Of a stretch of DNA of 64,000 nt, positions 1 through 64,000 are shown in pieces. The position numbers were made by a program, and so were the translations under genes. The notes under the pieces were generated by a model. That model made no database searches and was not told the DNA's origin. It saw nothing but the letters and a program-made list of their open reading frames with translations. The stretch comes from Chloroflexota bacterium (GTDB lineage Bacteria; Chloroflexota; UBA11872). The DNA lies in NCBI GenBank assembly GCA_965263075.1, contig CBDHGI010000006.1, positions 2,790,101-2,854,100 of the forward strand, in the 5' to 3' direction. Positions within the stretch are counted from its first letter, which is position 1. Each line of letters begins with the position of its first letter.

Positions 1-372
1 GTCCGCCGCAGCTCCGGGCCAAGCATGCGGTCGAGTTCATCGTCGCGCGTGGGTCGATGCAGGCCGGTGGCCACAAGCACATCGATTCTGGCGGCAGCCT
101 CGCCGCCGAGTTCGGCCAGTAGCGCTTCGAGCATGAGGCGGTTCGGCGCGGGCCGAGTGCTGTCGCTCATGACGACCACGATCGAACTGTCTGGAGGAAC
201 CAGGTCAGCCAACGGCGGACTGCCGATGGGGCGGCGCAGGGCCTCGCGCAGCGCCTGATCCGGACTGGCAACTCGCGGCGGGTCGCGCGGCTCAATGACG
301 TCCGCGTCCATGTCCAGGTCGACCGGCAGGACGCCGTCGCCGTAGGCCAGATCTACGCGCATGCCAGAGAAC
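1..372 (-). CDS. Lactate racemase-like (LarA/DUF2088) protein, N-terminal part only; gene runs off the window start
   Basis: Reverse-strand translation from the ATG at 372..370 gives MRVDLAYGDGVLPVDLDMD...VVVMSDSTRPAPN...VLVATGLHRPT, matching the DUF2088/LarA N-terminal domain motifs (ITRP, ATGLHRP). No stop codon before position 1. Confidence 0.6.
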
Positions 373-539
373 TCCCGAAAGTCTCGTTTGAGTCTAGGCC
401 AGCGGGCGGGTTTTGCCGGGTTCTCGTGTTAACATAACGGTTCCCATCCGCTCGGTGAGCGTGGCGGGGCGCGCTCGAAAGCAAGCAGTGCGCGATCCGT
501 CGCCAGGGAGTACGACGTTCGAATGCTTGTTACTCACCC

Positions 540-1442
540 GTGCCACTGATGCGCGTCACCGTGGACGATTTCGTCCAGCACCTGAAAATCGAGCGCGGCC
601 TTTCCAAGAACACGCTGGCTGCGTACCGGAGTGACCTGCGGCAGTTTGAGACGTTCGTGCGCAAGGCCGGGCACAGCGGCTGGGACGTTCCGGCGCGCGT
701 TGTGCGCGAGTTCATGACCGACCTGGTTCAGCGCGAGTACCGGCAGAGTTCGCGGGCGCGCAAGCTGGCGGCGGTTAAGGCTCTCTATCGCTACCTGCGA
801 TCGGTCGAAGCGGTCCCCGCCGATCCCACCGTTGGGCTGGACGGCGCCCGGGTTGCGCGGCGGCGTCCGCGAATCATTTCGACCGCGGAGGTCGAGCGCC
901 TGCTGGCAGAGGCGGCGGACGCCTCCACACCCGAGCGCATGCGTGACCGCGCGATGTTGGAAGCCCTGTACGCCACCGGGATGCGCGTGTCCGAACTGGT
1001 GGGGCTGGACGTGGACGACGTGGATTGCTGGGCGCGGGAGATTGTGCTGGGGCGGGACAGCGCCAGCGCGCGCACCGTGCCGCTGACCGAGCGGTCCGCG
1101 GAGGCGCTGCAGGCCTACCTGACCAACGGTCGCGAAAAGCTGCTTCGCCGGATCGACGAGCCGGCGGTGTTTCTGAACCATCGCGGCAACCGGCTGACCC
1201 GCCAGGGCTTCTGGCTGATCGTCAAGGCCTACGCGCGGCGCTCGAACATCCAGACGCCCATTACGCCGCATACCTTGCGGCACTCGTTCGCCGCGCATCG
1301 CTTGCAGGGCGACAGCAGCGTGCGCGAGGTCCAGAAGTTGCTGGGTCATGCCAGCCCGGCGACCACGCAGGTCTACGCCGAACTGGCGCGGGAGACTCGA
1401 TCCCAGGCGCCGGGCGGTTCGGGAGCCGGACGCCCGGCGTGA
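540..1442 (+). CDS. xerD: Tyrosine site-specific recombinase XerD/XerC family
   Basis: 300 aa. N-terminal SAM-like domain (GLSKNTLAAYRSDL) and catalytic C-terminal domain with HTLRHSFA...LLGH...TQVY (R-H-R-Y catalytic residues plausible). Confidence 0.85.
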   Translation: MPLMRVTVDDFVQHLKIERGLSKNTLAAYRSDLRQFETFVRKAGHSGWDVPARVVREFMTDLVQREYRQSSRARKLAAVKALYRYLRSVEAVPADPTVGLDGARVARRRPRIISTAEVERLLAEAADASTPERMRDRAMLEALYATGMRVSELVGLDVDDVDCWAREIVLGRDSASARTVPLTERSAEALQAYLTNGREKLLRRIDEPAVFLNHRGNRLTRQGFWLIVKAYARRSNIQTPITPHTLRHSFAAHRLQGDSSVREVQKLLGHASPATTQVYAELARETRSQAPGGSGAGRPA

Positions 1443-2266
1443 CCGAAGCCGCTCGCGGCGCCCAGGTTCTGCGTGCGGCCGCCGGCGGCAATCCGCCTCG
1501 CTGGGCGGTTGTCAGCGGCAGCGGCTTGTCGGGGCTTGCGGATGCCTTCGAGGTGCGCCGGACCCTGGACTACGACGAGGTGCCCGGGTTGCCCATGGCT
1601 ACGGTTGTGGGGCATCCGGGCCGCCTGCGTCTGGCGGCCGCGGGCGGCGTTCCGGTGTGGGTATGTCAGGGTCGTCCGCACTTTTACGAGCACGGCGACA
1701 TGCAGCCGATCGCCACGTTCGTTCGGGTGCTGCTGGATGCGGGCGTCACGCACCTGCTGCTGACAAATGCGGCCGGCGCGCTCAACCTGGATTACCGGCC
1801 GGGCGGCGTGATGGTGATATCCGACCACTTGTTCTTGCCCGGACTGGCGGGCCACCACCCGTTGCTTGGGCCGAACGATCCGCGCGGCGAGCGGTTTCCC
1901 ACGCTGGCTGGCGCCTACGACCCGGCGCTGCGCGCCGCCCTGTGCAGGACGCTGGCGCAGGCCGGTCTGACCGTGCGCGAGGGGGTCTACGCCATGGTTG
2001 CCGGTCCGTCGTACGAGACGCCGGCGGAAACGGCGCTGCTGCGTCAGCTGGGGGCCGACGCGGTGGGGATGTCCACGGCGCCTGAAGCGGTGGTCGCGCG
2101 CCACGCCGGGGCAACCGTGGCGGCCGTGGCAACGATCACGAACGTGGCCGGGACCGCCGAGGTGGCGGACGAGGGCCATACGGCGGTGGTGGATGCGGCG
2201 TCCGCTGCGGCGCCACGGGTGGGCGCGGCTCTGGCGGCGGTTGTGGCGAGCCTCGGCTCGGGCTAG
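1439..2266 (+). CDS. Purine nucleoside phosphorylase (PNP/MTAP family)
   Basis: GTG at 1439 overlaps the xerD stop. Product is about 275 aa with VVSGSGLSGLA...LLLTNAAGALN...GMSTAPEAVVARHAG, typical of trimeric PNP. The N-terminal part of the 1025..2266 ORF is an out-of-frame overlap with xerD and is discarded. Confidence 0.8.
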   Translation: MTEAARGAQVLRAAAGGNPPRWAVVSGSGLSGLADAFEVRRTLDYDEVPGLPMATVVGHPGRLRLAAAGGVPVWVCQGRPHFYEHGDMQPIATFVRVLLDAGVTHLLLTNAAGALNLDYRPGGVMVISDHLFLPGLAGHHPLLGPNDPRGERFPTLAGAYDPALRAALCRTLAQAGLTVREGVYAMVAGPSYETPAETALLRQLGADAVGMSTAPEAVVARHAGATVAAVATITNVAGTAEVADEGHTAVVDAASAAAPRVGAALAAVVASLGSG

Positions 2267-2967
2267 CTCACGCGCAGCCGCAGCAGGTGGCGCAGAAAGC
2301 GCACGCCCTCCAGCGTTGAAGCCTTGCTGGCGGCGCGCAAGCGCCGGTCAAACGTGTACGGCACGTCAACCACGCGGCGGGCATCGCTGCGGACCAGGAC
2401 TTCGAGCAGGATTTTGAAGCCAACTGGCTGCAGCGTTGCGCCGGCGAGGATCGCGCGTCGAAACGCGAAGAAGCCGCTGAGCGGGTCGGAGGTGCGCCGG
2501 GCCGCCGGCAGCATAACGCGAGCGACGCGCGAGGACTCGCGGCTGACCAGCCGCCGCAACGGTCCGCTGAGCCCCAATTCATGTCCTCCGGGCGCGTAGC
2601 GGCTGGCGACGGCAATCTCGGCGCCGGCGTCCAGCGCGGCGATGAGTTGGGGAACGATTCTGGGCGGGTGCTGCAGGTCGCCGTCCATCACGACCACCGT
2701 GTCCTCGGTCCGGTCATCCAGGGCTTCCACCACGGCGCACGCGAGCCCGCGCCGGGTTGGGCTGTGGTTCAGGCTGACGGTGGGGTTGGCGCGGGCCAGG
2801 TCATCGATCTCACGGGTGGTGCGGTCGGTGCTGTCGTCGGAAAACACGATGCGAAACGGCACGCTGCCAAGCGCGGCGGATACCTGCTCCACCAGCGGGC
2901 CAGGGTTTCCACGCTCGTTGAATGTGGGCACGATCACGGCGATCGTGGGCGCGTTGTCAGGCGGCAT
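2263..2967 (-). CDS. Glycosyltransferase family 2, polyprenol/dolichol-phosphate mannose synthase-like
   Basis: Internal start MPPDNAPTIAVIVPTFNE. DxD-type motif region (VVMDGDLQHPP) and GT2 fold; resembles Ppm1/DPM1. Confidence 0.8.
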   Translation of the reverse strand: MPPDNAPTIAVIVPTFNERGNPGPLVEQVSAALGSVPFRIVFSDDSTDRTTREIDDLARANPTVSLNHSPTRRGLACAVVEALDDRTEDTVVVMDGDLQHPPRIVPQLIAALDAGAEIAVASRYAPGGHELGLSGPLRRLVSRESSRVARVMLPAARRTSDPLSGFFAFRRAILAGATLQPVGFKILLEVLVRSDARRVVDVPYTFDRRLRAASKASTLEGVRFLRHLLRLRVS

Positions 2968-3100
2968 GAGGAAGGCGCGGCGGCCAGCAGGCCGAGATCG
3001 CGGGCGAGCGTAGCATCGGCGTTGACACGGCAAAGACCGACCGTAAACTTAAAACGCGACCCACGCGGCGAGCCAGCGAATCCCCACACACGCCGTAGTC

Positions 3101-5569
3101 ATGGCTGGCGGCGAAGGCTCCCGGCTGCGACCTCTGACCATTGAGCGCCCCAAACCGATGGCGATGTTGGGCGACGCGCCGGTCATGGAGCACATCCTGC
3201 GGCTGCTGCGGGCGCACGGCTTCACCGACGTGATCGTGACGCTGCACTACCTGGGCTCGACGATCGAGGATTACTTCCAGTCGGGTGAGGATTTCGGGCT
3301 GCGGATCACCTACACCTACGAGGACGAGCCGCTGGGCACCGCCGGGAGCGTGGCGCTGGCGCGCGAGCAGTTGACCGAGCCCTTCCTCGTGATCTCAGGC
3401 GATGCGTTGACCGACGTGGATCTGACGGCCCTGGCTACCGCGCACGAGGCCTGCGGTTCCCAAGCCACGCTGCTCTTGGCCCGCGTTCCCAATCCGCTGG
3501 AATACGGCGTCGTGGTGACCGAGGACGATGGACGGATTGTGCGGTTCCAGGAAAAGCCGTCGTGGGGCGAGGTGCTGAGCGACGCCGCGAACACCGGCAT
3601 TTACATGCTGGATCCGGCCGTCTTCGATCTGATCCCCTCGGGGCAGGAAGTCGACTTCTCGTTGGATGTGTTTCCAGCCATGCTGGCTGGCGGACGACCC
3701 CTTTTCGGTCACGTTGCGGACGGCTACTGGACTGACATTGGCACGCTGGACGCCTATCGGGCGGCGAACGCCGATCTGGTGTCGGGCCGCGTGCGTACCT
3801 ACGGCGGTCCGACGTATCGCCCAGACGCTGCGACCGTGGATCCGACGGCTCGCGTCGATCCGACTGCGCAGATGCGAGGTCCGGTTTACGTGGGGCGCGG
3901 GAGCGAAGTCCACTCCCACGCGGTGATCAATGGTCCCGCGGTCATTGGGGACAACACCCTGATCGCCGAGCGCGCCGAAATCAGCAACGCCGTGATCAGC
4001 GGCAACGTGGTGGTCGGCGTCGGCGCCAAGCTGTACCAATGCATCGTGGGCCGCCACGCCAACCTGGGGCGTGGCGTGACTGTTCGTGAAGACGTTGTGA
4101 TTGGGGACCGCAGCACGTTGGCCAACGGTTCGTCGGTTCGACCGGGCGTGCGTATCTGGCCGCGCAAGTTCGTGGATGAAGGCGTGGTCGTGGACCGGAG
4201 CCTGATTCACGCCGCACAGGCCCGGCGCACGATTTTCACGCACGGGGGCGTGGCAGGGCTGGCGAATTTTGAACTTACACCCGAGTTCGCGGCGCGGCTC
4301 GGCGCCGCCTGGGGTAGCACCCTGCCTATCGGCTCGTCCATCGTGGCGAATCGCGACCAGACCCGACCCGCGCGCATGGTGAAGCGGGCGCTGATGGCGG
4401 GGCTGGCCTCGGTGGGCGTGCGCGTGATCGACATTGGGGCAACTCCGTTTCCGGTCGGACGGTTTTCGTGCGCGCGCTTTGAGGCCGAGGGCGCCGCGCA
4501 CGTGCGCACGTCGCCCTACGACGCGGCGGCGGTGGACGTGCGTTTCACCAATCCGCACGGCGTAGACATTCGGCCGACCGATCAGCGCAAGATCGAAGCC
4601 ACGTTCATGCGCGAGGACTTCCGCCGGGTCGGTTCAGATTCGATTGCCGAGATCACGGTGGCAGCCGCGGTGGAGGCATATCAGGACGCGCTGCTTCGTG
4701 TCGTGGCCAACTCCGAGGTAACGCACCGGCACGTGGGCGTTGTGGTGGATTACAGCGACGGAACCTGCGGCGAGACGCTACTGAGCGTGCTGACCCGTCT
4801 GGGCGTGCGCGACACCGCCGTGGACGCCTCGCCGGTCGACGTAGGGTCCGGCGGAGTGGCAATCGAAGAGCGCCTGCCCAGACTGGGGCGAATCGTCACG
4901 GCCGTGGGGGCAACGTTCGGTGCGGTCGTGGGCCCGGATGGCAACCGCATCTGGCTGGTGGATGAGCAGGGAAGTCCGATCGACAGCCTGACGGTCATTG
5001 CCCTGGTGCTGGACGGGCTGCGGGCGCGCGGAATCGTCGGTCCGCTGGCCGTGCCGTTCACCGTGCCCAACAGCCTGACGGCCTATGCAAGCGGCCTCGG
5101 CTTTACGCCCATCCGTACGCAGGCGAACGTGGCGAACATGATGCAGGTGAGCGACCGCGAGCAAGCGGTGGTGGCGGCGAACGGCCGCAATGCCCTGGCG
5201 TTTCCGACTTTGCACCCGGGACCGGACGCCATGGCGACGCTGGTACACCTGATCAGCGCGCAGGCGGTGAACGAATTGTCGCTTTCGGCCCGCGTGAGCT
5301 CGCTGCCGGCGTTCACGCTGGCGCAGCGCGAGGTCTCGGTGGCCTGGGAGCGACGAGCGCAGCTCATGCGTGTGCTCAACTCACATCCCGACCGCAGCGA
5401 CGAGGGCGAGATCGACGGAGTCGTCTTCGGCGGCGGCAGCACACGGGCGGTGGTGGTGCCCGACGACGACCGGCCCGTGTTCCGCGTGATGGCTGAGGGC
5501 GAGGGGCCGGTTGCCGCCGCGTCGCTGGCCGACGAGATCGAGCACCTGATCGCAAGCGCCGCCCAGTGA
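3101..5569 (+). CDS. Bifunctional mannose-1-phosphate guanylyltransferase / phosphomannomutase (fused ManC-ManB)
   Basis: 822 aa. N-terminal NTP-transferase (MAGGEGSRLRPLT...GTAGSV) is followed by left-handed beta-helix hexapeptide repeats. The C-terminus is a PGM/PMM alpha-D-phosphohexomutase domain. Confidence 0.85.
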   Translation: MAGGEGSRLRPLTIERPKPMAMLGDAPVMEHILRLLRAHGFTDVIVTLHYLGSTIEDYFQSGEDFGLRITYTYEDEPLGTAGSVALAREQLTEPFLVISGDALTDVDLTALATAHEACGSQATLLLARVPNPLEYGVVVTEDDGRIVRFQEKPSWGEVLSDAANTGIYMLDPAVFDLIPSGQEVDFSLDVFPAMLAGGRPLFGHVADGYWTDIGTLDAYRAANADLVSGRVRTYGGPTYRPDAATVDPTARVDPTAQMRGPVYVGRGSEVHSHAVINGPAVIGDNTLIAERAEISNAVISGNVVVGVGAKLYQCIVGRHANLGRGVTVREDVVIGDRSTLANGSSVRPGVRIWPRKFVDEGVVVDRSLIHAAQARRTIFTHGGVAGLANFELTPEFAARLGAAWGSTLPIGSSIVANRDQTRPARMVKRALMAGLASVGVRVIDIGATPFPVGRFSCARFEAEGAAHVRTSPYDAAAVDVRFTNPHGVDIRPTDQRKIEATFMREDFRRVGSDSIAEITVAAAVEAYQDALLRVVANSEVTHRHVGVVVDYSDGTCGETLLSVLTRLGVRDTAVDASPVDVGSGGVAIEERLPRLGRIVTAVGATFGAVVGPDGNRIWLVDEQGSPIDSLTVIALVLDGLRARGIVGPLAVPFTVPNSLTAYASGLGFTPIRTQANVANMMQVSDREQAVVAANGRNALAFPTLHPGPDAMATLVHLISAQAVNELSLSARVSSLPAFTLAQREVSVAWERRAQLMRVLNSHPDRSDEGEIDGVVFGGGSTRAVVVPDDDRPVFRVMAEGEGPVAAASLADEIEHLIASAAQ

Positions 5570-5904
5570 GCTCACGCTCGACCGCGCCGGCGCGGGTGAC
5601 CGCGGTGGGCATCCGCCGCGAAGGTGACGATGCGATGGGGATCGATTGGGCCGATGGCGCAACCACCGTGATCCCGCTGCGGGAGATTCGGCTGGCCTGC
5701 GGCTGCGCGGTCTGCCGCGACGAACTGACCGGATCGCCGCTGCTGAACCCGGCCACGATTCCAGCCGATATCCGCGCGCACCGAATTGCTCCGGTAGGGA
5801 ACTACGCGCTCACCTTTGACTGGAGCGACAGCCACAGCACGGGCATCTACCCGTGGGAGATGCTGCGAGCACTAGCCGACCGCACGTCCTCCACGACCGG
5901 CTAG
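5566..5904 (+). CDS. DUF971 domain protein
   Basis: 112 aa. The GTG start overlaps the upstream stop (GTGA). Conserved IDWADG...LREIRLACGCAVC pattern of DUF971. Confidence 0.65.
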   Translation: MSSRSTAPARVTAVGIRREGDDAMGIDWADGATTVIPLREIRLACGCAVCRDELTGSPLLNPATIPADIRAHRIAPVGNYALTFDWSDSHSTGIYPWEMLRALADRTSSTTG

Positions 5905-5940
5905 CAGGCAACTACTCGCCCGCTGGCGACCGACTTCAGG

Positions 5941-6768
5941 CTACTGATTCGCACTTTCGATGGTGCGCTCGTATCGCCGCTGCATTTCAGGTCCGCGCCA
6001 GTCCATGAACTCCTGTTCCACGGCGCGGGCGTTGTCCTCGGACGGTGGAAGCGGAATCTCAATGGTGGCCACCGAGATGCGGTCGGTTCCCCAGACATAG
6101 GCCGCCACCTCGCCCTTGCTGACGATGAGGTTCACGCCCACGTTGGCTTCCACCACCGGGACGCCGTTCTCACGTGCCCGCGCGATGACGGCCAGGTTCT
6201 GCTTGCGGCTGCGTGAGCCGTAGGAGGGAATCAGGATGACCTGAGCGCCGTCCATCACCTGGGCGCGGGCGATCAACGGATTCCAGCGGTCGTTGCAAAT
6301 CATGGTGCCCACGCGCGCCAACGGGGTATCGATGGCGTGCAAGTTGGGACCGAGGCGGTTGAAGTCCCAGTCGTCGGTGGCGCCTTCGGCGAGTTGCGTC
6401 TTGTAGTAGGTCCCGCAGTGTTCGCCGTCGGGTCCCAGGATGGCGGCGGCGTTGTAGACGCCGTCATCGCGTCGTTCGGCATAGCCGAAGCAGAGCACGA
6501 TGCTGAGTTCACGGGCCAGGTTCTTGAAGCGCTGGATGTAGGGACCGTCAGGCGGCTCGGCGATCTCCCACAGGTCGGCGCGAAGCTCCGGCTCGTGGAT
6601 GGCCTCCATGACCACGTAGCCCTCGAGAAAGCCCTCGGGGGCGACGACAAGCTCCGCGCCCTCCGCGGCTGCCCGGCGGACGTAGTCCTCCAACTTGTCG
6701 GCATTGGCGGGCTTGTCCCACTTCTTGGGCTTGATGGACAGCGCCGCCGCGCGAACTGATCGATACAT
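5941..6768 (-). CDS. Carbon-nitrogen hydrolase (nitrilase/amidase superfamily)
   Basis: Start MYRSVRAAAL. E-K-C catalytic triad context (VVAPEG..., ...KTQL..., TMICNDRWNP). Confidence 0.8.
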   Translation of the reverse strand: MYRSVRAAALSIKPKKWDKPANADKLEDYVRRAAAEGAELVVAPEGFLEGYVVMEAIHEPELRADLWEIAEPPDGPYIQRFKNLARELSIVLCFGYAERRDDGVYNAAAILGPDGEHCGTYYKTQLAEGATDDWDFNRLGPNLHAIDTPLARVGTMICNDRWNPLIARAQVMDGAQVILIPSYGSRSRKQNLAVIARARENGVPVVEANVGVNLIVSKGEVAAYVWGTDRISVATIEIPLPPSEDNARAVEQEFMDWRGPEMQRRYERTIESANQ

Positions 6769-6892
6769 GGCGTGGTCCTTTCGACCGCGAATCACCCGGC
6801 TCCGACGTCCTGACGCTGATTGCCCTGCCAACGGTTGTCAAACGTCTGTTCCGTCCCTGGCGGAGGCGGACACGTGCATTGCCTGGGGACGG

Positions 6893-7447
6893 TCAGCTTT
6901 CGGGGCGGTCGCGGGGGCCGAGCCAGATGTTTTCGGGGACGTTGACGTCGTGGTTCAGGGCGCGGGCGAGTTCGAAGAGGACGTCACTGAGGCGGTTGAG
7001 GAATACCGGGACGTGGGGGCTGACCGGGGCCAGGCCGGCCAGGCCAAAAACCTCGCGTTCGGCGCGGCGGCAGACGGCGCGGGCCAGGTTGACGCCGGCG
7101 GCGGCGGGCGTGCCGCCGGGCAGGATGAAGTGCTGGAGCGGGGGCAGGTCCGCCCGGTAGCGCTCCAGCCACTCGTCAAGCGTGGCGATGTCCGCCGGCG
7201 CGATGCGGTCGCCGCGGGCGCGGCGGCCGGGGTTGGCCAGGTCAGAGCCGAGAGCGAAGAGGCGGGTTTGCATCCAGGCCAGGCGGTCAAGGTGGTCGCC
7301 GGGCGGGCAGGCGCTCATCGCCACGCCGAGGGCCGAGTTGAACTCGTCAACGGCGCCGAGGGCGGCGATGCGGCCGTCCGTCTTGGACACACGCGCGCCG
7401 TCGAAGAGGCTGGTCTGGCCCTGGTCGCCATGGTGCTTGTGGGTCAT
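6893..7447 (-). CDS. ATP:cob(I)alamin adenosyltransferase, PduO-type
   Basis: Start MTHKHHGDQGQTSLFDGARVSKTD...LGAVDEFNSALG, the hallmark N-terminus of PduO-type adenosyltransferases. Confidence 0.8.
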   Translation of the reverse strand: MTHKHHGDQGQTSLFDGARVSKTDGRIAALGAVDEFNSALGVAMSACPPGDHLDRLAWMQTRLFALGSDLANPGRRARGDRIAPADIATLDEWLERYRADLPPLQHFILPGGTPAAAGVNLARAVCRRAEREVFGLAGLAPVSPHVPVFLNRLSDVLFELARALNHDVNVPENIWLGPRDRPES

Positions 7448-7504
7448 TGGCTTCCGCGGCCGGGCAGCCGAGGGGAATGGTTCATGTGACACATCGGCGC
7501 GGCG

Positions 7505-8977
7505 TCACGTGGGTCCGGTTGGGGCACGGAGAAACACACGGGCAGTGGCATCACCGCCGATGTCACTCCATTCGGAGTCGGGACGGGTCAGCCGACGAGC
7601 CAGAGGCGAGTCGGTCTCGATCACCAGAGCTTCGGTCTCGATTTCCGTGATTGTCTGGCGCCACTCGGGTCCGAGGCCTATCACCGTGAGGTAGTCCTCG
7701 AGCGCGTTTGGAACGAAGAGATCGAAGCGTCCGTCGATGAACACGAGCGCGTCCGGCCAAAGGGCCCAGGTGAGATACGCGCCCCAATGGTAGGTACTGA
7801 AGATTCGGGTAGCCCCAGTCTGCGCCACGAGGTCGCGGGCGGCGGCGGGCATGGGCACCACGGTGGGGCCGCTCAGCGTTCGCGGGCTGACGGCGACGGC
7901 CACGCCGATGGCCGCCGCGATTACTAGGGCGGCGGCGGCGCGAAGCGCCCAGATCGGCGGGCGCAGGCGGGGGACGGCGGTGAGCGCGAGCGGGCCGGCC
8001 AGCAGGAGCGGCGCCAGGACGGCGGCGAAGGGCATGACCTTGCGTGTGCTGTAGCCGGCGGCCAGCAGCACGGCCAGGAGGGCCAGGTCAACCAGCGTGA
8101 CGCGGCGATAGCGGACCAACAGCAGTACGGCTATTGACGCCAGGAAGATCGCGAACAACCACCAGGTCTCGCCGAAAGCCTCCGGCGGCCGCCAGTCGCT
8201 GACGAATCGACGGAACTCGCTGTCCCACAGAAAGAACGGCTGGGCGAGCACGCGCGGACCCGACGGATTGAGGGCAGGCGCGACGGTCGAAAGTACCGAG
8301 ACCACGGTGAACGTTCCCAGGCGTGTGCGGGGCCGTGGACCGACGAATGGCAGCGGTGCGCGCGCCCAGAGGGCCTCCAGGAATAGAGCGCCAAGTAGGG
8401 CGTAGCCGATGGGGAAGGAGGCGTGCACGTTGCCCCAGAACACGAACACGAGCGGCAACAGCCACACAACGCGCGAGCCGGTGCGGCGGTGGTGCAGCGC
8501 CAGAGACGCGGTGACGGCGGCGGCCAGCAGGCCGACGGCCAGCGGGCGGATGCCGGCGAACGGAAACAGAGGCAGGGAGGCGGCCACGAGCGCGACGACA
8601 CGCATCCAGGGGGCTACACCGTGGGCGGCCAGAACTCTCTCCAGCAGGCCCCAAATGAGGGCATAGACGGCGGCGGAGGCGAGGACTGCCGCGCCGACGC
8701 CTAGCTGGCTGACGAGCTGGAACATGGCCAGGGCGGGCAGCCACTCGTGCACCGTCCAGACCGCGTCTCCGGCGCTGAACGTGAAGGGATCTGGATATGG
8801 CAATGCGCCGCTGGTGGCGACGTAGCGCCCGTTGTTGAGGTGAACCCAGAGGTCGGCGTCCAGGGGCTGGGCGGCGGCCAGCGCGGCGATGGCCAGGATC
8901 GCGGCGGCCGGGGCTACGCCTATACCTCGACCAACGTTTGGGGAGGTTTGCTCGGCGGCCTGAAGCAGCGCAGGCAC
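7505..8977 (-). CDS. Polytopic membrane protein, possible GT-C fold glycosyl(mannosyl)transferase
   Basis: 490 aa with about 10 or more hydrophobic segments. An acidic DxD-like motif (PLDADLW) follows the first transmembrane segment, as in GT-C (ArnT/PMT-like) enzymes. Function inferred, not recognised by exact family. Confidence 0.5.
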   Translation of the reverse strand: MPALLQAAEQTSPNVGRGIGVAPAAAILAIAALAAAQPLDADLWVHLNNGRYVATSGALPYPDPFTFSAGDAVWTVHEWLPALAMFQLVSQLGVGAAVLASAAVYALIWGLLERVLAAHGVAPWMRVVALVAASLPLFPFAGIRPLAVGLLAAAVTASLALHHRRTGSRVVWLLPLVFVFWGNVHASFPIGYALLGALFLEALWARAPLPFVGPRPRTRLGTFTVVSVLSTVAPALNPSGPRVLAQPFFLWDSEFRRFVSDWRPPEAFGETWWLFAIFLASIAVLLLVRYRRVTLVDLALLAVLLAAGYSTRKVMPFAAVLAPLLLAGPLALTAVPRLRPPIWALRAAAALVIAAAIGVAVAVSPRTLSGPTVVPMPAAARDLVAQTGATRIFSTYHWGAYLTWALWPDALVFIDGRFDLFVPNALEDYLTVIGLGPEWRQTITEIETEALVIETDSPLARRLTRPDSEWSDIGGDATARVFLRAPTGPT

Positions 8978-8989
8978 GGCACTCGAATC

Positions 8990-10036
8990 CTAGCGAGTAG
9001 TCGGCAGATTTCGCCGGAAGAATTCGGCGCTGCTGCGGACGACGGTCTGGGCGCTGGCGTTGAGGAGATGGCCGACGCCCGGATAGAGGTAGTGGTTGCT
9101 GGCGACACCGGCTTGTTGCAAGCCGGCGTGAAGTTTGGCGGCCCACGCCGGGTTGACCGCACGATCCTCCGCGCCCTGGTGAATGTCCACCGGGCCGATG
9201 AGTCCCTCAAGATAGTTGCCGGCGGACAGGGCGGCCCGCAGTTGGTCGCTTGAGCTGGAGGTTGGGACGCGGTAGTAGTCGGAGATGTCGTCGATCCAGA
9301 CGCTGAGTGGCGCCCAGACGGCTATCGGGCCAATCGAGGGGTCCACGACGCCGGCTCGGATTGCCAGTTCGCCGCCGAGGCTATGCCCCCACACACCGAT
9401 GCGACCCGGCTGAGCTTCGGGGAACTCTCGCGCCGCGGACGCCAGGTTCAATACGTCGATCACGAATTCCAGCCGAGCGCCCAGGTTGAATTGCGTGTCG
9501 TCTTGCGAACCGCCGAGCCCGCGATAGTCCGTTGCGAGCGTCACAATGCCGCGCCGGGACAGGGCGTCGGCCATGACGCGCGTGCCCACGCCGGTCGCGT
9601 ACTGATTTGGCAGCACGTAGCCGTGATTCAGCAGAACGACCGGAAAGGGTCCCTGGCCGGCTGGGATGGTGGCCATGCCCGTGACATGCAGATCGTCGGA
9701 GGTGTAGCTCATCTCGTACGACGTGTAGTCGTCGCGGCGCGCCGCCACCTTATGCAGGCGAATCTCGGATGGCGGAAAACGCCGCGCTCGCAGCGCGGGA
9801 ATCGAGAGCGGCGACCCGCCGGGACTGCGGGCGTTTGGTCGTCCCACCAGGTTCCAGACGTCACAGGCGCCGAGGGTCAGCGCGGCGGCGCCGGTTGTGA
9901 GTAGTGGGAGTAGTCGGCGGCGTGGTAGCTGCAGACCCACGCCCAGCCCTCTTCGAGCCGAAGTGGTGAAGGACGGGCGGGGCGCTGGCGGTTGCATGGG
10001 TGGGGCTGTCTCCGACGTGTGTGGTGTTGCCGCCAA
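8990..10036 (-). CDS. Secreted/lipoprotein alpha/beta hydrolase (S9 / dienelactone-hydrolase-like)
   Basis: Signal or lipobox-like N-terminus (LTLGACD). GHSLGG nucleophile-elbow motif and a C-terminal His region. The true start may be an internal Met. Confidence 0.75.
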   Translation of the reverse strand: MAATPHTSETAPPMQPPAPRPSFTTSARRGLGVGLQLPRRRLLPLLTTGAAALTLGACDVWNLVGRPNARSPGGSPLSIPALRARRFPPSEIRLHKVAARRDDYTSYEMSYTSDDLHVTGMATIPAGQGPFPVVLLNHGYVLPNQYATGVGTRVMADALSRRGIVTLATDYRGLGGSQDDTQFNLGARLEFVIDVLNLASAAREFPEAQPGRIGVWGHSLGGELAIRAGVVDPSIGPIAVWAPLSVWIDDISDYYRVPTSSSSDQLRAALSAGNYLEGLIGPVDIHQGAEDRAVNPAWAAKLHAGLQQAGVASNHYLYPGVGHLLNASAQTVVRSSAEFFRRNLPTTR

Positions 10037-10050
10037 CGGCTGCCGTCGTG

Positions 10051-11067
10051 CTACCGGTCGATCGATGCCAGACCGTCGGAGACGCGCTCAACCACGCGGG
10101 ATTCGACGTCGCGGGCCGCGGCATTGAGGGCGTTTTCGACGGCAACGGCATGCGAGCGGCCGTGCCCGATGATGACCACGCCATCCACCCCCAGCAGTGG
10201 CGTGCCGCCGTACTGCGCGTAGTCGGTGCGGCGGCGGACCGCGCGAAACGCGGGATACATGAAGGCGAGGCCGGGCAGGGTGTAGGGCCGGCGGCGGACA
10301 GCGGTGCGGAGTTCGCCGACCGCGAACTCGGCGGTGGCCTCCATGGTTTTCAGGACGAGGTTGCCGGTGAACCCGTCACAGACCACGAGGTCCACCGTGC
10401 TATCGAACAGGCCGGACGGCTCGACGTTGCCAGCGAAGTCGAGCGGCGTGTCGGCCAGGAGTTCCGCGGCCGCCAGGGCGAGCGGGCTGCCCTTGGTGGC
10501 TTCCTCACCGATGCTCAGGACGCCAGCGCGAGGCTTCGGTGTCCCGTGCACTTGGCGCAAGTAGACCGCGCCCATCAGGCCGAAGTCGCGCAGATGTTCG
10601 GGCCGGGCCTCGGCGTTGGCCCCCGCGTCGATCAGGAGCGTTGGCGCCTCGCGACCTGGAATCAGGACCGCGAGGCCGGGTCGGTCCACCCCCTTGGCTC
10701 GGCCCACCACCAACACGCCGGCCGCCATGGTCGCGCCGGTGTTGCCCATGGACACCAGGGCCTGGGCCTCGCGCGAGCGGACCAGATCGGCGCAGCGGCG
10801 GATCGAAGCGTCGGGCGTCGAGCGCACGGCCTGCACGGGGTGCGCCCCCATCTCGATGGTCTTTGGGCCGGACTCGAGACGCCAGGCGGCCGGATTCTCA
10901 CCTCCGCTTGTCAGCAGGCCGCGCATGACATCGAGATCGCCGACCAGGATGGCGCGCTGGCCGGTTGACCTGGCCCAGCGGATGGCGCCTTCAATGGTGG
11001 CGTCGGGCGCCCGGTCGCCGCCCATGACATCCAGCGCAATGGCCGGTCTCTCGGCAGCGGCGGTCAT
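10051..11067 (-). CDS. plsX: Phosphate acyltransferase PlsX
   Basis: 338 aa; the sequence matches PlsX over its full length (DVMGGD...MGNTGA...DGFTGN). Confidence 0.9.
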   Translation of the reverse strand: MTAAAERPAIALDVMGGDRAPDATIEGAIRWARSTGQRAILVGDLDVMRGLLTSGGENPAAWRLESGPKTIEMGAHPVQAVRSTPDASIRRCADLVRSREAQALVSMGNTGATMAAGVLVVGRAKGVDRPGLAVLIPGREAPTLLIDAGANAEARPEHLRDFGLMGAVYLRQVHGTPKPRAGVLSIGEEATKGSPLALAAAELLADTPLDFAGNVEPSGLFDSTVDLVVCDGFTGNLVLKTMEATAEFAVGELRTAVRRRPYTLPGLAFMYPAFRAVRRRTDYAQYGGTPLLGVDGVVIIGHGRSHAVAVENALNAAARDVESRVVERVSDGLASIDR

Positions 11068-11077
11068 GCGGGGATCG

Positions 11078-13048
<1,971 letters not shown>

Positions 13049-13322
13049 TCAGCGGGACGGGTGCGCCTGATACTCGCGGGATCGGCGAGCCGGTAAGGCC
13101 TGCTCAATCACTGCGCGGACATGTGCGGCGGGGCAGCGGTTCCCGATAGGTTCTTACCGTTGATGCCCGAACCGCCTCCACTCACTTCCGTCCGGGATCA
13201 GATCGTCTGTCCGACGAAGTTATGGTACCACACCGCGACGGTTTCGGGGCGCAGCCGCAGTTCGCCGGAGCTGTATCCCCCAACGTTGTCGAGCCGTATG
13301 AAGCTACAAAAGACTGATCAGA

Positions 13323-14465
13323 CTATTCGATGAAGACGCCGTTTTCCTGGAGCAGGCTGCCGTCAAGGTAGAGCGCGGCGTCGGTGCGCAGGTCCTTGAC
13401 CATATCCCAGTGGACGGCGGACTGATTCTTGCCGCCGGTGAACTCGTAGGAACGGCCGACGGCCAGGTGCACCGTGCCGCCCATTTTCTCGTCGAAGAGG
13501 ATGTTCTTGGTGTGGCGCTTGATGCCGTCGTTGGTTCCGATGCCGATCTCGCCGAGCCGTCGCGCGCCTGGGTCGGTGTCGAGGATGGCGTTGAGAAAGT
13601 CGCCACCGCGCTCGGCGGTGGCTTCGACGATCAGCCCATCCTTGAAGGTGAGGGTGATGCCGTCGACCTGGCGGCCCTGGTAGATGGCTGGAAATTCGTA
13701 GGTGATGCGGCCGTTGACGCTGTCCTCGATCGGGGCCGTGAAGATTTCGCCGTCGGGCATGTTCTTTTTGCCGTCGGCCGGCTCCCAGATGCGGCCGGCG
13801 GTGCGAAGGGTGATGTCGGTATTGGGGCCGACGATGCGGATTTCCGAGCCGCCTTCGAGCCGGGTCTTCAGGGACGCCAGCCGTGCGGTCATTACCGACC
13901 AGTCGATGTTGGTGGCGCCGTACAGAAAATCGGCGTACTCGCTGAGCGACATCTCCGCCTCTTGGGCCAGGGCCTGGGTGGGGTAGTCGCACAGGACCCA
14001 GCGAACGTTCTCGATGATCTGGTCCATGACGGGACGCCGCGCGATCATGGTCTTGGCCAAGCGGGAGGGGTCGACGCTGGCGAGGGCGCGAGTGTTCTCG
14101 GCGGCGCGGATGCGGATGGCCGCCTGAATCGAGTCGGCCTGGAACTTGGCGATCGGGTCGAGGAACTCGAGCTGCTCGTCGCTGCCTTCAGCCAGCAGGA
14201 TTTCCTGGGCCTCCTCGAAGCCCACGTTGAGCCGCGGGTGTCCGCCGGCCGCCAGCACGCGCTGGTAGCAGGCCATCAGCAGCGGTCGGGCGTTGGCGGT
14301 GCCATCGATCAGCACCAGGTCGCCAGGTCCGACCTCGGTCGAGTGCTGCACTAGGATGTCGGCAAGCGCTTCCACGCGGGGATCGGTCACGGAGCTAGTC
14401 CTCAAGCGGGTCAGGGCGGCAGTGGCCCCATCCTCTAACGTCGCCCGCGCTTCGCTCAACTGCAT
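13323..14465 (-). CDS. Aminopeptidase, M29 family (AmpS/aminopeptidase T-like)
   Basis: Start MQLSEARA. Residues match the M29 thermophilic aminopeptidase family throughout (…EFTGGKNQSAVHWDMV). Confidence 0.75.
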   Translation of the reverse strand: MQLSEARATLEDGATAALTRLRTSSVTDPRVEALADILVQHSTEVGPGDLVLIDGTANARPLLMACYQRVLAAGGHPRLNVGFEEAQEILLAEGSDEQLEFLDPIAKFQADSIQAAIRIRAAENTRALASVDPSRLAKTMIARRPVMDQIIENVRWVLCDYPTQALAQEAEMSLSEYADFLYGATNIDWSVMTARLASLKTRLEGGSEIRIVGPNTDITLRTAGRIWEPADGKKNMPDGEIFTAPIEDSVNGRITYEFPAIYQGRQVDGITLTFKDGLIVEATAERGGDFLNAILDTDPGARRLGEIGIGTNDGIKRHTKNILFDEKMGGTVHLAVGRSYEFTGGKNQSAVHWDMVKDLRTDAALYLDGSLLQENGVFIE

Positions 14466-14515
14466 TTGCGAGAAGGGGGCGGCGAACGCTCGTCGGCCGC
14501 CGGGACGTCCGCGCG

Positions 14516-15085
14516 TTGGCCGCCATGCCTGATCTGCGGCCCTGGGAGATTCTGGGCTCGGAGACGGTCTACAGCGACCGCTGGCTGACCCACACGGTGG
14601 AGCAGGTGCGCCTGCCAAGCGGCTACGAGATTGCGCAATACCACCTGCTGGATCAGAACGATTTCTGCCTGGTCGTCGCGGTCACGCCCGCTCGCGAGGT
14701 CCCGCTGGTGCGACAGTACAAGCACGGCGCCCGCGACGTGGTGCTGGAGTTCCCCGCGGGCCTGGTGGACGAAGGCGAAGCTCCCAAAGCGGCGGCTGTG
14801 CGGGAACTGCGGGAAGAGACGGGCTATGCCGGGCGCGTGCTTGCCGCCGGGTCGCTGCTGACGGGCCCTTCGCGCAACCGTAACTGGGCGCACGTGTTTG
14901 TCGTTCTGGACGCCGAGCAGGTCGGCGAGCCGGCGCCGGAGGAAACCGAACAAATCGAGGTGGTCCTGACGCCCCTGGCCGGGCTGCCCGGGCTGATCGC
15001 CGCAGGCGCGATACGCGACATGGGTTCGCTGGCGACGTACACCTTGGCGCGGGCGGCATTCCCCGACCTTGGCTGGGAGGGTTGA
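14516..15085 (+). CDS. NUDIX hydrolase (ADP-ribose pyrophosphatase-like)
   Basis: Nudix box GLVDEGEAPKAAAVRELREETG. Confidence 0.8.
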   Translation: MAAMPDLRPWEILGSETVYSDRWLTHTVEQVRLPSGYEIAQYHLLDQNDFCLVVAVTPAREVPLVRQYKHGARDVVLEFPAGLVDEGEAPKAAAVRELREETGYAGRVLAAGSLLTGPSRNRNWAHVFVVLDAEQVGEPAPEETEQIEVVLTPLAGLPGLIAAGAIRDMGSLATYTLARAAFPDLGWEG

Positions 15086-15171
15086 CGCGGCCGCGGGCGG
15101 AGAGCGTGCGTAGTAGGTAGCATGCGCCCCCGAACGCCCGCGTTGCGCGCGACGGTCCCCACAACCCCCTG

Positions 15172-16245
15172 ATGGTGCACATTCGACCTGAGATCGCCGC
15201 GCTGCACGGCTACACGCCCGGTCACCAGCCAAGCGGGTCCGGCTGGATCAAGCTCAACACGAATGAGAGTCCGGCGGTGGCCCCGGGCGTACTGGCGCGA
15301 CTGCGGGCGGCCGTAACGGACGACGTGCGGCTGTACCCGAATCCGACCAGCGAGGAACTTCGGGAGCGGCTGGCGGCGCGTCACGATGTTTCACCCGAGC
15401 AGGTCATCGTGGGCAACGGGTCGGACGACGTGCTCAACCTGATTGTGCGCGCGGTGTGCGGTCCCGGGGCGCGGGTGGTCGCGCCGAATCCAAGCTACTC
15501 GCTGTATCCGGTGCTGACCGAGATCCAGGGCGCGCGGATGGTTCACTGTCCACTGGGGCCAGGGTTCGAGTTGCCCGTGCGGCAGCTGGCCGCGGCGCGC
15601 GGCGCGGTGACCTTTGTGGCCAGTCCCAACAATCCGGCCGGGACGCACTACGGGGTCGACGAGTTGCGCTGGCTGGCCGAGCGCACGAACCTGCTGGTGA
15701 TCGATGAGGCCTACGTGGAGTTTGCGTCGAGCGACCGAATGGACCTGGCGCGCACGCTCCCGAACGTGTGCGTGACGAGGTCGTTTTCAAAGGCGTTCGG
15801 CCTGGCCGGACTGCGGCTGGGCTACGCGGTGGGCGATCCGGAGTTCATCGGCGTTCTGCATCGCGTGAAGGATTCGTACAATGTCAGCCGGCTTGCGCAG
15901 GTGGCCGGAGTGGCGGCCTGCGACGAAATCGCGTGGGCGGAGGCGCACTGGGAGGCAACTCGCGTCCGGCGGGACGCATTTGCGGAGGAGCTCCGCGAAC
16001 GCTTTGATCTCCAGGTTTATCCATCCGAAGCGAATTTTGTGTTCGTTGAGTGCGCACCGCACGATGCGGGTGCGCTTCAGCGTGACCTCGCCAACCGTCG
16101 AATTCTCGTTCGCCGTTTCCCGGAGGAGCCACGGCATGCCAACGCCCTGCGCGTCTCGATTGGATCGGACGCCGACATGGGCACGCTGTTGGAAGCGCTC
16201 GGGGAGATTCTGGCGACAGGCCCGGTTCTCGCCGGCGAAGGTTGA
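15172..16245 (+). CDS. hisC: Histidinol-phosphate aminotransferase
   Basis: 357 aa, class II aminotransferase. The N-terminal L..Y.PG..P and the PLP-lysine region (SFSKAFGLAGLRLGY) match HisC. Confidence 0.85.
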   Translation: MVHIRPEIAALHGYTPGHQPSGSGWIKLNTNESPAVAPGVLARLRAAVTDDVRLYPNPTSEELRERLAARHDVSPEQVIVGNGSDDVLNLIVRAVCGPGARVVAPNPSYSLYPVLTEIQGARMVHCPLGPGFELPVRQLAAARGAVTFVASPNNPAGTHYGVDELRWLAERTNLLVIDEAYVEFASSDRMDLARTLPNVCVTRSFSKAFGLAGLRLGYAVGDPEFIGVLHRVKDSYNVSRLAQVAGVAACDEIAWAEAHWEATRVRRDAFAEELRERFDLQVYPSEANFVFVECAPHDAGALQRDLANRRILVRRFPEEPRHANALRVSIGSDADMGTLLEALGEILATGPVLAGEG

Positions 16246-16324
16246 GCTGATGTATCAGTCGTTCTTTGTCGCGTCACCATGCACCCAGCCATCGCGACGC
16301 ATGGTCCACAGGAAGGATTCGTAG

Positions 16325-18505
16325 TTGGAAGGTCTGGTCTGGCTTGTGCCCGCGGCGATCATCATTTCGGTGATCGTCGTCATTTATCTCGCGCGCGATG
16401 TTCTAACGCAGCCGGTTGATCGGTCGGCGGATTCTTCGCAACTCATCCCGGCCATGCAGCAGCTGGACGCTGAGCAAAGCTCGGAGTTGTATGGGCGGAT
16501 GTCGCTGAATGGCGACCGCATCTATGACGGAGCGACGGCGTTTCTGCAGCGGCAGTACCGCACGATCGCCTGGATGGCGATCGTGGCTGCCGGAGTCCTG
16601 GCGCTGCTGTTGCTGTTCTTCGGCGAGAACGCGGAGAAGGGCATCGAGGCCGGCGATATCGCCTGGCGCACTGGTGTCTCATTCCTGGTTGGCGCCGTGC
16701 TATCCGGCCTTTCCGGCGTGATTGGAATGATCATTGCCGTGCGGTCGAACGTGCGCACGGCCAGCGCCGCGACACGCTCGCTGGGTGACGCACTGACGAT
16801 TGCGCTGCGCGGCGGCGCCGTCTCCGGAATCCTGATCGTGGGGCTCAGCCTGCTGGGCGTCTTCGCGCTGTTCTGGGGGTTTGGCGGGTTTGAGAATCCG
16901 CAGCGTGCGCCCGAACTGATTGTCGGATTCGGGTTCGGCGCCAGCTTCGTGGCGCTTTTCGCGCAGTTGGGCGGCGGCATCTTTACAAAGGCCGCCGACG
17001 TCGGCGCCGACCTCGTAGGCAAACTGGAAGCGGGCCTGCCCGAAGACGATCCACGCAATCCGGCGGTGATCGCCGACCTAGTGGGCGACAACGTGGGCGA
17101 CTGCGCCGGTCGTGGGGCCGACCTCTTTGAATCCACGGCCGCCGAAAGCATCGGGGCCATGATCCTGGGTGTGGCCGTCTTCAAGGCGACGGGCGGAGAC
17201 AACATCGCCTGGATTCTGTTCCCGCTGGTGGTGCGGTCGTTCGGGGCGCTCGCTTCGATCGTGGGACTGCTGGTGATCCGGCCGGACCGCGTGCGCAACG
17301 CGCAACGGGCGCTGGACGTGGGCTACTGGACGACGGCCGCGCTGGCCGCGGTCGGAATGGCTATTTCCGCGATCGTGATGCTGGGGTCATGGTGGTTCTT
17401 CCTGGCCGGATCCATCGGCATCCTCACCAGCGTGGCGTTCGTGTACATCACGCAGTACTACACAGCGTTCAACCGTCCGGTCCGCGAGATTGCCGAGGCG
17501 TCCCGCACCGGGCCGGCCACCAACATCATCGCCGGGCTGGCCGTGGGGTTCGAAAACACGGCGATGCCGATCATCGTCATTTCCGTGGCGCTCTGGTCGT
17601 CGTTCCAGGTGGGCATTCTGGCCTTCGCCGATCTGGGAGTCGAGATTGGCGACTTTCAGGCCGGAGTATTCGGGACAGCCGTCGCCACCATGGGCATGCT
17701 GATGAGCGCCGCCTACATCCTGGCCATGGACACCTTTGGGCCAATCGCCGACAACGCAGGCGGGATCACGGAAATGGCCGAGGCGCCCGAGGACGTGCGC
17801 GACGTGACCGACGGCCTGGACGCCGTGGGCAACACGACCAAAGCGCTGACCAAGGGCTATGCCATCGGGTCGGCGGCGCTGGCGGCCTTCCTGCTGTTTA
17901 GCGCCTATCTGGAAACCGCGGGCCTTGAAGAGGTTGACCTCTCCAAGGTTGAGGTCTTCATTGGCGCCCTGCTGGGCGGCATGCTTGTCTTCCTGTTCAG
18001 TTCGCTGGCGATCCGTGCGGTTGGACGTGCTGCCCAGGCGATGATCCAGGAGGTACGGCGGCAGTGGCGGGAAGAGCCGGGAATCCTTGCGGGCACGGTC
18101 GAGCCGAACTACAGCCAAGCGGTGGATATCAGCACACGCTCGGCGCTGCGGGAAATGATCGCGCCCGGTTTGCTGGCCGTGTTGATGCCGATCGTGGTCG
18201 GTCTGGTGCTGCGCGCCGAGGCCGAGGCGGCGCTGCTGATGGTTGGAACCATCGTCGGCGTGCTGCTGGCGACGGTCATGAACAACGGCGGCGGCGCCTG
18301 GGACAACGCCAAGAAGTTCATTGAGGCGGGTCACTTACGCGACGCGGACGGCAAGTCGATCGGCAAGGGCACGGACGAGCACGCCGCATCGGTCGTGGGC
18401 GACACCGTGGGTGACCCATTCAAGGACACCGCGGGTCCGTCGCTGCACGTGCTGGTCAAGCTCCTGAGCACGATCACCCTGGTGCTCGCGCCGGTGTTCA
18501 TCTAG
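16325..18505 (+). CDS. hppA: Membrane-bound proton-translocating pyrophosphatase (H+-PPase)
   Basis: 726 aa, about 16 transmembrane segments. Signature GGIFTKAADVGADLVGK...DNVGDCAGRGADLFES. Confidence 0.95.
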   Translation: MEGLVWLVPAAIIISVIVVIYLARDVLTQPVDRSADSSQLIPAMQQLDAEQSSELYGRMSLNGDRIYDGATAFLQRQYRTIAWMAIVAAGVLALLLLFFGENAEKGIEAGDIAWRTGVSFLVGAVLSGLSGVIGMIIAVRSNVRTASAATRSLGDALTIALRGGAVSGILIVGLSLLGVFALFWGFGGFENPQRAPELIVGFGFGASFVALFAQLGGGIFTKAADVGADLVGKLEAGLPEDDPRNPAVIADLVGDNVGDCAGRGADLFESTAAESIGAMILGVAVFKATGGDNIAWILFPLVVRSFGALASIVGLLVIRPDRVRNAQRALDVGYWTTAALAAVGMAISAIVMLGSWWFFLAGSIGILTSVAFVYITQYYTAFNRPVREIAEASRTGPATNIIAGLAVGFENTAMPIIVISVALWSSFQVGILAFADLGVEIGDFQAGVFGTAVATMGMLMSAAYILAMDTFGPIADNAGGITEMAEAPEDVRDVTDGLDAVGNTTKALTKGYAIGSAALAAFLLFSAYLETAGLEEVDLSKVEVFIGALLGGMLVFLFSSLAIRAVGRAAQAMIQEVRRQWREEPGILAGTVEPNYSQAVDISTRSALREMIAPGLLAVLMPIVVGLVLRAEAEAALLMVGTIVGVLLATVMNNGGGAWDNAKKFIEAGHLRDADGKSIGKGTDEHAASVVGDTVGDPFKDTAGPSLHVLVKLLSTITLVLAPVFI

Positions 18506-18567
18506 GCACGTTGCCCTTGGGCCGCCCGCAGGGGGCCGCTCCGGCGCCGAGCCGGGGCGGCTGACTC

Positions 18568-19377
18568 ATGTGGGTCGAGGTGGTCCTGCTGGCGGCGGTG
18601 CAGGCGCTGACCGAGTTCCTACCGGTCAGCAGTTCGGGGCATCTGTTGCTGGTTCCGGCGCTGGCGGGCTGGACCGACCCTTTCCTGACAGGGCTGACGC
18701 TTTCAGTCGCGCTGCACCTGGGGACGGGGCTGGCGCTGGTGATCGCGCTCTGGTCCGACTGGGTGTGGCTGGCGCGCGGGGCGCTGGGCATCGGTCCCTC
18801 GGCGCCGCTGGCCCGCCGGCTGCTGCTGGCTCTGGTGGGATCGACGCTGCTGATCGGCGCGATCGCGGTGCCGCTGCGCGGCTGGCTGACGACGTTGCGC
18901 GACCCGATGCTGACGGCCGTATTGCTGATCGTCTTTGGCGTCGTGCTGGCGGCGGCGGACCGATATGGCGCAAGCCGGCGTGATCTGACGACCACGCCGC
19001 TGCTGATTTGGGTCGCGGTCGGCCTGGCGCAGATCGCGGCGCTGGTTCCCGGCGTTTCACGAGCCGGAATCACGATGACGGTGGCGCGGGGTCTGGGCGT
19101 GGAGCGTGCGGCCGCGGCCAGATTCTCGCTCTTCCTGTTGGCGCCGGCGGTCGCGGGCGCGGGTCTGGTGCAATTCGTCGACGTGGCGGCCAGCGGCAAG
19201 CCGCCAGGCGACATCCCGCTGTTGATCGGGGCAACCCTGGTCGCGGCGGTGGTGGGCGTGGCGGCAGTGCGCTGGCTGCTGGGATTCGTCGAACGCCGAA
19301 GTCTGGCGGCGTTCGCGGTCTACCGGGTGGGCGCGGGAGCGCTGGCGCTGATCCTGCTACTCACCCTGAACGGCTAA
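18568..19377 (+). CDS. uppP: Undecaprenyl-diphosphatase
   Basis: 269 aa. BacA/UppP motifs LTEFLPVSSSGH and ...PGVSRAG. Confidence 0.9.
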   Translation: MWVEVVLLAAVQALTEFLPVSSSGHLLLVPALAGWTDPFLTGLTLSVALHLGTGLALVIALWSDWVWLARGALGIGPSAPLARRLLLALVGSTLLIGAIAVPLRGWLTTLRDPMLTAVLLIVFGVVLAAADRYGASRRDLTTTPLLIWVAVGLAQIAALVPGVSRAGITMTVARGLGVERAAAARFSLFLLAPAVAGAGLVQFVDVAASGKPPGDIPLLIGATLVAAVVGVAAVRWLLGFVERRSLAAFAVYRVGAGALALILLLTLNG

Positions 19378-19431
19378 AAAAAGCGGCGGCGCAGCCGCCG
19401 ATCGTCCATATAATCGCTTCTCCCAGGCGAG

Positions 19432-20469
19432 GTGCGTATGCGCATAGGGATACTCAACGCCACCGGCTACGCCGGCGGCGAACTGGTTCGATATCTGGCC
19501 GGCCACCCGGAATTCGAGATATCCGGCGTTACCGCGCGCAGTCTGGCCGGACGCCGTCTGCACGAGGTGTTTCCGTGGCTGCGCGCCAGCGGCCGAGCCG
19601 CGTACGCCGATCTGGAACTGACAGCCGAGTTGAACGGCAGCGCCGATCTGGTGATCTCCTGCCTGCCGCACAAGGCTTCGGCAGCGCAGCTGGCGCCGTT
19701 CCTGGACGACGGGGTCCGCTGTATCGACGTCAGCTCCGATTTCCGGTTACGGGACCCGGCGGACTACATGCACTGGCACGGCGTGGAGCACGCGGCGCCC
19801 GAGTGGATCGAGTCGGCCGTTTATGGGTTGACGGAGTGGCATCGCGACCAGATTCGCGAGACCGACCTGGTGGCTAACCCGGGCTGCCACGCCATCACGG
19901 CGGCGCTGGCGCTGGCGCCGGCGGCGCGGGCCGACCTGCTGGCCGGTCACGTGATGGTGGACTCGAAGACGGGAGTCTCTGGGGCGGGGCGCTCGGCGTC
20001 ACCCGCGTATGGGTTTTCCGAGATCAACGAGGACGCCGCGGCCTATGGCGTGGCTAAGCACTACCAAAGCCCCGAAATTGCGCAGGAGTTGAGCGGCCTG
20101 GGGGACTCGCAAATCGAGGTGACGTTTGTGCCGCACCTGGTCCCCATGACGCGCGGCATCCTGATTACGGCCTACGGGGCGCTGCGCGAGGATGTTGCGC
20201 CGACACAGGTCGAGCAGGCCTACCGCGACGCCTATGAGGACGAGCCGTTTGTGCACCTCGCCGGGGAACCACCGCACACGAAGTGGACGTCCGGCGGCAA
20301 CCACGCTTTTGTTCACTGGACCGTCGATGAAGCCACCCAAACGCTGGTTGCCATGGCGGCTATCGACAACCTGGGGAAGGGCGCGGCCGGTAGCGCGGTC
20401 CAGAACGCGAACGTGATGGTCGGGATCGACGAGCATGTCGGTCTGGCGATTCCGCCGAGTCACCCCTAG
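19432..20469 (+). CDS. argC: N-acetyl-gamma-glutamyl-phosphate reductase
   Basis: 345 aa. NAD(P)-binding N-terminus (GILNATGYAGGEL) and an active-site Cys region (ANPGCHAIT). Confidence 0.95.
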   Translation: MRMRIGILNATGYAGGELVRYLAGHPEFEISGVTARSLAGRRLHEVFPWLRASGRAAYADLELTAELNGSADLVISCLPHKASAAQLAPFLDDGVRCIDVSSDFRLRDPADYMHWHGVEHAAPEWIESAVYGLTEWHRDQIRETDLVANPGCHAITAALALAPAARADLLAGHVMVDSKTGVSGAGRSASPAYGFSEINEDAAAYGVAKHYQSPEIAQELSGLGDSQIEVTFVPHLVPMTRGILITAYGALREDVAPTQVEQAYRDAYEDEPFVHLAGEPPHTKWTSGGNHAFVHWTVDEATQTLVAMAAIDNLGKGAAGSAVQNANVMVGIDEHVGLAIPPSHP

Positions 20470-20471
20470 AT

Positions 20472-21662
20472 GAGACCTTTGAATAATGCGCCCTGAGCAG
20501 CGCCGAGGGGCGGCCGCCGGGCCGCGACGGGGTCGCGAGGGGTGGGGTAGCTCGGGTCGCCACCCGCCGAGGGCTACCCACAGCCCACCGCGCCGAGGTG
20601 AGGGCGCAGTGCGCCTAGGGCGAGGCGGGCGCGCCGGCCAGCAAGCGGTCCGCGCGGCGCAGGTTGTAGGCCAGCAGCTTGAACCACATCTCGGTCGTAT
20701 TGCGGGCCAGGCCCCGGTAGCGCACCCGCTGGTAGCCGTACGAGCGTTTCAACGTGCCAAACACGTGCTCCACCGGCCGCCGCACCTGTTCGATCCGGGC
20801 GTGGCGGCGGCGCGCCGTCGGGCCCAGCCGGGGATGATGTTTGTTGGGCCGCCGCATCAGCCGATCCGCGATCCCCAGCGCCCGCAGCCGGGTGCTGCGC
20901 GCGTGCGTGCCATAGGCCGCATCCCCATACACCGCCCCCTCGTCCCCCGCGATCAGCCCGTCCGCCACCTCGGTCTCGTTCACGTTCGCCGGCGTCAGCA
21001 TCGCGCGCCGGATCAGTTCCGAGTCGGCGTCCACGCCCAGGTGCAGCTTGTAGCCGAAGCGGGCGTGCGGGCCCCGGCGGGCCCAGGCCGCGTCCGGGTC
21101 CCTGGGGCTGCCCGCGCCTGCGCCGCCTCCCCGCGGGCGGCGCACCTGCGCGGCCACCAACGTCGCGTCCACCAGCGTGCCCTGCTTGACCAGCATCCCC
21201 CGCGCGGCCAGTTGCTGCTCCACCGCCGCGAACCGCGGCTCGGCCACGCCCGCCGCCGTCAGCCGCGTGCGGAACCGGCTGATCGTCGAGTGATCCGGCG
21301 CGTCGTCTTGCAGCCCCAACCCCACGAAGCGCCGGAACGACAGCCGCTCCCACAACGCCTCTTCCATCGCAGGGTCCGAGGCCTGGTACCACTGCTGGAG
21401 CAGCAGCACTTTCACCATCAGCAGCGGCGGATAACTCGGCCGCCCGACCGGCGCGGCGTGCAGACCCGCCACCAGCGCCTCCAGCGGCGCCCAGTCGATG
21501 AGTTGCGTCAGCCGCTCCAGCCGGCGTTGCGGCCAACCCGCGGCGGCAGCCAGGCGTCGATGAGTTCCGGCGAATGGGTGGAACGGTGCATGGCCACGAC
21601 CCTCGGCGGCGGGGGAGATGGTCTTCACCATGCGCCTCACGCCAGGGTTTTGCAAAGGTCTC
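20472..21662 (-). mobile_element. IS5-family insertion sequence (about 1.19 kb) inserted at the argC/argJ junction
   Basis: Perfect 10-bp terminal inverted repeats GAGACCTTTG (20472..20481) and CAAAGGTCTC (21653..21662). Flanking direct repeat CTAGAT (20466..20471 and 21663..21668; CTAG is the core). One DDE transposase ORF inside. The element separates the argC stop (TAG 20467..20469) from the argJ start ATG 21667. Confidence 0.85.
20615..21631 (-). CDS. IS5-family DDE transposase
   Basis: Probable start MVKTISPAAEG (ATG at 21631). N-terminal 'transposase InsH' domain (LLMVKVLLLQQWYQASD) and DDE_Tnp_1 C-terminal region (...FGTLKRSYGYQRVRYRGLARN). Confidence 0.85.
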   Translation of the reverse strand: MVKTISPAAEGRGHAPFHPFAGTHRRLAAAAGWPQRRLERLTQLIDWAPLEALVAGLHAAPVGRPSYPPLLMVKVLLLQQWYQASDPAMEEALWERLSFRRFVGLGLQDDAPDHSTISRFRTRLTAAGVAEPRFAAVEQQLAARGMLVKQGTLVDATLVAAQVRRPRGGGAGAGSPRDPDAAWARRGPHARFGYKLHLGVDADSELIRRAMLTPANVNETEVADGLIAGDEGAVYGDAAYGTHARSTRLRALGIADRLMRRPNKHHPRLGPTARRRHARIEQVRRPVEHVFGTLKRSYGYQRVRYRGLARNTTEMWFKLLAYNLRRADRLLAGAPASP

Positions 21663-21666
21663 CTAG

Positions 21667-22896
21667 ATGCACGAGCCACCGGCTGAGCTTGAGGACTTTC
21701 GGGTTGTACCCGGCGGGACGCTGGCGCCCCGCGGGTTTATCGGCGGAGGCGTAGCCGCGGGGATCAAGACCCCGGGCGTGTTGGACCTGGGCGCGATTCT
21801 CAGCACGCACACACCCTGTCGATCGGCCGCGACGTTTACCACCAATCGGGTGCGCGGCACTTCGGTGGGCATCAACCAGGAGCGCCTGGGCAAGAAGCCG
21901 GCCCGCGGCATCGTATTCAACAGCGGAAACGCGAACACGTACACAGGTGCCGGCGGGCGTGCCGACGCGCTGGAATTCACTGACGCCTTCGCCGGCCGTT
22001 TCGGCGTGCCGGCGGATGAGGTCCTGGTGGCGTCCACCGGCGTGATCGGGTTTCGCCTGCCGATGCCCAAGGTGCTGGCGGGCGTGGAGTCGTTGGAGCT
22101 CACGGCAGAGGCCGGCGCGGACGTCGCGGCCGCCATGCTGACTACCGATGTCGCGCCGAAGACGCTGGCTATTGAGGTGCCCGTTTCGAGCGGAACGATC
22201 CGAATCGGCGGGGCGGCCAAGGGTGCGGGCATGGTGCACCCGAACATGGCGACGATGTTCGTGTTCATGACGACCGACGCCGAACTGGAGGGCGGGACTC
22301 TCCAGCGCCTGCTGAGCGCGGCCGTTGCCGACTCCTTCAATCTGATCAGCATTGACGGCGACCAGTCCACGAGCGACACGGCGCTACTGCTGGCCAATAG
22401 TGCCAGCGAGACGGGTCTGCTCCAGGAGGGGACGGCCGACGCGACGGCCTTTACGCGTGGCCTGCGCGCTGTGTGCCGGTGGCTGTCCCGGGAGATCGTG
22501 CGCGGGGGCGAAGGCGTGACCAAGGTCTTTGCCGTGACCGTGCGAGAGGCGTCCGACGAAGCCACGGCTCGTCAGGCGGCGCGAGCGATCACGACATCTT
22601 CGCTGGTGAAGACGGCGGTGCACGGCGGCGACCCGAACTGGGGCCGGATCGTGATGGCCCTGGGCAACAGCGGAGCAGTCTTCGACCCTGACGTACTCGA
22701 TATCTGGATCGGGGGCACGCAGGTTGTGCGCCAGGGCGCGCCGGCGGTTTACGACGAGCCAACCGTTGCCGAGCACCTGCGTCATCCGGACGTGACGATC
22801 GAGGTGGCGCTGAACCAGGGCGAGGCCAGCGCGACGGCCTGGGGCGGGGACCTTTCGGCCGAGTACGTGGCGATCAACGCGGAGTACATGACCTGA
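21667..22896 (+). CDS. argJ: Bifunctional glutamate N-acetyltransferase / amino-acid acetyltransferase
   Basis: 409 aa. Autoproteolytic ATM(L/F) threonine site (GMVHPNMATMFVFMTTDA). Confidence 0.95.
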   Translation: MHEPPAELEDFRVVPGGTLAPRGFIGGGVAAGIKTPGVLDLGAILSTHTPCRSAATFTTNRVRGTSVGINQERLGKKPARGIVFNSGNANTYTGAGGRADALEFTDAFAGRFGVPADEVLVASTGVIGFRLPMPKVLAGVESLELTAEAGADVAAAMLTTDVAPKTLAIEVPVSSGTIRIGGAAKGAGMVHPNMATMFVFMTTDAELEGGTLQRLLSAAVADSFNLISIDGDQSTSDTALLLANSASETGLLQEGTADATAFTRGLRAVCRWLSREIVRGGEGVTKVFAVTVREASDEATARQAARAITTSSLVKTAVHGGDPNWGRIVMALGNSGAVFDPDVLDIWIGGTQVVRQGAPAVYDEPTVAEHLRHPDVTIEVALNQGEASATAWGGDLSAEYVAINAEYMT

Positions 22897-22955
22897 GCGA
22901 GGCGAACCCAGCGTCAGGCGAAGCCACGGCCGCGCCGAACCTGTCGGGCCGCTAC

Positions 22956-23723
22956 GTGGTGGTGAAGATTGGCGGGACGGCCGACATGGCCGCCGGACGA
23001 ATTGGGGCCGACGTGTGCGCGCTGGTCGAGGACGGCGCCCGCGTGGTGATTGCCCACGGTGGCGGCGACGAACTGACGGCCTGGCAGCGCGCACGGAATC
23101 GTCAGACGACGTGGCACAACGGCCTGCGCGTGACCGACGACCAGACGCGCGACGACGCCGTGCTGGTATTCCGAGGACTGGTGGCGCCGGCCGTCGTGGG
23201 AGCACTGCAGCAGGCTGGAGTTTCGGCGGTGGGCATTAGTGGGCCGGATGGCGGTGTTGTGCGTGTCCGCCGTGCGTCGCCGGATCTGGGTTGGGTAGGA
23301 CGAGTGCATACGGTGAACACGCGTCTGCTGGACGACCTGACCAGGGCGGGGCACGTGCCGATCGTTTCGCCGCTGGGCGTCGATGGGCGTGGGTCGCTGT
23401 ACAACGTGAACGGTGACGACATCGCGGGGGCGCTGGCTCAGGCGACACAGGCCGCGGCCCTGGTGTTCCTGACTGACGTGGACGGCGTGCGGGACGCTGA
23501 CGGCGCGGTGCTGGCGCATCTGGACCCGGACAGCGCTCGGGGCTTGATCGGAAGCGGAGTAATCGCGGGCGGGATGGTTCCCAAGGTTCGGGCCGCGGTG
23601 GCGCTGCTGGGCAACGTGGACACGGTCTGCATCGCCAGCGGCACGCGGCGGCATGCGCTACGGCGCGCCCTGGATCCGGCCGGCGGAGGTACGCAGGTCA
23701 GGGGCGAAGCCACCTCCCTATAA
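22956..23723 (+). CDS. argB: Acetylglutamate kinase
   Basis: GTG start (VVKIGG). AAK family motifs VIAHGGG and ...FLTDVDGV. Confidence 0.88.
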   Translation: MVVKIGGTADMAAGRIGADVCALVEDGARVVIAHGGGDELTAWQRARNRQTTWHNGLRVTDDQTRDDAVLVFRGLVAPAVVGALQQAGVSAVGISGPDGGVVRVRRASPDLGWVGRVHTVNTRLLDDLTRAGHVPIVSPLGVDGRGSLYNVNGDDIAGALAQATQAAALVFLTDVDGVRDADGAVLAHLDPDSARGLIGSGVIAGGMVPKVRAAVALLGNVDTVCIASGTRRHALRRALDPAGGGTQVRGEATSL

Positions 23724-23775
23724 TCCTGGTTGGAACGGTGACTGCCGTTCGACCCCTCCCGAGGCTGATCCACGC

Positions 23776-24954
23776 ATGGGCTGGCAGGAGCTAGAGGCGC
23801 GCTACTACCACCAGGCGTTCCGTCGCTTTCCCGTAACGGTGGTGCGCGGCGAGGGTTCGCGCCTGTGGGACGACGAGGGTAATTCGTACCTGGACTTCAC
23901 CGCGGGCATTGCCGTCACCACGTTGGGGCACGGCGATCCTGAACTATGCGAGGCCGTGGCGGACCAGGTGCGCACCCTGGCGCATATCTCAAACCTCTTC
24001 TACACGACGCCGCAGATCGAGGTCGCGCAGCGCCTGGTGGACAACTCGGCGCTGGATCGGGTCTTTTTCGTCAACAGCGGCGCCGAGGCCAGCGAGACCT
24101 GCCTGAAGATCGCCCGAAAATGGGGACGGACGCAGCGCAACGGCGCGTACGAGGTCATTACCGCCGAACACGGGTTTCACGGCCGCACGATTGCCACGAC
24201 GGCGGCTACCGGTACGCCGGCCTACCAGGAACCGTTTGCACCCATGCCGGCCGGGTTTACGCACGTCCCGCTGAACGACCTGGACGCGATGGACGACTCG
24301 ATCTCGCCAACAACCGCCGCCGTGATGGTGGAACTGGTCCAGGGCGAAAGCGGCGTGCGCATGGCGGACCCGGACTACGTTCGCGGTCTGCGGCGCGTTT
24401 GCGACGAGCACGGCGTGCTGCTGATCTTTGACGAAGTCCAAACGGGTATCGGGCGCACCGGCCGCCTCTTTGGCTACGAGAACTTTGGCGTCACGCCGGA
24501 CCTGATAGGGCTGGCGAAGGGCCTGGGCGGTGGGCTGCCGATCGGGGCGGTGCTGAGCAGCGAGGCCGTGAGTGTGCTGGCGCCGGGCGAGCACGGGTCC
24601 ACATTTGGCGGCAGTCCGGTGGCGTGCGCCGCGGCCCGCGTGGTGCTGGACCGCGTCATGGCCCCTGGGTTTCTGGACGACGTTCAGGCGAAGGGCGAGC
24701 ACGTGCGGACGCGTCTGCGGGACAGCGCTGCGCAGGGCGCCCGCATCACCGACGTGCGGGGGCTGGGGCTGATGATCGGGTTCGATCTCGAGTCCGAGGA
24801 CGCGGCGACGGCGGTCGTGGAGAACGCGCGAGGTCACGGGCTGCTGATCATCAAGGCCGGACCGGCCACGATCCGCATCGTGCCGCCGCTGACAATCAGC
24901 CTGGACGAACTGGACGAAGGCCTGGATGCGCTCGAGGCCGCGCGGGGCGTTTGA
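23776..24954 (+). CDS. argD: Acetylornithine aminotransferase
   Basis: Start MGWQELEARYY (ATG 23776). Class III aminotransferase with the PLP lysine region (LIFDEVQTGIGRTG). Confidence 0.9.
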   Translation: MGWQELEARYYHQAFRRFPVTVVRGEGSRLWDDEGNSYLDFTAGIAVTTLGHGDPELCEAVADQVRTLAHISNLFYTTPQIEVAQRLVDNSALDRVFFVNSGAEASETCLKIARKWGRTQRNGAYEVITAEHGFHGRTIATTAATGTPAYQEPFAPMPAGFTHVPLNDLDAMDDSISPTTAAVMVELVQGESGVRMADPDYVRGLRRVCDEHGVLLIFDEVQTGIGRTGRLFGYENFGVTPDLIGLAKGLGGGLPIGAVLSSEAVSVLAPGEHGSTFGGSPVACAAARVVLDRVMAPGFLDDVQAKGEHVRTRLRDSAAQGARITDVRGLGLMIGFDLESEDAATAVVENARGHGLLIIKAGPATIRIVPPLTISLDELDEGLDALEAARGV

Positions 24955-24994
24955 CGGCGTTTCCGCGCTCCGGCTACAGAAGTAACCCGCGCTG

Positions 24995-26446
24995 ATGTGG
25001 GGTGGACGGTTCGACAAACCGCCGGCGGAAAGCGCCCGCTCTTTTACGCGCTCGTACCCCGTCGACCGTCGGATGTACCGCGAGGACATTGTGGCCAGCC
25101 GCGCGCACGCCGCGATGCTGGGCCGCCAGCAGATCATTCCGGCCAGCAGCACCGATGCTCTGACGGCGACGCTCGATGCGCTGCTGGTCGAGCTCCAGAC
25201 AGCGGGCGGCCCCCCGCCGGACGCGGACGATGAGGATGTGCACAGCTACGTTGAACGGGAGCTGATCGCGCGTATCGGCGACGATGGCCGCCGGCTGCAC
25301 GTGGCGCGCAGTCGCAACGACCAGGTCGCCACGGATTTCCGTCTCTACTGCAAGGGCTTTAGCTTGCGCCTTGTGACGGCAGTTCTGGACCTGCTGGGCG
25401 TTCTGGTGCACCGGGCCGGAGAGGAAGCTGAGACCATCGCGCCGGGGTTCACCCACCTCCAGGTCGCGCAACCGGTCACGCTGGGGCACTACTTCCTGGC
25501 GCTGTTTGAGATGCACAGGCGCGACGTCGAAGGAATCTTGCACGCGTACACCGTGGCGGACGTGTGTCCACTGGGCGCCGGGGCGCTGGCCGGCGTGGCA
25601 TTCGACGTGGATCGTGAGTACGTGGCCGCGGAACTCTGTTTCAGTCAGGTCGCGCGCAACAGTCTGGACGCCGTGTCGGACCGGGACTTTGTGAGCGCCG
25701 TGCTGCATGCCTGCCTGACGCTGAACGGGCATCTATCGCGGTGGGCGGAAGACCTGGTGGTCTGGGCGTCGCCCGGTTTCGGAATGGTGCGATTCGACGA
25801 CGCATTCGCGACCGGCAGCAGCATGCTGCCCCAGAAGCTGAACCCGGACGTGGCGGAACTGACGCGCGCGAAGGCTGGGGCGGTTGCGGGCGCGGCCTTC
25901 GGCTGGCACGCGACGCTGAAAGGGGTGCCCCTGAGCTACGCGCTGGACATGCAGGAGGACAAGCGCGCGGTCTTCAGGGTCGAGGACGACGTGCTTGGGG
26001 CGCTGGGGGCGCTGACCGGCGCGCTGCGCACCTTGACCGTGAACCGCGAGCGTATGGCGGCCATCGCACGTCTGGGGCATCCGGCGGCAATTGAAATCGC
26101 CGACTACCTGACGGAACGCGGGCTGCCGTTTCGCGACGCCCATGCGGCCGCGGGGCGACTGGTGCGGCTGGCCGACTCCAAAGGTGTGGAGCTGGCTGAC
26201 CTGGATGACGCGGACTTTGCGTCAGCCAGTGAGCGGCTACCGGGCGACGTGCGGGGCCGGCTGAACCTCGAGGAGGTCGTCGCGCGCCGTACGTCACTCG
26301 GGGGAACGGCGCCGGCGCGAGTGCTCGAGGAGGTGGGGCGCGCGCACCGCTGGCTGCGGTGGCAGCGTGAGCACGTGCAGGACCTGGTTGCCCGGGGGCT
26401 TCCAGCAGCCTTGCAGCCGGAGCGTAGTCCTCCGGCGGATCACTGA
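24995..26446 (+). CDS. argH: Argininosuccinate lyase
   Basis: 483 aa. MWGGRF... N-terminus and fumarate lyase signature (GSSMLPQKLNPD). Confidence 0.95.
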   Translation: MWGGRFDKPPAESARSFTRSYPVDRRMYREDIVASRAHAAMLGRQQIIPASSTDALTATLDALLVELQTAGGPPPDADDEDVHSYVERELIARIGDDGRRLHVARSRNDQVATDFRLYCKGFSLRLVTAVLDLLGVLVHRAGEEAETIAPGFTHLQVAQPVTLGHYFLALFEMHRRDVEGILHAYTVADVCPLGAGALAGVAFDVDREYVAAELCFSQVARNSLDAVSDRDFVSAVLHACLTLNGHLSRWAEDLVVWASPGFGMVRFDDAFATGSSMLPQKLNPDVAELTRAKAGAVAGAAFGWHATLKGVPLSYALDMQEDKRAVFRVEDDVLGALGALTGALRTLTVNRERMAAIARLGHPAAIEIADYLTERGLPFRDAHAAAGRLVRLADSKGVELADLDDADFASASERLPGDVRGRLNLEEVVARRTSLGGTAPARVLEEVGRAHRWLRWQREHVQDLVARGLPAALQPERSPPADH

Positions 26447-26518
26447 TGTACTGGCGACGCCGTGTGGCCAGTGAGTGCGCCACGGAGGCCGAGGCCCTAG
26501 GAATGGCGACCTACGACC

Positions 26519-27304
26519 GTGGCTAGTCCGTCCGAAACGCCGGTACAGCTCTCGATCGTCATCCCGGCATTCGACGAAGAGGACCGTCTAGGCGCCACTC
26601 TGCGTGCGGTTCATGAATGGGCGGTGGGGCGCCGCGGTCGGGTTGAAGTTGTGGTTGTGGACGACGGGTCGCGGGACGGCACCCTTGCCGTGGCCCAGGC
26701 CTGGGCAGACGAGCGGCCCGGGACAGGCGAGGTTGTCCCGGTCGTACTAGCCGAGCCCCACCGCGGCAAGGGGGCGGCGGTGGCGCGCGGCTTGCTGGAA
26801 GCGCGCGGGGCCGTGCGGATGTTCATGGACGCGGACCTGGCGGTCCCGCTGGTATTTGTCGAGCGGCTGGTGGAGGAAGTTCGACGCGGCGCCGATGTCG
26901 TTATTGGTTCGCGGGAACTCGATCAGTCCCACCGCCACGATGAGCCCTGGCGGCGCCATGCGCTAGGTCGCGTATTCAATCGGCTTGTTGGATGGATCGG
27001 CGTCAGCGGATATAGCGATACCCAATGCGGCTTCAAAGGGTTTTCGGCGGATGCAGCCGAGGACATTTTCAATCGAGTTCGTCTCTATCCAGCCGACGGA
27101 GACGTTCTTGAGCGCGAGCGAGTCACCGCCTTCGACGTGGAGCTGCTGGCTATTGCCGGCCGTCGCGGCTGGCAGACCGTGGAGATTCCAATTGAGTGGC
27201 GGCACGTGCCTATGAGCAAGGTTCGGCCGCTGTCCGATGCTGTCCTGATGCTGCTTGATGTATTGCGAGTGCGCTGGCATTTGCTGCGTGGGGCGTACGA
27301 CTGA
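26519..27304 (+). CDS. Glycosyltransferase family 2 (dolichyl-phosphate hexosyltransferase-like)
   Basis: 261 aa. SIVIPAFDEEDRL...VVVVDDGSRDGT...MDADL, a GT2 (GT-A fold) pattern. Confidence 0.8.
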   Translation: MASPSETPVQLSIVIPAFDEEDRLGATLRAVHEWAVGRRGRVEVVVVDDGSRDGTLAVAQAWADERPGTGEVVPVVLAEPHRGKGAAVARGLLEARGAVRMFMDADLAVPLVFVERLVEEVRRGADVVIGSRELDQSHRHDEPWRRHALGRVFNRLVGWIGVSGYSDTQCGFKGFSADAAEDIFNRVRLYPADGDVLERERVTAFDVELLAIAGRRGWQTVEIPIEWRHVPMSKVRPLSDAVLMLLDVLRVRWHLLRGAYD

Positions 27305-27405
27305 CTTGGGTGCAGCGTCCGCTCGGCGGCAGGGGCTTGGATTCGCGTGACGTCGGTTTCCCCCAAGAAGTGGCAGCCAGCTTTGGATGAACTGACGGTG
27401 TCGGA

Positions 27406-28980
27406 TTGAAGGAAAAGCGCATTGTTCTATTCGATGGCTGGCTGGCCACGCTGGGCGGGGGTGAGCGCCAGGTCTTGAGTGCGGCGAGCGCCCTGCGTGA
27501 ACTGGGTGCGGTGAGTGTGGTCTCGCATCGTCCCCTGCCTCGATCGGCAGTGGTGGATTGGGCCGGAATGGACCTGGACGGCGTGAGCTTTCGTTTTGTG
27601 CCCGAACGCCCGCAGCTGACCGGACGCGACATCGCCGGCGACGCGGACCTGTTTGTCAATGGCACCCATCTCAGCCTGGTTGACGGCAGAGGCTTGCCGT
27701 CGATCAGGTTTGTTTACTTTTCGGCGCAGCCGAGCAGCTTGGCATGGCGCATGATCGGGCGCGCACTGCGAAGGCTCGGCGCAAGATTGGGCGCGGCCCA
27801 CGAGCGGTCAGGCTGGTTTGGAACCGAGGCCCACCAGGGTGCCCTCTACCGCCAGTCCGATGGCGACGGGCGGATCGGCGTCAGTGACGGTACCCGCGTC
27901 CGGTTCTGGCTCAGTGCCATGAGTCACGAGGACCGGACGTACACGATCCATACGAGCGCAGGCGATGAAGTGGCCCAGGGCCAGGCGGGAGCGAAAGGCG
28001 ACTTTGCGCCGGGTCCCTGGGTGCACGTACCTCCCGGATGCCGAGAACTCTTGGTCCATTCAGCAGCGTCCGGTGGGACGAACCGTTGGGAGGCCCGGCA
28101 ACTGGGTCTGGCGCTGGGGTCAATCGAGGAGCGCGGAGCGTTGTCACGGGATCTATTCCAGCGAGTGACGCGACGGCTGATTCCCAAGTTGGCCTACTGT
28201 GCTGGCGACGACCATGCCGCGCGATATGCCGACGCGCTGCGGTCGTACGACGTGGTGACGCCCAACTCGCATTACACCGCGTCCTGGCTCGAGCGTCGCT
28301 GGGGTGTTACGGGACCGGTCATTGAGCCACCGGTGGTTGCCGACCCGCGGAGCTGCGTCAGGCGGCAGCCGCTGATTGTGTCGATCGGGCGTTTCTTTGT
28401 CGGCGGCCACAACAAGAAGCACCTGGCCATGGTGCGCACCTTTCGCACGCTGTGCGATCGTGGGCTGGTCGGTTGGCGTCTGGCGCTGGTGGGCGGCGTT
28501 GGCCAGCGCCCGGTGGATGTGGCCTATCTGCGCAGGGTGGAGCACGAGGCCAGCGGTCTGCCGATTGACGTGTATCCGAACGCCGACGAGGCGACCGTGC
28601 GCGAATTGCGGGCGCACGCCGCCATTGCCTGGCACGCGGCGGGATTCGGAGAATCGGAACGCCGCAGTCCGGAGCGGTACGAGCACTTCGGCATGGCGGT
28701 TGCGGAACTGATGATGGCCGGGGCCGTGCCCGTGGTCTTTGACGGCGGGGGACTGCGGGAAGTCGTGGAGCCCGGACGCAGCGGATATCGCTGGCGCACG
28801 TTGGACGAGTTTGCGGACTTCACCCTGGCGCTGGCCCGGAATGGACGCCGCCGCGCGGAGATGGGCGAGGCCGCACGACGGCGCGCGGTGCGCTGGTCAT
28901 TGGCCAGCTACCAGCGGCGGATCGTGACGCTGGCCCGCGAGGTCATGGAGGCCCGCGAAAGCCGCACCGAGTCCGACTAG
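27406..28980 (+). CDS. Glycosyltransferase family 4 (GT-B fold) with an extended N-terminal domain
   Basis: 524 aa. C-terminal EX7E-type motif (EHFGMAVAELMMAGAVPVV), typical of retaining GT4 enzymes. Confidence 0.7.
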   Translation: MKEKRIVLFDGWLATLGGGERQVLSAASALRELGAVSVVSHRPLPRSAVVDWAGMDLDGVSFRFVPERPQLTGRDIAGDADLFVNGTHLSLVDGRGLPSIRFVYFSAQPSSLAWRMIGRALRRLGARLGAAHERSGWFGTEAHQGALYRQSDGDGRIGVSDGTRVRFWLSAMSHEDRTYTIHTSAGDEVAQGQAGAKGDFAPGPWVHVPPGCRELLVHSAASGGTNRWEARQLGLALGSIEERGALSRDLFQRVTRRLIPKLAYCAGDDHAARYADALRSYDVVTPNSHYTASWLERRWGVTGPVIEPPVVADPRSCVRRQPLIVSIGRFFVGGHNKKHLAMVRTFRTLCDRGLVGWRLALVGGVGQRPVDVAYLRRVEHEASGLPIDVYPNADEATVRELRAHAAIAWHAAGFGESERRSPERYEHFGMAVAELMMAGAVPVVFDGGGLREVVEPGRSGYRWRTLDEFADFTLALARNGRRRAEMGEAARRRAVRWSLASYQRRIVTLAREVMEARESRTESD

Positions 28981-29086
28981 CGCCTGCCGGCCTCAGAGCG
29001 ACCGAGACGCGGGGCGGCAATCCCCCCAGACGAGGGGCTGCGATTGCTAGCATCGGAGGTTCGCGCTTCAGAAATGTTGGTTCGGC

Positions 29087-30319
29087 GTGGCATTACTCGT
29101 TCAAAAGTTCGGTGGCTCGTCGCTCGCAACCAGCGAGCGGATTCGTGTGGTGGCCGAGCGGATTCATGACTCACTGACGCATGGCGATCGCATCGCCGTG
29201 GTCGTGTCTGCCATGGGCGACACGACCGACGACCTGATCGCAGCAGCGCAGCGCCTGACTTCGCGACCGCGCTCTCGCGAATTGGACTTTCTGCTGTCGA
29301 CGGGCGAGCTGGTATCCGCGGGCCTGATGTCCATGGCGCTGCATGAACTGGGACGCGACGCGCTGGCGCTCTCGGGGCCGCAGGCCGGCATCCGGACGAA
29401 CGGGCGATACGGCCGCGCCCGCATCACCGAGATCGAGCCGACGCGGATCCGAGCAGAGCTGGCGGCGGGGCGCGTGCCAGTGATGGCGGGATTTCAGGGT
29501 CTCGGGCCGTTGGGGGACATCGTCACCCTTGCACGAGGAACGTCGGACACCTCCGCGGTGGCGCTGGCGGTGGCCTTGGGCGTCGACCGGTGCGAGATTT
29601 ACACGGACGTCGACGGCATTTTCACCGCCGATCCGCGAATTGTGCCGGACGCGCGCAAGCTGGATATGGTGATCTACGACGAGATGTTGGAGATGGCAAA
29701 GCTCGGCGCGCGCGTCATGCATCCGCGCGCGGTCGAGATTGCCGAACACTTCGGCATGCCGGTGGTGGTACGTTCGAGTTTCAGCGATGCACCAGGGACG
29801 GAAATTGTGGCTGAATCAGAAATTCCAATCGAGACGATGCAACGTGTGCGAGCGGTTGCGCACGATACCGACGTGGCGCGGGTCACGATACGCGGCGTCA
29901 GTGACCGGCCCGGGCTGGCGCATGCTCTGTTCCAGCCGCTGGCAGACCGCCACATCAACATTGACGTGATCGTCCAGAATGTCTCGGACGGTGGCGTGAC
30001 GGATCTTTCCTTCACTGTCGCGGAGACAGATCTGGACTCGACACTGGATCTCATTCGCCCGGTAGCGGCAGAGATCGGCGCCCGCGACGTGGCGGCGTCG
30101 ACCGAGCTGGGGAAAGTGAGCATCGTGGGTGTGGGCATCCAGAGCACACCGGGAGTCGCGGCCCGGATGTTCGGGGCGTTGGCAGCAGCCGGGATCAACA
30201 TCGTCAGCATCACGACCAGCGAGATCCGGCTGACGTGCCTGGTCGACAAATCGGAGGTGGCGCGGGCGACGGGGTTGTTGCACGACGAATTCGATCTCAG
30301 CGCTCCGGACCCGTCGTGA
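29087..30319 (+). CDS. lysC: Aspartate kinase
   Basis: GTG start. LVQKFGGSS...VVSAMGDTTD kinase domain plus two C-terminal ACT domains. Confidence 0.9.
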   Translation: MALLVQKFGGSSLATSERIRVVAERIHDSLTHGDRIAVVVSAMGDTTDDLIAAAQRLTSRPRSRELDFLLSTGELVSAGLMSMALHELGRDALALSGPQAGIRTNGRYGRARITEIEPTRIRAELAAGRVPVMAGFQGLGPLGDIVTLARGTSDTSAVALAVALGVDRCEIYTDVDGIFTADPRIVPDARKLDMVIYDEMLEMAKLGARVMHPRAVEIAEHFGMPVVVRSSFSDAPGTEIVAESEIPIETMQRVRAVAHDTDVARVTIRGVSDRPGLAHALFQPLADRHINIDVIVQNVSDGGVTDLSFTVAETDLDSTLDLIRPVAAEIGARDVAASTELGKVSIVGVGIQSTPGVAARMFGALAAAGINIVSITTSEIRLTCLVDKSEVARATGLLHDEFDLSAPDPS

Positions 30320-30414
30320 ATGCGGGCAGCCGTTGCGAGTACGGCCGCTGGTACCATGATTGTGCGCGCCAAACCTGTTAGTAGGTCGTCTGGAGCGCGA
30401 GAGGCGATAGCTAC

Positions 30415-30921
30415 ATGATCGAAATGATCGTGGATAGCGTGCGCGTCAATCTCATCAGCCCCAGCCGTGTGGTGGTGCTGAAGGAGCGAGACGGACCGCG
30501 CTATCTCGCTATCGTGATCGGTCAGGGCGAAGCCGACGCCATTGCGGTCAAGCTACAGGATCACGAGGTTCCGCGGCCGCTGACTCATGACTTGCTGAAA
30601 CAGTTGATCGAGACTGTCCAAGGATCCGTTGAGCGAGTGGTCGTGACCAACCTGGTGGAGACCACCTTCTTCGCGACTATCGTGCTGGACGTGAACGGCA
30701 GCCGCTGCGAACTTGACTCGCGGCCGAGCGACGCCATTGCGCTGGCCGTGCGTTCAAACGCGCCGATTCTGGTTGAGCCATCAGTGCTGAATGAAGCCGG
30801 GTTTGAGCCGGACGTCAGCGACGAAGAGTCTGGCGAGGGCGAGCCGGTGGCGGAAGAAAAGCTTGAAGTTTTCCGCGAGTTCATCAACCAATTGGATCTG
30901 GACGACCTCGAAAAGTCGTAG
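30415..30921 (+). CDS. Bifunctional nuclease family protein (BFN/DUF151)
   Basis: 168 aa. The RYLAIVIGQGEADAI...THDLL core resembles the DUF151 bifunctional nuclease domain, and the protein has an acidic C-terminal tail. Confidence 0.65.
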   Translation: MIEMIVDSVRVNLISPSRVVVLKERDGPRYLAIVIGQGEADAIAVKLQDHEVPRPLTHDLLKQLIETVQGSVERVVVTNLVETTFFATIVLDVNGSRCELDSRPSDAIALAVRSNAPILVEPSVLNEAGFEPDVSDEESGEGEPVAEEKLEVFREFINQLDLDDLEKS

Positions 30922-30965
30922 GCGGACCACCTCAACGGATCGGCCGCGGCCCGATACTGAACCGG

Positions 30966-33185
30966 CTATCCCTCGGCTGCTGCTCCTGGCGCCGCGACGG
31001 TGCGCCATTGTGAGACTTGGCCAGTCGAGCTGATCGCGGCGACGAGCCAGGCGCCTCCTGGCTGGGAAGCGTCGGCGGCAGCGATGTGGGTCTGGTGCAA
31101 CCCGGATGCGTGGCCCATTTCGGGTAGAAGACGGCGGGCGGCCCCACCGCCGTCTACGGCAGCCCAGACCTCGGCGATCGCACCGGCGCTGCCGGTTCCC
31201 AGTCGGTGAACCCCGTTGCCATCATCGACCGCGAAGCTTGAAGCGAGCAGGGGCCTGTGCTGGGTGGGCGGCGTCTGAAGCACGAACGTCGCGGTGTGGC
31301 CAGTAGGTGAGGCCCGGTGGCTCGTCGGCGCGTAGGCGACCCCGTGATCCGGATGTAGCGCGATGAGCCGCATCGCGGCCGCGGTTGCCCCGGCCAGAGG
31401 GTCGGGCACGTTCATCTGAAAGTGCCCGGCGTCGTCAGTCCGCGCCGCCTTGCCGGAATCGGCGCCGGCGGCGATCACCAGAGCCCCAGACACCGGAGCG
31501 CCTGTGCGGTCATGGACGTGTCCCGTCAGCGCGTGGCCGCCATCTCGCCAGCCGGAAAGAAAATGGGCAAGGTCCAGACGGTCGCGAGGCGTGAGGTGTG
31601 CTCCTGCGTGTGAGGCGTCGATCGTCGGTCGCGAGGTCCCGGCCAACCCCGGCGCATGGGCGCCTGCCGGGGTGACGCCGTGGCACGACGCGCACTGTGC
31701 GTGGTAGGTCTGGCGGCCGCGCTGGACGGTCGGCAACGCGGGGAGCCCGGACAGCGAGCCATCGATCACCGCCAGTCCGTAGCCGGGAAGGCTGAGGCTG
31801 ACGCCGTCGAACCAGGCCGAGGTCCACGGCGCGTTGCCACTCACCGTGGCCGCGCGCGCTGGTGGCAGGCCGGCCAGACGCAGCGTGCGCGGTTCCGGCG
31901 ACAAGTTCACCACGGCCGCGCGCGGTCCCTGCTCGGTGTTCACCACCAAGGCGTCCAGGTCCGTCCCGCCGACGCTCACGCGCACCAAACGGCCGGATCC
32001 CGTGACGAAACGCCGCATGAGTTGCATGACGCCGAACGCCGGTGTCGGCGGGTCGGCAAGCGTGCTGGACCACAGCCCAAAGTCGGGTTCGCCTCGCGGT
32101 GATCGTCCTGATGGGTCACGGGCGCCTTTGTAGACCAGCAGGCCGCTGGCGCCCTGGCGCACCGCGCGCAGGGTGGCCGAGGCCAGGAACGCGCCGTTGA
32201 CCGGCGCGTGCACGAGCGGATCGACGGCCAAATCGCCGCTGAAATTGATTTCCTCCACGTAGTGGGGCCGGCCGGCCGCAATCCTTGAGATCACGCGCGT
32301 ACGTTCTTCAAACCACGCCAGTCGCGTGCGCAGGACGTCAGCGGGGGTCGTCTCGCCGATCTGGTACATGCCGTACCAGTGCCAGGTCAGAAAGTCGTGG
32401 AAACTCGCCGTGTCCACGGCCCGCAGGTAGGCCGACCAGTCCAGGTCCGGAGCAGCACCGCAGACTCGGCTACCGTCTGGATTCAGCGTGGCGCCGGTGT
32501 CGATCACGTCCAGCGAAGGGCCGCCGAGGGCCACGACGCCAGATCCGAAGCGGTCAGCCACAGCGGCTCGCGCCGTGGCGTAGATCACGGCGTAGGCCGC
32601 TCCGTTGCCGCAGGCATAGTGCTGTCCGGCGTTCTGGTGATTATTTGGCTCGTTCCAGATCGTGTACGGCCAGGTCAGGGCGACTGGCCCGAAGTGGTTA
32701 CGTAGGCGCTCGATGGCAGCGGCAACATAGGTCGCGTAGCCGGCAATCCCGTCAGCGTTGAAGCGTTCGCTCTCGTGCTGCGAGCTCGGACTCCCGTCGG
32801 CGGCTGTTACCCAGGACGGCGCGGCCACGAAGCTCACCAACGGCGTGGCGCCGGCGTCCAGCACGCGTTGCACGAAGGCGGTGAGGAGATTCCAGTCCAT
32901 GTCGCCGTCGCCGACTGCCGCGCCCAGGAAGCGGTGGCCGAGCCAGACGCGTACGAGGTCGGCTCCAAACTGGCTGGCACGGTCGATCCCCCCGTCGCGG
33001 TAGAGATCGACGATCTCGTTCGTGCCCAGCTTGAAGTCGAGCGTTTGTGCGAAGCCAGTCGAGGGCTGGTCGAGATGAACCACGATTTCCGGCACATCCG
33101 AACCGCCAAGCGCCACAATGACCAGCAGCAGGGCGACTGCGAGCCGGGCCGCTCGGCACCAGCGTTTTGGCAGGCTGCCGCCCAC
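30966..33185 (-). CDS. Secreted multidomain protein: glycoside hydrolase (clan GH-A) + c-type cytochrome domain + carboxypeptidase-regulatory-like domain
   Basis: 739 aa. Signal peptide (AVALLLVIVALGGS). IWNEPNN motif (clan GH-A acid/base Glu). CASCHG heme-binding CXXCH motif around residue 460. A later beta-sandwich segment (GHVHDRTGAPVSGALVIAAG...TDDAGHFQM). Confidence 0.6.
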   Translation of the reverse strand: MGGSLPKRWCRAARLAVALLLVIVALGGSDVPEIVVHLDQPSTGFAQTLDFKLGTNEIVDLYRDGGIDRASQFGADLVRVWLGHRFLGAAVGDGDMDWNLLTAFVQRVLDAGATPLVSFVAAPSWVTAADGSPSSQHESERFNADGIAGYATYVAAAIERLRNHFGPVALTWPYTIWNEPNNHQNAGQHYACGNGAAYAVIYATARAAVADRFGSGVVALGGPSLDVIDTGATLNPDGSRVCGAAPDLDWSAYLRAVDTASFHDFLTWHWYGMYQIGETTPADVLRTRLAWFEERTRVISRIAAGRPHYVEEINFSGDLAVDPLVHAPVNGAFLASATLRAVRQGASGLLVYKGARDPSGRSPRGEPDFGLWSSTLADPPTPAFGVMQLMRRFVTGSGRLVRVSVGGTDLDALVVNTEQGPRAAVVNLSPEPRTLRLAGLPPARAATVSGNAPWTSAWFDGVSLSLPGYGLAVIDGSLSGLPALPTVQRGRQTYHAQCASCHGVTPAGAHAPGLAGTSRPTIDASHAGAHLTPRDRLDLAHFLSGWRDGGHALTGHVHDRTGAPVSGALVIAAGADSGKAARTDDAGHFQMNVPDPLAGATAAAMRLIALHPDHGVAYAPTSHRASPTGHTATFVLQTPPTQHRPLLASSFAVDDGNGVHRLGTGSAGAIAEVWAAVDGGGAARRLLPEMGHASGLHQTHIAAADASQPGGAWLVAAISSTGQVSQWRTVAAPGAAAEG

Positions 33186-33190
33186 CGAGG

Positions 33191-34195
33191 TCAGGTTCGA
33201 CTAACGACTTCGCGCTGCCCAGAGGCAGCTGACAGCCGAATTGCCGCCAGGACCTCCAGCAGATGGACGCTGTCTTCCGGCGGTGACTCGTTGGCGACGT
33301 CGCCGCTGATAACCGCCAGGAAGTGGTCGTCAGGATTGCTGCCGCCCGACAGCCCTTCGACTTCGCGCGTCGCCTTGGCCTCGAGGTCGTCCTCCAGGAT
33401 GGCTTCCACGCCGCCGGACGCCCAGTCGGCGCGAATCGCGCCGTTGCCGGCCACTACCGCCAGCCGTTCCCCGAAGGTATGACCGGTTCCGATGATCGAC
33501 AGCGTGCCGATGGCCCCGTTTTCGAAGAGCAGCACGGCTGCGCCGTCCACCTCGACCTCTAACTCGTAGGTGCGCATGCGCGCGTCCACTTCAACGATGC
33601 GCAGCCCGGTGGTCCAGAGCAGCATGTCCATGAGGTGGCTGCCGGAGTCGCTGAGCTGACCGCCGCCGCCCAGGGCCAGCGTGCCGCGCCACGTTCCCGC
33701 GGCGTTTGCGACCCAGGCCTGCCATTGACTGGCCTGCACATGGGTGATCTTGCCCATGTCGCCGCCCTGCAGGCGCTGGCGCATGTAGGTGTAGCCGGGG
33801 CTGAATCGCCGCTGAAAGCCGACGACCACATGGCGGTCAAGGGCCCTGGCGTGGTCGGTGATTTCCTGCGCCAGTTCTGGTGTGTGCGCCAAGGGCTTTT
33901 CGCACAGCACATGCGCTCCGGCGTTCAAGGCGCCCATGACATGCTCGTGATGCAGTGTGTGGGGCGTAGCAACCAGTGCCGCGTCCAGGTCGGCGGCTGC
34001 CAGGAGATCGCGCCAATCGGCGTAGGCCGGGATTGCGTCGAGGCCCTCCACACGCGAGCGTACGCGCGCGATGGACGCGTCAGAGGGGTCCGCCATGCCG
34101 ACAACCTCGACCTCGGGCATCGCGAGGAATCGCCCCAGGTGACCCGCGGACATGCCGCCAACGCCAATGGCGCCCAGTCGGTATGGCATAGACAT
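33191..34195 (-). CDS. Gfo/Idh/MocA family NAD(P)-dependent oxidoreductase
   Basis: 334 aa. Rossmann N-terminus (LGAIGVGGMSAGHL) and the EKP motif (VLCEKPLA). Confidence 0.85.
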   Translation of the reverse strand: MSMPYRLGAIGVGGMSAGHLGRFLAMPEVEVVGMADPSDASIARVRSRVEGLDAIPAYADWRDLLAAADLDAALVATPHTLHHEHVMGALNAGAHVLCEKPLAHTPELAQEITDHARALDRHVVVGFQRRFSPGYTYMRQRLQGGDMGKITHVQASQWQAWVANAAGTWRGTLALGGGGQLSDSGSHLMDMLLWTTGLRIVEVDARMRTYELEVEVDGAAVLLFENGAIGTLSIIGTGHTFGERLAVVAGNGAIRADWASGGVEAILEDDLEAKATREVEGLSGGSNPDDHFLAVISGDVANESPPEDSVHLLEVLAAIRLSAASGQREVVSRT

Positions 34196-34260
34196 CGTGC
34201 TCTGTGCGTAGACGGGCGGAAGTCTACGTCAACCCGCCAGGCCGAAGCGCGGCCACGAGC

Positions 34261-34563
34261 TTATGCGTCGCGGGTTGTGGGGTCTCCAGGAGCGAATTGA
34301 CCGCCGTAGGGCAGCGGGAGGCGCTGCACGGTCTCGCGAAACGTCCCTCGTCCCTTCAGGAGGCCGTGCACGTCCCAGCCTTGGGATTCCAGTTGTTCCA
34401 GCACGTAGGCCAGTTCGTAGCGGTCGCCGGTTTCGTCGTCGATAAACGCGTCGGTCCAGCCCAGCTGGTACCGCGGCACAGGAAACGTGCCCTCGCCGTT
34501 GCGGCGCGGAATCTGAAACCGAAACTCGGATACACGGATGTGGCGACGGGGCTCGCTGCTCAT
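34261..34563 (-). CDS. Hypothetical protein
   Basis: About 100 aa ORF (start MSSEPRRHIRV) in the correct orientation inside a minus-strand gene cluster. No recognisable family. Confidence 0.35.
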   Translation of the reverse strand: MSSEPRRHIRVSEFRFQIPRRNGEGTFPVPRYQLGWTDAFIDDETGDRYELAYVLEQLESQGWDVHGLLKGRGTFRETVQRLPLPYGGQFAPGDPTTRDA

Positions 34564-34636
34564 ATAGGTTTCGGGTGATGGGCACGAAATGCCCGTACGG
34601 CTTGAAACCGATTGTGGAGAGCGCACTGGCTATGTG

Positions 34637-35445
34637 TCAACGGGCAAGCGTGCGGCCAACAACGATCAAGTTTGGCGAGTCGTCACGCCAGGGTTGACGC
34701 GAATAGCCGCCGTAGACCGCATCGATCTGCAGGCCGGCCTCCACGAATTCGGCTACGACCTCGTCCCGCGTCAGCAGTGCCAGGCTGTAACCGAGCCGCC
34801 GCTCATCGACGAGAGCGGGACCGTCAAAAAAGCGGTAGATGAGCGTGCTGCATCCGCGGTGCGCGTCGGCGTCGTACGTGTAGTAGCGCTCGCGGGTGAT
34901 GCGCCGACCGGTGGAGGGGTCGGGCTCCAGAAACTCGACCTCTTCGTGGTCCGGAGTGGAGTCGAGGGGCGTAGCGGAGAAGACGTCCACGGCCACGCCG
35001 CCACCGGGCCGTACGTGAGCGGTGGCGTTGCGCAGGGTGTGCCGCGGGCAACCCGGTCCGGTAGCAGCAGGTAGGAGTTGAAGCCCACGAACGCCAAGTC
35101 GTAGGTCTTCGGCAACTGACAGGTGCGCATGTCCCCGCGTTGCAGGCTAAGGCGCGTCTGGGTTGCCCGAGACATTGCGGCGCGGCGTGCCGACGCTCGC
35201 GTCAGCATGGCCGCCGAGGTGTCCACGCCGGAGACCTGGAACCCCTGGCGGGCCAGCGGCCCGGCGATGCGGCCGCTTCCCACCGCGAACTCCAGCAACC
35301 GCGGCCCGAAGCGACGGCCCTCGCCAATCCAGAAGTCAAGCTCCGCTCCCTCGCAGTCCGGGTATTCCAGGTCGTACACCTGCGCGGCCGGGTCGTAGCC
35401 CGTCTCCCGGAACGGCGGGGGCGTGACCAGGTGCAGCTTGTTCAT
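34637..35445 (-). pseudogene. Class I SAM-dependent methyltransferase disrupted by a frameshift (or a sequencing error)
   Basis: The N-terminal part (35445..~35040; MNKLHLV...LEFAVGSGRIAGPLARQGFQVSGVDTS...FVGFNSYLLLPD) and the C-terminal part (…HTLRNATAHVRPGGGVAVDVFS... to 34637) are in different frames. The change of frame lies in the GC-rich run around 35010..35040. Confidence 0.5.
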
Positions 35446-35473
35446 TCCGCGGTTGGCTGGCGGCCCGACGGCA

Positions 35474-36181
35474 TCAGACCGCGCCGGCGTAGTTCAAGGG
35501 GGCTTCGGCGAGTTCTGTCTCGAGGTTGGCGTGGTCCTTGACGCTGTCCATGCCCCGCCAGCGCGCCGCCGATTGGAAGGCACCCAAGCGGCCCGCGGCC
35601 GCCAGTTCCGGGAAGGTGCTGTCCTCGTGGTCGCCGATCTCAGGCAGTAGATCCTCGAACGTCCGGTCCAGCACATAAACGCCGCCGTTGATCCAGTGCG
35701 GCAGCACGGGATTGGTTGTGAAGCGGCTGACTTTGCGACCGTCCACTTCCACGATGCCGTACTGGCTGACGTATGGGGTCAGCAGGATGGTGGCCAGGTT
35801 TTCGTCGGCCCGATGCTGGTCAAACATGGGGGCGAGCCGCTGTTCCGTGAGAATGTCCGCGTTGGACGCCATGACGATGGGCTCGTCACGCGGAACCTGC
35901 TGCATGCCCAGCCGCAGGCCGCCGCCGCGGCCCATCGGCGTCTCCTCGACCGCGTAGCTGAAGCTGGCGCCGAGGGCGGAGCCATCACCAAAGTGGTCTT
36001 CAATCACCTCGTGCAGGTAGCCGCACGAGATGACGAAGTGATCGACCCCCTGCGCCTGATACCACTCGACCTGGTGCTGCATGATCGGTTTGCCGGCGAT
36101 GGCAACCATGGGCTTGGGCACGTTGGCGGTCAGTGGCCGCAACCGCTCACCGCGGCCTCCGGCAATCAGAACGGCGTACAC
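35474..36181 (-). CDS. Sugar-phosphate nucleotidyltransferase (NTP_transferase family)
   Basis: 235 aa. MYAVLIAGGRGERLRPLT...KPM motif of the glucose/mannose-1-phosphate nucleotidyltransferase family. Confidence 0.8.
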   Translation of the reverse strand: MYAVLIAGGRGERLRPLTANVPKPMVAIAGKPIMQHQVEWYQAQGVDHFVISCGYLHEVIEDHFGDGSALGASFSYAVEETPMGRGGGLRLGMQQVPRDEPIVMASNADILTEQRLAPMFDQHRADENLATILLTPYVSQYGIVEVDGRKVSRFTTNPVLPHWINGGVYVLDRTFEDLLPEIGDHEDSTFPELAAAGRLGAFQSAARWRGMDSVKDHANLETELAEAPLNYAGAV

Positions 36182-36287
36182 GCAGCAGACCTCCAGGGCG
36201 TCACGGGCCCCTAGCGCCGCGACGGGCGATTATAGAGACGGCGCAGGGTCAGATCCGGGGGTGGCCAGGTGGGCGCGGTGTGTTCGG

Positions 36288-36665
36288 TCACCGACTGCTG
36301 TCCGGTTCGAGCGAGCTGCGCAGCTCGATGACGTTGCCATCCGGGTCGCGAAGGTAGAGGGACCGTCCCTCCAGGTCTTCGGTTGGTCCTTCAACGACCG
36401 ATCCGGCGGCGGCGATGACGGCGGCGGCGCGCTCGAACTCCGATTCGTCCAGCGCCAGCGCCACGTGCTGCACCCCAAGCCGCCGCCAGTCGCGGACTTC
36501 CGCCGAGGGCCGCAGCTCAGGGGCCTGGAACAAATGCAGCGAAAACTGGTGCGAATCCAGCACCTGTCGAAACGTTGAACGCGGTCCCCGCGTCAGGCTG
36601 AGCACGCGTGTGTAGAACGCGGTGCTCCGATCGAGGTCGCGCACGTTGATCGCGACATGATCCAT
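36288..36665 (-). CDS. VOC family protein (glyoxalase/bleomycin-resistance fold)
   Basis: Start MDHVAINVRDLDRSTAFY (ATG at 36665). Ends ...DPDGNVIEL. The long upstream extension of the ORF is discarded. Confidence 0.75.
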   Translation of the reverse strand: MDHVAINVRDLDRSTAFYTRVLSLTRGPRSTFRQVLDSHQFSLHLFQAPELRPSAEVRDWRRLGVQHVALALDESEFERAAAVIAAAGSVVEGPTEDLEGRSLYLRDPDGNVIELRSSLEPDSSR

Positions 36666-36913
36666 GCGCTTGGCCCTAAGCCCGCGCGGTCCGACCGGCT
36701 CCCGTGACATTGGCGCTTTGCTGCGGCGGCTGGCCGAGGGTATCGCGCTCGGGCTATGGCGTGCTGACCGCGACGTGCCCTGCGGGCATGAGAAAGGCTC
36801 GATTCCCACCGACCCACAAGATGTAGGCATCTTTTGCAGCCTGTTGTGTTGACATACTAGATGCAGTGGGTGAGTGATATGATTCGCGTCCAACCCAGAG
36901 GTGAGGGCGCAGG

Positions 36914-37558
36914 ATGCGATGTCCAGCCTGCACGTCGTCGCGGCTGCAGGTGGTGGATACGCGCGAGGCCGCGGATGCGACGCGTCGCCGGCGCGCCTGC
37001 CAGGAATGCGGCCATCGGTTCACCACCTACGAGCGTCGCGACGCTTACCAGTGTCCGCACTGTGGTCACGACGAGGCCCGCGTCGAGTCGTCGGAAGTTA
37101 CGGCCCAGCGAGCCTTGCGTCGCCACCGCCGCTGCGCTGATTGCGGTCGGGGGTACCAGACGCTGGAGCGGCTGGCGCGGATGGACATCCGCGTGCTCAA
37201 GGCCGACGGGCGAAGCGAGGTATTCAACTGGGGCAAGCTCTACCGCTCGATCATGATCGCCGGGACGAAGCGTCCGATCAGCAGCGCCTGGGCTGAAGCC
37301 ACGGCCATTCAGATCGAGAACGAACTGCTGAGGCGCGACGCACTGGACGTAGCCTCCAAGCAGATCGCCAACATGGTGATGGAGCGCCTGGTGACGCTCG
37401 ACGAAGTGGCCTATGTGCGCTATGCATCAAGTTACTTCGGCGAAGGCGGCATCCCGGAGATGCTGGACACGATTAACGAGAGCCGGCGCCGGCGTGAACG
37501 AACCGAAGTCGAGCGAACCAATCTACCGCTGGTACCGGCAGACACCGACGACTCTTAA
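36914..37558 (+). CDS. nrdR: Transcriptional repressor NrdR, with an internally duplicated zinc-ribbon
   Basis: MRCPACTSS...RRRRACQECGHRFTTYER is followed by a second copy (QCPHCGHD...RRHRRCADCGRGYQTLER), then the ATP-cone (...KRPISS...VAYVRYASSY). Confidence 0.85.
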   Translation: MRCPACTSSRLQVVDTREAADATRRRRACQECGHRFTTYERRDAYQCPHCGHDEARVESSEVTAQRALRRHRRCADCGRGYQTLERLARMDIRVLKADGRSEVFNWGKLYRSIMIAGTKRPISSAWAEATAIQIENELLRRDALDVASKQIANMVMERLVTLDEVAYVRYASSYFGEGGIPEMLDTINESRRRRERTEVERTNLPLVPADTDDS

Positions 37559-37579
37559 CCCGCGATCCGCGCGACGGCC

Positions 37580-38821
37580 GTGCCGTCGAGAACCGGCCGG
37601 TTGCTGTCGGCTGGTACGTACGGCGCCATGATTGCCGCACGGACGTTTATCGGGCTTGGGCTGGCTCTCGCGCTACTGGGTTACGTGTTCGGTGTCCGGG
37701 ATGAGTTGGGACCCGGGCTCCGAACGGCTTCCGCGCTGGCCTCCGTTGTTCCGGGTAATCCGCCGACGCTGCTACAGCTGCGGACGCCGCCGCGCGTGAC
37801 GACGCTGGCCTATACGACCCGCGACGGCTATGAACTGCTGGCGGATCTCTACGAACCGCAGGACGCGCGGAACGCGCCCGCGATCGTGCTCGTAAACGGA
37901 GTCGTCCCCGAGGGCCGGACGTACGAGCCGCTGGTCGGCTTCGCCGACGGACTGGCGCGGACGGGGTTCGTGGTCCTGGTGCCCGATGCGCTGGACTACG
38001 AAAACTACCGAGTGCTGCCGGAGGATATCGCCGGTCTGGTGCGCGGCTATCAGGTGCTCCAGTCCCGTCCGTCCGTGGATCCTGAGCGCGTGGGGTTCAT
38101 CGGGTTCAGTATGGGCGGGTCGCTGGCGATGGTGGCGGCGTCGGACCCAGAGATCGCGGACCGCGTGGCTCTCGTCGCAACTATCGGGGCCTACTACTCA
38201 CTGGACGCGATGCTCCGGGCCGTCACGACGTCCACGGTGCAAGTGGACGATGGCTTCCAGCCTTATCAGCCCGACTTCTACGTCTGGCTCGTCACTCGCA
38301 ACACGCTGATCTCCGCCATTCCGGAAGCCGAAGATCGCGACGCGCTGTTCCGCCTCTTCGCGCTGCAGACGCCGGATCCGGACCCAGAGGTGCTGCCCAA
38401 CTATGACCTCGCCCAGTTGGGCGCGCCGGCGCGTGGGGTGTACGCACTGTTCACCAACCGGGACCCGGCCGAGGTGACCGGACTGATGGACCGCGTGCGC
38501 AGCGCGATCCCGGGAGCGCTGGAATCGATTTCGCCCGATGCCAACATCGAGCGCCTGCGGGCGCCCGTGGCGCTGCTGCACGACCGCGGTGACCTGTACG
38601 TGCCCGCGCAGGAATCGCTGCGCATCTTTAACCGAGTGGGCGGCGAGCCCCGTGCCCAACTGGCCGTGCTGGACGTGATCCAACACGCGCAACTCTCCGC
38701 GCCGGACCTCTCGCCGCCGGTGCTGCTGGGCTCGTTCATTCCGGGTATGTGGACGCTCTGGCAGTTCACCTTTGACGCGCTGCGCCAGGTTTCAGCGGGC
38801 GCCAACCCGTATCAAGCGTAG
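37580..38821 (+). CDS. Membrane-anchored alpha/beta hydrolase (dienelactone hydrolase-like)
   Basis: N-terminal transmembrane segment, nucleophile elbow GFSMGG, 413 aa. Confidence 0.7.
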   Translation: MPSRTGRLLSAGTYGAMIAARTFIGLGLALALLGYVFGVRDELGPGLRTASALASVVPGNPPTLLQLRTPPRVTTLAYTTRDGYELLADLYEPQDARNAPAIVLVNGVVPEGRTYEPLVGFADGLARTGFVVLVPDALDYENYRVLPEDIAGLVRGYQVLQSRPSVDPERVGFIGFSMGGSLAMVAASDPEIADRVALVATIGAYYSLDAMLRAVTTSTVQVDDGFQPYQPDFYVWLVTRNTLISAIPEAEDRDALFRLFALQTPDPDPEVLPNYDLAQLGAPARGVYALFTNRDPAEVTGLMDRVRSAIPGALESISPDANIERLRAPVALLHDRGDLYVPAQESLRIFNRVGGEPRAQLAVLDVIQHAQLSAPDLSPPVLLGSFIPGMWTLWQFTFDALRQVSAGANPYQA

Positions 38822-39604
38822 GTCCACGACATCTGCCGGGGCGTTAAAGCGCAGCGGGACGCCCGCCGTGCCGACGCCGGCGGAGACGACGAGAGGGCGT
38901 CCCTGGACGTACATCAGACCGCAGGGCCGGGGCAGGCGGTGGCGCGTGCGCAGGGTGAGCGGGCCGAAGAAGGGGAGTGCAATCTGACCGCCGTGCGTGT
39001 GACCGCTGAGCGTCAGGTCCACGCGCCGCGAGCCCAGCTCAAAAGCGGTATCCGGGTTGTGCGCCGTCAGGATCGTGAAGACGTTGGCATCCAGCCCCTT
39101 GAACGCCGCATCCAGGTCGCAGAGGCCCACATGCGTGTCGCCAGCGCCGACCAGTTGAAGTCCGGCACCGTTGCTCGTCAGATGGACTGCACGGTTAGTC
39201 AACGTCTGGATGCCGTACTTGGCCAGCCCGGTTTCCATGTCGTGGAGTGGCCGCGTCTCGTGCCGTAGCCAGCGCGGAGCCTGGCCCTGCGGCTTGCCCA
39301 GCGCATCGTGGTTGCCCCAGACGGCGAACGCGCCCAGGCGCGCTTCGATCCGCGCCAGGCGCTCGCCCACGTCGGGGATGAAGCGCTCACTCTCCACCAG
39401 ATCGCCCGCCGCAATCAATAGGTCCGGTCGTGCTCCGGCCAATCCATCGAGTGCGGCCAGCGAGTGATGTGGCCGTCCGGTCACGTGGAGGTCCGAGACC
39501 AGCAGAATGCTGAGGGTCTCGATTCCCGACGGCAGCCGGGCTGCGGGAAGCCTATAGGTGGTCTTCGGGGGCGGCTTGAAGCTGGAGATATCTGGACTCA
39601 GCAA
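38792..39604 (-). CDS. Metallophosphoesterase (calcineurin-like)
   Basis: Motifs LVSDLHV...AAGDLV...GNHD...GHTHGG. The 3' end overlaps the convergent hydrolase gene by 30 nt. Confidence 0.8.
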   Translation of the reverse strand: MLSPDISSFKPPPKTTYRLPAARLPSGIETLSILLVSDLHVTGRPHHSLAALDGLAGARPDLLIAAGDLVESERFIPDVGERLARIEARLGAFAVWGNHDALGKPQGQAPRWLRHETRPLHDMETGLAKYGIQTLTNRAVHLTSNGAGLQLVGAGDTHVGLCDLDAAFKGLDANVFTILTAHNPDTAFELGSRRVDLTLSGHTHGGQIALPFFGPLTLRTRHRLPRPCGLMYVQGRPLVVSAGVGTAGVPLRFNAPADVVDLRLIRVGAR

Positions 39605-39765
39605 CTTCGCTCCAGCTGCTTTGTCTCAATAATCGAGCGTAGTTGGCGTGTGTTTCGTGACTCTGGCAACGCCCGCCGTGAGTCAGGCACCATCAGTACC
39701 AAGCCACGTTGGACGCTGTCGGACTGAATCCCGCCCATAGTTTCCTGGGCCTCGAGTGGCGGCTG

Positions 39766-40725
39766 CTAGACCGCCGGGGCGTGGTGGTGTTCGCCCATGG
39801 CGCGGAATTTGTCGTAGCGGGCGTCTACCAGCGTGTCGATGTCCTGGGCGCAGAGTTCGTCCAGCAGGGGCACCAGTTCGGCCCGGAGGTTGGCGGCGGC
39901 GGTATCGAAGTCGCGGTGGGCGCCGCCTTCAGGTTCGGGCACGACGCGGTCGATGAGGCCGGCCCGCAGCAGGTCGGGCGCGGTGAGGCGCAGGGCGGCG
40001 GCGGCTTCCTCCGCGTGGCCAGAGTCCCGCCAGATGATGGCGGCGGCGGCTTCGGGTGAGGCTACGGAGTAGATGGTGTGTTCCAGCATGAGTATCCGGT
40101 CGCCGACGCCTAGCGCCAGGGCGCCGCCGCTGCCGCCTTCGCCGATTACGGTAACGATCACGGGCGCCCGCAGCCGCGCCAGGCGGGCCATGTTTTCGGC
40201 GATGGCCCAGGACTGGCCGCGTTTCTCGTCGTCCAGCGTGGGGCTGGCGCCCGGCGTATCCAGAAAGGTCAGGACGGGCCGTCCGAACCGTTCCGCCATG
40301 TCGAACAGGCGCAGGGCTTTGCGGAAGCCCTCGGGGTGGGCCATACCGAAGTTGCGCTGGACGTTTTCGGAGGTGGTGCGGCCCTTCTGGTGACCCACCA
40401 CGATGACGCTACGGCCCTCGAACGTGGCCAGGCCGCCGACGACCGCCGCGTCGTCGCCGAAGCGGCGGTCGCCGTGGAGTTCGGTGAAATCGGAACAGAG
40501 ACGGTCGAGGTAGTCCTGGGTGTGCGGGCGCTGGGGATGCCGCGCCAATTGGACGCGCTGCCAGGGGGTGAGACGGGCAAAGATGTCAGCCGTGCGCGCC
40601 GCGAGCTCGAGCTGCAGGACAGCCAGTTCGCGCGCGACCCGGGAGCTGGGATCGGCGCTGGCGTCGCGTTCGAGTTCCGCGATGTGTTCGCGTAACTCGT
40701 CGAGGTCGCGTTCGAATTCGATCAC
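39766..40725 (-). CDS. accA: Acetyl-CoA carboxylase carboxyltransferase subunit alpha
   Basis: 319 aa, matching AccA throughout (...VIGEGGSGGALA...). Confidence 0.95.
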   Translation of the reverse strand: MIEFERDLDELREHIAELERDASADPSSRVARELAVLQLELAARTADIFARLTPWQRVQLARHPQRPHTQDYLDRLCSDFTELHGDRRFGDDAAVVGGLATFEGRSVIVVGHQKGRTTSENVQRNFGMAHPEGFRKALRLFDMAERFGRPVLTFLDTPGASPTLDDEKRGQSWAIAENMARLARLRAPVIVTVIGEGGSGGALALGVGDRILMLEHTIYSVASPEAAAAIIWRDSGHAEEAAAALRLTAPDLLRAGLIDRVVPEPEGGAHRDFDTAAANLRAELVPLLDELCAQDIDTLVDARYDKFRAMGEHHHAPAV

Positions 40726-40740
40726 GGGAACAGTCCGCGC

Positions 40741-41622
40741 TTAAACGCGCGCGGCCCTGCGAGCGACCCGGGCTGGGGCGGATACGTCAGCCGGCGCCAG
40801 GTGACCAATCACGCGGCTCAGGGTTTCGCGCAGTTCACGGCGCGGAATTACGAGGTCCAGCATGCCCTGGCGCAACACCCATTCGGCGGTGTGGTCTTCG
40901 ACCGGCGCGCGACGGCGCAGCGTGCCCTGCACTACACGGGATCCGGCGAAGCGAATGGTTGCGCCAGGCTCGCCCACGATCACGTCGGCCACGGCGGCAA
41001 AGCTGGCGGTCACGCCGGCCAGCGTAGGATCGGCCATTACGCAGACATGGGGGAGACCGGCTTCGCCAAGTCGGGCGGCGGCCGCCGTGGTGCGGGCCAT
41101 TTGCATCAGCGCGAACAATCCCTCGTCCTGACGGGCACCGCCGGAGGAGGTGACGGTGACGACGGGTAGGCGCTGGCGTAGCGCGTGCTCAAAGAGCCGC
41201 GTGATCTTTTCGCCGGTGGCCGAGCCCATGCTGCCGGCGATGAAGCCGAACTCCATGACGCCCAGGGCGACCGCGCGTCCGAGCAGCGGGCCGACGCCGC
41301 AGACAATGGCCTCGTTGCGGGACGTGAGCGCGCGAGCCTTGGCTACGCGGTCAACGTACGAGCCGCTGGGACGGCGGAACTCCAATGGATCGGCCGCGGT
41401 GATGTCGGCGTCGATCTCCTGGAATGCGCCGGGATCGTCCAGAAGCAGCGCAATACGTTCGGCGGCGTCCAGCCGGTCGTGGTAGTTGCAGGCTGGGCAG
41501 ACGCGCAGCGCGGCCTCGAACTCGGGGCGGTAGTGCATCGCGTTGCACTTGCGGCAGGTGGCCCACAAATCGACGGGAACGTCTGGGTGCGTATTCGCGC
41601 CGCGCCGACGCCTCAAGGCCAT
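40741..41622 (-). CDS. accD: Acetyl-CoA carboxylase carboxyltransferase subunit beta
   Basis: N-terminal Cys4 zinc ribbon (CRKCN...CPACN) and carboxyltransferase domain (GGARQDEG). Confidence 0.95.
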   Translation of the reverse strand: MALRRRRGANTHPDVPVDLWATCRKCNAMHYRPEFEAALRVCPACNYHDRLDAAERIALLLDDPGAFQEIDADITAADPLEFRRPSGSYVDRVAKARALTSRNEAIVCGVGPLLGRAVALGVMEFGFIAGSMGSATGEKITRLFEHALRQRLPVVTVTSSGGARQDEGLFALMQMARTTAAAARLGEAGLPHVCVMADPTLAGVTASFAAVADVIVGEPGATIRFAGSRVVQGTLRRRAPVEDHTAEWVLRQGMLDLVIPRRELRETLSRVIGHLAPADVSAPARVARRAARV

Positions 41623-41703
41623 CGGGCCTCTCCTCGATGCACAAACTAAAACGCAGCCTGGGGGCCTGCGCGCCTCCCAGGCCGCGAGATTGGGCGAAGT
41701 ATA

Positions 41704-42513
41704 TCAGCGAGGCGGTTCGAAACCGGGCGGCTCTGGCGGCGGATAGGTTTGGTCATCGGGGGTTTGCGCCAGCACCAGCGCGCCGACCCAGACCGCGCCG
41801 CGCCGCCGCAAGGCCCGGGTGGCAGCCTCGATTGTTGCGCCGGTCGTCGTGACGTCGTCGACCAGCAGAATCCGGGCGCCGGACAGCTTCCGGAGTGCGC
41901 GAAAGGAACCGCGAACGTTGGCCAGGCGCCGCGCCCTGGGCAACGAGGTCTGGGGCGGAGTGTCGCGCAAGCGAATGAGCAAGGTGCAGTCCAGCGGACG
42001 GTCGAGACGCCGCGCGACCTCGTCGGCCAGCAAGCGGCTCTGGTTGTAGCCGCGTTGTCGTTCGCGGCTGGCTGTAAGCGGGATGGGGACGACGCAGTCC
42101 ACCTGAAGGTCGGCAGGGAGAGCCGGGAGTGCGAGGGCGGCGAGGTCGGCGGCGAGGTAGCGCTTGTTGCCGTACTTGAAGCGCTGGATGGCCTGGAGGA
42201 TGGGCGGGGTGTAGGCGTAGGGCGCGTAGAGGTGGTTGATGCGGCGGCGCTCGAGGCGGCAGCGGGCGCATTGGTCGCCGTAGGCGAGGGGCCGGGTGCA
42301 TTGGCGGCACTGGGGATGAGGGAGAGGCGTGGCGGTTTCCAGGCACGGCACGCAGAGGGCGGCGCCTGGGCGGCCGCAGGCGGCGCAGCGGGCCGGGAAG
42401 AGGGCGGCGGCGAGGGTCCGGCCGGAGGTTCGGAGACTGTCGACGACCGACTCGGCGAACAAACGAAGGACCGCCCCGCCCTGGATTCGGTCGAGCGGGG
42501 AACGGCTCGTCAT
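41704..42513 (-). CDS. comF: ComF family protein (double zinc ribbon + phosphoribosyltransferase domain)
   Basis: CAACG...CVPC...CRQC...CARC, then a PRTase-type motif (ILLVDDVTTTGATI). Confidence 0.8.
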   Translation of the reverse strand: MTSRSPLDRIQGGAVLRLFAESVVDSLRTSGRTLAAALFPARCAACGRPGAALCVPCLETATPLPHPQCRQCTRPLAYGDQCARCRLERRRINHLYAPYAYTPPILQAIQRFKYGNKRYLAADLAALALPALPADLQVDCVVPIPLTASRERQRGYNQSRLLADEVARRLDRPLDCTLLIRLRDTPPQTSLPRARRLANVRGSFRALRKLSGARILLVDDVTTTGATIEAATRALRRRGAVWVGALVLAQTPDDQTYPPPEPPGFEPPR

Positions 42514-42531
42514 TACCCCAGGAGCATCGGG

Positions 42532-45117
42532 CTAGCCGGGGGCGCCGGCCGGGCTAGGGGTGGTCTCGACGATGGTCGGCTTGCCGTCCTGCAGGCGAAG
42601 TTCGAACTCGCGGCCCTCGGCTGCCTCCTGCATGACGTGGTCAGTGAGCGGCTGATCGACGTATTCGCCCACCAGTTGCGCGATCGGGCGAGCGCCGGCG
42701 TGCCGACCGAGGGTAACGGTGACGATGTAGTCGAGCGCGTCGGAGGTGATGTGGAGGCGGATGCCCAGATTCTCGGCGCGTAGGGTGGCGTCGGACAGCG
42801 CGCGTCTCGCGATCTCCCGGATTTCCTCCTCGGCCAGCGCGCGGAAGACGACCAGGCGGTCGATGCGGTTCAGGAATTCGCCGGGTAATTGCTTGCGGGC
42901 GTACTCGCGGATGCGGGCTTCGTAAGCAGTATGGCGCCGGGCCGACTCCGAGGTCGGTTCGAAACCGATGGAGGGTCCGGTGACCTGGTCGACGCCCAGG
43001 TTCGAGGTCAGCACGACGATGGTGTTGCGGAAGTCGACGTGGCGGCCGTTGGCGTCCGTGAGCAGGCCGTCTTCCATGATCTGCAGCAGAACATGCAACG
43101 TTCGGGGGTGGGCTTTCTCCACGTCGTCGAAGAGGACGACGGAGTAGGGGTTGCGGCGAACGGCCTCGGTGAGCCCGCCGGCTTCGTCGAACCCGACGTA
43201 GCCCGGCGGGGAGCCGATCAGCCGCGAGATGCTGTGGTACTCCGACATCTCCGACATGTCGACCCGCACCAGGTTTTCGTCGGTGCCGCTCACGAATTGG
43301 GCCAGGGCCTTGGCGGTTTCGGTTTTGCCGACGCCTGATTCGCCCAGGAAAAGGAACGATCCGATGGGGCGGCGTGAATCGCGCATGCCGGCGAGGGCGC
43401 GGCGTAGGGCGCGACCAAGTTCGGTTAGGACGTCGTCCTGGCCGACGACGCGTTTCCGCAGGTCGTCTTCCATGTGCAGGAAGCGGTCGGAGTCGTTCGC
43501 GGCCAGCGTGGGTAGCGGCACGCCGATCCAGGCGGACAGGACCTCGGCGATCTCGTGGGGTGTGATGACCGGACGATCTGTTCCGACTTCGGCCTGCCAG
43601 GCGTCGCGCTCGTTGCGAAGTTCGTCGCGGAGTTCATCGGCGACTTGCGCGCGCACCGGGCGTGGGGCTGCGGTGGGGTTCGGGGACGCAGCGGGGATCT
43701 GGGGTTCGGCCGTCACGCGTTCGGCGGGCGGTTGGGCGTCGGCCGTCGTCGGCTCGTCGGGCGCTTCGGGCGCGGCCTCGATTTGGGCGTCCAAGGATTT
43801 GATCCGGCGCTGAAGCTCGATGATGCGGGCCGGCGGCGTCTCGCGCCGCACCTTGGCCCGAGCGGAGGCTTCATCCATCAGGTCGATGGCTTTGTCGGGG
43901 AGCTGGCGGGAGGTCACGTAGCGGCGCGACAGATTCACAGTGGCGTCCACGGCGTCGTCGGTGACCTCGACCGCGTGATAGGACTCGTAGACAGGGCGCA
44001 GGGCTTTCAGGATTTCGATGGCGTCGTCGTCGCTCGGTTCATCCACGTCGATGGGTTGGAAGCGGCGGTTGAGGCTCTTGTCGTTGGCGATGTAGCGGCG
44101 GTATTCGCGCCAGGTGGTGGCGCCGATGACCTGCACTTCGCCGCGGGCCAGGTGGCCCTTGAGCAGGTTGGCGGCGTCCAACGACCCGGCCGCGCCGCCA
44201 GCGCCGATCACGGTGTGCAGTTCGTCGATGAAGAGAATGACGTCGCCGCTCTTGCGGACCTCGGCGATGAGTTGCTGGACGCGTTCCTCGAACTCGCCGC
44301 GGTACTTCGCGCCGGCGATCATGCCGGGGAGGCTGAGGGAGATTAGGCGCTTGTTCACGAGTTCGTCAGGAACGTCGCCCTTGACGATACGGTGCGCGAG
44401 GCCCTCGGCGATGGCCGTCTTGCCGACACCCGCGTCGCCTACCAGCACCGGGTTGTTCTTGGAGCGGCGCAGCAGGACTTCTATGGCGCGGTCCATCTCA
44501 ACCTGGCGGCCGATGACGGGGTCCAGGTCGCCGGTGCGGGCGGCGTTGGTGAAGTCGCTGCCGTATTCGGCCAGCATGCTGCGGGGCTTGCTGCGACGTC
44601 CGCGCCCTCGCCAACGTCCGCGGCGGCGGCGGCCGCGGCCCGGCGATCCGGGTTGGTAGGCGGCTTCGACGCGACGACGGAGCGGTCGGAACTCGATTCC
44701 GGCCGCGGCCAGCGCTCCCGAGGTCAGACGACCGGCGTTGGCCAGCGCGCCGAGCAACAGGTGCTCGGTGCCGATGAAGCGGACGCCCATGCGTTCGGCT
44801 TCCAGGGCGGCGGAGCGCAGCACGTTGCGGCCCTGCGCGGAGAGTGGGCGCCGGCCCTCGTCCCGCGCGTAGCCCGGGGGCAGGGTGTCGACGACGGTCT
44901 CGCGCAGCGGCTCCAACTCGATGCCGGCATCGCGCAGAACACGCGCAGCGGCGGTCTGCGGCGACTCCAGGATGGCCAGGAGGACGTGGCCGGGACCGAC
45001 GGCGTCGTGCCCGAGCCGAGCGGCTTGAAGCTCGGCGTGCTGGAGCACGCGACGGCCGCGGCCGGTGAGGCGGCGGATGTACTCGACTGGGGCGTATTCG
45101 TCGGGTTCGCGTTCCAC
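42532..45117 (-). CDS. clpC: AAA+ chaperone, Clp ATPase ClpC-like (two Clp_N repeats, two AAA modules)
   Basis: 861 aa. Walker A sites GDAGVGKT and GESGVGKT. Short middle domain (ClpC/ClpA-like rather than the long ClpB coiled coil). Confidence 0.88.
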   Translation of the reverse strand: MEREPDEYAPVEYIRRLTGRGRRVLQHAELQAARLGHDAVGPGHVLLAILESPQTAAARVLRDAGIELEPLRETVVDTLPPGYARDEGRRPLSAQGRNVLRSAALEAERMGVRFIGTEHLLLGALANAGRLTSGALAAAGIEFRPLRRRVEAAYQPGSPGRGRRRRGRWRGRGRRSKPRSMLAEYGSDFTNAARTGDLDPVIGRQVEMDRAIEVLLRRSKNNPVLVGDAGVGKTAIAEGLAHRIVKGDVPDELVNKRLISLSLPGMIAGAKYRGEFEERVQQLIAEVRKSGDVILFIDELHTVIGAGGAAGSLDAANLLKGHLARGEVQVIGATTWREYRRYIANDKSLNRRFQPIDVDEPSDDDAIEILKALRPVYESYHAVEVTDDAVDATVNLSRRYVTSRQLPDKAIDLMDEASARAKVRRETPPARIIELQRRIKSLDAQIEAAPEAPDEPTTADAQPPAERVTAEPQIPAASPNPTAAPRPVRAQVADELRDELRNERDAWQAEVGTDRPVITPHEIAEVLSAWIGVPLPTLAANDSDRFLHMEDDLRKRVVGQDDVLTELGRALRRALAGMRDSRRPIGSFLFLGESGVGKTETAKALAQFVSGTDENLVRVDMSEMSEYHSISRLIGSPPGYVGFDEAGGLTEAVRRNPYSVVLFDDVEKAHPRTLHVLLQIMEDGLLTDANGRHVDFRNTIVVLTSNLGVDQVTGPSIGFEPTSESARRHTAYEARIREYARKQLPGEFLNRIDRLVVFRALAEEEIREIARRALSDATLRAENLGIRLHITSDALDYIVTVTLGRHAGARPIAQLVGEYVDQPLTDHVMQEAAEGREFELRLQDGKPTIVETTPSPAGAPG

Positions 45118-45133
45118 GGCGCTTAACGGCTCC

Positions 45134-45331
45134 TCAGAGGCCGATGGGAAGCTGGTCGACGAGGCTTTGCAAGCCCTCGCCGATGCTGTTGCCCAGAGAC
45201 GTGAACACCACGATCAGGACGATCACGAAGACGGCGGTGACGAGCAGATAGCTGAACACGCTCGACCCCTGGGGCAGATAGCGGCCGGAGGCCGGCCCGC
45301 GACCCGAATGGCGGGGCGCCCCGGTGGGGTT
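45134..45331 (-). CDS. Possible small membrane protein (single transmembrane segment)
   Basis: GTG-initiated ORF of about 66 codons (VTANLNPTG...SYLLVTAVFVIVLIVVFTSLGNSIGEGLQSLVDQLPIGL) immediately upstream of clpC. It has a hydrophobic core but no homology that I recognise. Confidence 0.2.
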   Translation of the reverse strand, partial: NPTGAPRHSGRGPASGRYLPQGSSVFSYLLVTAVFVIVLIVVFTSLGNSIGEGLQSLVDQLPIGL

Positions 45332-45463
45332 GAGATTGGCCGTCACTCCGGCTCCGAGGGCTTGTCGATCCCTGCAAGTGTAGACGGGCGGGGCGGTGGG
45401 GTGCTTGCTGGGGCTGGCGATGGGTATAGACCGGAGCGGCGCAATCGGGGGTCTCGCGCGCAA

Positions 45464-45487
45464 TAAGAGTTTTTTCCAAAAAACTCT
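45464..45487. repeat. AT-rich perfect palindrome AAGAGTTTTTT-CC-AAAAAACTCTT in a GC-rich background
   Basis: 11-bp arms and a 2-nt centre, seen directly. Lies about 350 bp upstream of the clpC start. Confidence 0.6.
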
Positions 45488-45734
45488 TGAGGCGCGGCGG
45501 GGCGTCTTTTGGCTGAAGCGGGGACGCGCCGGGCCACGCCCGGCGACGGACGGACCGGGGTGTGGCACGGGAGGGCAGCAGGGCGCGGCGGGGCGAGGTC
45601 TTGCCAGGGCGATGTGGCGAGACCTGGGCGGGATGCCGGGCGGCTCGCACCGGCACGGCAACCGGCGGTCGCGGGAGTCGGACGAAGCTGAGGGCGGGTG
45701 CCGGGCGGCGGGAATTGGGTGGGGGTAAAGGGGG

Positions 45735-45802
45735 AGCTATCTCTCGCCAGCCCGCCCCCTCTGGGGGCGGGCTGGCGAGAGATAGCTTGGGCCGAATTTT
45801 TT
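45735..45802 (+). repeat. Perfect 25-bp-stem hairpin (loop TCT) followed 9 nt downstream by T6
   Basis: Left arm AGCTATCTCTCGCCAGCCCGCCCCC (45735..45759). Right arm is its exact reverse complement (45763..45787). TTTTTT at 45797..45802. Terminator-like or a REP-type structural element. Confidence 0.55.
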
Positions 45803-46135
45803 GGCGGGTTGGCGAGGAAGGTTGGGGCTGTGAGGGGACGGCAGGACGGCGCGAGGGACGCTGGGTGCGCGGACGTGGCGAGGGGTTGGGGTGGGGGCGT
45901 CTCGAGCGGAAGAGACTGGTCTGAGACCGGCCGAGACGCAAGGTGAGGAACAGGCGGGGGCGCTCGGTTGCGAAGGTGGCGAGCAGTCGGAGGAGGCGGG
46001 TGAGCATGGAGGGTCCGGGGGAGGGCGTGAGATACGGCCTCTCTAGTGTATACTAAATGAATACGACAGGCAAGGCTGACGGGGGTAGTGGGGGCAATTC
46101 GGAGCGATAGTGGGCTCGGGATGGTGGGGAGGTCG

Positions 46136-46296
46136 GGGCGTGGTTCGACAGGCTCACCAGGGACGCTGGGTGCGCTGGGATTGTTGGGTGCCGCTGGGCC
46201 CCCTCCTTCGGCAGGCTCAGGGCAGGTTCTCCGGGGACGCCGGGATGTGGTTCGACTCGGCCCTCCGAAGACTGCGGGCCGGCTCACCATGAACGG
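46136..46296. repeat. REP-like modular GC-rich repeat, copy A
   Basis: Contains modules CCTTCGGCAGGCTCAGGGCAGG, TTCTCCGGGGACGCCGGGATG, TGGTTCGACTCGGCC and GGCTCACCATGAACGG. The same modules recur in copies B, C and D. Confidence 0.6.
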
Positions 46297-46346
46297 TAGG
46301 GGACGGGGCACGGAGGTCGGGAGGCGGGGGTTGGGCGCGGCTTGGG

Positions 46347-46494
46347 ATGTGTTCAGTCGGTCGGGGCAATGTGTTCAGTTTCGGGGCCAATGTGTCCAGT
46401 TTTCGGGCCAATGTGTCCAGTTCTTGGCCGAATGTGTTCAGTTTCAAGGGGGATGTGTTCACTTTGGCGGGCGATGTGTCCAGTTTTTGGCGGG
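46347..46494. repeat. Tandem array of seven 21-22-bp direct repeats (core ATGTGT(T/C)CAGTT), iteron-like
   Basis: Core motif starts at 46347, 46369, 46390, 46411, 46432, 46453 and 46474, i.e. a 21-bp period (two helical turns). Noncoding context. Confidence 0.75.
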
Positions 46495-46535
46495 GCGCTC
46501 TGGTTGGGGATGGGGCGCGGACGGAAGGCGAGATT

Positions 46536-46606
46536 CCTCCTTCGGCAAGCTCAGGACAGGCCTCGACGGGCTCAGGGCAGGTTCTCCGAGGACGCCGGGA
46601 TGACGG
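46536..46606. repeat. REP-like modular repeat, copy B
   Basis: CCTCCTTCGGCAAGCTCAGGACAGG...GGGCAGGTTCTCCGAGGACGCCGGGATGACGGG. Confidence 0.6.
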
Positions 46607-46729
46607 GGGAGGTGGCACGTGATTGGTGGGTGGTGGGGAGTGGCTGGTGACGGGGGCGGGGGTTGGGCTGGGTGGGATCGGAGGGCGAATTGAGGCTGGG
46701 GATGGCGGGGGCTGGCAATGACGTCGATG

Positions 46730-46760
46730 CCTGCAACGCAATCAGTAAATGCGTTGCAGG
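46730..46760. promoter_or_regulatory. 11-bp inverted repeat CCTGCAACGCA-N9-TGCGTTGCAGG upstream of hsdM; candidate operator or structural site
   Basis: Perfect arms with an AT-rich 9-nt spacer (ATCAGTAAA). A flanking imperfect direct repeat GATGC(C/A)(T/G)GCAACGC. About 165 bp upstream of the hsdM ATG. Confidence 0.4.
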
Positions 46761-46923
46761 CGATGCAGGCAACGCTGGCAAGGATGGCGAGCTCGGGACG
46801 CTTGCGTGAACGGTGCGGCTGGCAGGGGTTGGGCGCGGGGAGTGGGTCGGTTTGACCTGGGTGCGGTAGCTTGCGGGCCGGACATAGGTGGCGAGATACA
46901 CGCACAGCAGCGGTGAGGGGCGG

Positions 46924-49017
46924 ATGAACGCGGGGACGCATGGGGAGTTGGCGGGCTTTGTCTGGAGCATTTGCAACCTGTTGCGGGGGCCGTATAAGCG
47001 GAACGAGTACCGGAAGGTGATTCTTCCGCTGACGGTGTTGCGGCGATTCGACTGCGTGCTGGCGGAGACCAAGGACGCGGTCCTGGCGGAGAACGAGAAG
47101 TACGGCGGCGAGGCCAGTTCCCAACTGCTGCAGGCCGCTTCAGGATTCCGCTTCTACAACGTCTCGGAGTTGGACTTCGAGCGGCTGCTGGACGACCCGA
47201 ACCTGATTGCGTCGAACCTGACCGGTTACATCAACCGATTCTCGGCCAACGTGCGCGAGATCTTCGAGCGATTCGGTTTCGAGGCACAGATCGCGAAGAT
47301 GGACGAGAAAAACCTGCTGTTCCAGGTCGTGCAGGCGTTTGCGCGGGTCGACCTGTCGCCCGAGCGTGTCGACAACATGCAGATGGGCTACGTGTTCGAG
47401 GAATTGATCCGGATAGGGGCAGAGCAGGCGAACGAAGAGGCGGGGGAGCACTTCACGCCGCGTGAGGTCATTCGGCTGATGGTGAGCTTGCTGCTGTCGC
47501 ATGAACCCGACCTAGCCAAGTCACACGTGGTGAAAACGATTTACGACCCGGCGTGTGGTACGGGCGGGATGTTGTCGGTTTCCGAGGACTTTCTGAGGGA
47601 GCACAACAGCACCGCGAATCCGTTTCTCTTCGGGCAGGACCACAATGACGAGGTCTGGGCGGTCTGCGCCTCGGACATGCTGATCAAGGGCGAAAACGCC
47701 GAGAACATCGTCCTGGGCGACAGCTTCACGGCCGACGGGTATGCGCGCCGGTCCGACGGTCGGCGCTACACGTTCGACTACATGCTTGCGAATCCACCGT
47801 TTGGCGTTGAGTGGAAGCAACAGCGGCGTGAGATCGAACTGGAACGGGATTCACTGGGCTTCGACGGGCGATTCGGGGCGGGGCTGCCGCGGATCAATGA
47901 CGGGGCGTTGCTGTTCCTGCAGCACATGCTCTCGAAGATGCAGGCGCCTGAAGACGGCGGCAGCCGGATTGCGATCGTCTTCAACGGGTCTCCGTTGTTC
48001 ACGGGCGACGCGGGGAGCGGGGAGAGCGAAATCCGGCGGTGGATCATCGAGAACGACTGGCTGGAAGCCATCGTGGCGCTGCCGGATCAACTCTTCTACA
48101 ACACCGGGATCTCGACCTACATCTGGGTGCTAACCAACCGAAAGGAAGATCGCCGGCTGCGAAAGGTGCAACTGATCGACGGGCGGCAGTTTTTCGTGAA
48201 GATGCGCAGGAGCCTGGGCAACAAGCGCAACGAACTTTCCGCAGGCCAGATCGACGACCTGACGCGGATTCACGGCGATTTCCTGGACGGCGAGACGCGG
48301 GAACTGACGGATGAAGATCCAGTGACACATCAGCTGCGGACAAGGCCGCGCGTGGTGAGCAAGGTGTTTGCGAACGACGACTTTGGCTATCACAAGATCA
48401 CGGTCGAACGTCCGTTGCGGTTGAACTTCGCGGCGACGCCGGAGCGGATTGCGGGCATCGAGGATGAGCGGTCGTTTCAGAATCTGGCGCGGAGCCCGAA
48501 GCGAGCCGGTCCGGCGCACGATGAGGAAGTAGCTGAGGGTTGCAAGCGGCAAGAAGCGATTCGGATCCTGCTGACCTTTCTAGGAAAAGCAACCGGCGGC
48601 AAGGTGATACGAGACCGCGAAGAGCTGCGGATGGCTCTACGCGAATTGTGCAGCCATGCGGGCTTGCGGCTGTCGGCCGGGGAGCGAAAGGCAATCGAGT
48701 CGGCGCTGAGCGAGCGGGATCCGGACGCTGCCATCTGTCGCGGCAGCCGGGGCAAGATCGAGCCGGACACCGAGTTGCGCGACACAGAGACGGTGCCGCT
48801 GGGTGAGGACATCGACAACTACATGGCGCGGGAGGTGCTGCCGCACGTTCCGGACGCCTGGGTAGACGAGAGCAAGACGAAGGTCGGCTACGAGATACCG
48901 CTAAACCGGCACTTCTACGTCTACGAGCCGCCGCGCGCGCTCGACGAGATCAGGTGCGACTTGCAGCAGCTGGAACGGGGGATCGCGGGCCTGATCTCCG
49001 ATGTCGTGAGAAGCTGA
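46924..49017 (+). CDS. hsdM: Type I restriction-modification system, DNA methyltransferase subunit M (with about 200-aa C-terminal extension)
   Basis: Start MNAGTHGELAGFVWSICNLLRG (ATG 46924, preceded by GGTGAGGGG). HsdM N-terminal domain, AdoMet motif (DPACGTGGML) and catalytic NPPF (LANPPFG). Extra C-terminal region of about 200 aa. Confidence 0.9.
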   Translation: MNAGTHGELAGFVWSICNLLRGPYKRNEYRKVILPLTVLRRFDCVLAETKDAVLAENEKYGGEASSQLLQAASGFRFYNVSELDFERLLDDPNLIASNLTGYINRFSANVREIFERFGFEAQIAKMDEKNLLFQVVQAFARVDLSPERVDNMQMGYVFEELIRIGAEQANEEAGEHFTPREVIRLMVSLLLSHEPDLAKSHVVKTIYDPACGTGGMLSVSEDFLREHNSTANPFLFGQDHNDEVWAVCASDMLIKGENAENIVLGDSFTADGYARRSDGRRYTFDYMLANPPFGVEWKQQRREIELERDSLGFDGRFGAGLPRINDGALLFLQHMLSKMQAPEDGGSRIAIVFNGSPLFTGDAGSGESEIRRWIIENDWLEAIVALPDQLFYNTGISTYIWVLTNRKEDRRLRKVQLIDGRQFFVKMRRSLGNKRNELSAGQIDDLTRIHGDFLDGETRELTDEDPVTHQLRTRPRVVSKVFANDDFGYHKITVERPLRLNFAATPERIAGIEDERSFQNLARSPKRAGPAHDEEVAEGCKRQEAIRILLTFLGKATGGKVIRDREELRMALRELCSHAGLRLSAGERKAIESALSERDPDAAICRGSRGKIEPDTELRDTETVPLGEDIDNYMAREVLPHVPDAWVDESKTKVGYEIPLNRHFYVYEPPRALDEIRCDLQQLERGIAGLISDVVRS

Positions 49018-49066
49018 CGGCGTGACCAGGACGTACCGATCCGACGCGAATCGGGCCGCCTAATCC

Positions 49067-49267
49067 ATGCCGAAGGTGCGGGACGCGATCCGGATGGTGG
49101 AGCGCGACGGCTGGCACCATGTGACCACGCGAGGGAGCCACCGGCAGTTCCGCCACCCAGTCAAGCCGGGCAAGGTCACGATTCCGGGCAAACCGGGCGA
49201 CGACGTGGGGCCGAAGCTCTGGGCCAGTATCATGAAGCAGGCTGGCCTCGAGAGAGAACGTCGATGA
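49067..49267 (+). CDS. hicA: HicA-family toxin (mRNA interferase), type II TA
   Basis: 66 aa. ...VERDGWHHVTTRGSHRQFRHPVKPGKVTIPGKPGDDV..., the typical HicA/YcfA fold signature. Confidence 0.85.
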   Translation: MPKVRDAIRMVERDGWHHVTTRGSHRQFRHPVKPGKVTIPGKPGDDVGPKLWASIMKQAGLERERR

Positions 49268-49608
49268 AGCTCACGTACGCCGTCGTCTTCGAGCAGACGC
49301 CCAACAACTACGCGGCCTATGTGCCGGACGTCCCGGGCTGCGTCAGCACCGGCAAGAGCTGGGACGAGATGCTGGCGATGATCCGCGAGGCGCTGGCGTT
49401 CCACATCGAGACGATCCTGGAGGATGGGGAGCCGCTCCCCGAGCCGAGGATGTCTATCGACGAGGCCATCGCGAACCACAGCGAACCCATCGCCGAGGAC
49501 GTGCTCAACTCCTACCTGGAGTTCGGCGAGCCCGGCCCCACGATCTCGACCCGGTTTGAGATGGTTGAGATTGAGGTTCCCGCCCCGCAGGCTGTTCAGG
49601 TGGGCTGA
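49264..49608 (+). CDS. hicB: HicB-family antitoxin (UPF0150), type II TA
   Basis: 114 aa; overlaps the hicA stop (ATGA). MKLTYAVVFEQTPNNYAAYVPDVPGCVSTGKSWDEMLAMIREAL, the HicB N-terminal RNase-H-like fold signature. Confidence 0.8.
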   Translation: MKLTYAVVFEQTPNNYAAYVPDVPGCVSTGKSWDEMLAMIREALAFHIETILEDGEPLPEPRMSIDEAIANHSEPIAEDVLNSYLEFGEPGPTISTRFEMVEIEVPAPQAVQVG

Positions 49609-49702
49609 CGGACACTCGACGGGGAGCGTTGAGGTGGCCACGGGATCCGCCGACGCGCATCGATGTGACGCGGTCAAGACCGTGAGCGAGTCACGCACGA
49701 CC

Positions 49703-51073
49703 ATGCGCGCCTACCCTCACTACCGCGACTTCGGCGTCGAGTGGCTCGGTGAGGTGCCGGAACATTGGACCTCGGAACAGCTTGGACGCCTCGGCTCGTT
49801 CTCAAAGGGCAGCGGCGGCACGAAAGAAGACGAGGTCGAAGACGGAGTTCCCTGCGTTCGCTACGGGGACCTCTACACAGTGCACCAGTTCCACATCAAG
49901 GAGACCCGGGCAAACATCTCCGAGGACAGCGCAGCCAATTACACGGCAATCCGATACGGGGACCTCTTGTTTGCCGGGTCGGGTGAGACCCTTGAGGAAA
50001 TAGGCAAGTCAGCTTCCAATCTGGTTGGCGGCCCGGCGTATTGCGGCGGGGACGTGATCCTCTTTCGTCCGTCAATCGAGACTGAGGCCACTTTTCTTGG
50101 TTACGCCGCAGATTGCGCTCCTGCGGCTTACCAAAAGGCATGCATGGGGCGAGGCGTCACCGTCATGCACATCTACTCCAGCGAGCTCAAGTACATGGTC
50201 GTGCCGCTCCCACCCCTCGACGAGCAGCGCGCAATTGCCGCGTTTCTGGACCGGGAGACGGAGCGGATCGATGCGTTGGTGGAGAAGAAGCGGTTGTTGA
50301 TCGAGCGGTTGGAGGAGTACCGGACGGCGCTGATCACGCGCACGGTGACGCGGGGGCTGCCGCCCGAGGCGGCGCGCGCCGCCGGGCTGGACCCGTCGCC
50401 GCGGTTGAAGGCTTCGGGGGCGGAGTGGCTAGGGGTCGTTCCAGAGCATTGGGAGGTAAAGGCGCTGAAGTGGGAGACGCCTGTTCAACGTGGGGCTTCG
50501 CCGCGGCCAATTGACGACGAAGCCTATTTCGATAACGACGGCTCACACGCCTGGGTACGAATCGCCGATGTGACCGCAGCTGGTATGTATCTGAATCGCA
50601 CGACACAGCGGCTCTCTGAACTAGGAGTCTCCCTAAGCGTGCCGCTAGAGCCAGGGGAGCTTGTTTTGAGCATTGCTGGATCAGTGGGTAAGCCCTGTAT
50701 CACGAAGATCGATTGCTGCATTCACGACGGGTTCGTCTATTTCCCACAATGGACGGGGGACGTTCGGTACCTGTTCTATGTGTTTGCCTCAGGTGAGCCC
50801 TACAAGGGACTGGGGAAACTAGGCACCCAGCTGAACCTGAACACTGACACAGTCGGTTCAATCTCAGTAGCAATACCTCCAGTAGACGAGCAGGCAGCGA
50901 TTGCGGACTACTTGACCACTGAGAACGCCGAGATTGAGAGCTCGTTGGAGTCGGTCCGCGAAGCCGTCGAACGGCTACAGGAATTTCGGGCAGCCCTCAT
51001 CACCGCCGCCGTAACCGGCAAGATCGACGTGCGCGAAGCCGCGCAAGCGCCGGTCGCTGCAATGTTGGCGTAA
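49703..51073 (+). CDS. hsdS: Type I restriction-modification system specificity subunit S
   Basis: Start MRAYPHYRDFGVEWLGEVPEHW. Two target-recognition domains separated by conserved coiled-coil regions (LPPLDEQRAIAAFLDRETERID... and IPPVDEQAAIADYLTTENAEIE...). Confidence 0.9.
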   Translation: MRAYPHYRDFGVEWLGEVPEHWTSEQLGRLGSFSKGSGGTKEDEVEDGVPCVRYGDLYTVHQFHIKETRANISEDSAANYTAIRYGDLLFAGSGETLEEIGKSASNLVGGPAYCGGDVILFRPSIETEATFLGYAADCAPAAYQKACMGRGVTVMHIYSSELKYMVVPLPPLDEQRAIAAFLDRETERIDALVEKKRLLIERLEEYRTALITRTVTRGLPPEAARAAGLDPSPRLKASGAEWLGVVPEHWEVKALKWETPVQRGASPRPIDDEAYFDNDGSHAWVRIADVTAAGMYLNRTTQRLSELGVSLSVPLEPGELVLSIAGSVGKPCITKIDCCIHDGFVYFPQWTGDVRYLFYVFASGEPYKGLGKLGTQLNLNTDTVGSISVAIPPVDEQAAIADYLTTENAEIESSLESVREAVERLQEFRAALITAAVTGKIDVREAAQAPVAAMLA

Positions 51074-54000
51074 ATGACCAGCCAAACCAACGAGGCGGCC
51101 TTCGAGTCGACCGTTGAGGACATGCTGCTCGAGGGCGGCTGGAACTCAGGCAACCGGTTGGAATGGGACGCGGTGCAAGCTCTCTTTCCGGCGCGTGTCG
51201 TCGCGTTCTTGCAGGCGACGCAGCCCGAACAGTGGGCAGCGATGGCTGGATTGCACGGCGAGAAGCTGAAAGCGCGGATCGTGGACGCGCTGGCCAAGGA
51301 ACTGGTCCTGAAGGGCATGCTGGACGTGCTGCGCCACGGGTTCAAGTTCTACGGCAAGACGTTCCGGCTGGCCTATTTCAAACCGGCGCACGGGCTGAAC
51401 CCGGAGGCGCTGGCGCAGTTCGAGCGCAACGACCTGACGGTCACGCGGCAGGTTGCCTACAACCCGAACACCAACGAAACCTTGGACCTGGTGTTTGCGC
51501 TCAACGGCGTGCCGGTGGCCACGTGTGAGTTGAAGAACCCGATGACGGGTCAGTCCTGGAAGAGCGCGGTTCGGCAGTACAAGCAGGACCGTGACCCTAC
51601 CGCTCCAATCTTCAAATTCCAGAAGCGGGCGCTGGTGCACTTTGCCGCCGATCCCGACGAAGTTCACATGACGACGCGACTGGCCGGGGAGAAAACCCGA
51701 TTCCTGCCCTTCAACCGGGGGAGCCGGCCCGGCGAGATTCAATGCGGGGCGGGCAACCCGCCGCATGCTGCGGGGTACCGCACGGGTTACTTCTGGCAGG
51801 GGGTGCTGGAACGCGAGCGGTTCCTGGACATTCTCGGCTCCTACATGTTCGTGGAACGCCGCGACGAGAAGGTCGAGGACGCGAAGGGCGCACGAACGGT
51901 CAAGCGGGAGACGGTGATCTTTCCGCGCTATCACCAACTGGATTCAGTCGACCGCCTGGTGACGACCGCGGCAGCGGATGGTCCGGGACGCAACTACCTG
52001 ATTCAGCACTCAGCTGGGAGCGGCAAGACGAACAGCATCTCGTGGCTGTCGCACCGGCTGGCGAGCCTGCACGACGCCGACGAGCAGAAGATCTACCAGT
52101 GCGTGGTGGTGATCACAGACCGGCGCGTGCTTGACCGACAATTGCAAGACGCGATCTACCAGATCGAGCACGCGCAGGGCGTGGTGAAGGCGATCGATCA
52201 GGATTCCAAGCAGCTGGCGACCGCGCTGGTGGACGGGACGATGATCGTGATTACGACGCTGCAGAAGTTTCCGTTCGTGATGAAGGGTCTGCTGCGGATC
52301 GCGGGGGCCGACGAGCCGGACGCCGCGAGCGCGGCCGAGCGGGCGCAGGCCGAGTCCTGGAGCAAGGCAATTGCCGGGCGTCGATACGCAGTGATCGTGG
52401 ACGAGGCGCACTCCAGCCAGACGGGCGAGAGCGCGCGGGAAATGAAGGCGGTACTCGGGTCCAAGGCGCAGGCAGCCGAGGAGGAAGGGGACGAGGACTG
52501 GGAAGACGGGATCAATGCGGTGATCGAATCGCGCGGACCGCAGCCGAATCTCTCGTTCTTTGCGTTCACGGCGACACCCAAGGGGAAGACGTTAGAGGTG
52601 TTCGGGCGGCCGGGTCCCAGCGGCAAACCTGAGCCGTTCCACGTCTACAGCATGCGTCAGGCGATCGAGGAAGAGTTCATCCTGGACGTGCTGGGGCGGT
52701 ACACCGACTACGACACGTACTACCGGCTGGTGAAGCAGGCGGCGGAGGACCCGGAGTTTCCCAAGCGGCGGGCGGCCTCGGAGCTGGCGAAGTTCATGCA
52801 GCTGCACGAGTACAACCTGGCGCAGAAAGCCGAAGTGATCGTGGAGCACTTCCGCAACAACGTGCGGCACCAGATGGGCGGCAAGGCGAAGGCGATGGTG
52901 GTGACCTCGGGCCGGCTGCACGCGGTGCGCTACATGCAGGCCTTTCAGCGGTACATCGCCGAGAAGGAGTACGAGGACGTGCGGCCGCTGGTGGCCTTCA
53001 GCGGCACGGTGCGGGATCCGGACACGGGCGAGGAGTTCACCGAGCCGAGCATGAACTGGGACGGGGTGACGGGGAAGCCGATCAGCGAATCGGCGTTGCC
53101 GGGCCGGTTCGCCTCGCCGGACTACCAGATTCTGCTGGTGGCGGAGAAGTACCAGACCGGGTTCGACCAACCGTTGTTGCAGGCGATGTACGTGGACAAG
53201 CGGCTGGACGGGGTGCAGGCGGTACAGACGCTCTCACGGCTGAACCGTATGGCGCCGGGGAAGGAACCGCCGTTCGTGCTGGACTTCGTGAACGACCCGG
53301 AGGACATCCGCGACGCGTTCAAGCCGTACTTCGACCAGACGGAACTGCTGGACGAATCGGACCCGCACAAGCTGGAAGTGCTGAAGCACGAACTGGACCA
53401 GATGCAGGTTTACCACTGGGAAGAGGTGGAGGCGTTCGCGAGGGTGTTCTACCTGCCAGTGGCGAAGCAGCGGAAGCAGGATCACGCGCGGCTGGAAAAG
53501 GCGCTGCAGCCAGCGCGGGGCCGGTTCGGGGCGCTGGACGAGGAGGGCCAGACCGAGTTCCGCGACCGGCTAGCGGCGTTCGCGAACCTGTACGCGTTCC
53601 TGAGCCAGATCATTCCCTATGGCGACAGCGAGCATGAGCGGCTGTATTCGTTCGGGCGGGCGCTGCTGCCGTACCTGCAGGAGGACAGTGAGCGGGAACA
53701 GATTGACCTGGGGGACGACGTGGAGCTGGCGTATTACCGGCTGCAACAGGTGACTGAGGGGGCGATCAGCCTGGGCGAGGGTGAAGGCGCCTACGTGGTG
53801 AGCCCGACGGAGACCGGCACGGGCGACCCGGAGGAAGACAAGGCGCCGCTGTCGGAGATTATCGAGCGGCTGAACGAGCGGTTTGGGACGAACTTCACGG
53901 ACGCGGACCGGTTTTTCTTTGAGCAGGTGAAGGCGCAGGCGGTTCAGGACGAAACGGTGCGCGAGACGGCGCGGGCGAATCCGCTGGATAAGTTCAGCCT

Positions 54001-54172
54001 GGGGGTTCGGGATCAGATTTCTGATCTGATGATTGCGCGGATGAGTGAGAACGATTCGCTGGTGAAGCGGTACCTGGAGGAGACGGAGTTTCAAAATCTC
54101 GCGTATGAGGTGTTGGCGAAGGAGATATTTGCGGCGGTGCGGGGTGGTGAGGCGGGGGTGGCCGGCGGATAG
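51074..54172 (+). CDS. hsdR: Type I restriction-modification system endonuclease subunit R
   Basis: 1032 aa. ATG directly follows the hsdS stop. N-terminal nuclease domain, SF2 helicase motifs (QHSAGSGKT; DEAH-like VIVDEAHSSQ) and a C-terminal helical domain. Confidence 0.95.
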   Translation: MTSQTNEAAFESTVEDMLLEGGWNSGNRLEWDAVQALFPARVVAFLQATQPEQWAAMAGLHGEKLKARIVDALAKELVLKGMLDVLRHGFKFYGKTFRLAYFKPAHGLNPEALAQFERNDLTVTRQVAYNPNTNETLDLVFALNGVPVATCELKNPMTGQSWKSAVRQYKQDRDPTAPIFKFQKRALVHFAADPDEVHMTTRLAGEKTRFLPFNRGSRPGEIQCGAGNPPHAAGYRTGYFWQGVLERERFLDILGSYMFVERRDEKVEDAKGARTVKRETVIFPRYHQLDSVDRLVTTAAADGPGRNYLIQHSAGSGKTNSISWLSHRLASLHDADEQKIYQCVVVITDRRVLDRQLQDAIYQIEHAQGVVKAIDQDSKQLATALVDGTMIVITTLQKFPFVMKGLLRIAGADEPDAASAAERAQAESWSKAIAGRRYAVIVDEAHSSQTGESAREMKAVLGSKAQAAEEEGDEDWEDGINAVIESRGPQPNLSFFAFTATPKGKTLEVFGRPGPSGKPEPFHVYSMRQAIEEEFILDVLGRYTDYDTYYRLVKQAAEDPEFPKRRAASELAKFMQLHEYNLAQKAEVIVEHFRNNVRHQMGGKAKAMVVTSGRLHAVRYMQAFQRYIAEKEYEDVRPLVAFSGTVRDPDTGEEFTEPSMNWDGVTGKPISESALPGRFASPDYQILLVAEKYQTGFDQPLLQAMYVDKRLDGVQAVQTLSRLNRMAPGKEPPFVLDFVNDPEDIRDAFKPYFDQTELLDESDPHKLEVLKHELDQMQVYHWEEVEAFARVFYLPVAKQRKQDHARLEKALQPARGRFGALDEEGQTEFRDRLAAFANLYAFLSQIIPYGDSEHERLYSFGRALLPYLQEDSEREQIDLGDDVELAYYRLQQVTEGAISLGEGEGAYVVSPTETGTGDPEEDKAPLSEIIERLNERFGTNFTDADRFFFEQVKAQAVQDETVRETARANPLDKFSLGVRDQISDLMIARMSENDSLVKRYLEETEFQNLAYEVLAKEIFAAVRGGEAGVAGG

Positions 54173-54237
54173 GGCGCTGGCATTTCTGGGTTGACGGGGT
54201 GGCACGTCGCGCCGGGATCGTTTGGGTGCTGCTGGGT

Positions 54238-54465
54238 CCCCCTTCGGCCGGCCCAGGGCGGGTTCTCCGAGGGACTCCGGGGCGGCTCACCACGAACGGG
54301 GGGTGGGCTGGGGATGTGGTTCGACTCGGGCCGCCGAGGGACTCTGGCCCGGCCCTTCGGCAGGCTCAGGACAGGCTCACCACGAACGGATTGGGGAAGA
54401 CGAGCGGGTCGGAGACGCCGCCTCTACGGAAGTTGGGACCGCGGACGCCGGGATGACGGTAGTGC
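54238..54465. repeat. REP-like modular repeat, copy C (two tandem units)
   Basis: CCTTCGGCCGGCCCAGGGCGGGTTCTCCGAGGGACTCCGGGGCGGCTCACCACGAACGG...GGATGTGGTTCGACTCGGGCC...CCTTCGGCAGGCTCAGGACAGGCTCACCACGAACGG...GACGCCGGGATGACGG. Confidence 0.6.
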
Positions 54466-56200
54466 GCGGTATTCGATAAGGGCTGAGCGGCCGACGACGT
54501 CGAGGATACGGATCAGCGCCTCGTGTCCGTCGGAGTCTGTCAGGCGCAGCTCTTCGCCGGGGGTGAAGTGGACGGGTTGGGGCTGGCCGTGGTTGATCGC
54601 GATGTTGGAGGCGTAGAGATAGGTTCGGTCGCTGGTGTCGCGTATGGGATTGAGGCGGCCCTTGAGGGTGGGTAGGTGTCCGACCGCCTCGGGGAAGATG
54701 ACGCTGCCGCCATCCGGGAGGGGCTGCAGGTCGAGCGTGAGCGCGCCCAGGCTGGGCGTCCAGTCTCGCTCCAGGTGCGCCGCGTGTCGGGGAGCGGCGG
54801 CGAACACGGTCATTGGGAGGTGGGAGGTGGGAGGTGTATAGCTCGACCGCTGCCTCGCCGTCGTCGTTTGTGGTCGCACGTTTCCAGGTCTTGTTCGGGA
54901 ATAGCGCTAAGACGTCGGCGCCGGGCAAGGGCTGACCGGCAGACCGAACGGCAATGACGGCGCTGGCGGGGCTGCTTTCCTGGATTGCCGCAGGGATGGC
55001 GAGGCGGACTTCGGAGTCATCGATGACCTGGTATTCGGGCAGCTTGCCGCAGAGTTCGCGAGTTTCACGCCGGATGATGGGCACGCCGTCGCCGCGGCGT
55101 TCCATGAAGTACTGGTGGTCCTCCGACCCCTGAATTCCGCCAACCGGCAGGCGCGCCAATACGGAGGTCAACGCTTCGTTGCGTGTGACCTGGCGGGTCT
55201 CCATGCTTTCCTCGGTGAGGTTGTTGGGTAGCGAGCCGGGCGACTGAATCTCCAGACGGTCGTCGAACATCGAGAGGCGAATCTTGCTGCCGCGTATCGA
55301 GTAGTCGCGGTGCACGACGGCGTTGACGAGGGCCTCGAACAGCGCCCGGTGGCTGTACTGGGGAAGGTCAACGCGCCCCGGTTCCTTGCGGGCGGCGACC
55401 TGCATGTTGCGTAGGGCGAAGGCGACGGCCTGGGCGATCTGCCTATTCAGCGGGCCGCCGATTTCTTGCGCGTCGATCTGACCGGACGCACGGTCGTTTC
55501 CGCGATAGCGGGTGGCGGTAATCCCAGCGTTTGGCAGCCATTGCTGGGGGTCCGGCGTGCACAACAGCAGGCCGGCGACCGTGGCGCGCGGGATCCCAGC
55601 TTCGTCGCTGGCCAGGAGCGCCAGTCTGCCAAGCGCGGCCTCTGGTTCGGCGGCGCCTTCGGCGCTCAACAGAGGTCGCCAGAGGGACTCGTCCAAGGTG
55701 TTGAATCCGGTGTTTGGAATGGTCTGCTCGTCGAACGATGCGAATCGCGCCTGCCCGCGCCGCTGTGCCAAGCGCAGCCACTCGTCGCCGGTCATTCTTC
55801 GCTTTGTGCCGCCGACGCGGATGTATCGATGACCGGATCGCTCATGCGGCGAATCGCCCGCGGGAACATCGACGATTAACAACCGCTTGCCATCGGGGAG
55901 TTGCATGTGCTGGGTGCGGATGCGAACGGGCGGCTCGATGGCGTCGGAGCTGATTTCGACGACGTAATCGTCTAGCGAGCCAAGTCGCTCACGCGTCATG
56001 TCCTGCCCTTCGCCCTCATCGGTGACACCGCAGAGCAGGGTGCCGCCGTCCGCGTTGGCGAAGGCCGCGATCTCGTCGGCTATGTCGGCGCGGTCCGGGC
56101 TCCTGGGATGGTTGCCGGCGAAATCGACCTGTTTGAATTCCCAGGCGCTGTCCTCGCCCAACTGAAGCCGGCGGGTGATCTCTTCGTCGCTGTAGGTCAT
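54377..56200 (-). CDS. COG2865-type protein (AlbA_2 / 'divergent AAA' N-terminal domain + HATPase_c_4-like domain + beta-sandwich domain); C-terminal about 150 codons probably out of frame
   Basis: Start MTYSDEEITRRL (ATG 56200). AlbA_2-like N-terminus (WEFK...DEIAAFANADGGTLLCGV). HATPase_c_4-like region (ALFEALVNAVVHRDYS...IRLSMFDDRLEIQSPG). CarbopepD_reg-like segment (VIAVRSAGQPLPGADVLA...TTNDDGEAAVELY). After the SHLPPP site encoded by (TGGGAGG)x3 the frame continues as an Arg/Pro-rich low-complexity tail, while a protein-like 130-aa frame (MTVFAAAPRH...LIRILDVVGRSALIEY) continues in another frame. Confidence 0.6.
   Translation of the reverse strand: MTYSDEEITRRLQLGEDSAWEFKQVDFAGNHPRSPDRADIADEIAAFANADGGTLLCGVTDEGEGQDMTRERLGSLDDYVVEISSDAIEPPVRIRTQHMQLPDGKRLLIVDVPAGDSPHERSGHRYIRVGGTKRRMTGDEWLRLAQRRGQARFASFDEQTIPNTGFNTLDESLWRPLLSAEGAAEPEAALGRLALLASDEAGIPRATVAGLLLCTPDPQQWLPNAGITATRYRGNDRASGQIDAQEIGGPLNRQIAQAVAFALRNMQVAARKEPGRVDLPQYSHRALFEALVNAVVHRDYSIRGSKIRLSMFDDRLEIQSPGSLPNNLTEESMETRQVTRNEALTSVLARLPVGGIQGSEDHQYFMERRGDGVPIIRRETRELCGKLPEYQVIDDSEVRLAIPAAIQESSPASAVIAVRSAGQPLPGADVLALFPNKTWKRATTNDDGEAAVELYTSHLPPPNDRVRRRSPTRGAPGARLDAQPGRAHARPAAPPGWRQRHLPRGGRTPTHPQGPPQSHTRHQRPNLSLRLQHRDQPRPAPTRPLHPRRRAAPDRLRRTRGADPYPRRRRPLSPYRIPRTTVIPASAVPTSVEAASPTRSSSPIRSW
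54814..54834. repeat. Heptanucleotide tandem repeat (TGGGAGG)x3 inside a coding region at a frame junction
   Basis: Seen directly: TGGGAGGTGGGAGGTGGGAGG. Loss of one unit would fuse the upstream ORF in frame to the downstream 54424..54816 frame. Confidence 0.7.
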
Positions 56201-56249
56201 TGGTGGTTTGCAGTCTCCTCCCAAGCCATCCTATCCGTAGCCAGTTCTC

Positions 56250-56328
56250 CAGCCGCCGGGATGCTGGGGAGTGTTTCGTGGTTCGATCTGACCTTCTACG
56301 AGCTAAGGACGGGCTCACCACGAACGAG
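56250..56328. repeat. REP-like modular repeat, copy D
   Basis: GCCGCCGGGATGCTGGGG...TGGTTCGATCTGACCTTCTACGAGCTAAGGACGGGCTCACCACGAACG, the same modules as copies A-C. Confidence 0.5.
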
Positions 56329-56375
56329 GGTTGCTGGCCACGAGCGGAGGTGGCGCGCTGCGAGTGACGAATTGC

Positions 56376-56789
56376 TCACTGTGGCGGGTTGGCGAAGGGG
56401 TTGAGGGTGGGGATGCCGAAGTGCTGGAAGTCGCGGATGTTGCGGGTGACGACGGTTAGGCGGTGGACGGTGGCGACGGCGGCGATGAGGGCGTCCTGCA
56501 TGAGGGTGTCTGATTGGCGGTGCATGAGCTTGGCCCAGATCCGAAACGCGGGGGCGTCCACATCGAGCACTTCATAGGTCGCGAGTACGCGGTCGAGCCA
56601 CGATTCCAGGTGTTCCGCCTTGGCGGCGTCCTGCTGGCGGGTGACTTCGATACCGGCCTGGATCTCGCCGATCGTGACGGCTGACAGATAGAGGTGATCG
56701 GCCGGCACACGCTGAATCCACTCCAGTACGGCCGGGCTTGGCCGCGGGCGACGCAGTTCCGAGACGACGTTTGTATCGAGGAGGTACAC
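56376..56789 (-). CDS. vapC: PIN-domain toxin VapC (type II TA)
   Basis: 137 aa. MYLLDTNVVSELRRPRP... with the conserved acidic residues of a PIN domain (D5, E..., D..., ...TRN). Confidence 0.88.
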   Translation of the reverse strand: MYLLDTNVVSELRRPRPSPAVLEWIQRVPADHLYLSAVTIGEIQAGIEVTRQQDAAKAEHLESWLDRVLATYEVLDVDAPAFRIWAKLMHRQSDTLMQDALIAAVATVHRLTVVTRNIRDFQHFGIPTLNPFANPPQ

Positions 56790-56792
56790 GCG

Positions 56793-57053
56793 CTAGTTGA
56801 ATTGCGGGGCGGCACGGCGACGGAGGGGTCGACGCGGGGGTGTGAGAGCTTCGGTGCGCGGCTCGGGCGCGAGCAGCAACTCCTTGAGGTTGGGGCGCGT
56901 CATGCGCTCCAGCCGGCGCCACTGGTCAATCGGGACGAGCACCGCTGTCTCGACGCCGCGCTTTGTGACGATCTGCGGCCCTTCGGCGAGGCTGGTCTCA
57001 AGCAGTTCGCTGAAACGCGCCTTGGCCTCCTGCACTTGCCAGATGTTGCCCAT
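56793..57053 (-). CDS. Phd/YefM-family antitoxin (partner of VapC)
   Basis: 86 aa. MGNIWQVQEAKARFSELLETSLAEGPQIVTKRGVETAVLVPIDQWRRL, the Phd/YefM N-terminal fold. The stop lies 3 nt before the vapC start. Confidence 0.8.
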   Translation of the reverse strand: MGNIWQVQEAKARFSELLETSLAEGPQIVTKRGVETAVLVPIDQWRRLERMTRPNLKELLLAPEPRTEALTPPRRPLRRRAAPQFN

Positions 57054-57070
57054 GCATACCTCCGGGTTCG

Positions 57071-57112
57071 GTTCAGTCTGATTCTGAACTGGCTAGACTC
57101 AAGACTAGTCTA
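57071..57112. promoter_or_regulatory. Paired inverted repeats (GTTCAG-N7-CTGAAC; TAGACT-N7-AGTCTA) in the promoter region of the phd-vapC operon; candidate autoregulatory operator
   Basis: Located 18-60 bp upstream of the antitoxin start codon, in the divergent intergenic region shared with moaC. The sequence is locally AT-richer. Confidence 0.4.
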
Positions 57113-57175
57113 TGAAAATTTTTCCGCGTAGGGTACCGGCGAAACGGGCTAGCGCGGTAGAATGGGAGTAGGACG

Positions 57176-57718
57176 TTGCTTCTGGCGCGCAGGGACTTAA
57201 CCACCGGATTGGCTGGGCCTTCGTTTACTCATTTTGACGCGGATGGGTCCGCGCGGATGGTGGACGTGTCGGCTAAGTCGGAGACGGACCGACGGGCAGT
57301 GGCGCGGGGCCGGGTGGTGATGCAGCCGGCGACGCTGGCGATGATTCGCGAGCAGATGGCCGGCGAAACCTCGGACCTGCCGAAAGGCGATGTGCTGGGC
57401 GTAGCGCGGCTGGCTGGCCTGATGGCGGCCAAACGAACGTCGGACCTGATTCCGCTTTGTCACCCGCTGCCGCTGAGCGCGGTGGACGTGGGTCTGACGC
57501 CGGAGGGTGACGATTCGCTGGTGATCGAGGCCAGCGTGCGGACAGTCGGTCGAACCGGCGTTGAGATGGAAGCGCTGACGGCGGTTTCAGTGGCGGCGCT
57601 GGCGGTTTACGACATGTGCAAGGCAGTGGACCGCGGCATGCGGATTGCCGATGTGCGGCTGGTTCGAAAGACGGGCGGGGCGAGTGGGGATTTTCAGCGT
57701 TTGGACGACGAGGGCTAG
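57176..57718 (+). CDS. moaC: Cyclic pyranopterin monophosphate synthase accessory protein MoaC
   Basis: [18 protein letters not shown]...[29 protein letters not shown]...[10 protein letters not shown]. The true start may be an internal start near THFDADG. Confidence 0.88.
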
Positions 57719-58012
57719 GGCGAGAGTACGAATGACTTCAGGGTGCCGAATGGCCGCAGCGCTATCCGGGACGCCTCGACAGGAAGACCCCTCACCGATT
57801 GTCGGCGGGGACGCCGACATCTGCCTCTCCCCCAGGAGAGGGAAAGAACGCCGCCCCGGAGCTAGCTTGGCGACTGACAGCGTCGCTTTCCCGCAAGGAT
57901 CGGAAGGAAGAGGCGTGTCTCCTCAGCGTTCATGGCTCCGCACGCAGATGCTCGCCTACCAGGGTCGCGAGCAACGACGGCGGTTCAGTTCAGGAGAGGG
58001 GAGTCGAGCGGC

Positions 58013-60490
58013 GTGACCGACGACTACGTGGCCGATCAGGACATCCAGCCCATCGACATCGTCGAGGAGATGGAGACCTCGTATATCGACTATGCGATGA
58101 GCACTATCGTCGCGCGGGCTATTCCGGATGTGCGCGACGGGCTGAAGCCGGTGCATCGCCGGTTGCTGTATTCGATGGACGAAATCTCGGCCACGCCCAC
58201 TGCGGCGTACCGCAAGTCGGCGCGGGTGGTGGGCGACACGATGGGGAAGTACCACCCGCACGGCGACCAGGCGCTGTACGACGCGCTGGTGCGGATGGCG
58301 CAGCCGTTTTCGATTCGGTATCCGCTGGTGGACGGGCAGGGCAATTTCGGGTCGGTGGACGGTGATCCGGCGGCGGCCATGCGGTACACGGAAACGCGGC
58401 TCACGCGGCTGGCGGCCGCGATGCTGGACGACCTGGACCGCGACACGGTCGACTTTGTCGACAACTTCGACGGCACCGCCGAGATGCCGGAGGTGTTGCC
58501 GTCGGTGGTGCCGAATCTGCTGATCAATGGGTCCACCGGCATAGCGGTAGGCATGGCGACCAGCATCCCGCCGCACAACCTGCGCGAGGTGGGACGGGCC
58601 ATCGAGCACTACATCGAGAACCCCGAGGCCACGTCGCGCGACCTGATGCGCTTTGTGCGCGGGCCTGATTTCCCGACGGGCGGAATCATCGTGGGCGCGG
58701 AGGGCATCGAGCAGGCCTACACGCAGGGTCGCGGGCGGGTCAGCGTGCGCGCCGTCGTGAACGTGGAAGAAGTACGCGGCACCACGATGGCGCTGGTGGT
58801 GTCGGAGATTCCCTACCTGGTGAACAAGGCCAGGCTGGTCGAAAAGATTGCCTCGCTGGTGCGAGACAAGGTCGTTGCGGGCGTGCGCGACATCCGCGAC
58901 GAGTCGGACCGGCATGGCATGCGCGTGGTGGTGGAACTGCGTGGGGACGCGCGGCCGGCGGCGGTGCTGAATCAGCTCTACAAGCACACGGCGCTGCAGT
59001 CGACCTTCAGCATCAACAACCTGGCGCTGGTGGACGGGCAGCCGGAACAGCTGCCGTTGCGCCGATTCGTCGAACTCTTCGTGCAGCACCGGCAGACCGT
59101 GGTGCGTCGCCGGACTGAGTTTGATCTGAAAAAGGCCCAGGCGCGCGAGCACTTGCTGGAAGGCTATGTCATCGCGCTGGACGACATAGACAAGGTGATC
59201 GCGATCATTCGCGCGGCGGACGACACGGAAATGGCCCGTAACGGTTTGATGCAGGAGTTTGGGCTGTCCGAGATCCAGGCCAACGCGATCCTGGACATGC
59301 AGCTGCGGCGGCTGGTGCGGCTGGAGCGCGAGCAGATTCTGGCAGAGCTGGATCAAGTGCGCGCGACGATCCGGGACCTGCAGGAGACCCTGGCCGACGA
59401 GACCCGCATCCTGGGGATCATTCGAGACGAGACGCGCGAGATAGTCAAGCGCTTCGGTAACGAGCGCCTAACGGAGATTCAGCGCGAGGCCTCCGGCGAC
59501 TTCAACGAGGAAGACCTGGTGGCCGACCAGGACTGCCTGATCACCATGTCGTCGCGCGGCTACGTGAAGCGGGTACCGGCCAACACGTACCGAAGGCAGG
59601 GTCGGGGCGGCAAGGGGATCCGCGGCTTCCGCAGCAAGACCGGCGGGGTGGTGGAGCATTTCCTGGTGGCCAACACGCACGACCACCTGCTGTTCTTCAC
59701 GAATAGGGGCAAGGTCTACCGGCTGCGGGCCTACGAACTGCCGGAGCAAGGGCGCGACGCCCAGGGCCACAGCCTGATCAATCTGCTGGCTATCGAGCAA
59801 GGCGAGCGCGCGACGGCGGTGCTGGCGATTCCCAACTTCGAGGCCGGCGACTACCTGGTGTTTGGGACGCGGCAGGGCGAGGTCAAACGGAGCGCGCTGA
59901 CGCAGTTCGTGTCGATCCGAACCAACGGGCTGCTGGCAATGGACCTGGACGAGGACGACGAACTGGTGTGGGTGCGGCTGGGGACGGACGAAACCCACGC
60001 GATGTTTTTCACGCGCAACGGGATGTCCATTCGCTTCGCGCTGGACGAGATTCGCGCGAGCGGTCGCACCAGCGGGGGCGTGCGGGCCATCCGGCTCGCG
60101 GACGACGATGAGGTCGCGGCCATGGACCTGACGCAGGACGACGGGTTTGTGCTGCTGGTGACGTCCAATGGCTACGGCAAGAAAGTGGCCGTGTCCGAGT
60201 TCCGGCCGCAGGGGCGTCCAGGACAGGGATCGAAGGCGATCAACCTCAGCGAGAAGACGGGTGAGGTGGCCGACGCCCGGACGCTGCTGATGGAGAACGA
60301 GGAGATCGCGCTGGTGTCCTCGGACGGTCAGGTGATGCGCTGCGGGCTGTCGAGTGTCCGTCCGATCAAGCGGGCGGCGGCCGGGGTGATCATCATGCGC
60401 ATGGACGAGGGCGTGGATCTGCTGCGGGTGGCGCGACTGGCTGATGGGCGCGACGGGGAGAACGGAGAGCGGGCGCGGCGATCTGGCTGA
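58013..60490 (+). CDS. gyrA: DNA gyrase subunit A
   Basis: GTG start ([30 protein letters not shown]...). Active-site Tyr region (AAMRYTE), GyrA-box in the beta-pinwheel C-terminal domain (QGRGGKG). Confidence 0.95.
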
Positions 60491-60785
60491 CCTGTATGGA
60501 CTGGCTGCGACGCTGGTGGACTGTTAGCGGCGCTTTGATACTCGTTCGCGGGGGGCCAGATTCTCCAGCCCATGGTTGTCCAACCCGACGAATCTCCAAT
60601 TCGCAGGGAACGAACAGCGCTCGCGCGACGTATCTATTCCTGAGGGCCTTCTGGAAGCGGTTGACGTTGCTGCACCAAGGACTCATGGCGACGCCGGTAG
60701 TCTTGAAGGTGAGCCACGCCGATGTAGCGTTGATGCGTCACTTCCCGGCTGCCTCCGACAGTTTGACCAGGCGAAGGAGCATGTG

Positions 60786-62486
60786 ATGCCGAGGCTATTG
60801 CGACTGTTGTTGGCGGTTGTGCTGGTGGGCGCGCTGGGCCTGGCGGCGTGCGGTGAGTTTCCGTTTGGCGGGGGGGCCGAGGAGCGGTCTGACGAGACGA
60901 TGGCGAGGCCCGAAGCGGCGGCAGCCATGTCGAGGGATACGGCCACCGCGGTTGGCATGGCGGCCGAGCGGGCGGCGGTGCGAGTTGTGGACGTCCAAGC
61001 CGCGCCGGCGCCGCAGATCGTGGTGCAGGAGGTCGAGGCGGCTGCGATGAAGCAGGTGTCAACGGAGGCTCAAGCCATGGCGCCGGCACGGCGAGTGATT
61101 CGCGACGCCACGATCGGGATCGTCGTGGGCGACGTGAATGATGCCGTGCGGGAGCTGCAGGCGCTGGTGGACGGGATTCCGGAGGCGTTCCTGGCGTCGG
61201 CGGACGTGCGGGACGACGATCCGCGGTCGATCAGCACCGTGACGCTGCGCGTGCCGGTTGATCGGTTTGACGAGGTTCGGGCGCGGGTGCGCGAGCAGGG
61301 TAGCGAGGTCGTGTTCGAGGACGTGGGCGGTCGCGACGTGACGGCTGAGTTCACCGACGTGGACGCGAGGCTGCGGACGGCGGAGGCGGCCGAGCGGCAG
61401 TTGCTGGAGATCCTGGCGACGGCGCGCACGGTGCAGGACACGCTGGACGTGCAGCGCGAATTGCTGGAGGTCCGCTCACGCATTGAGGTGTTGCAAGGGC
61501 AGCTGAACCTGCTGACGAGTCAGACCGACCTGGCGACGATCACGGTGCGGCTGCATCCGGCGCCGGACTTGCGGATCGAGCGGTTTCAGCCGGAGGGGTA
61601 CTTCATGCACGGCAGTACGGAACTGCCGATCACGATCGCCAACCACGGCACGGTGGACCTGCGGGACGTGGTGGTGCGGGACGCGCTGGCACCGGGGATG
61701 GTGTTTGAGTGGGCGTCGTCGCAGGGTGTGTACGAGGCGGCCACCAACAGCGTGGTCTGGTCGATCGACCGGCTGGACGCCAATTCGTCGCGAGACGTGT
61801 GGTCGCGGGTGCGGCTGGAAGGCGACGGCACACCGATGCAGGTAACGGCGACCATCACAGCCGACGGCGTGGTGCGCGAACCGTCGGAGGACCGGGCCGA
61901 GGCGACGCTGCCGTTCTTTGTAGACCTGAGCGTATTCAAGGAGGGCGAGGCGTCGGTTGCGGTGGGGCGGGACGCCACTTACTTCATCCACTTTCAGAAT
62001 CACGGCAATGGCGACGCGCGGGAGGTGCGTCTGAGCGAGCGTTTGCCGGAGGGCATGACGTTCGTGCGCGCGGAGGGCGGCGGGCGGTACGACGCGGACA
62101 CGCGGACGGTGGTGTGGGAGTTTCCGCGGCTGTCGCCCGATTCCGGGCAGGGCGTGTTCTACGAGGCGCGGGTCGATCGGAGCGAAGGTCGGTTCCAAAC
62201 CGAGACGAAGATCGAGTTCGCCGGCGAGGACCGCGCCGATGTAGACAACCGGGTGGTGACGTTCCTGACCGCGCTGCCGGAAGACGTGGCGAACCGCGAC
62301 GTGTTCGGGCCTGGATCAACGGCACGCGACGCGGTGGGTCTGCTGCTGGACATCGTGCGCTGGCTGGCGAGCGCGGCGATTGTGCTGGTGATTGTGGCCG
62401 GGCCGTTTGTGGCGGTTGGATTCCTGCTCCGGTTGGGCGTTCGGGCGATTAAGCGTCGGCGGGCGCGGCCGGAGGCGGATGCGTAG
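60786..62486 (+). CDS. DUF4349-like lipoprotein with C-terminal DUF11-like repeat domain and C-terminal transmembrane anchor
   Basis: Lipobox LGLAAC. DUF4349-like core (IRDATIGIVV...ITVRLHP). Conserved-repeat-domain (DUF11-like) segments. Terminal hydrophobic helix plus a basic tail. SD AAGGAG lies 6 nt upstream of the ATG. Confidence 0.7.
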   Translation: MPRLLRLLLAVVLVGALGLAACGEFPFGGGAEERSDETMARPEAAAAMSRDTATAVGMAAERAAVRVVDVQAAPAPQIVVQEVEAAAMKQVSTEAQAMAPARRVIRDATIGIVVGDVNDAVRELQALVDGIPEAFLASADVRDDDPRSISTVTLRVPVDRFDEVRARVREQGSEVVFEDVGGRDVTAEFTDVDARLRTAEAAERQLLEILATARTVQDTLDVQRELLEVRSRIEVLQGQLNLLTSQTDLATITVRLHPAPDLRIERFQPEGYFMHGSTELPITIANHGTVDLRDVVVRDALAPGMVFEWASSQGVYEAATNSVVWSIDRLDANSSRDVWSRVRLEGDGTPMQVTATITADGVVREPSEDRAEATLPFFVDLSVFKEGEASVAVGRDATYFIHFQNHGNGDAREVRLSERLPEGMTFVRAEGGGRYDADTRTVVWEFPRLSPDSGQGVFYEARVDRSEGRFQTETKIEFAGEDRADVDNRVVTFLTALPEDVANRDVFGPGSTARDAVGLLLDIVRWLASAAIVLVIVAGPFVAVGFLLRLGVRAIKRRRARPEADA

Positions 62487-62779
62487 GGTAGGGTTCGCGT
62501 TGCGCTCTGACTGGCCGTGCGTCTCAGTAGAGGAAGAAAAAAGCCGAGGCGGAAGGGAACGATTCTCGTCTTGTTGGCGTAGTTGTTAGTGAGGCTGCAC
62601 CGACCGCGCATTGATGGGGACGTACTAACCGGAATTGGGTAAGTTCGTACTGGCCGGGATGTGCCGCACAAGTTTTTTGCGTCGGTGCCGTTTGGCTTGG
62701 AAGTCAAAGGCTTCGGCGTGTGATGAAGTGAGTACTCCTCGGGCGACGCCGGGGGATTGATCTGGCGAGGGGGCGAGTG

Positions 62780-64000
62780 ATGCGAGGACCACGACGATCA
62801 CTGATGTTGGCGATTCCCTTGGCAGCGCTGTTGGTTGCGTCCTGCGGGGAGAGCTCGTCGGCTGAAGCGGCTCCGGCGGCGGCTGCGGTCGAGAGAATTG
62901 TGATTAAGGAGGTGCCGGTCGAGAAGGTCGTCATGAAGGAGGTTCCGGTCGAAAGGGTGGTAGTGAAGGAAGTCCCGGTCGAGAGGCTTGTCACGCAGGA
63001 GGTCGAGAAGGTCGTCGAAAAGGTCGTGACCGCCAGCGCAGCATTGCAGGAGCCTGCTCCGGGGTCTACGGCGCGGAACCAGGCGACCACGGGCTCGCTG
63101 TTGGCTTCTGAGACGCAGGTGCCCGATTCCGGGCGGAAGGTTATTCGAAACGCTGCTATTGGAATCGTTGTGACCGATGTGCCGACCAGCGTGAAGGCGA
63201 TTCGCGGCATCGTGGCGTCGGTCCCGGGTGCGTTCGTGTCTCAGACCGGGATTGCAGGCAATCAGCCGTACCGGATCAGTTCGATCACTTTGCGGGTTCC
63301 CGCCGAGCGCTTTGACGAGACGATCGAGCGCATTCGCGCCCACGGTCGTGAGGTGGTGGCCGAGGACGTGACCGGACGGGACGTCACGGCTGCGTTCACG
63401 GACATCGAGTCGCGGATGCGCAACGCGCAGGCCACCGAGCGTCAGCTGCTGGAGATCATGGCTACCGCGAGAAACGTGCAGGACACGCTTGAGGTTCAGC
63501 GTGAAGTTGCCAAGGTGCGCGAGGAAATCGAGACGTTCCAAGGGCAGCTCAACTTGCTGGCTGACCAGGCGGCGCTGTCCACGATCACGGTCAACCTGCA
63601 TCCGGTGCCCGACCTTCGAGTCGAGCGCCGTGCGCCGGACCAGTACGCCATGCACGAGTCGGTCGAATTCCCGATCACCGTGATCAACGATGGGACGGTG
63701 GAACTGCGCGAAGTCGTGGTGCGCGATCAGCTCGATCCTGACGTGGTGTTCCAATACGCGACGAAGCCCGGGCAATACGAAGAGGCCACGCACAGCGTGG
63801 TCTGGACGATCGAACGGATGTCGCCCGGTCAGGCCCTTGAACTACGGACGGGCGCGCGTCTTGAAGGCGATGGCCGAACAATTCAGTTGAGCGCGAAAGC
63901 AAGCACGAAGAGCGAAGTTCGCGACGCCGATCAGGACCATGACGAGGTCGCTCTGCCGTTCTTTGTCGACCTCAGCATCAACAAGGAACGCGATCTTGAG
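62780..64000 (+). CDS. DUF4349-like lipoprotein paralog (3' end beyond the window) with N-terminal KEVPVE(K/R)VV tandem repeats
   Basis: ATG 62780; open to the window end. Lipobox LLVASC. Clear paralog of 60786..62486 (IRNAAIGIVV...ITVNLHP...LPFFVDLS). Confidence 0.7.
   Translation, partial: MRGPRRSLMLAIPLAALLVASCGESSSAEAAPAAAAVERIVIKEVPVEKVVMKEVPVERVVVKEVPVERLVTQEVEKVVEKVVTASAALQEPAPGSTARNQATTGSLLASETQVPDSGRKVIRNAAIGIVVTDVPTSVKAIRGIVASVPGAFVSQTGIAGNQPYRISSITLRVPAERFDETIERIRAHGREVVAEDVTGRDVTAAFTDIESRMRNAQATERQLLEIMATARNVQDTLEVQREVAKVREEIETFQGQLNLLADQAALSTITVNLHPVPDLRVERRAPDQYAMHESVEFPITVINDGTVELREVVVRDQLDPDVVFQYATKPGQYEEATHSVVWTIERMSPGQALELRTGARLEGDGRTIQLSAKASTKSEVRDADQDHDEVALPFFVDLSINKERDLE
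62906..63030 (+). repeat. Coding 30-nt tandem repeat (about 4 units) encoding KEVPVEKVVM / KEVPVERVVV / KEVPVERLVT / QEVEKVVEKVV
   Basis: Seen directly in nucleotides and in the translation. Lies in the linker between the lipobox and the DUF4349 core. Confidence 0.7.

Follow-up and report, generated by a model that had tools for sequence, protein, structure and literature searches.

An IS5-family insertion sequence between argC and argJ in an uncultured Chloroflexota strain

The arginine gene cluster and its interrupting element

The window, a stretch of 64,000 nucleotides from an uncultured Chloroflexota bacterium, contains an arginine operon whose gene order is kept across relatives. The first gene, argC (N-acetyl-gamma-glutamyl-phosphate reductase; 19432–20469, plus strand), is intact, with Pfam Semialdhyde_dh domains and a TIGR01850 score of 363 bits (cut-off 233.6); its start in relatives is called at the ATG at 19438. 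Downstream on the same strand lie argJ (bifunctional ornithine acetyltransferase/N-acetylglutamate synthase; 21667–22896; NF003802, 436 bits, cut-off 351), argB (acetylglutamate kinase; 22956–23723; TIGR00761, 182.7 bits, cut-off 151.3), argD (acetylornithine aminotransferase; 23776–24954; TIGR00707, 471 bits, cut-off 410), and argH (argininosuccinate lyase; 24995–26446; TIGR00838, 469.7 bits, cut-off 279.5). These four genes are intact, and the 409-residue ArgJ aligns full length to relatives from residue 1 onward. For argD, the start was revised to the ATG at 23776 (MGWQELE...), where conservation starts; relatives are called at 392 amino acids.

Two conserved boxes suggest how the cluster is transcribed. 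A perfect TATAAT (CCATATAATCGC; 19409–19414, plus strand) lies 18 nt 5' of the argC start, and a second (CCTATAATCC; 23719–23724, plus strand) overlaps the argB stop codon, 51 nt 5' of the likely argD start. The hexamer occurs only three times in the 64 kb, counting both strands. The argC box is invariant in 14 related loci, where the spacer around it varies, and the argD box is kept in 15, distant ones included. We infer promoter roles for both, the former as the putative −10 element of an argC promoter and the latter as part of a putative argD–argH promoter.

Between argC and argJ lies an IS5-family insertion sequence of 1,191 bp (20472–21662), on the minus strand as defined by its transposase gene. 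Its ends are perfect 10-bp terminal inverted repeats: GAGACCTTTG at 20472–20481, distal to the transposase start, and the exact reverse complement, CAAAGGTCTC, at 21653–21662, the transposase-proximal end. The agreement reaches past the perfect 10 bp to 12 of the 14 outermost positions. Exact matches to GAGACCTTTG occur twice in the 64 kb, both at the element ends, and the window holds a single copy of the element, which has a GC content of 72.9% compared with 66.5% for the window. Flush with the two ends are copies of CTAGAT (20466–20471 and 21663–21668). The left copy includes the argC stop codon (TAG, 20467–20469); the right copy gives an in-frame TAG (21664–21666) followed by the AT of the argJ start codon (ATG, 21667–21669). 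Direct reading thus bore out an earlier note on this DNA, which had described a 1,191-bp element with inverted repeats flanked by CTAGAT, inserted at the precise junction of argC stop and argJ start.

A repeat search returned a direct repeat of 8 bp rather than 6 (CCTAGATG; 20465–20472 and 21662–21669, spacing 1,197), because the match extends by chance into the terminal base of either inverted repeat. Partitions with a 2-, 4-, or 8-bp duplication were rejected, as other copies of the element fix its termini at GAGACC...GGTCTC; these copies support the assignment of a 6-bp duplication and a 10-bp inverted repeat.

Family assignment and sister copies

The longest transposase open reading frame of the window copy (20615–21631, minus strand; 338 amino acids from the ATG at 21631) is antisense to the arg genes and encodes the InsH-type N-terminal domain DUF772 (PF05598, 88.8 bits) and DDE_Tnp_1 (PF01609, 93.5 bits, model positions 4–200 of 200). 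The family placement given in the earlier note was upheld by these domains and by a score of 282.9 bits (cut-off 140) to NCBIfam NF033581 (transpos_IS5_4, "IS5 family transposase"); the IS1182, IS982, IS4, and ISNCY models all scored the transposase under their cut-offs. Approximately 3,000 homologs were retrieved, and those with names are called IS5 family. Among 72,556 plasmids searched, identity to IS5-family transposases reached at most 46%, the best annotated relatives, at that value, being "IS5 family transposase" genes in Rhizobium. Short inverted repeats, a length within the ~1–1.5 kb range, a single transposase gene, and mobility are further family traits that the element displays. 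The 4-bp YTAR target duplication of the IS5 group is replaced here by the 6-bp CTAGAT, and membership in the IS5 family stands despite this difference.

The N-terminus of the 338-residue product is non-homologous to that of related transposases. DNA and protein alignments place a 1-bp deletion private to this copy at 21522–21525 (minus strand; consensus CCC to CC on the transposase strand, column 139 of the seven-copy DNA alignment), which shifts the frame of the canonical 325-residue transposase (ATG at 21591) after approximately codon 23. That protein is encoded by a single open reading frame in five of six sister copies; the sixth (L081) has its own 1-bp deletion. The base missing from the window copy belongs to a short homopolymer, and misassembly could account for its loss. 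If genuine, the deletion may leave this copy unable to move alone, although its ends are intact and sister copies could mobilize it.

The six sister copies are 92–99% identical, lie in unrelated gene contexts, and end at the same two bases as the window copy. Three are flanked by target duplications of 5–6 bp (TGACA, TAGGT, and CTTGGA), and the other three show no trace of one; YTAR is present in only two of the four duplications when the window copy is counted. Relative to the family consensus, the window copy shows little more than a single deletion and a single substitution. Its closeness to the consensus supports a recent insertion, as does the downstream sequence, where we found no signal of decay in argJ, argB, argD, or argH and no excess of nonsynonymous change (polarized counts N27/S47 on the window branch versus N23/S51 on the sister branch). 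Several sister copies occupy the loop of CCCTCTCCC...GGGAGAGGG palindromes, which suggests a preference for intergenic palindromic repeats in this sample of seven sites. The REP-like palindrome of the sister copies is not present in the window, where the target (CACCC|CTAGAT|GCACG) is only a half-match. Queries of JGI metagenome contigs with the IS/argJ junction and with the IS end each gave zero matches, as did exact-protein look-ups with the window's ArgJ, ArgC (from either start), and transposase.

Empty sites and the origin of the insertion

A precise empty site is found in L087, a strain that is 99–100% identical to the window over ~5 kb upstream and lacks the element. Its junction, ...CACCCCTAG|ATGCAC... 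(GAGTCACCCCTAG|ATGCACGAGCC), contains a single CTAGAT and is exactly what the window would read without the element and one copy of the repeat. The earlier note had proposed that such a removal would restore CCC-TAG-ATG-CAC, and the same junction is found in both L087 and L013. Its expectation of uninterrupted argC–argJ in related genomes likewise proved correct: among 16 related Chloroflexota genomes with a readable junction, 14 have the two genes adjoining (TAG|ATG or TAATG); L012 has a spacer, and L007 begins too near argJ to show argC. They also adjoin in the close strain L088 and two similar contigs. The element is at this site in none of the other strains examined (relatives, L087, and L088). 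With six copies ending at the same bases and a near-identical strain holding a precise empty site, the pattern of repeats and duplication is not a product of chance.

These observations point to a recent transposition, in one strain, into a CTAGAT spanning the TAG|ATG junction, with duplication of the hexamer. Because the staggered cut straddled the junction, the argC stop was retained on the left and TAG-ATG was rebuilt before argJ; the ArgC and ArgJ proteins are unaltered. The event is of an ordinary, well-understood kind, and we found no evidence that contradicts its identification.

Two other origins for the 1.2 kb were weighed. Related records are metagenome assemblies, in which misjoins classically arise at IS copies, and target duplications are missing in three of the six other copies, as might befit a repeat-induced chimera. 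A misjoin would not leave a 6-bp duplication flush on both sides and collinear flanks identical at every base to the empty site, and conserved nonmobile DNA would not be missing from the site in all relatives; an assembly artifact or nonmobile sequence is therefore barely credible. Homologous recombination with a divergent lineage, importing the element along with its flanks, might be read from the drop in identity to L011, the closest species-representative genome, from ~97% to 84–89% in the ~1.2 kb flanking the element, a region in which the three sequences of the window, L011, and L001 differ equally from one another. However, the IS-free L087 has the window's allele across this divergent patch (97–99% identity), so the patch is older than the insertion and independent of it. 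We rejected import, which is highly improbable. Transposition in place remains our reading of the locus, and we consider it very probable that a recent IS5-family insertion, with loss of argC/argJ coupling, polarity on argJ and argB, and little effect on argD–argH, is the best overall account.

Expected effects on expression and relation to known systems

The insertion would abolish termination–reinitiation coupling between argC and argJ, and it leaves the argC promoter box parted from argJ–argB by 1.2 kb of sequence that is C-rich and antisense to the transposase. Within the element, C exceeds G on the operon strand, with a GC skew down to −0.19, whereas the arg genes have more G than C. Rho favors C-rich, G-poor RNA, and expression of argJ and argB is probably lowered by transcriptional polarity. 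The earlier note had argC separated from argJ, argB, argD, and argH alike. The 1.2-kb separation is real, but promoter loss probably extends only to argJ and argB, since argD–argH probably rely on the conserved TATAAT box in front of argD and are little affected. Some argJ expression may persist through a weak, IS-borne Shine–Dalgarno-like sequence: AAGG (21655–21658) lies within the right inverted repeat, 8 nt ahead of the argJ ATG, as had been pointed out earlier.

Whether the insertion is polar at all deserves consideration. Read-through from the argC promoter, with argJ translated from its rebuilt ATG by means of AAGG or by reinitiation after a short frame within the element, would keep arginine synthesis going and make the insertion effectively neutral, a serious possibility if a doubtful one. 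Consistent with it, no intrinsic terminator-like site was found on the operon strand within the element. RNA folds at both IS ends on that strand are unremarkable (z-scores −0.83 and −0.95), and Rfam gave zero matches at E ≤ 1 over 19000–23500. An operon-sense frame free of stops runs from 20486 to 21754 (422 codons), beginning 17 nt past the argC stop, and if translated would shield the RNA from Rho. In the argJ frame, a 30-codon, ATG-started stretch (21574–21663) ends at the TAG at 21664, which adjoins the argJ start codon. The genes beyond are undamaged, with no sign of relaxed selection, although a very recent event would equally leave them intact. The long frame, which runs into argJ in a different reading frame, is a trivial mirror of the transposase gene. 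Because the transposase gene has a GC3 of 0.91 and lacks TTA, CTA, and TCA codons, this frame is open in all seven copies; having no Pfam match and being accounted for by this codon bias, it was rejected as a gene. The C-rich, G-poor character of the RNA also argues against neutrality, as does the failure of the insertion to spread, given its absence from every other strain examined. A stronger version holds that the two frames are anti-polarity features of the element's own, letting ribosomes cover the RNA and reinitiate at argJ, and that, together with favored insertion into gene-end sites that are palindromic or hold the rare CTAG, they mark an IS lineage adapted to insert between operon genes without silencing them; we regard this as improbable. 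The earlier note had also raised an outward-reading IS promoter, here one in the transposase-proximal end driving argJ–argB. Outward and hybrid promoters are known in several IS families, and a −35-like hexamer, TTGCAA, is present at 21650–21655. However, the argJ ATG lies just 5 nt past the IS end, so transcripts from a hybrid promoter built on TTGCAA would begin past the argJ start codon. A consensus promoter scan of 19300–22000 on both strands found zero promoter-like sites, a relaxed TTGnnn-16/18-TAnnnT search of the operon strand of the element found nothing, and the TATAAT-type box of the putative native arg promoters is missing from the element. This option therefore lacks support, and such a promoter is quite improbable. 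We continue to favor polarity on argJ and argB, a prediction drawn from sequence features.

The main value of this finding lies in annotation: it flags a mobile element, specific to one strain, within the arginine operon of a Chloroflexota lineage that has the element in many copies. For an unnamed member of the IS5 family, the termini, target duplication, and transposase consensus are now defined, and the conserved TATAAT boxes provide two candidate promoters in a phylum where promoters are poorly characterized. At this locus, the genome with the element and L087 without it make up a natural near-isogenic pair in which, given samples, polarity and translational coupling could be measured in an organism not open to genetic manipulation. 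The current understanding of insertion sequences is unchanged.

Among known systems, IS1 and IS2 in gal and lac are the classical polar IS insertions in operons, where Rho-dependent polarity is expected. As in those cases, the element studied here lies between a promoter and distal genes whose coding sequences are intact; in contrast, it sits exactly at a stop/start junction and truncates no gene, and its polarity is predicted. The REP-targeting insertion sequences IS1397 and ISKpn1 resemble it in that several of its sister copies sit in palindromes, but they belong to the IS3 family, and the window target is only a half-match among the seven sites sampled. Insertion of IS5 is known to turn operons off or on. 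Another close parallel is IS5 of Escherichia coli, with which the window element shares PF05598 and DDE_Tnp_1, the NF033581 assignment, a length of ~1.2 kb, a single transposase gene, and short terminal inverted repeats. The inverted-repeat sequence differs, and the host here is an uncultured Chloroflexota. IS5 duplicates 4-bp YTAR targets (PMC5009759), whereas the duplication is 6 bp for the window element and 5–6 bp for its sisters; even so, the CTAG within the window target is one of the YTAR tetranucleotides of IS5 (PMC5009759, PMC10379815).

The element and its empty site

Direct reading of the argC/argJ junction gives ...GAGTCACCC-CTAGAT-(GAGACCTTTG ... CAAAGGTCTC)-CTAGAT-GCACGAG..., with the element in brackets. 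The inverted repeats and flanking CTAGAT described in the earlier note are thus both present. The terminal inverted repeats GAGACCTTTG/CAAAGGTCTC (20472–20481 and 21653–21662) are perfect over 10 bp, with 12 of the first 14 positions agreeing between the ends, and the direct repeats occupy 20466–20471 and 21663–21668. The repeat search returned the latter as 8 bp (CCTAGATG) because tip bases of the inverted repeats happen to lengthen CTAGAT. The element is 1191 bp long, has a GC content of 72.9% (66.5% in the window), and occurs once in the window; exact GAGACCTTTG sites number two in the 64 kb, both at the element ends. CTAG is strongly under-represented in the window: base composition predicts ~196 sites and a trinucleotide model ~83, but only 43 are observed. 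Several of these sites fall on TAG stop codons of genes (e.g., 18502, 20466, and 28977), and the rare tetranucleotide coincides with the argC/argJ stop/start junction at the insertion point.

An ArgJ scan of one genome per species yielded 17 close Chloroflexota loci, across which the gene order H+-pyrophosphatase, uppP, argC, argJ, argB, argD, argH is kept (two loci end early at contig ends, and L016 has an additional ORF). As had been predicted, the argC TAG is directly followed by the argJ ATG in 11 of these loci, and the L013 junction, CACCCCTAGATGCACGAGCC, is identical to the window minus the element and one repeat. A TAATG overlap is found in three loci, L012 has a spacer, and the L007 contig begins too near argJ to show argC. 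One ArgC-cluster member, at 99.1% identity, lies on a close strain's contig (L087) that matches window positions 15300–20400 at 99–100% identity and reads ...GAGTCACCCCTAG|ATGCACGAGCCACCGGCTGAGC... with the element absent. The argC/argJ junction is likewise uninterrupted in a second close strain's 1.87-Mb contig (L088), which bears a 98% identical allele, and in two similar contigs. Absence of the element from L087, L088, and the related junctions read indicates that the insertion is, by sequence comparison, strain-specific and recent; the near-identity of the window copy to the family consensus agrees with recent insertion.

Identity to L011, the closest species-representative genome, falls from ~97% to 84–89% right around the element, hinting that the IS might have arrived with imported DNA. 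This scenario was rejected because L087 carries the window allele without the IS; the divergent patch is thus an older product of mosaic recombination and has no connection with the IS. Short patches of high divergence (19570–21966, 22197–22796, and 23097–23466) show this same 84–89% identity to L011 and 86–95% identity to L087 (background 99–100%), a pattern consistent with homologous recombination having left mosaics in argC, argJ, and argB.

In other lineages, the arg operon tolerates insertions between genes. In L012, a more distant relative (73% ArgJ identity), the argC/argJ spacer (5773–6003) comprises 225 bp of non-coding DNA flanked on both sides by TGAATG, representing the old stop/start and a new stop-like/start; a separate insertion may once have hit this junction too and left the spacer as its scar. 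The additional L016 ORF (7287–8138; 283 aa, family not known) lies between argJ and argB.

The arg genes and their expression

The insertion falls exactly between the argC stop and the argJ start, leaving both coding sequences unaltered (argC, 19432–20469; argJ, 21667–22896): the left CTAGAT retains the argC stop, and the right copy rebuilds TAG-ATG before argJ. The argJ, argB (22956–23723), argD, and argH (24995–26446) genes are full length and passed equivalog models. In the genes beyond the element, outgroup-polarised substitutions revealed no non-synonymous excess on the window branch (N27/S47 vs N23/S51 on the sister branch). The mechanically called 433-aa argD ORF, which starts at 23653 with a 70-nt overlap into argB, probably extends too far upstream; both sequence conservation and the 392-aa gene calls in relatives support the ATG at 23776 (MGWQELEARYY).

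The earlier note held that argC had been cut from argJ-argB-argD-argH. TATAAT occurs three times in the whole 64-kb window. One box, CCATATAATCGC (19409–19414), lies 18 nt upstream of argC and does not vary among 14 relatives, whereas the spacer around it does; another, CCTATAATCC (23719–23724), lies 51 nt upstream of the conserved argD start and is kept even in distant relatives. Both are perfect, are common to all the related Chloroflexota loci including those at ~63% protein identity, and are likely −10 elements. Judging by their placement, argC-argJ-argB and argD-argH may form two separate transcription units, in which case the element would separate only argJ-argB; the claim would not extend to argD-argH, which has its own conserved box. 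Beyond the second box lies a hairpin, GGAACGGYGACNGCCGTTCG, that is also conserved. At 19384–19400, between plus-strand uppP and argC, the minus-strand orientation presents a terminator-like GC hairpin and then a T-run, with no minus-strand gene upstream; the plus strand reads as an A-run and then the hairpin.

An outward-reading promoter had also been proposed, and a promoter scan with a relaxed pattern search found no promoter-like site reading out of the element. The operon-strand RNA of the element is C-rich and G-poor (skew to −0.19), whereas the arg genes have the reverse bias; C-rich, G-poor RNA is the kind Rho prefers. No obvious Shine-Dalgarno sequence is seen at the native argC/argJ junction, where the argJ start is predicted to depend on the stop/start abutment. 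The main rival to reduced argJ-argB expression is read-through with residual translation: no terminator-like site was found inside the element on the operon strand, and the AAGG attributed to the IS end is present 8 nt before the argJ ATG. Weighing the promoter and terminator searches, RNA composition, and junction together, we lean slightly toward reduced argJ-argB expression. Overall, the original observation is confirmed and its interpretation supported with refinements.

A 422-codon operon-sense frame (20486–21754) was rejected as a gene. It mirrors the transposase gene and is open in all copies because that gene has a GC3 of 0.91 and lacks TTA, CTA, and TCA codons.

Transposase, sister copies, and target duplications

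The sole meaningful ORF of the element is on the minus strand. It matches DUF772 (InsH-type N-terminal transposase domain), full-length DDE_Tnp_1, and NCBIfam NF033581 ("IS5 family transposase"; 282.9 bits, cut-off 140), and falls under the cut-off for every remaining NCBIfam IS-family model. A search of a large protein collection returned ~3000 relatives, and the best plasmid matches (46% identity) are annotated "IS5 family transposase." IS5-family membership, as originally assigned, is secure; the event is an ordinary transposon insertion, and the element is a new family member yet to be named.

Homologues of 323–325 aa align to the window ORF only from residue 37 because, in a DNA alignment of seven copies, the window copy is one base short in a CCC run (21522–21525). 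The missing base frameshifts the canonical protein (ATG 21591, MHRSTHSPELIDAWLPPRVGRNA...) after ~codon 23; reading the shifted frame from an ATG further upstream (21631) yields an ORF of 338 aa, in which both domains persist but the N-terminus is unrelated. This deletion may be genuine or a homopolymer error. The L081 copy has its own, different 1-bp deletion close by.

Six sister copies (L081–L086), retrieved by way of their transposases, are 92–99.4% identical to the element over its full length and located in six unrelated gene neighborhoods. Each has GAGACCTTTGAATAATGCGCC at its start and TTTTGCAAAGGTCTC at its end, fixing the termini where the first reading placed them. Target duplications flank the copies in L082 (TGACA), L083 (TAGGT), and L086 (CTTGGA), and none was found in L081, L084, or L085. 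On the L081 metagenome contig (1765–2703), the sister copy adjoins an IS110-family transposase gene (DEDD_Tnp_IS110/Transposase_20), in what looks like an IS-rich, rearranged area. In the reverse-complemented loci L082 (2858–4049), L084, L086, and L081, the IS lies within or beside REP-like CCCTCTCCC...GGGAGAGGG palindromes; this palindrome was absent from the window. A C[T/A][C/G]CCC motif immediately precedes the duplication in six of seven copies, the window included (CACCC|CTAGAT). Target preference may be palindromic instead of YTAR.

Assignment to the IS5 subgroup fails on one feature, duplication length. IS5 duplicates a 4-bp YTAR (PMC5009759), for which CTAG has been cited (PMC10379815), whereas the sister copies place the duplication in this element's lineage at 5–6 bp.

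What the first reader, a model, noticed from the sequence alone, without database searches (positions are those of the whole stretch)
30966..34195. Secreted glycoside hydrolase fused to a c-type cytochrome domain, next to a Gfo/Idh/MocA oxidoreductase
A clan GH-A catalytic domain (IWNEPNN) is followed in the same polypeptide by a CXXCH haem-binding motif (CASCHG) and a carboxypeptidase-regulatory-like beta-sandwich. The whole protein is preceded by a signal peptide. Covalent coupling of a glycosidase to a cytochrome is uncommon. It is reminiscent of redox-assisted polysaccharide breakdown, as in cellobiose dehydrogenase or LPMO electron donors. The adjacent sugar dehydrogenase-type oxidoreductase fits an oxidative glycan-processing module.
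Basis: partly seen in the sequence, partly recalled or inferred. Interest (0 to 1): 0.6.

Follow-up and report, generated by a model that had tools for sequence, protein, structure and literature searches.

The report
GH39-like glycosidase carrying a haem domain
An uncultured group of marine and sponge-associated Chloroflexota encodes an exported sugar-cutting enzyme with a small, well-conserved c-type cytochrome built into it, a combination I found undescribed in the literature I could search, but nothing here shows that the haem takes part in breaking down sugars.

Summary
ORF 30966-33185 (-) encodes a 739-aa protein with these parts:
- an N-terminal signal or anchor helix;
- a clan GH-A (beta/alpha)8 barrel with a side beta-sandwich, closest to GH39 in both sequence and fold;
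- a 60-70 aa class I cytochrome c domain (CASCH 498-502);
- two further beta-sandwich domains.

ORF 33191-34195 (-), 5 bp upstream, is a Gfo/Idh/MocA oxidoreductase.

The usual distal Met is replaced by a conserved His (H526), so His/His ligation is predicted.

The family is narrow: about 50 sequence clusters and 21 GTDB species, all uncultured Chloroflexota. It has one full-length representative among 1.84 billion 50%-identity cluster representatives. Its nearest GH39-like relatives have no cytochrome.

The proposed "oxidative glycan-processing module" is not supported:
- The oxidoreductase has no export signal, so it is cytoplasmic.
- It is missing from 8 of the 21 species.
- No exported dehydrogenase was found among the annotated neighbours.
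- The gene lies in a conserved housekeeping block.
- One sublineage lost all haem ligands but kept the catalytic glutamates.

Most likely this is an ordinary retaining glycosidase with a haem accessory domain of unknown redox role. It is a new variant of a known kind, of moderate interest.

The parts
33191..34195 (-). Gfo/Idh/MocA-family NAD(P) sugar oxidoreductase, 334 aa, with no N-terminal export signal. It is probably co-transcribed with the glycosidase: same strand, 5-bp gap.
   Evidence: Pfam GFO_IDH_MocA E 4e-23 plus the C-terminal domains. It falls far below every NCBIfam equivalog cut-off. Nearest solved relatives are sugar C2/C3 dehydrogenases: DgpA, levoglucosan dehydrogenase, WlbA, inositol dehydrogenases. 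No hydrophobic N-terminus.
30966..33185 (-). Whole gene for the 739-aa GH39-like glycosidase / cytochrome c fusion protein.
33102..33185 (-). Residues 1-28: a positively charged N-terminal region followed by a hydrophobic helix. This is a Sec signal peptide or a signal anchor.
   Evidence: AlphaFold2 helix 7-26. Highest Kyte-Doolittle window at residues 12-29. A comparable N-terminus is present in the full-length homologues, several with an AAAD-type cleavage-like site.
31758..33086 (-). Residues 34-476: clan GH-A (beta/alpha)8 barrel plus side beta-sandwich, GH39-like.
32649..32651 (-). Glu179, the predicted catalytic acid/base, within the WNEPN motif.
   Evidence: Invariant in the family and in distant GH39-like relatives. 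It aligns on the WNEPN of the GH39 xylosidases 4ekj and 6uqj.
32250..32252 (-). Glu312, the predicted catalytic nucleophile, within VEEIN on a strand taken to be beta-7.
   Evidence: Invariant, including in the distant relatives P0062 and P0196. It lies on AlphaFold2 strand 308-314.
31545..31733 (-). Residues 485-547: monohaem class I cytochrome c-like domain.
31680..31694 (-). CASCH (Cys498, Cys501, His502): the covalent haem attachment site and proximal ligand.
31608..31610 (-). His526, the predicted distal haem ligand, standing where class I cytochromes have Met.
   Evidence: Invariant in the 25 CXXCH-bearing sequences aligned. It sits at a fixed position, first Cys + 28, in the 47 clusters that carry a CXXCH. 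It aligns on the distal His491 of the bis-His PgcA domain III, 8qk0 (PMC11520253). It was lost together with the proximal His in P0031 and P0032.
31266..31544 (-). Residues 548-640: CarboxypepD_reg-like (transthyretin-like) beta-sandwich.
   Evidence: Pfam PF13620 at 27 bits here and 38.8 bits in P0029. AlphaFold2 strands 550-636.
30966..31265 (-). Residues 641-739 plus the stop codon: a second C-terminal beta-sandwich of unknown family.
   Evidence: AlphaFold2 strands 646-731, pLDDT mostly 83-93. No Pfam hit.

Best explanation
The gene encodes an exported protein, either secreted or anchored by its N-terminus, of an uncultured Chloroflexota lineage. Its catalytic part is a distant GH39-type, clan GH-A retaining glycosidase. 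I infer the standard double-displacement hydrolysis, with Glu179 (WNEPN) as acid/base and Glu312 (VEEIN) as nucleophile.

A monohaem class I cytochrome c domain is inserted between the enzyme's side beta-sandwich and a CarboxypepD_reg-like beta-sandwich. It is joined by a short, conserved linker. Haem c would be attached at Cys498 and Cys501. His502 would be the proximal ligand and His526 the distal one, giving predicted His/His low-spin ligation and a redox potential probably below that of His/Met relatives.

The haem domain is an accessory module, not part of the hydrolytic chemistry. It is under purifying selection, but one sublineage that keeps the catalytic residues has dispensed with the haem ligands. 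My best guess is that it acts as a one-electron relay or as a redox-responsive module at the cell surface. This step is inferred, not shown.

The upstream Gfo/Idh/MocA enzyme is cytoplasmic. If it is functionally linked at all, it acts on an imported sugar product, not as an electron donor to the haem. The substrate is unknown.
For: Architecture and fold:
- The full-length AlphaFold2 model has pLDDT 83.6 and pTM 0.87, with six recognisable segments.
- Residues conserved in the family and in distant GH39-like relatives are R79, N178, E179, H269, Y271, E312 and W372; I take these to be the canonical clan GH-A set.

Cytochrome:
- Pfam Cytochrom_C scores above its cut-off.
- The domain profile hits many class I cytochromes.
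- CXXCH and His at first Cys + 28 occur in 47 of 49 clusters.
- No conserved Met occurs in the domain; most sequences have none.
- H526 aligns on the distal His of the bis-His PgcA domain III (PMC11520253).

Selection and export:
- dN/dS is 0.12-0.34 in the cytochrome domain.
- There is one N-terminal hydrophobic helix.
- The mature protein has only four Cys: the CXXCH pair and the invariant C192 and C242.

Accessory role of the haem:
- P0031 and P0032 lost the proximal His, a 19-residue loop and the distal His together, but keep NEPN and EEIN.
- The nearest GH39-like relatives outside the family have no cytochrome. P0063 is GH39 plus CarboxypepD_reg without it.

Gfo:
- The Gfo protein has no signal sequence.
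- It is directly upstream in 13 of 21 species loci. In the extra locus L001/L002 the Gfo-glycosidase pair is inverted as a unit.
- It is absent from 8 species loci.
Against: - No biochemical data exist. Haem attachment, His/His ligation, glycosidase activity and substrate are all predictions.
- The window protein itself scores below Pfam's GH39 gathering threshold (18.5 against 26 bits).
- The alignment to PgcA domain III is weak (E 0.15).
- I could not read the model coordinates, so the distance between the haem pocket and the active site is unknown.
- An electron-relay role has no identified donor or acceptor.
- A purely structural role for the domain is not excluded.
Confidence: 0.6

Rival explanations
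1. One reading: an oxidative glycan-processing module. The cytochrome domain would shuttle electrons to or from an oxidative carbohydrate enzyme (an LPMO or a dehydrogenase), as the cytochrome domain of cellobiose dehydrogenase or the X183 domains do. The adjacent Gfo/Idh/MocA enzyme would be the redox partner.
For: - CjX183 can reduce an LPMO in vitro (PMC8981238).
- Gfo and the glycosidase are 5 bp apart. In the divergent locus L001/L002 the pair lies inverted as a unit.
- The nearest solved Gfo relatives include glycoside or sugar C3 dehydrogenases.
Against: - Gfo has no export signal, so it is in a different compartment from the haem.
- Gfo is absent from 8 of 21 species that keep the fusion.
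- There is no dehydrogenase domain in the polypeptide.
- No LPMO, PQQ or flavin dehydrogenase, or sugar transporter was found among the annotated neighbours.
- The predicted His/His ligation differs from the His/Met ligation of X183 (CjX183 +193 mV, PMC8981238).
- The TtX183 domains did not activate their cognate LPMO (PMC10916295).
- The haem ligands were lost in one sublineage that kept the hydrolase residues.
Confidence: 0.12
2. A cell-envelope or exopolysaccharide-processing hydrolase, analogous to PslG. The enzyme would trim a glycan made by the nearby GT2, GT4, sugar nucleotidyltransferase, methyltransferase and Gfo (as a nucleotide-sugar dehydrogenase). The haem domain would again be an accessory.
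For: - The gene is apparently single-copy, vertically inherited, and fixed in a housekeeping block. That block also holds GT2, GT4 and NTP_transferase genes.
- No transporter or regulator typical of catabolic loci is nearby.
- Gfo has WlbA-like (UDP-sugar 3-dehydrogenase) relatives.
Against: - Of the eight species lacking Gfo, all lack GT4 and seven lack GT2, yet the glycosidase is kept. So it does not depend on those genes.
- The whole block is syntenic, so proximity carries little functional weight.
- PslG is not among the best sequence or fold matches; xylosidase-type GH39 enzymes are.
Confidence: 0.2
3. The cytochrome-like domain is only a structural spacer. It would be a relic inherited from an ancient fusion, and the haem, if bound at all, would have no redox function.
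For: - P0031 and P0032 keep the two flanking helices of the domain but lack every haem ligand.
- The domain is packed into a confident multi-domain model through a short conserved linker.
- No redox partner is evident.
Against: - CXXCH and the distal His, at invariant spacing, are kept in 47 of 49 clusters down to 45% identity.
- dN/dS of 0.12-0.34 shows continuing constraint.
- All three ligand features were lost together, as expected if they work as one haem-binding unit.
Confidence: 0.15

Closest known systems
GH39 beta-xylosidases (Geobacillus stearothermophilus XynB1 1w91/2bs9, Xanthomonas 6uqj, Caulobacter 4ekj, Thermoanaerobacterium 1px8)
   Different: Only 15-16% identity over the aligned regions. 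The window protein is below Pfam's GH39 cut-off. It has family-specific invariant motifs (PSSxHESE, YACG, WHWYGM). It is exported, whereas the xylosidases are cytoplasmic (my own knowledge). It carries a cytochrome and two extra beta-sandwiches. Its substrate is unknown.
X183 c-type cytochrome domains of Cellvibrio japonicus Cbp2D and Teredinibacter turnerae TERTU_2913 (7b21, 8q1v, 8q1w)
   Different: X183 domains have His/Met ligation and stabilising disulfides. They are joined by long flexible linkers to CBMs and other redox domains, not to a glycoside hydrolase (PMC8981238, PMC10916295). Here the distal ligand is His, the linker is short and conserved, and the partner is a GH domain.
PgcA domain III of Geobacter sulfurreducens (8qk0)
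   Same: A monohaem c-type domain of about 65 residues with three helices and bis-His ligation. The query's H526 aligns on its distal His491 (PMC11520253).
   Different: PgcA is a triheme extracellular electron-transfer protein with (PT)x linkers and no enzyme domain. The sequence similarity is weak (E 0.15).
Cellobiose dehydrogenase and AA12 pyranose dehydrogenase (cytochrome fused to a carbohydrate oxidoreductase)
   Same: An extracellular carbohydrate enzyme covalently joined to a cytochrome domain.
   Different: Those have a b-type AA8 cytochrome and a flavin or PQQ dehydrogenase that supplies the electrons (PMC8981238). Here the cytochrome is c-type and the partner is a hydrolase with no redox cofactor.
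Lac161_ORF7 (Verrucomicrobia-like metagenomic protein)
   Same: A protein with a C-terminal Cytochrom_C domain (CxxCH) that showed glycosidase activity (lactose hydrolysis) (PMC5342196).
   Different: Its catalytic part is a 'membrane-bound dehydrogenase' domain (TIGR02604) with HEAT repeats, and it has no similarity to known GH families. Here the catalytic domain is a canonical clan GH-A barrel.

Membership tests
Clan GH-A / family GH39 glycoside hydrolase | (beta/alpha)8 barrel catalytic fold with an accessory beta-sandwich | tested here: met
Clan GH-A / family GH39 glycoside hydrolase | Acid/base Glu in an Asn-Glu-Pro motif after beta-4 | tested here: met
   N178, E179 and P180 are invariant in 26 family sequences and in the distant relatives P0062 and P0196. 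They align on the WNEPN of 4ekj and 6uqj.
Clan GH-A / family GH39 glycoside hydrolase | Nucleophile Glu at the end of beta-7 | tested here: met
   E312 is invariant, including in distant relatives, and lies on predicted strand 308-314. Identifying that strand as beta-7 is my reading. No residue-by-residue alignment to an experimentally defined nucleophile was displayed.
Clan GH-A / family GH39 glycoside hydrolase | Sequence score above the family's curated threshold (Pfam PF01229, 26 bits) | tested here: inconclusive
   The window protein scores 18.5 bits. Homologues P0022, P0029 and P0036 score 36-44 bits. The family profile hits GH39 structures at E 1e-12. dbCAN/CAZy assignment was not available.
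Clan GH-A / family GH39 glycoside hydrolase | Demonstrated glycosidase activity and substrate | not testable with these tools
   Needs enzyme assays.
Class I c-type cytochrome | CXXCH haem attachment motif near the N-terminal helix | tested here: met
   CASCH 498-502. Conserved in 47 of 49 clusters.
Class I c-type cytochrome | Class I fold (N- and C-terminal helices packing around the haem) | tested here: met
Class I c-type cytochrome | Distal (sixth) ligand Met | tested here: not met
   There is no conserved Met in the domain; most sequences have none. The invariant His526 occupies the corresponding segment and aligns on the distal His491 of bis-His PgcA domain III.
Class I c-type cytochrome | Export to the extracytoplasmic side, needed for haem attachment | tested here: met
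   N-terminal hydrophobic helix 7-26. The maturation genes of the genome could not be examined.
Class I c-type cytochrome | Covalently bound haem | not testable with these tools
   Needs haem staining or spectroscopy.
CAZy X183 cytochrome module | His/Met-ligated c-type domain tethered by flexible linkers to CBMs or redox domains | tested here: not met
Cellobiose-dehydrogenase-type flavocytochrome | A dehydrogenase domain in the same polypeptide that feeds the cytochrome | tested here: not met
   No flavin, PQQ or NAD domain appears in the 739-aa protein.
Gfo/Idh/MocA oxidoreductase (the neighbouring gene) | N-terminal Rossmann fold plus the C-terminal alpha/beta domain | tested here: met
   PF01408 E 3.8e-23 and PF22725 E 1.9e-20.
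Gfo/Idh/MocA oxidoreductase (the neighbouring gene) | Membership of a defined subfamily (inositol dehydrogenase, UDP-GlcNAc 3-dehydrogenase, glycoside 3-dehydrogenase and others) | tested here: not met
   All NCBIfam equivalog scores are far below their cut-offs, for example 112 against 355 bits.
Gfo/Idh/MocA oxidoreductase (the neighbouring gene) | An export signal, as in periplasmic family members | tested here: not met
   The longest ORF starts directly with the Rossmann motif, and there is no hydrophobic N-terminus.

The most novel reading that the evidence does not exclude
The haem is functional. It would make this a redox-coupled cell-surface glycosidase. Either its activity would be gated by the redox state of a low-potential His/His haem (possibly through the invariant Cys192 and Cys242, of which Cys192 lies 13 residues after the acid/base Glu). 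Or the enzyme would double as a docking and electron-relay point for an extracellular oxidative or electron-transfer system in sponge-associated Chloroflexota. Either case would be a first example of a c-type cytochrome working together with a canonical glycoside hydrolase.
Probability: 0.2. Interest if true: 0.75.

Novelty: new variant of a known kind. Interest (0 to 1): 0.45.

Why it matters
Glycoside hydrolases are regarded as redox-independent. Cytochrome domains on carbohydrate-active proteins have so far been described on dehydrogenases (CDH, AA12) or on CBM-bearing redox proteins (X183).

Here a c-type cytochrome is built rigidly into a GH39-type enzyme and has been kept under purifying selection across a whole lineage. 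That implies the haem does something useful at the cell surface. If it regulates hydrolysis or relays electrons, it would link glycan processing to redox state in abundant but uncultured marine and sponge Chloroflexota. It would also add a new accessory module to the CAZyme repertoire.

If the haem is merely structural, the finding is an unusual domain fusion in an otherwise ordinary enzyme.

Tried and rejected
- A single-sequence search of PDB sequences with the whole protein gave only marginal hits. Profiles were needed.
- The search for homologous proteins with the cytochrome-domain alignment A2 returned nothing at E <= 0.001. So I could not trace the origin of this His-type cytochrome domain or find it in other architectures.
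- The afdb50 fold library was not available.
- Model coordinates are not exposed. So the haem pocket to active site distance and the Cys192-Cys242 geometry could not be measured.
- In the 1.84-billion-representative search, most hits were unrelated CarboxypepD_reg repeat proteins.
- The matches to the cytochrome region were not fusions of this kind. P0103 is a multi-cytochrome protein with no GH domain. P0152, despite matching across the cytochrome-CarboxypepD_reg region, showed no cytochrome domain in Pfam, only sigma-70 and CarboxypepD_reg repeats.
- I considered a PslG-like exopolysaccharide role. I kept it only as a rival, because the neighbouring GT genes are lost in the clade that retains the glycosidase.
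- I considered a CDH-like mechanism and rejected it, because there is no dehydrogenase domain and Gfo is cytoplasmic.
- Full-text searches found no description of a GH domain fused to a c-type cytochrome. The library is incomplete, so this is absence of evidence only.
Full report
**1. What is there**

The minus strand carries two adjacent ORFs, exactly as reported. ORF 33191-34195 encodes 334 aa. ORF 30966-33185 encodes 739 aa from a GTG start, 5 bp downstream of the first. Public gene callers predict the same 739-aa product on an ENA metagenome contig.

Translating the sub-ranges confirms each element:
- IWNEPNN at residues 176-182.
- VEEIN at residues 310-314.
- CASCH at residues 498-502.

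The protein has only 5 Cys and 29 His. From that composition a CXXCH is expected about 0.0013 times by chance. It is also the only CXXCH among the roughly 40 main ORFs of the window.

**2. Domain identities**

Pfam results for the 739-aa protein:

| Family | Residues | Bits | Cut-off |
|---|---|---|---|
| Cytochrom_C | 487-527 | 24.0 | 21.3 |
| Cytochrome_CBB3 | 486-517 | 23.3 | 27 |
| CarboxypepD_reg | 553-594 | 27.1 | 32.3 |
| Glyco_hydro_39 | 101-336 | 18.5 | 26 |

The GH39 hit is below threshold here, but homologues of the same family pass it at 36-44 bits.

An AlphaFold2 model built on a 26-sequence alignment is confident (pLDDT 83.6, pTM 0.87). It shows:
- an N-terminal helix, residues 7-26;
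- a (beta/alpha)8 barrel, about residues 50-395;
- a beta-sandwich, residues 399-475, probably joined by the N-terminal strand 34-41;
- a small helical domain, residues 485-544;
- two beta-sandwiches, residues 550-636 and 646-731.

Fold and sequence comparisons agree on the catalytic domain:
- Foldseek against the PDB returns clan GH-A enzymes with a side sandwich: GH79 beta-glucuronidase and heparanase, GH30 xylanases and a GH39 xylosidase, with E down to 2.6e-17.
- A profile of the catalytic region hits GH39 xylosidases in the PDB at E about 1e-12, with WNEPN aligned on WNEPN.

The residues R79, N178, E179, H269, Y271, E312 and W372 are invariant in the family and in two distant GH39-like relatives. 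I take these to be the conserved clan GH-A set. I therefore assign E179 as acid/base and E312 as nucleophile. The enzyme looks catalytically competent. Retaining double displacement is inferred from clan membership, which is established knowledge rather than a test made here.

**3. Is the CXXCH a real cytochrome?**

Yes, as far as sequence and fold can tell.
- A profile of residues 478-548 from 25 family members hits many class I cytochromes c among PDB sequences. These include cytochrome c4/c552 1h1o at E 1.6e-8, CcoP, QcrC and TsdB. The alignments cover the N-terminal helix, the CXXCH, the following loop and the C-terminal helix.
- The domain modelled alone has pLDDT 82.

No Met is conserved in the domain, and most sequences have none. 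His526 is invariant in the 25 CXXCH-bearing sequences. It sits at a fixed spacing, first Cys + 28, in the 47 clusters that carry a CXXCH.

In the HMMER alignment to Geobacter PgcA domain III (8qk0), H526 falls on His491. The crystal structure shows His491 to be the distal ligand of a bis-His haem (PMC11520253). That alignment is weak (E 0.15), so the equivalence is positional evidence only.

I therefore predict His/His ligation. From general knowledge this usually means a lower potential than His/Met. For comparison, the PgcA domains lie between about -48 and -106 mV (PMC11520253), and the His/Met CjX183 lies at +193 mV (PMC8981238).

**4. Distribution and selection**

The word-indexed search found 50 clusters at 45-98% identity. 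Nearly all are full length, and the few that carry a source name are called Chloroflexota or Chloroflexi.

The species-level genome collection holds 21 species with the gene, all uncultured Chloroflexota MAGs. Several isolate names (COS2_bin, RHO3_bin, SB0662_bin) look to me like sponge metagenome bins. That reading is from memory and not verified. One cluster, P0025, also occurs in Tara data.

In the exhaustive search of 1.84 billion 50%-identity representatives, only one full-length representative (P0046) and one fragment appear. The next hits to the catalytic region have E around 1e-26 or worse with partial coverage.

I examined ten of those more distant hits. Eight of them match the catalytic region. 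All eight pass Pfam's GH39 threshold and none has a cytochrome domain. P0063 is GH39 followed directly by CarboxypepD_reg. The cytochrome is therefore a lineage-specific insertion.

Pairwise dN/dS by domain:

| Domain | dN/dS |
|---|---|
| GH barrel | 0.08-0.13 |
| Cytochrome | 0.12-0.34 |
| Other accessory domains | 0.08-0.59 |

The cytochrome is under purifying selection, at a level similar to the other accessory domains.

Two clusters of one sublineage, P0031 and P0032, have lost the proximal His (CVSCT and CVSAT), a 19-residue loop and the distal His together. They retain NEPN, EEIN and the flanking helices. Two things follow. The three features behave as one haem-binding unit. And the haem is dispensable for whatever the hydrolase does, at least in that sublineage.

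**5. Genomic context**

Across all loci the gene sits at the same place in a syntenic block. The order is:
argH, GT2, GT4, aspartokinase, bifunctional nuclease | (Gfo) glycosidase | 100-aa hypothetical, methyltransferase, sugar nucleotidyltransferase, glyoxalase-like, NrdR.

The findings on the Gfo gene are:
- Gfo is directly upstream of the glycosidase in 13 of the 21 species loci.
- In the additional locus L001/L002, the Gfo-glycosidase pair lies inverted as a unit relative to the block. This supports a two-gene operon.
- Gfo is absent from 8 species, the clade at 45-49% identity. All eight also lack GT4, and seven of them also lack GT2.
- No sugar transporter, regulator, LPMO or exported dehydrogenase was found among the annotated neighbours, here or in the related loci.
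- The Gfo protein begins directly with its Rossmann motif and has no hydrophobic N-terminus, so it is cytoplasmic. The cytochrome must be extracytoplasmic to receive haem.
- Gfo matches no defined subfamily. Its closest solved relatives are sugar C2/C3 dehydrogenases.

**6. Interpretation**

Shown by computation:
- the domain architecture;
- the clan GH-A, GH39-like fold with intact catalytic residues;
- a class I cytochrome c fold with a conserved CXXCH and a conserved His at the distal position;
- an N-terminal export signal;
- the narrow taxonomic range;
- purifying selection;
- the loss of haem ligands in one sublineage;
- the cytoplasmic nature and patchy presence of Gfo.

Inferred:
- retaining hydrolysis by E179 and E312;
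- covalent haem with His/His ligation;
- an accessory, non-catalytic role for the haem.

Speculative:
- that the haem acts as an electron relay or redox sensor;
- the substrate;
- whether the target is an environmental or host glycan or the cell's own envelope polymer.

There is no source of electrons in the same compartment.

**7. Comparison with known systems**

The closest enzymes are GH39 xylosidases. The closest haem modules are X183 domains and PgcA domain III.

Against X183 there are three differences. X183 is His/Met-ligated. It is flexibly tethered. It is attached to CBMs and redox domains, not to a GH (PMC8981238, PMC10916295).

One published case has glycosidase activity in a protein with a Cytochrom_C domain: Lac161_ORF7. 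Its catalytic part is unrelated to GH families (PMC5342196).

Four full-text searches found no description of a canonical GH domain fused to a c-type cytochrome. The library is incomplete, so this is not proof of novelty.

**8. Verdict**

The proposed oxidative module is not supported. I rate it a new variant of a known kind: a GH39-like glycosidase with a novel haem accessory domain. Interest is 0.45. It is worth a haem and activity test, because a functional link between the haem and hydrolysis would be a real surprise.

Noticed in passing
window 34261-34626 (-), probably starting at the internal Met so that the product is about 100 aa: A small ORF with no Pfam match lies next to the glycosidase/Gfo unit in the window and in every related locus that reaches that side. 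That covers 20 of the 21 species loci; L008 ends before it. Identity ranges from 52 to 95%. Public gene callers predict a 100-aa product. Its function is unknown.
   Followed up: partly
related loci L003, L017, L018, L020-L022, L024, L026: In the clade whose glycosidase is 45-49% identical to the window's, Gfo and GT4 are always missing from the otherwise syntenic block, and GT2 is missing from all but L017. The glycosidase is kept in the opposite orientation. Gfo therefore co-varies with the glycosyltransferases rather than with the glycosidase.
   Followed up: partly
locus L006, 6001-8600 (OZ240251.1): The 95%-identical orthologue has no stop codon at the usual position. It reads on for about 127 codons, antisense to the bifunctional-nuclease gene, giving an 866-aa ORF. 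This is either a stop-loss or an assembly error.
   Followed up: no
window 46888-54172 (+): A complete type I restriction-modification system: hsdM 46888-49017, hsdS 49424-51073, hsdR 51074-54172. It lies in a stretch of lower G+C (0.62-0.65, against about 0.68 upstream) with strong GC skew, so it is possibly an acquired island.
   Followed up: no
window 3101-5569 (+): An 822-aa fusion of a sugar nucleotidyltransferase, a hexapeptide-repeat domain and phosphoglucomutase/phosphomannomutase domains. It looks like a multifunctional sugar-nucleotide synthesis enzyme.
   Followed up: no
window 7505-8977 (-): A 490-aa ORF with coding-like third-position G+C (0.81) and no Pfam match at E <= 1e-5.
   Followed up: no
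window 60576-62486 (+): A 636-aa protein combining DUF4349 with two DUF11 repeats, probably a cell-surface protein. It lies just downstream of gyrA (57932-60490).
   Followed up: no
residues 192 and 242 of the glycosidase (window 32610-32612 and 32460-32462): Two invariant cysteines are the only Cys of the mature protein besides the CXXCH pair. Cys192 lies 13 residues after the acid/base Glu, next to a low-confidence loop (residues 184-189). They may form a disulfide near the active site; the geometry could not be checked.
   Followed up: no

Follow-up and report, generated by a model that had tools for sequence, protein, structure and literature searches.

A probable integrase-free defence hotspot between clpC and moaC in an uncultured Chloroflexota chromosome

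In the 64-kb stretch of Chloroflexota DNA analysed here (the window; coordinates are counted from its first letter), about 12 kb of restriction-modification (RM), toxin–antitoxin and other genes lie between clpC and moaC, and the question is whether this block was acquired as a single piece, was built up in parts or is an ancestral feature of the lineage. On its left is a clpC-like AAA+ ATPase gene (42532–45117, − strand; Pfam Clp_N, AAA, AAA_lid_9, AAA_2 and ClpB_D2-small) whose orthologues in relatives are 85–100% identical and stand in the same context, and on its right is moaC (57257–57718, + strand; Pfam MoaC, and a gene call in the near-identical locus L159), with gyrA (57932–60490, an NCBIfam equivalog match) behind it; both clpC and moaC are conserved core flanks. 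The left core flank also includes a 70-aa single-pass membrane ORF upstream of clpC (45134–45346, −), which shows codon periodicity and is called in all relatives with 44–99% identity, including L158, whose ClpC is 60% identical. A sequence-only reading of this DNA had described the first 1.77 kb of the block as gene-free, which this conserved ORF contradicts; the truly non-coding part is a G-rich segment of 1.58 kb (45347–46923) that has no codon periodicity and whose long ORFs have no Pfam matches.

Relatives were reached by homology search, and about 10 related loci were sampled. At two of them, L089 (ClpC 65% identical) and L158, moaC lies 300–500 nt from clpC or from its small upstream ORF, and gyrA follows moaC as it does in the window. 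L158 is a circular contig of 3.46 Mb; a ClpC search of genome contigs gave matches of only ≤44% identity, too distant for a synteny comparison. All close relatives sampled (ClpC 85–100%) have an island separating the two genes. The sequence-only reading had asked for an alignment with related genomes to see if clpC and moaC adjoin there, and had named a lineage-wide order clpC...hsdMSR...moaC as the finding that would speak against acquisition; the genes are indeed adjacent in L089 and L158, and the close relatives display seven different contents at the site rather than that order. Its view of the block as horizontally acquired DNA is supported by these seven contents and by the presence of the RM cassette at another chromosomal site in another genome. 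Judged from the relatives' synteny and the Pfam identities of the genes, the roughly 12-kb block that it placed between clpC and moaC is confirmed as a genuine accessory island of an uncultured Chloroflexota genome.

Comparison with the relatives shows that the island is two-layered, with a clade-conserved part, consisting of phd-vapC and a COG2865 gene, and a hypervariable slot between clpC with its small ORF and the COG2865 gene. Seven slot contents were found in the sampled genomes, comprising type I RM with hicAB (the window), three different type IIG systems, HEC-01, an Avs-like STAND NTPase, IS110 copies and unannotated genes; most are recognised defence systems, with PADLOC matches to type I RM, the three type IIG enzymes, HEC-01A/B and an Avs1b-like protein. 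Transposable elements do visit the slot, since three IS110 copies occupy that of L083. The flanks are 79–97% identical in nucleotide sequence among slot-bearing relatives and the middle is unrelated, the window's RM cassette being shared at this site only with L159, and the edges of homology are staggered, on the left at 45512 (against L084–L086 and L088), 45846 and about 46786 (46786–46789, against L081–L083) and on the right at 54307, 54439 and 54465. The locus thus has the features of a hotspot flanked by core genes, namely constant flanks around different contents, a defence-rich content and an empty state in the wider lineage (L089 and L158). What had been taken for one acquired 12-kb block is therefore an island but not one unit: only about 45513–54465 varies, and the RM cassette proper occupies 46827–54177.

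This 7.35-kb cassette, hsdM-hicA-hicB-hsdS-hsdR on the + strand together with some 97 nt upstream that belong to it, is portable. It recurs in L160 with 87% nucleotide identity over exactly 46827–54177, at a different chromosomal site and in an unrelated gene context; the embedded hicB is present there, and the target-recognition regions of hsdS are swapped, so that only its central and terminal conserved regions align. The hsdM gene (46924–49017, +) encodes a predicted m6A methyltransferase of 697 aa (Pfam HsdM_N 93 bits and N6_Mtase 188 bits) with an NPPF motif at residue 290 and an end-to-end PADLOC MTase_I match of 902 bits. Two Pfam Methylase_S stretches mark the two target-recognition domains of HsdS (49634–51073, +, its start taken from the L159 gene call; PADLOC Specificity_I 321 bits over 94–541), and HsdR (51074–54172, +; 1032 aa) combines a predicted nuclease with an SF2 motor (Pfam HSDR_N, SWI2_SNF2/ResIII and T1R_D3-like; GSGKT at 315 and DEAH at 443). 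The PADLOC run suggested by the sequence-only reading called the type I M, S and R subunits in the window. HsdM (97.5 against a cut-off of 242.75 for TIGR00497) and HsdR (173.7 against 284.55 for TIGR00348) fall short of the NCBIfam equivalog cut-offs, which points to a divergent long-HsdM subfamily, and family-level membership in type I RM rests on Pfam and PADLOC. Among the matches listed there are more than 100 HsdM homologues with 75–93% identity, and the few with a source name are Chloroflexota metagenome-assembled genomes.

Between hsdM and hsdS lie hicA (49067–49267, +), for a putative toxin of 66 aa (Pfam HicA_toxin, 68 bits against a cut-off of 27), and hicB (49264–49608, +), for a putative antitoxin of 114 aa (HicB_lk_antitox, 54 bits against 27). 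They overlap by 4 nt (49264–49267) in the toxin-then-antitoxin layout of HicAB type II pairs, and residues 23–25 of HicA are GSH, which we take to be the family motif; the literature searched yielded no usable account of hicAB within hsd operons. The second pair, on the − strand, consists of a phd antitoxin gene (56793–57053; Pfam PhdYeFM 55.2 bits, NCBIfam phd_fam 52.8 bits against a cut-off of 20.8) followed by vapC, encoding a putative PIN toxin (56376–56789; Pfam PIN 61.7 bits). The gene order and the visible acidic residues D5, E42 and D99 are VapBC-like, with a score under the cut-off of the VapC equivalog NF047863. This pair adjoins moaC and is clade-conserved, being found in the same order with 91% nucleotide identity in L084–L086. 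Both type II toxin–antitoxin pairs expected in the block are thus borne out by Pfam, and throughout the predicted gene list (hsdM-hicA-hicB-hsdS-hsdR, the AlbA_2/HATPase gene and vapC-phd) every call scores above its Pfam gathering threshold.

The remaining gene (54377–56200, −) encodes a Schlafen (AlbA_2) plus GHKL-ATPase protein (“Schlatpase”, COG2865; Pfam AlbA_2 62.9 bits, HATPase_c_4 68.4 bits). It has the AlbA_2 plus PF13749 architecture of COG2865, as does its intact L084 orthologue with the same two domains, and with orthologues of 86–92% nucleotide identity in all slot-bearing relatives it forms the clade-conserved right anchor of the slot; the only relative among solved structures is the uncharacterised 3LMM. 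In the window the gene is frameshifted. A tblastn search with an intact 581-aa orthologue gave a match split over two frames (the window ORF is 615 aa), and a 7-nt tandem repeat found by TRF at 54814–54836, CACCTCC on the gene strand, has 3 copies both here and in the independent assembly L159, against 2 in all five intact orthologues of an alignment of 7 loci. The extra copy shifts the frame after about residue 461, so that the reading frame is not intact, and this slippage duplication has at least stripped the gene of its C-terminal domain and has probably inactivated it. The sequence-only reading noted that COG2865 genes often ride with type I RM; this one is not tied to the RM cassette, being found beside the slot with every cargo, and in this genome it is frameshifted.

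The non-coding tract contains a series of distinct elements. The last sequence common to all slot-bearing relatives is a 61-nt element (45447–45507; fold z = −5.8) with a 24-bp A/T palindrome, AAGAGTTTTTTCCAAAAAACTCTT (45461–45484), whose arms are identical in L081–L088 and whose 2-nt centre has T, not C, as its second base in L084–L086 and L088; the palindrome is identical in L160, at another locus, and absent from L158 and L089. It is followed on the + strand by a terminator-like perfect 25-bp hairpin and T-run (45735–45787; −65.9 kcal/mol, z = −8.3), the hairpin having compensatory changes that preserve its pairing in L082 and at L110, an independent locus, and by an A/T-rich box, TAGTGTATACTAAATGAATACGACAGGCA (46027–46075), with a putative sigma-70-like match (GTGAGA-16-TATACT). 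L110 has a recognisably similar box and keeps the order of hairpin, box and iterons. The seven 21-nt iterons (46344–46494, +) have the core ATGTGTYCAGTTT (6 matches against 0.17 expected). Compared across 5 loci (38 copies), the core is invariant at eight of its nine positions, as is one G in the spacer, with a single exception at position 5 (37/38); the ninth core position has either C or T, and the other spacer positions vary freely. A coding heptad repeat is ruled out, as third codon positions are among the invariant ones and periodicity is lacking; decayed genes were likewise considered for the tract, and tblastx against related loci gave low-complexity noise only. Among slot-bearing relatives the iterons occur only in the closest four and are missing from L084–L088. 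An iteron search of metagenome contigs returned 68 matches, nearly all of them unrelated satellites, of which L110 and perhaps L092 are informative, and the iteron tract had no matches in viral contigs or in plasmids (PLSDB).

Dispersed repeat modules, TTCGGCAGGCTCAGG... / GGCTCACCACGAACGG, span 46151–46606 and flank the iterons (46151–46300 and 46530–46606); two more lie at the junction of cargo and COG2865 gene (54232–54392, overlapping the 3′ end of that ORF) and another between COG2865 and vapC (56268–56330). Within the window they are confined to these three island intergenic regions, always on the + strand (7 matches against 1.5 expected; 0/100 shuffles reach 7). The earlier description of REP-like repeats punctuating the block holds for the repeats and not for their kind, which is that of non-palindromic direct-repeat modules, as five units fold no better than shuffled sequence (z +0.3 to +1.6). 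Some 25 nt before the end of homology with L081–L083 there is a 12-bp hairpin, GCCTGCAACGCA-N9-TGCGTTGCAGGC (46729–46761; z = −4.35), with a compensatory change in L082. A 14-mer shared between the sequence before the iterons and the cassette edge, GGGGTTGGGCGCGG, was rejected as an att-like core (7 occurrences against 3.8 expected; 11/100 shuffles reach 7). Rfam gave no match at gathering thresholds on the window, and at E≤1 only sub-threshold hairpin look-alikes on the non-coding tract. Long G-rich tracts with a GC skew of 0.22–0.49 and one-strand G-quadruplex (G4) motifs lie beside the slot in every slot-bearing relative, even where they are non-homologous. Neither the intergenic regions of ancestral type nor the others of the window have such tracts; L160 also has G-rich DNA upstream of its copy of the cassette. 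The tract has diverged by 7–14%, compared with 6.5–20.5% at clpC four-fold sites.

Integrase and transposase Pfam domains are lacking in the island ORFs scanned, there is no rep gene, the 64-kb window has no tRNA or tmRNA gene, and long direct repeats do not flank the island; with its staggered breakpoints, it does not have the make-up of an integrative mobile element. A replication origin was considered for the tract, where gene orientation diverges and gyrA is near, and was rejected for the chromosome as cumulative GC skew rises monotonically with no sign change; the absence of a rep gene, a GC-skew switch and plasmid similarity likewise speaks against an oriC or plasmid oriV. Total GC is lower inside the block (0.60–0.65) than outside (about 0.67–0.70), in agreement with the sequence-only reading, but codon usage is not foreign: GC3 is 0.81 in hsdM and 0.85 in hsdR against 0.79 ± 0.05 in other window ORFs, so the lower GC arises at codon positions 1 and 2, and composition is no evidence of foreign origin. 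Core-like GC3 together with the close HsdM homologues is consistent with genes circulating inside the pool of the lineage itself.

We consider it most probable (roughly 0.85) that the locus is an integrase-free, lineage-specific defence hotspot in this chromosome, and three other accounts deserve to be weighed against it. That clpC...hsdMSR...moaC is the ancestral core order, lost or replaced in other genomes, could draw on the core-like GC3 of hsdM and hsdR and the clade conservation of phd-vapC and COG2865, but it is scarcely credible when L089 and L158, more distant and independent of each other, have moaC beside clpC across a short intergenic stretch that lacks GC skew, when the RM cassette occupies the site only in the near-identical L159 and close relatives carry six other contents, and when the cassette stands elsewhere in L160. 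It is also quite unlikely that the whole 12 kb is a single decayed integrative element (an ICE, a prophage or a Tn7/Mu-like transposon), whose end, origin or recombinase-binding sites would survive as the iterons, hairpins and palindrome and whose cargo would have been the defence genes. The phased direct repeats with their invariant core do resemble plasmid iterons or the transposase- or Xis-binding arrays of element ends, the module of hairpin, A/T box, repeat and iterons recurs in L110 in another gene context, IS110 copies are present in L083, and L092 has four similar iterons between tRNA-Met and an excisionase-family HTH gene, beside an IS256 transposase; the L092 resemblance, however, is partly due to the search pattern itself. 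Such an element would have left none of the hallmarks sought above, its iterons match no plasmid or viral contig, and its parts do not behave as one, since conservation is nested (phd-vapC and COG2865 in all slot-bearing relatives seen, iterons only in the closest four) and the RM cassette moves independently with tight edges of its own.

The tract may instead be an active cis-acting platform, on which a protein would bind the seven phased iterons and transcription from the A/T box would produce G-quadruplexes or R-loops, promoting recombination in the slot or controlling expression of the downstream cassette. Iteron cores that stay invariant as spacers drift, hairpins kept by compensatory changes, one-strand G4 tracts present beside every slot and missing from ancestral-type intergenic regions, and G-rich DNA upstream of the same cassette in L160 are all in keeping with this. 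We nevertheless regard it as unlikely, because the tract diverges at a rate near that of clpC four-fold sites, cargo is still variable in L084–L088, which lack the iterons, the neighbouring genes include no candidate for the binding protein, in L081 and L082 the first cargo gene and the G-rich strand differ in orientation, Rfam offers no match, and the G-richness may simply reflect G-rich dispersed repeats piling up in dispensable DNA. Very doubtful, too, is the broader proposal that palindrome, hairpins, iterons and G4-prone tract work together with the Schlafen/GHKL gene as an integrase-free platform to capture, exchange or control defence cassettes; if true, it would have parallels in the integron platform and in the G4-dependent pilE recombination site of Neisseria. 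Neither the iterons nor the conserved hairpins find a place in the hotspot explanation; they could be what is left of a mobile element or belong to an active mechanism.

Under the preferred hotspot reading, moaC and the small-ORF/clpC operon were originally divergent neighbours, and an island, with phd-vapC and the Schlafen/GHKL-ATPase gene as its stable part, was inserted between them in the clade of this genome. Beside the Schlafen/GHKL gene the slot content has probably been replaced frequently, the present cargo being the self-contained type I cassette. In type I systems, the HsdM2S1 complex methylates a bipartite target specified by the pair of HsdS recognition domains; on unmodified DNA it is joined by HsdR, which translocates and cleaves. 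The hicA/hicB genes embedded in the operon most likely penalise cells that lose the cassette, or serve as a growth-stopping back-up, and vapC/phd may play this part for the stable layer of the island. The Schlafen domain of related proteins is a tRNA-cleaving effector that the ATPase switches. The staggered breakpoints and the lack of integrase, tRNA and att repeats point to recombination through the conserved flanks, and cargo turnover probably proceeds by homologous or illegitimate recombination of incoming DNA via these flanks and the dispersed repeats, with no site-specific recombinase. Of this account, the sequence comparisons demonstrate which genes are present, that moaC and clpC once adjoined, that the slot varies, that the cassette is portable and that the COG2865 gene is frameshifted; activity of the enzymes, the functions of both toxin–antitoxin pairs and the path of recombination are inferred.

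To our knowledge, almost nothing is known of anti-phage immunity in uncultured soil Chloroflexota, and this locus documents a defence hotspot in such bacteria as well as a type I cassette with hicAB as a fixed internal passenger. Its anchors (the clpC operon, the Schlafen/GHKL gene and moaC) make it possible to collect slot contents from large numbers of metagenome-assembled genomes, the slot genes without annotation (at least 10) are candidates for new defence functions, and the position of the Schlafen/GHKL gene beside the slot, whatever system is inside, bears on the role of very common RM-associated proteins.

A defence site flanked by core genes is of a well-known kind, and the window is an ordinary example of a known phenomenon. 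The immigration control region of E. coli (hsd-mcr-mrr) is likewise an integrase-free locus at which strains exchange restriction genes, type I RM among them, via conserved flanks, and hsdS recognition domains are swapped; the alternatives here, by contrast, are of unrelated types (type IIG, HEC-01, Avs-like, IS elements) and not just allelic hsd genes. A toxin-like gene embedded in an hsd operon recalls EcoprrI/PrrC, in which a growth-arresting RNase gene is inherited with the hsd operon that contains it and the anticodon nuclease is restrained by the RM complex; the insert here is instead a canonical two-gene hicAB between hsdM and hsdS. The iterons resemble the seven 22-bp iterons of the R6K gamma origin in their number, their head-to-tail arrangement, a repeat length close to two helical turns and the combination of a conserved core with variable spacers, but the tract differs in having no rep gene, adjacent DnaA boxes, GC-skew switch or plasmid similarity in PLSDB. 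The Schlafen/GHKL protein shares a PF04326 plus PF13749 core and a genomic link to restriction systems with the Schlatpase proteins, whose homologues are tightly associated with RM and BREX (PMC13462974) and whose SLFN domain is a tRNA nuclease in SLFN-pAgo (bioRxiv 10.64898/2026.05.29.728809). The window gene differs from them in having no Argonaute, NACHT or CARF-type sensor, a C-terminal 120-aa domain without annotation and a frameshift, and neither report describes a member of the stand-alone architecture with a demonstrated mechanism (bioRxiv 10.64898/2026.05.29.728809; PMC13462974). Diverse defensive cargo at one position is also seen at the E. coli hotspots occupied by mobile elements, where it is carried on prophages, ICEs, transposons and satellites with integrases (PMC10121019), whereas integrase genes were not found in the window's slot or in most relatives' slots. 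Closest in kind are cDHS1 and cDHS2 of P. aeruginosa, fixed positions between core genes with anti-phage systems that vary among strains and include unannotated candidates (PMC10250203). The present site, known from about 10 sampled loci, differs in its phylum and its flanks (the clpC operon and moaC), and in that the slot is bordered on one side by an older island (Schlafen/GHKL and vapBC) and on the other by a long G-rich non-coding tract with iterons.

The DNA between clpC and moaC is best read as a defence hotspot flanked by core genes. In this window of about 67% G+C, every gene named in the sequence-only reading was placed by Pfam. To the left lies a clpC-like AAA+ gene (42532–45117, with the flank's edge at 45117), followed by hsdM (46924–49017, +, NPPF motif), hicA (49067–49267, +), hicB (49264–49608, +), hsdS (49634–51073, +), hsdR (51074–54172, +, GSGKT and DEAH motifs), a gene with AlbA_2 and HATPase_c_4 domains (COG2865; 54377–56200, −), a PIN gene (56376–56789, −), a Phd gene (56793–57053, −) and moaC (57257–57718, +); gyrA (57932–60490, +) was identified by NCBIfam. 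The type I restriction-modification (RM) assignment is borne out by these domains and motifs and by PADLOC, which calls the M, S and R subunits type I. HsdM and HsdR score below the narrow NCBIfam equivalog cut-offs and thus belong to a divergent subfamily whose HsdM is long; this subfamily is very common in related metagenome-assembled genomes (MAGs), where >100 HsdM homologues are listed at 75–93% identity. The stretch before hsdM had been described as 1.77 kb without genes, which holds for the tract at 45347–46923 but not for 45134–45346 (−), a real 70-aa membrane ORF with codon periodicity that is conserved to the most distant relative examined. The clpC-like protein itself has at most 44% identity to any ClpC among GTDB species representatives and an Arg/Gly-rich insert (RGRRRRGRWRGRGRR) after its Clp_N domain, and compared with most relatives the ORF has 26 extra codons at its 5′ end.

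Exact-protein look-ups (moaC, hsdR) and the species-representative genome collection gave no usable relatives; a protein search with ClpC gave a graded series, annotated as Chloroflexota MAGs where named. In two of the loci fetched, L089 (ClpC 65%) and L158 (ClpC 60%, on a circular 3.46-Mb contig), moaC lies 300–500 nt from clpC or from its small upstream ORF, with gyrA behind moaC; here the slot is empty, presumably the ancestral state. Closer relatives carry islands. In L084–L086, with loci long enough to include moaC, the arrangement runs moaC, phd, PIN, COG2865, variable DNA, non-coding DNA, small ORF, clpC; L082, L083, L087 and L088 (ClpC 85–94%) have the same order from COG2865 on, where the fetched DNA ends, and L081 (ClpC 100%) is a short contig that ends within the variable DNA. 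The proposal of an acquired island is therefore supported, with the amendments made here.

Nucleotide comparison with these relatives shows flanks that are 79–97% identical and an unrelated middle. The type I RM genes with hicAB are shared by the window and L159, an independent assembly that is 99.5% identical; in the same slot, L082 has a 998-aa type IIG enzyme and three unannotated genes, L083 three IS110 copies plus unannotated genes, L084–L086 an MmeI-type IIG enzyme together with HEC-01A/B, L087 a 2047-aa Avs1b-like STAND NTPase, L088 a 1336-aa IIG/DrmMI-like enzyme, DUF2806 and others, and L081 small MNT-like genes. Homology stops on the left at 45512 (L084–L086, L088), 45846 (L087) or about 46786 (L081–L083), and restarts on the right at 54465 (L084, L087, L088), 54439 (L083) or 54307 (L082), at the COG2865 gene stop codon or in repeats just past it, so the breakpoints are staggered, not fixed. 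Some slot genes have no Pfam match (L082 5344–7472; L083 2576–4042 and 5067–5312; L088 6060–7078; L081 434–2422); PADLOC gave a single weak match among them, to RTasHEPN (L088 6060–6761, E 2e-6). All are candidates for defence functions not yet described. Straight after accA, L084–L087 have a second variable region (15411–22574), which encodes a ResIII helicase (779–1034 aa), DUF1828 or NYN, DUF2283 and a roughly 1005-aa N6_N4 methyltransferase; at this position a metallophosphatase and other genes are found in the window, L082 and L083.

The RM genes form a portable unit, judging from the closest HsdM on a long contig outside this strain (L160, 90% identical; two closer matches at 93% and 89%, on contigs <9 kb, were left out of the comparison). 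The gene neighbourhood in L160 is completely different, and 87% DNA identity begins 97 nt before hsdM and ends 5 nt beyond the stop codon of hsdR (window 46827–54177). Its only interruptions are in hsdS, both of whose recognition domains are different, and at a 1.19-kb insertion in L160 (12213–13401) that carries a 238-aa unannotated ORF and splits hicA but leaves hicB. Since the identity spans hicAB, this pair is a fixed internal passenger of the cassette family. The limits of the cassette are also those of the slot content in the window.

COG2865-family genes had been said often to ride with type I RM loci. The gene does adjoin the hsd genes here, but it holds its place beside the slot whatever the cargo, which speaks against type I enzymes being its specific partners. 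About 60,000 prokaryotic proteins have its Schlafen and GHKL-ATPase core ("Schlatpase") (bioRxiv 10.64898/2026.05.29.728809; PMC13462974); the Schlafen domain of SLFN-pAgo cleaves tRNA (bioRxiv 10.64898/2026.05.29.728809), and homologues with an ATPase show a tight association with RM and BREX (PMC13462974). The 615-aa ORF in the window is a chimera, as the intact 581-aa L084 orthologue matches residues 1–491 in one frame and 456–579 in another. The cause is a third CACCTCC heptamer (54814–54836, by TRF), three copies being present in the window and L159 and two in five orthologues; the frameshifted gene keeps the N-terminal Schlafen and ATPase domains and loses a 120-aa C-terminal domain.

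The lower GC content attributed to the block is found in the total GC of the RM genes but does not extend to codon usage, which is native (GC3 0.81–0.85 vs 0.79 ± 0.05 elsewhere). The repeats said to punctuate the block are likewise real, confined to three island spacers of the window, always on the + strand, and in relatives found only within the slot; they fold no better than shuffled sequence, so "REP-like" is a misnomer. Another dispersed element of about 61 nt is common to the moaC-gyrA spacer (57782–57842) and an unrelated spacer of L160 (19583–19643), with 84% identity.

The tract at 45347–46923 shows no codon periodicity and no Pfam match in any long ORF, and is by far the longest such non-coding run in the window. 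Its + strand is 46% G and 22% C (GC skew 0.35), and it holds 6 of the window's 12 G4-type motifs, all on that strand; segments with such motifs lie at 45692–45734, 46112–46198 and 46652–46685. Every slot-bearing relative has a long non-coding stretch beside the slot that is likewise rich in G on this strand, with or without sequence homology: such tracts (window, L081–L088, and L160 at 6720–7541 and 9785–10000) have GC skews of 0.22–0.52, with G4 motifs only on the G-rich strand. Ordinary intergenic regions of the window lack such G-richness, and the clpC-moaC spacer of ancestral-type loci lacks GC skew. Elsewhere in the window, 62351–62950 combines low codon periodicity with high GC skew (0.29).

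The features of the tract, from left to right, are a 61-nt element bearing a 24-bp A/T palindrome (AAGAGTTTTTTCYAAAAAACTCTT, 45461–45484, in a genome of 67% G+C), a perfect 25-bp hairpin with a T-run (fold z = −8.3), an A/T box (about 46055) with a match resembling a promoter, copies of the dispersed repeat, seven iterons of 21 nt (46344–46494) and, just before the cassette, a 12-bp hairpin. The palindrome recurs in L081–L088 (about 9560–9660) and, identically, at a second locus in L160 (6808–6831). All slot-bearing relatives share the same arms, with C or T at one base of the 2-nt centre; the palindrome is missing from the island-less loci. This palindrome is probably an operator or terminator-like element. 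Further iteron arrays lie in L081 (2999–3149), L082 (8512–8918, two arrays of 7 and 5 copies), L083 (6247–6395) and L110 (13952–14060). The 38 iterons of these five loci all share ATGTGTYCA, with either C or T at Y, and one spacer G, a single substitution being the sole exception, and the rest of the spacer drifts, a pattern expected of phased, putative protein-binding sites; no cognate DNA-binding gene is evident. In L110 (LXNI01002187.1, 13290–14060) the hairpin, G-rich DNA, A/T box, repeat and iterons follow in window order behind an ABC-transporter gene, an unrelated gene context, the hairpin keeping its pairing through about eight compensatory changes; the contig ends 170 nt past the iterons.

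These features might suggest that the tract is an active cis-acting platform. The whole tract diverges about as fast as clpC four-fold sites, is missing beyond 45512 in L084–L086 and L088 and beyond 45846 in L087, and matches nothing in Rfam, plasmids or viral contigs, all of which is evidence against strong function, and we consider such a platform unlikely. Slightly less probable still is a decayed mobile element behind the island. In its favour, four similar iterons sharing the 13-nt core (ATGTGTTCACTCT) are found in L092 (53–660) between tRNA-Met and an excisionase-family HTH gene, with an IS256-type transposase next, which hints that such arrays may belong to the ends of integrative elements; no integrase, transposase, tRNA or flanking direct repeats were found in the window island. 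An ancestral core order, clpC...hsdMSR...moaC, is contradicted and has next to no credibility. For the defence hotspot, the staggered breakpoints and native codon usage suggest that cargo would be exchanged through the conserved flanks and dispersed repeats, the codon usage favouring donors from the same lineage.

The observation is real, and features of this kind are already well known. Its defined anchors can serve the mining of new defence genes in Chloroflexota; further value comes from the type I cassette with its hicAB pair, from a Schlafen/GHKL neighbour that stays whatever the cargo and from the unexplained tract of iterons and G-rich DNA. Comparable loci are the immigration control region of E. 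coli and the core defence hotspots of Pseudomonas aeruginosa (PMC10250203). Unlike E. coli hotspots occupied by mobile genetic elements (PMC10121019), the slot in the window lacks recombinase genes.
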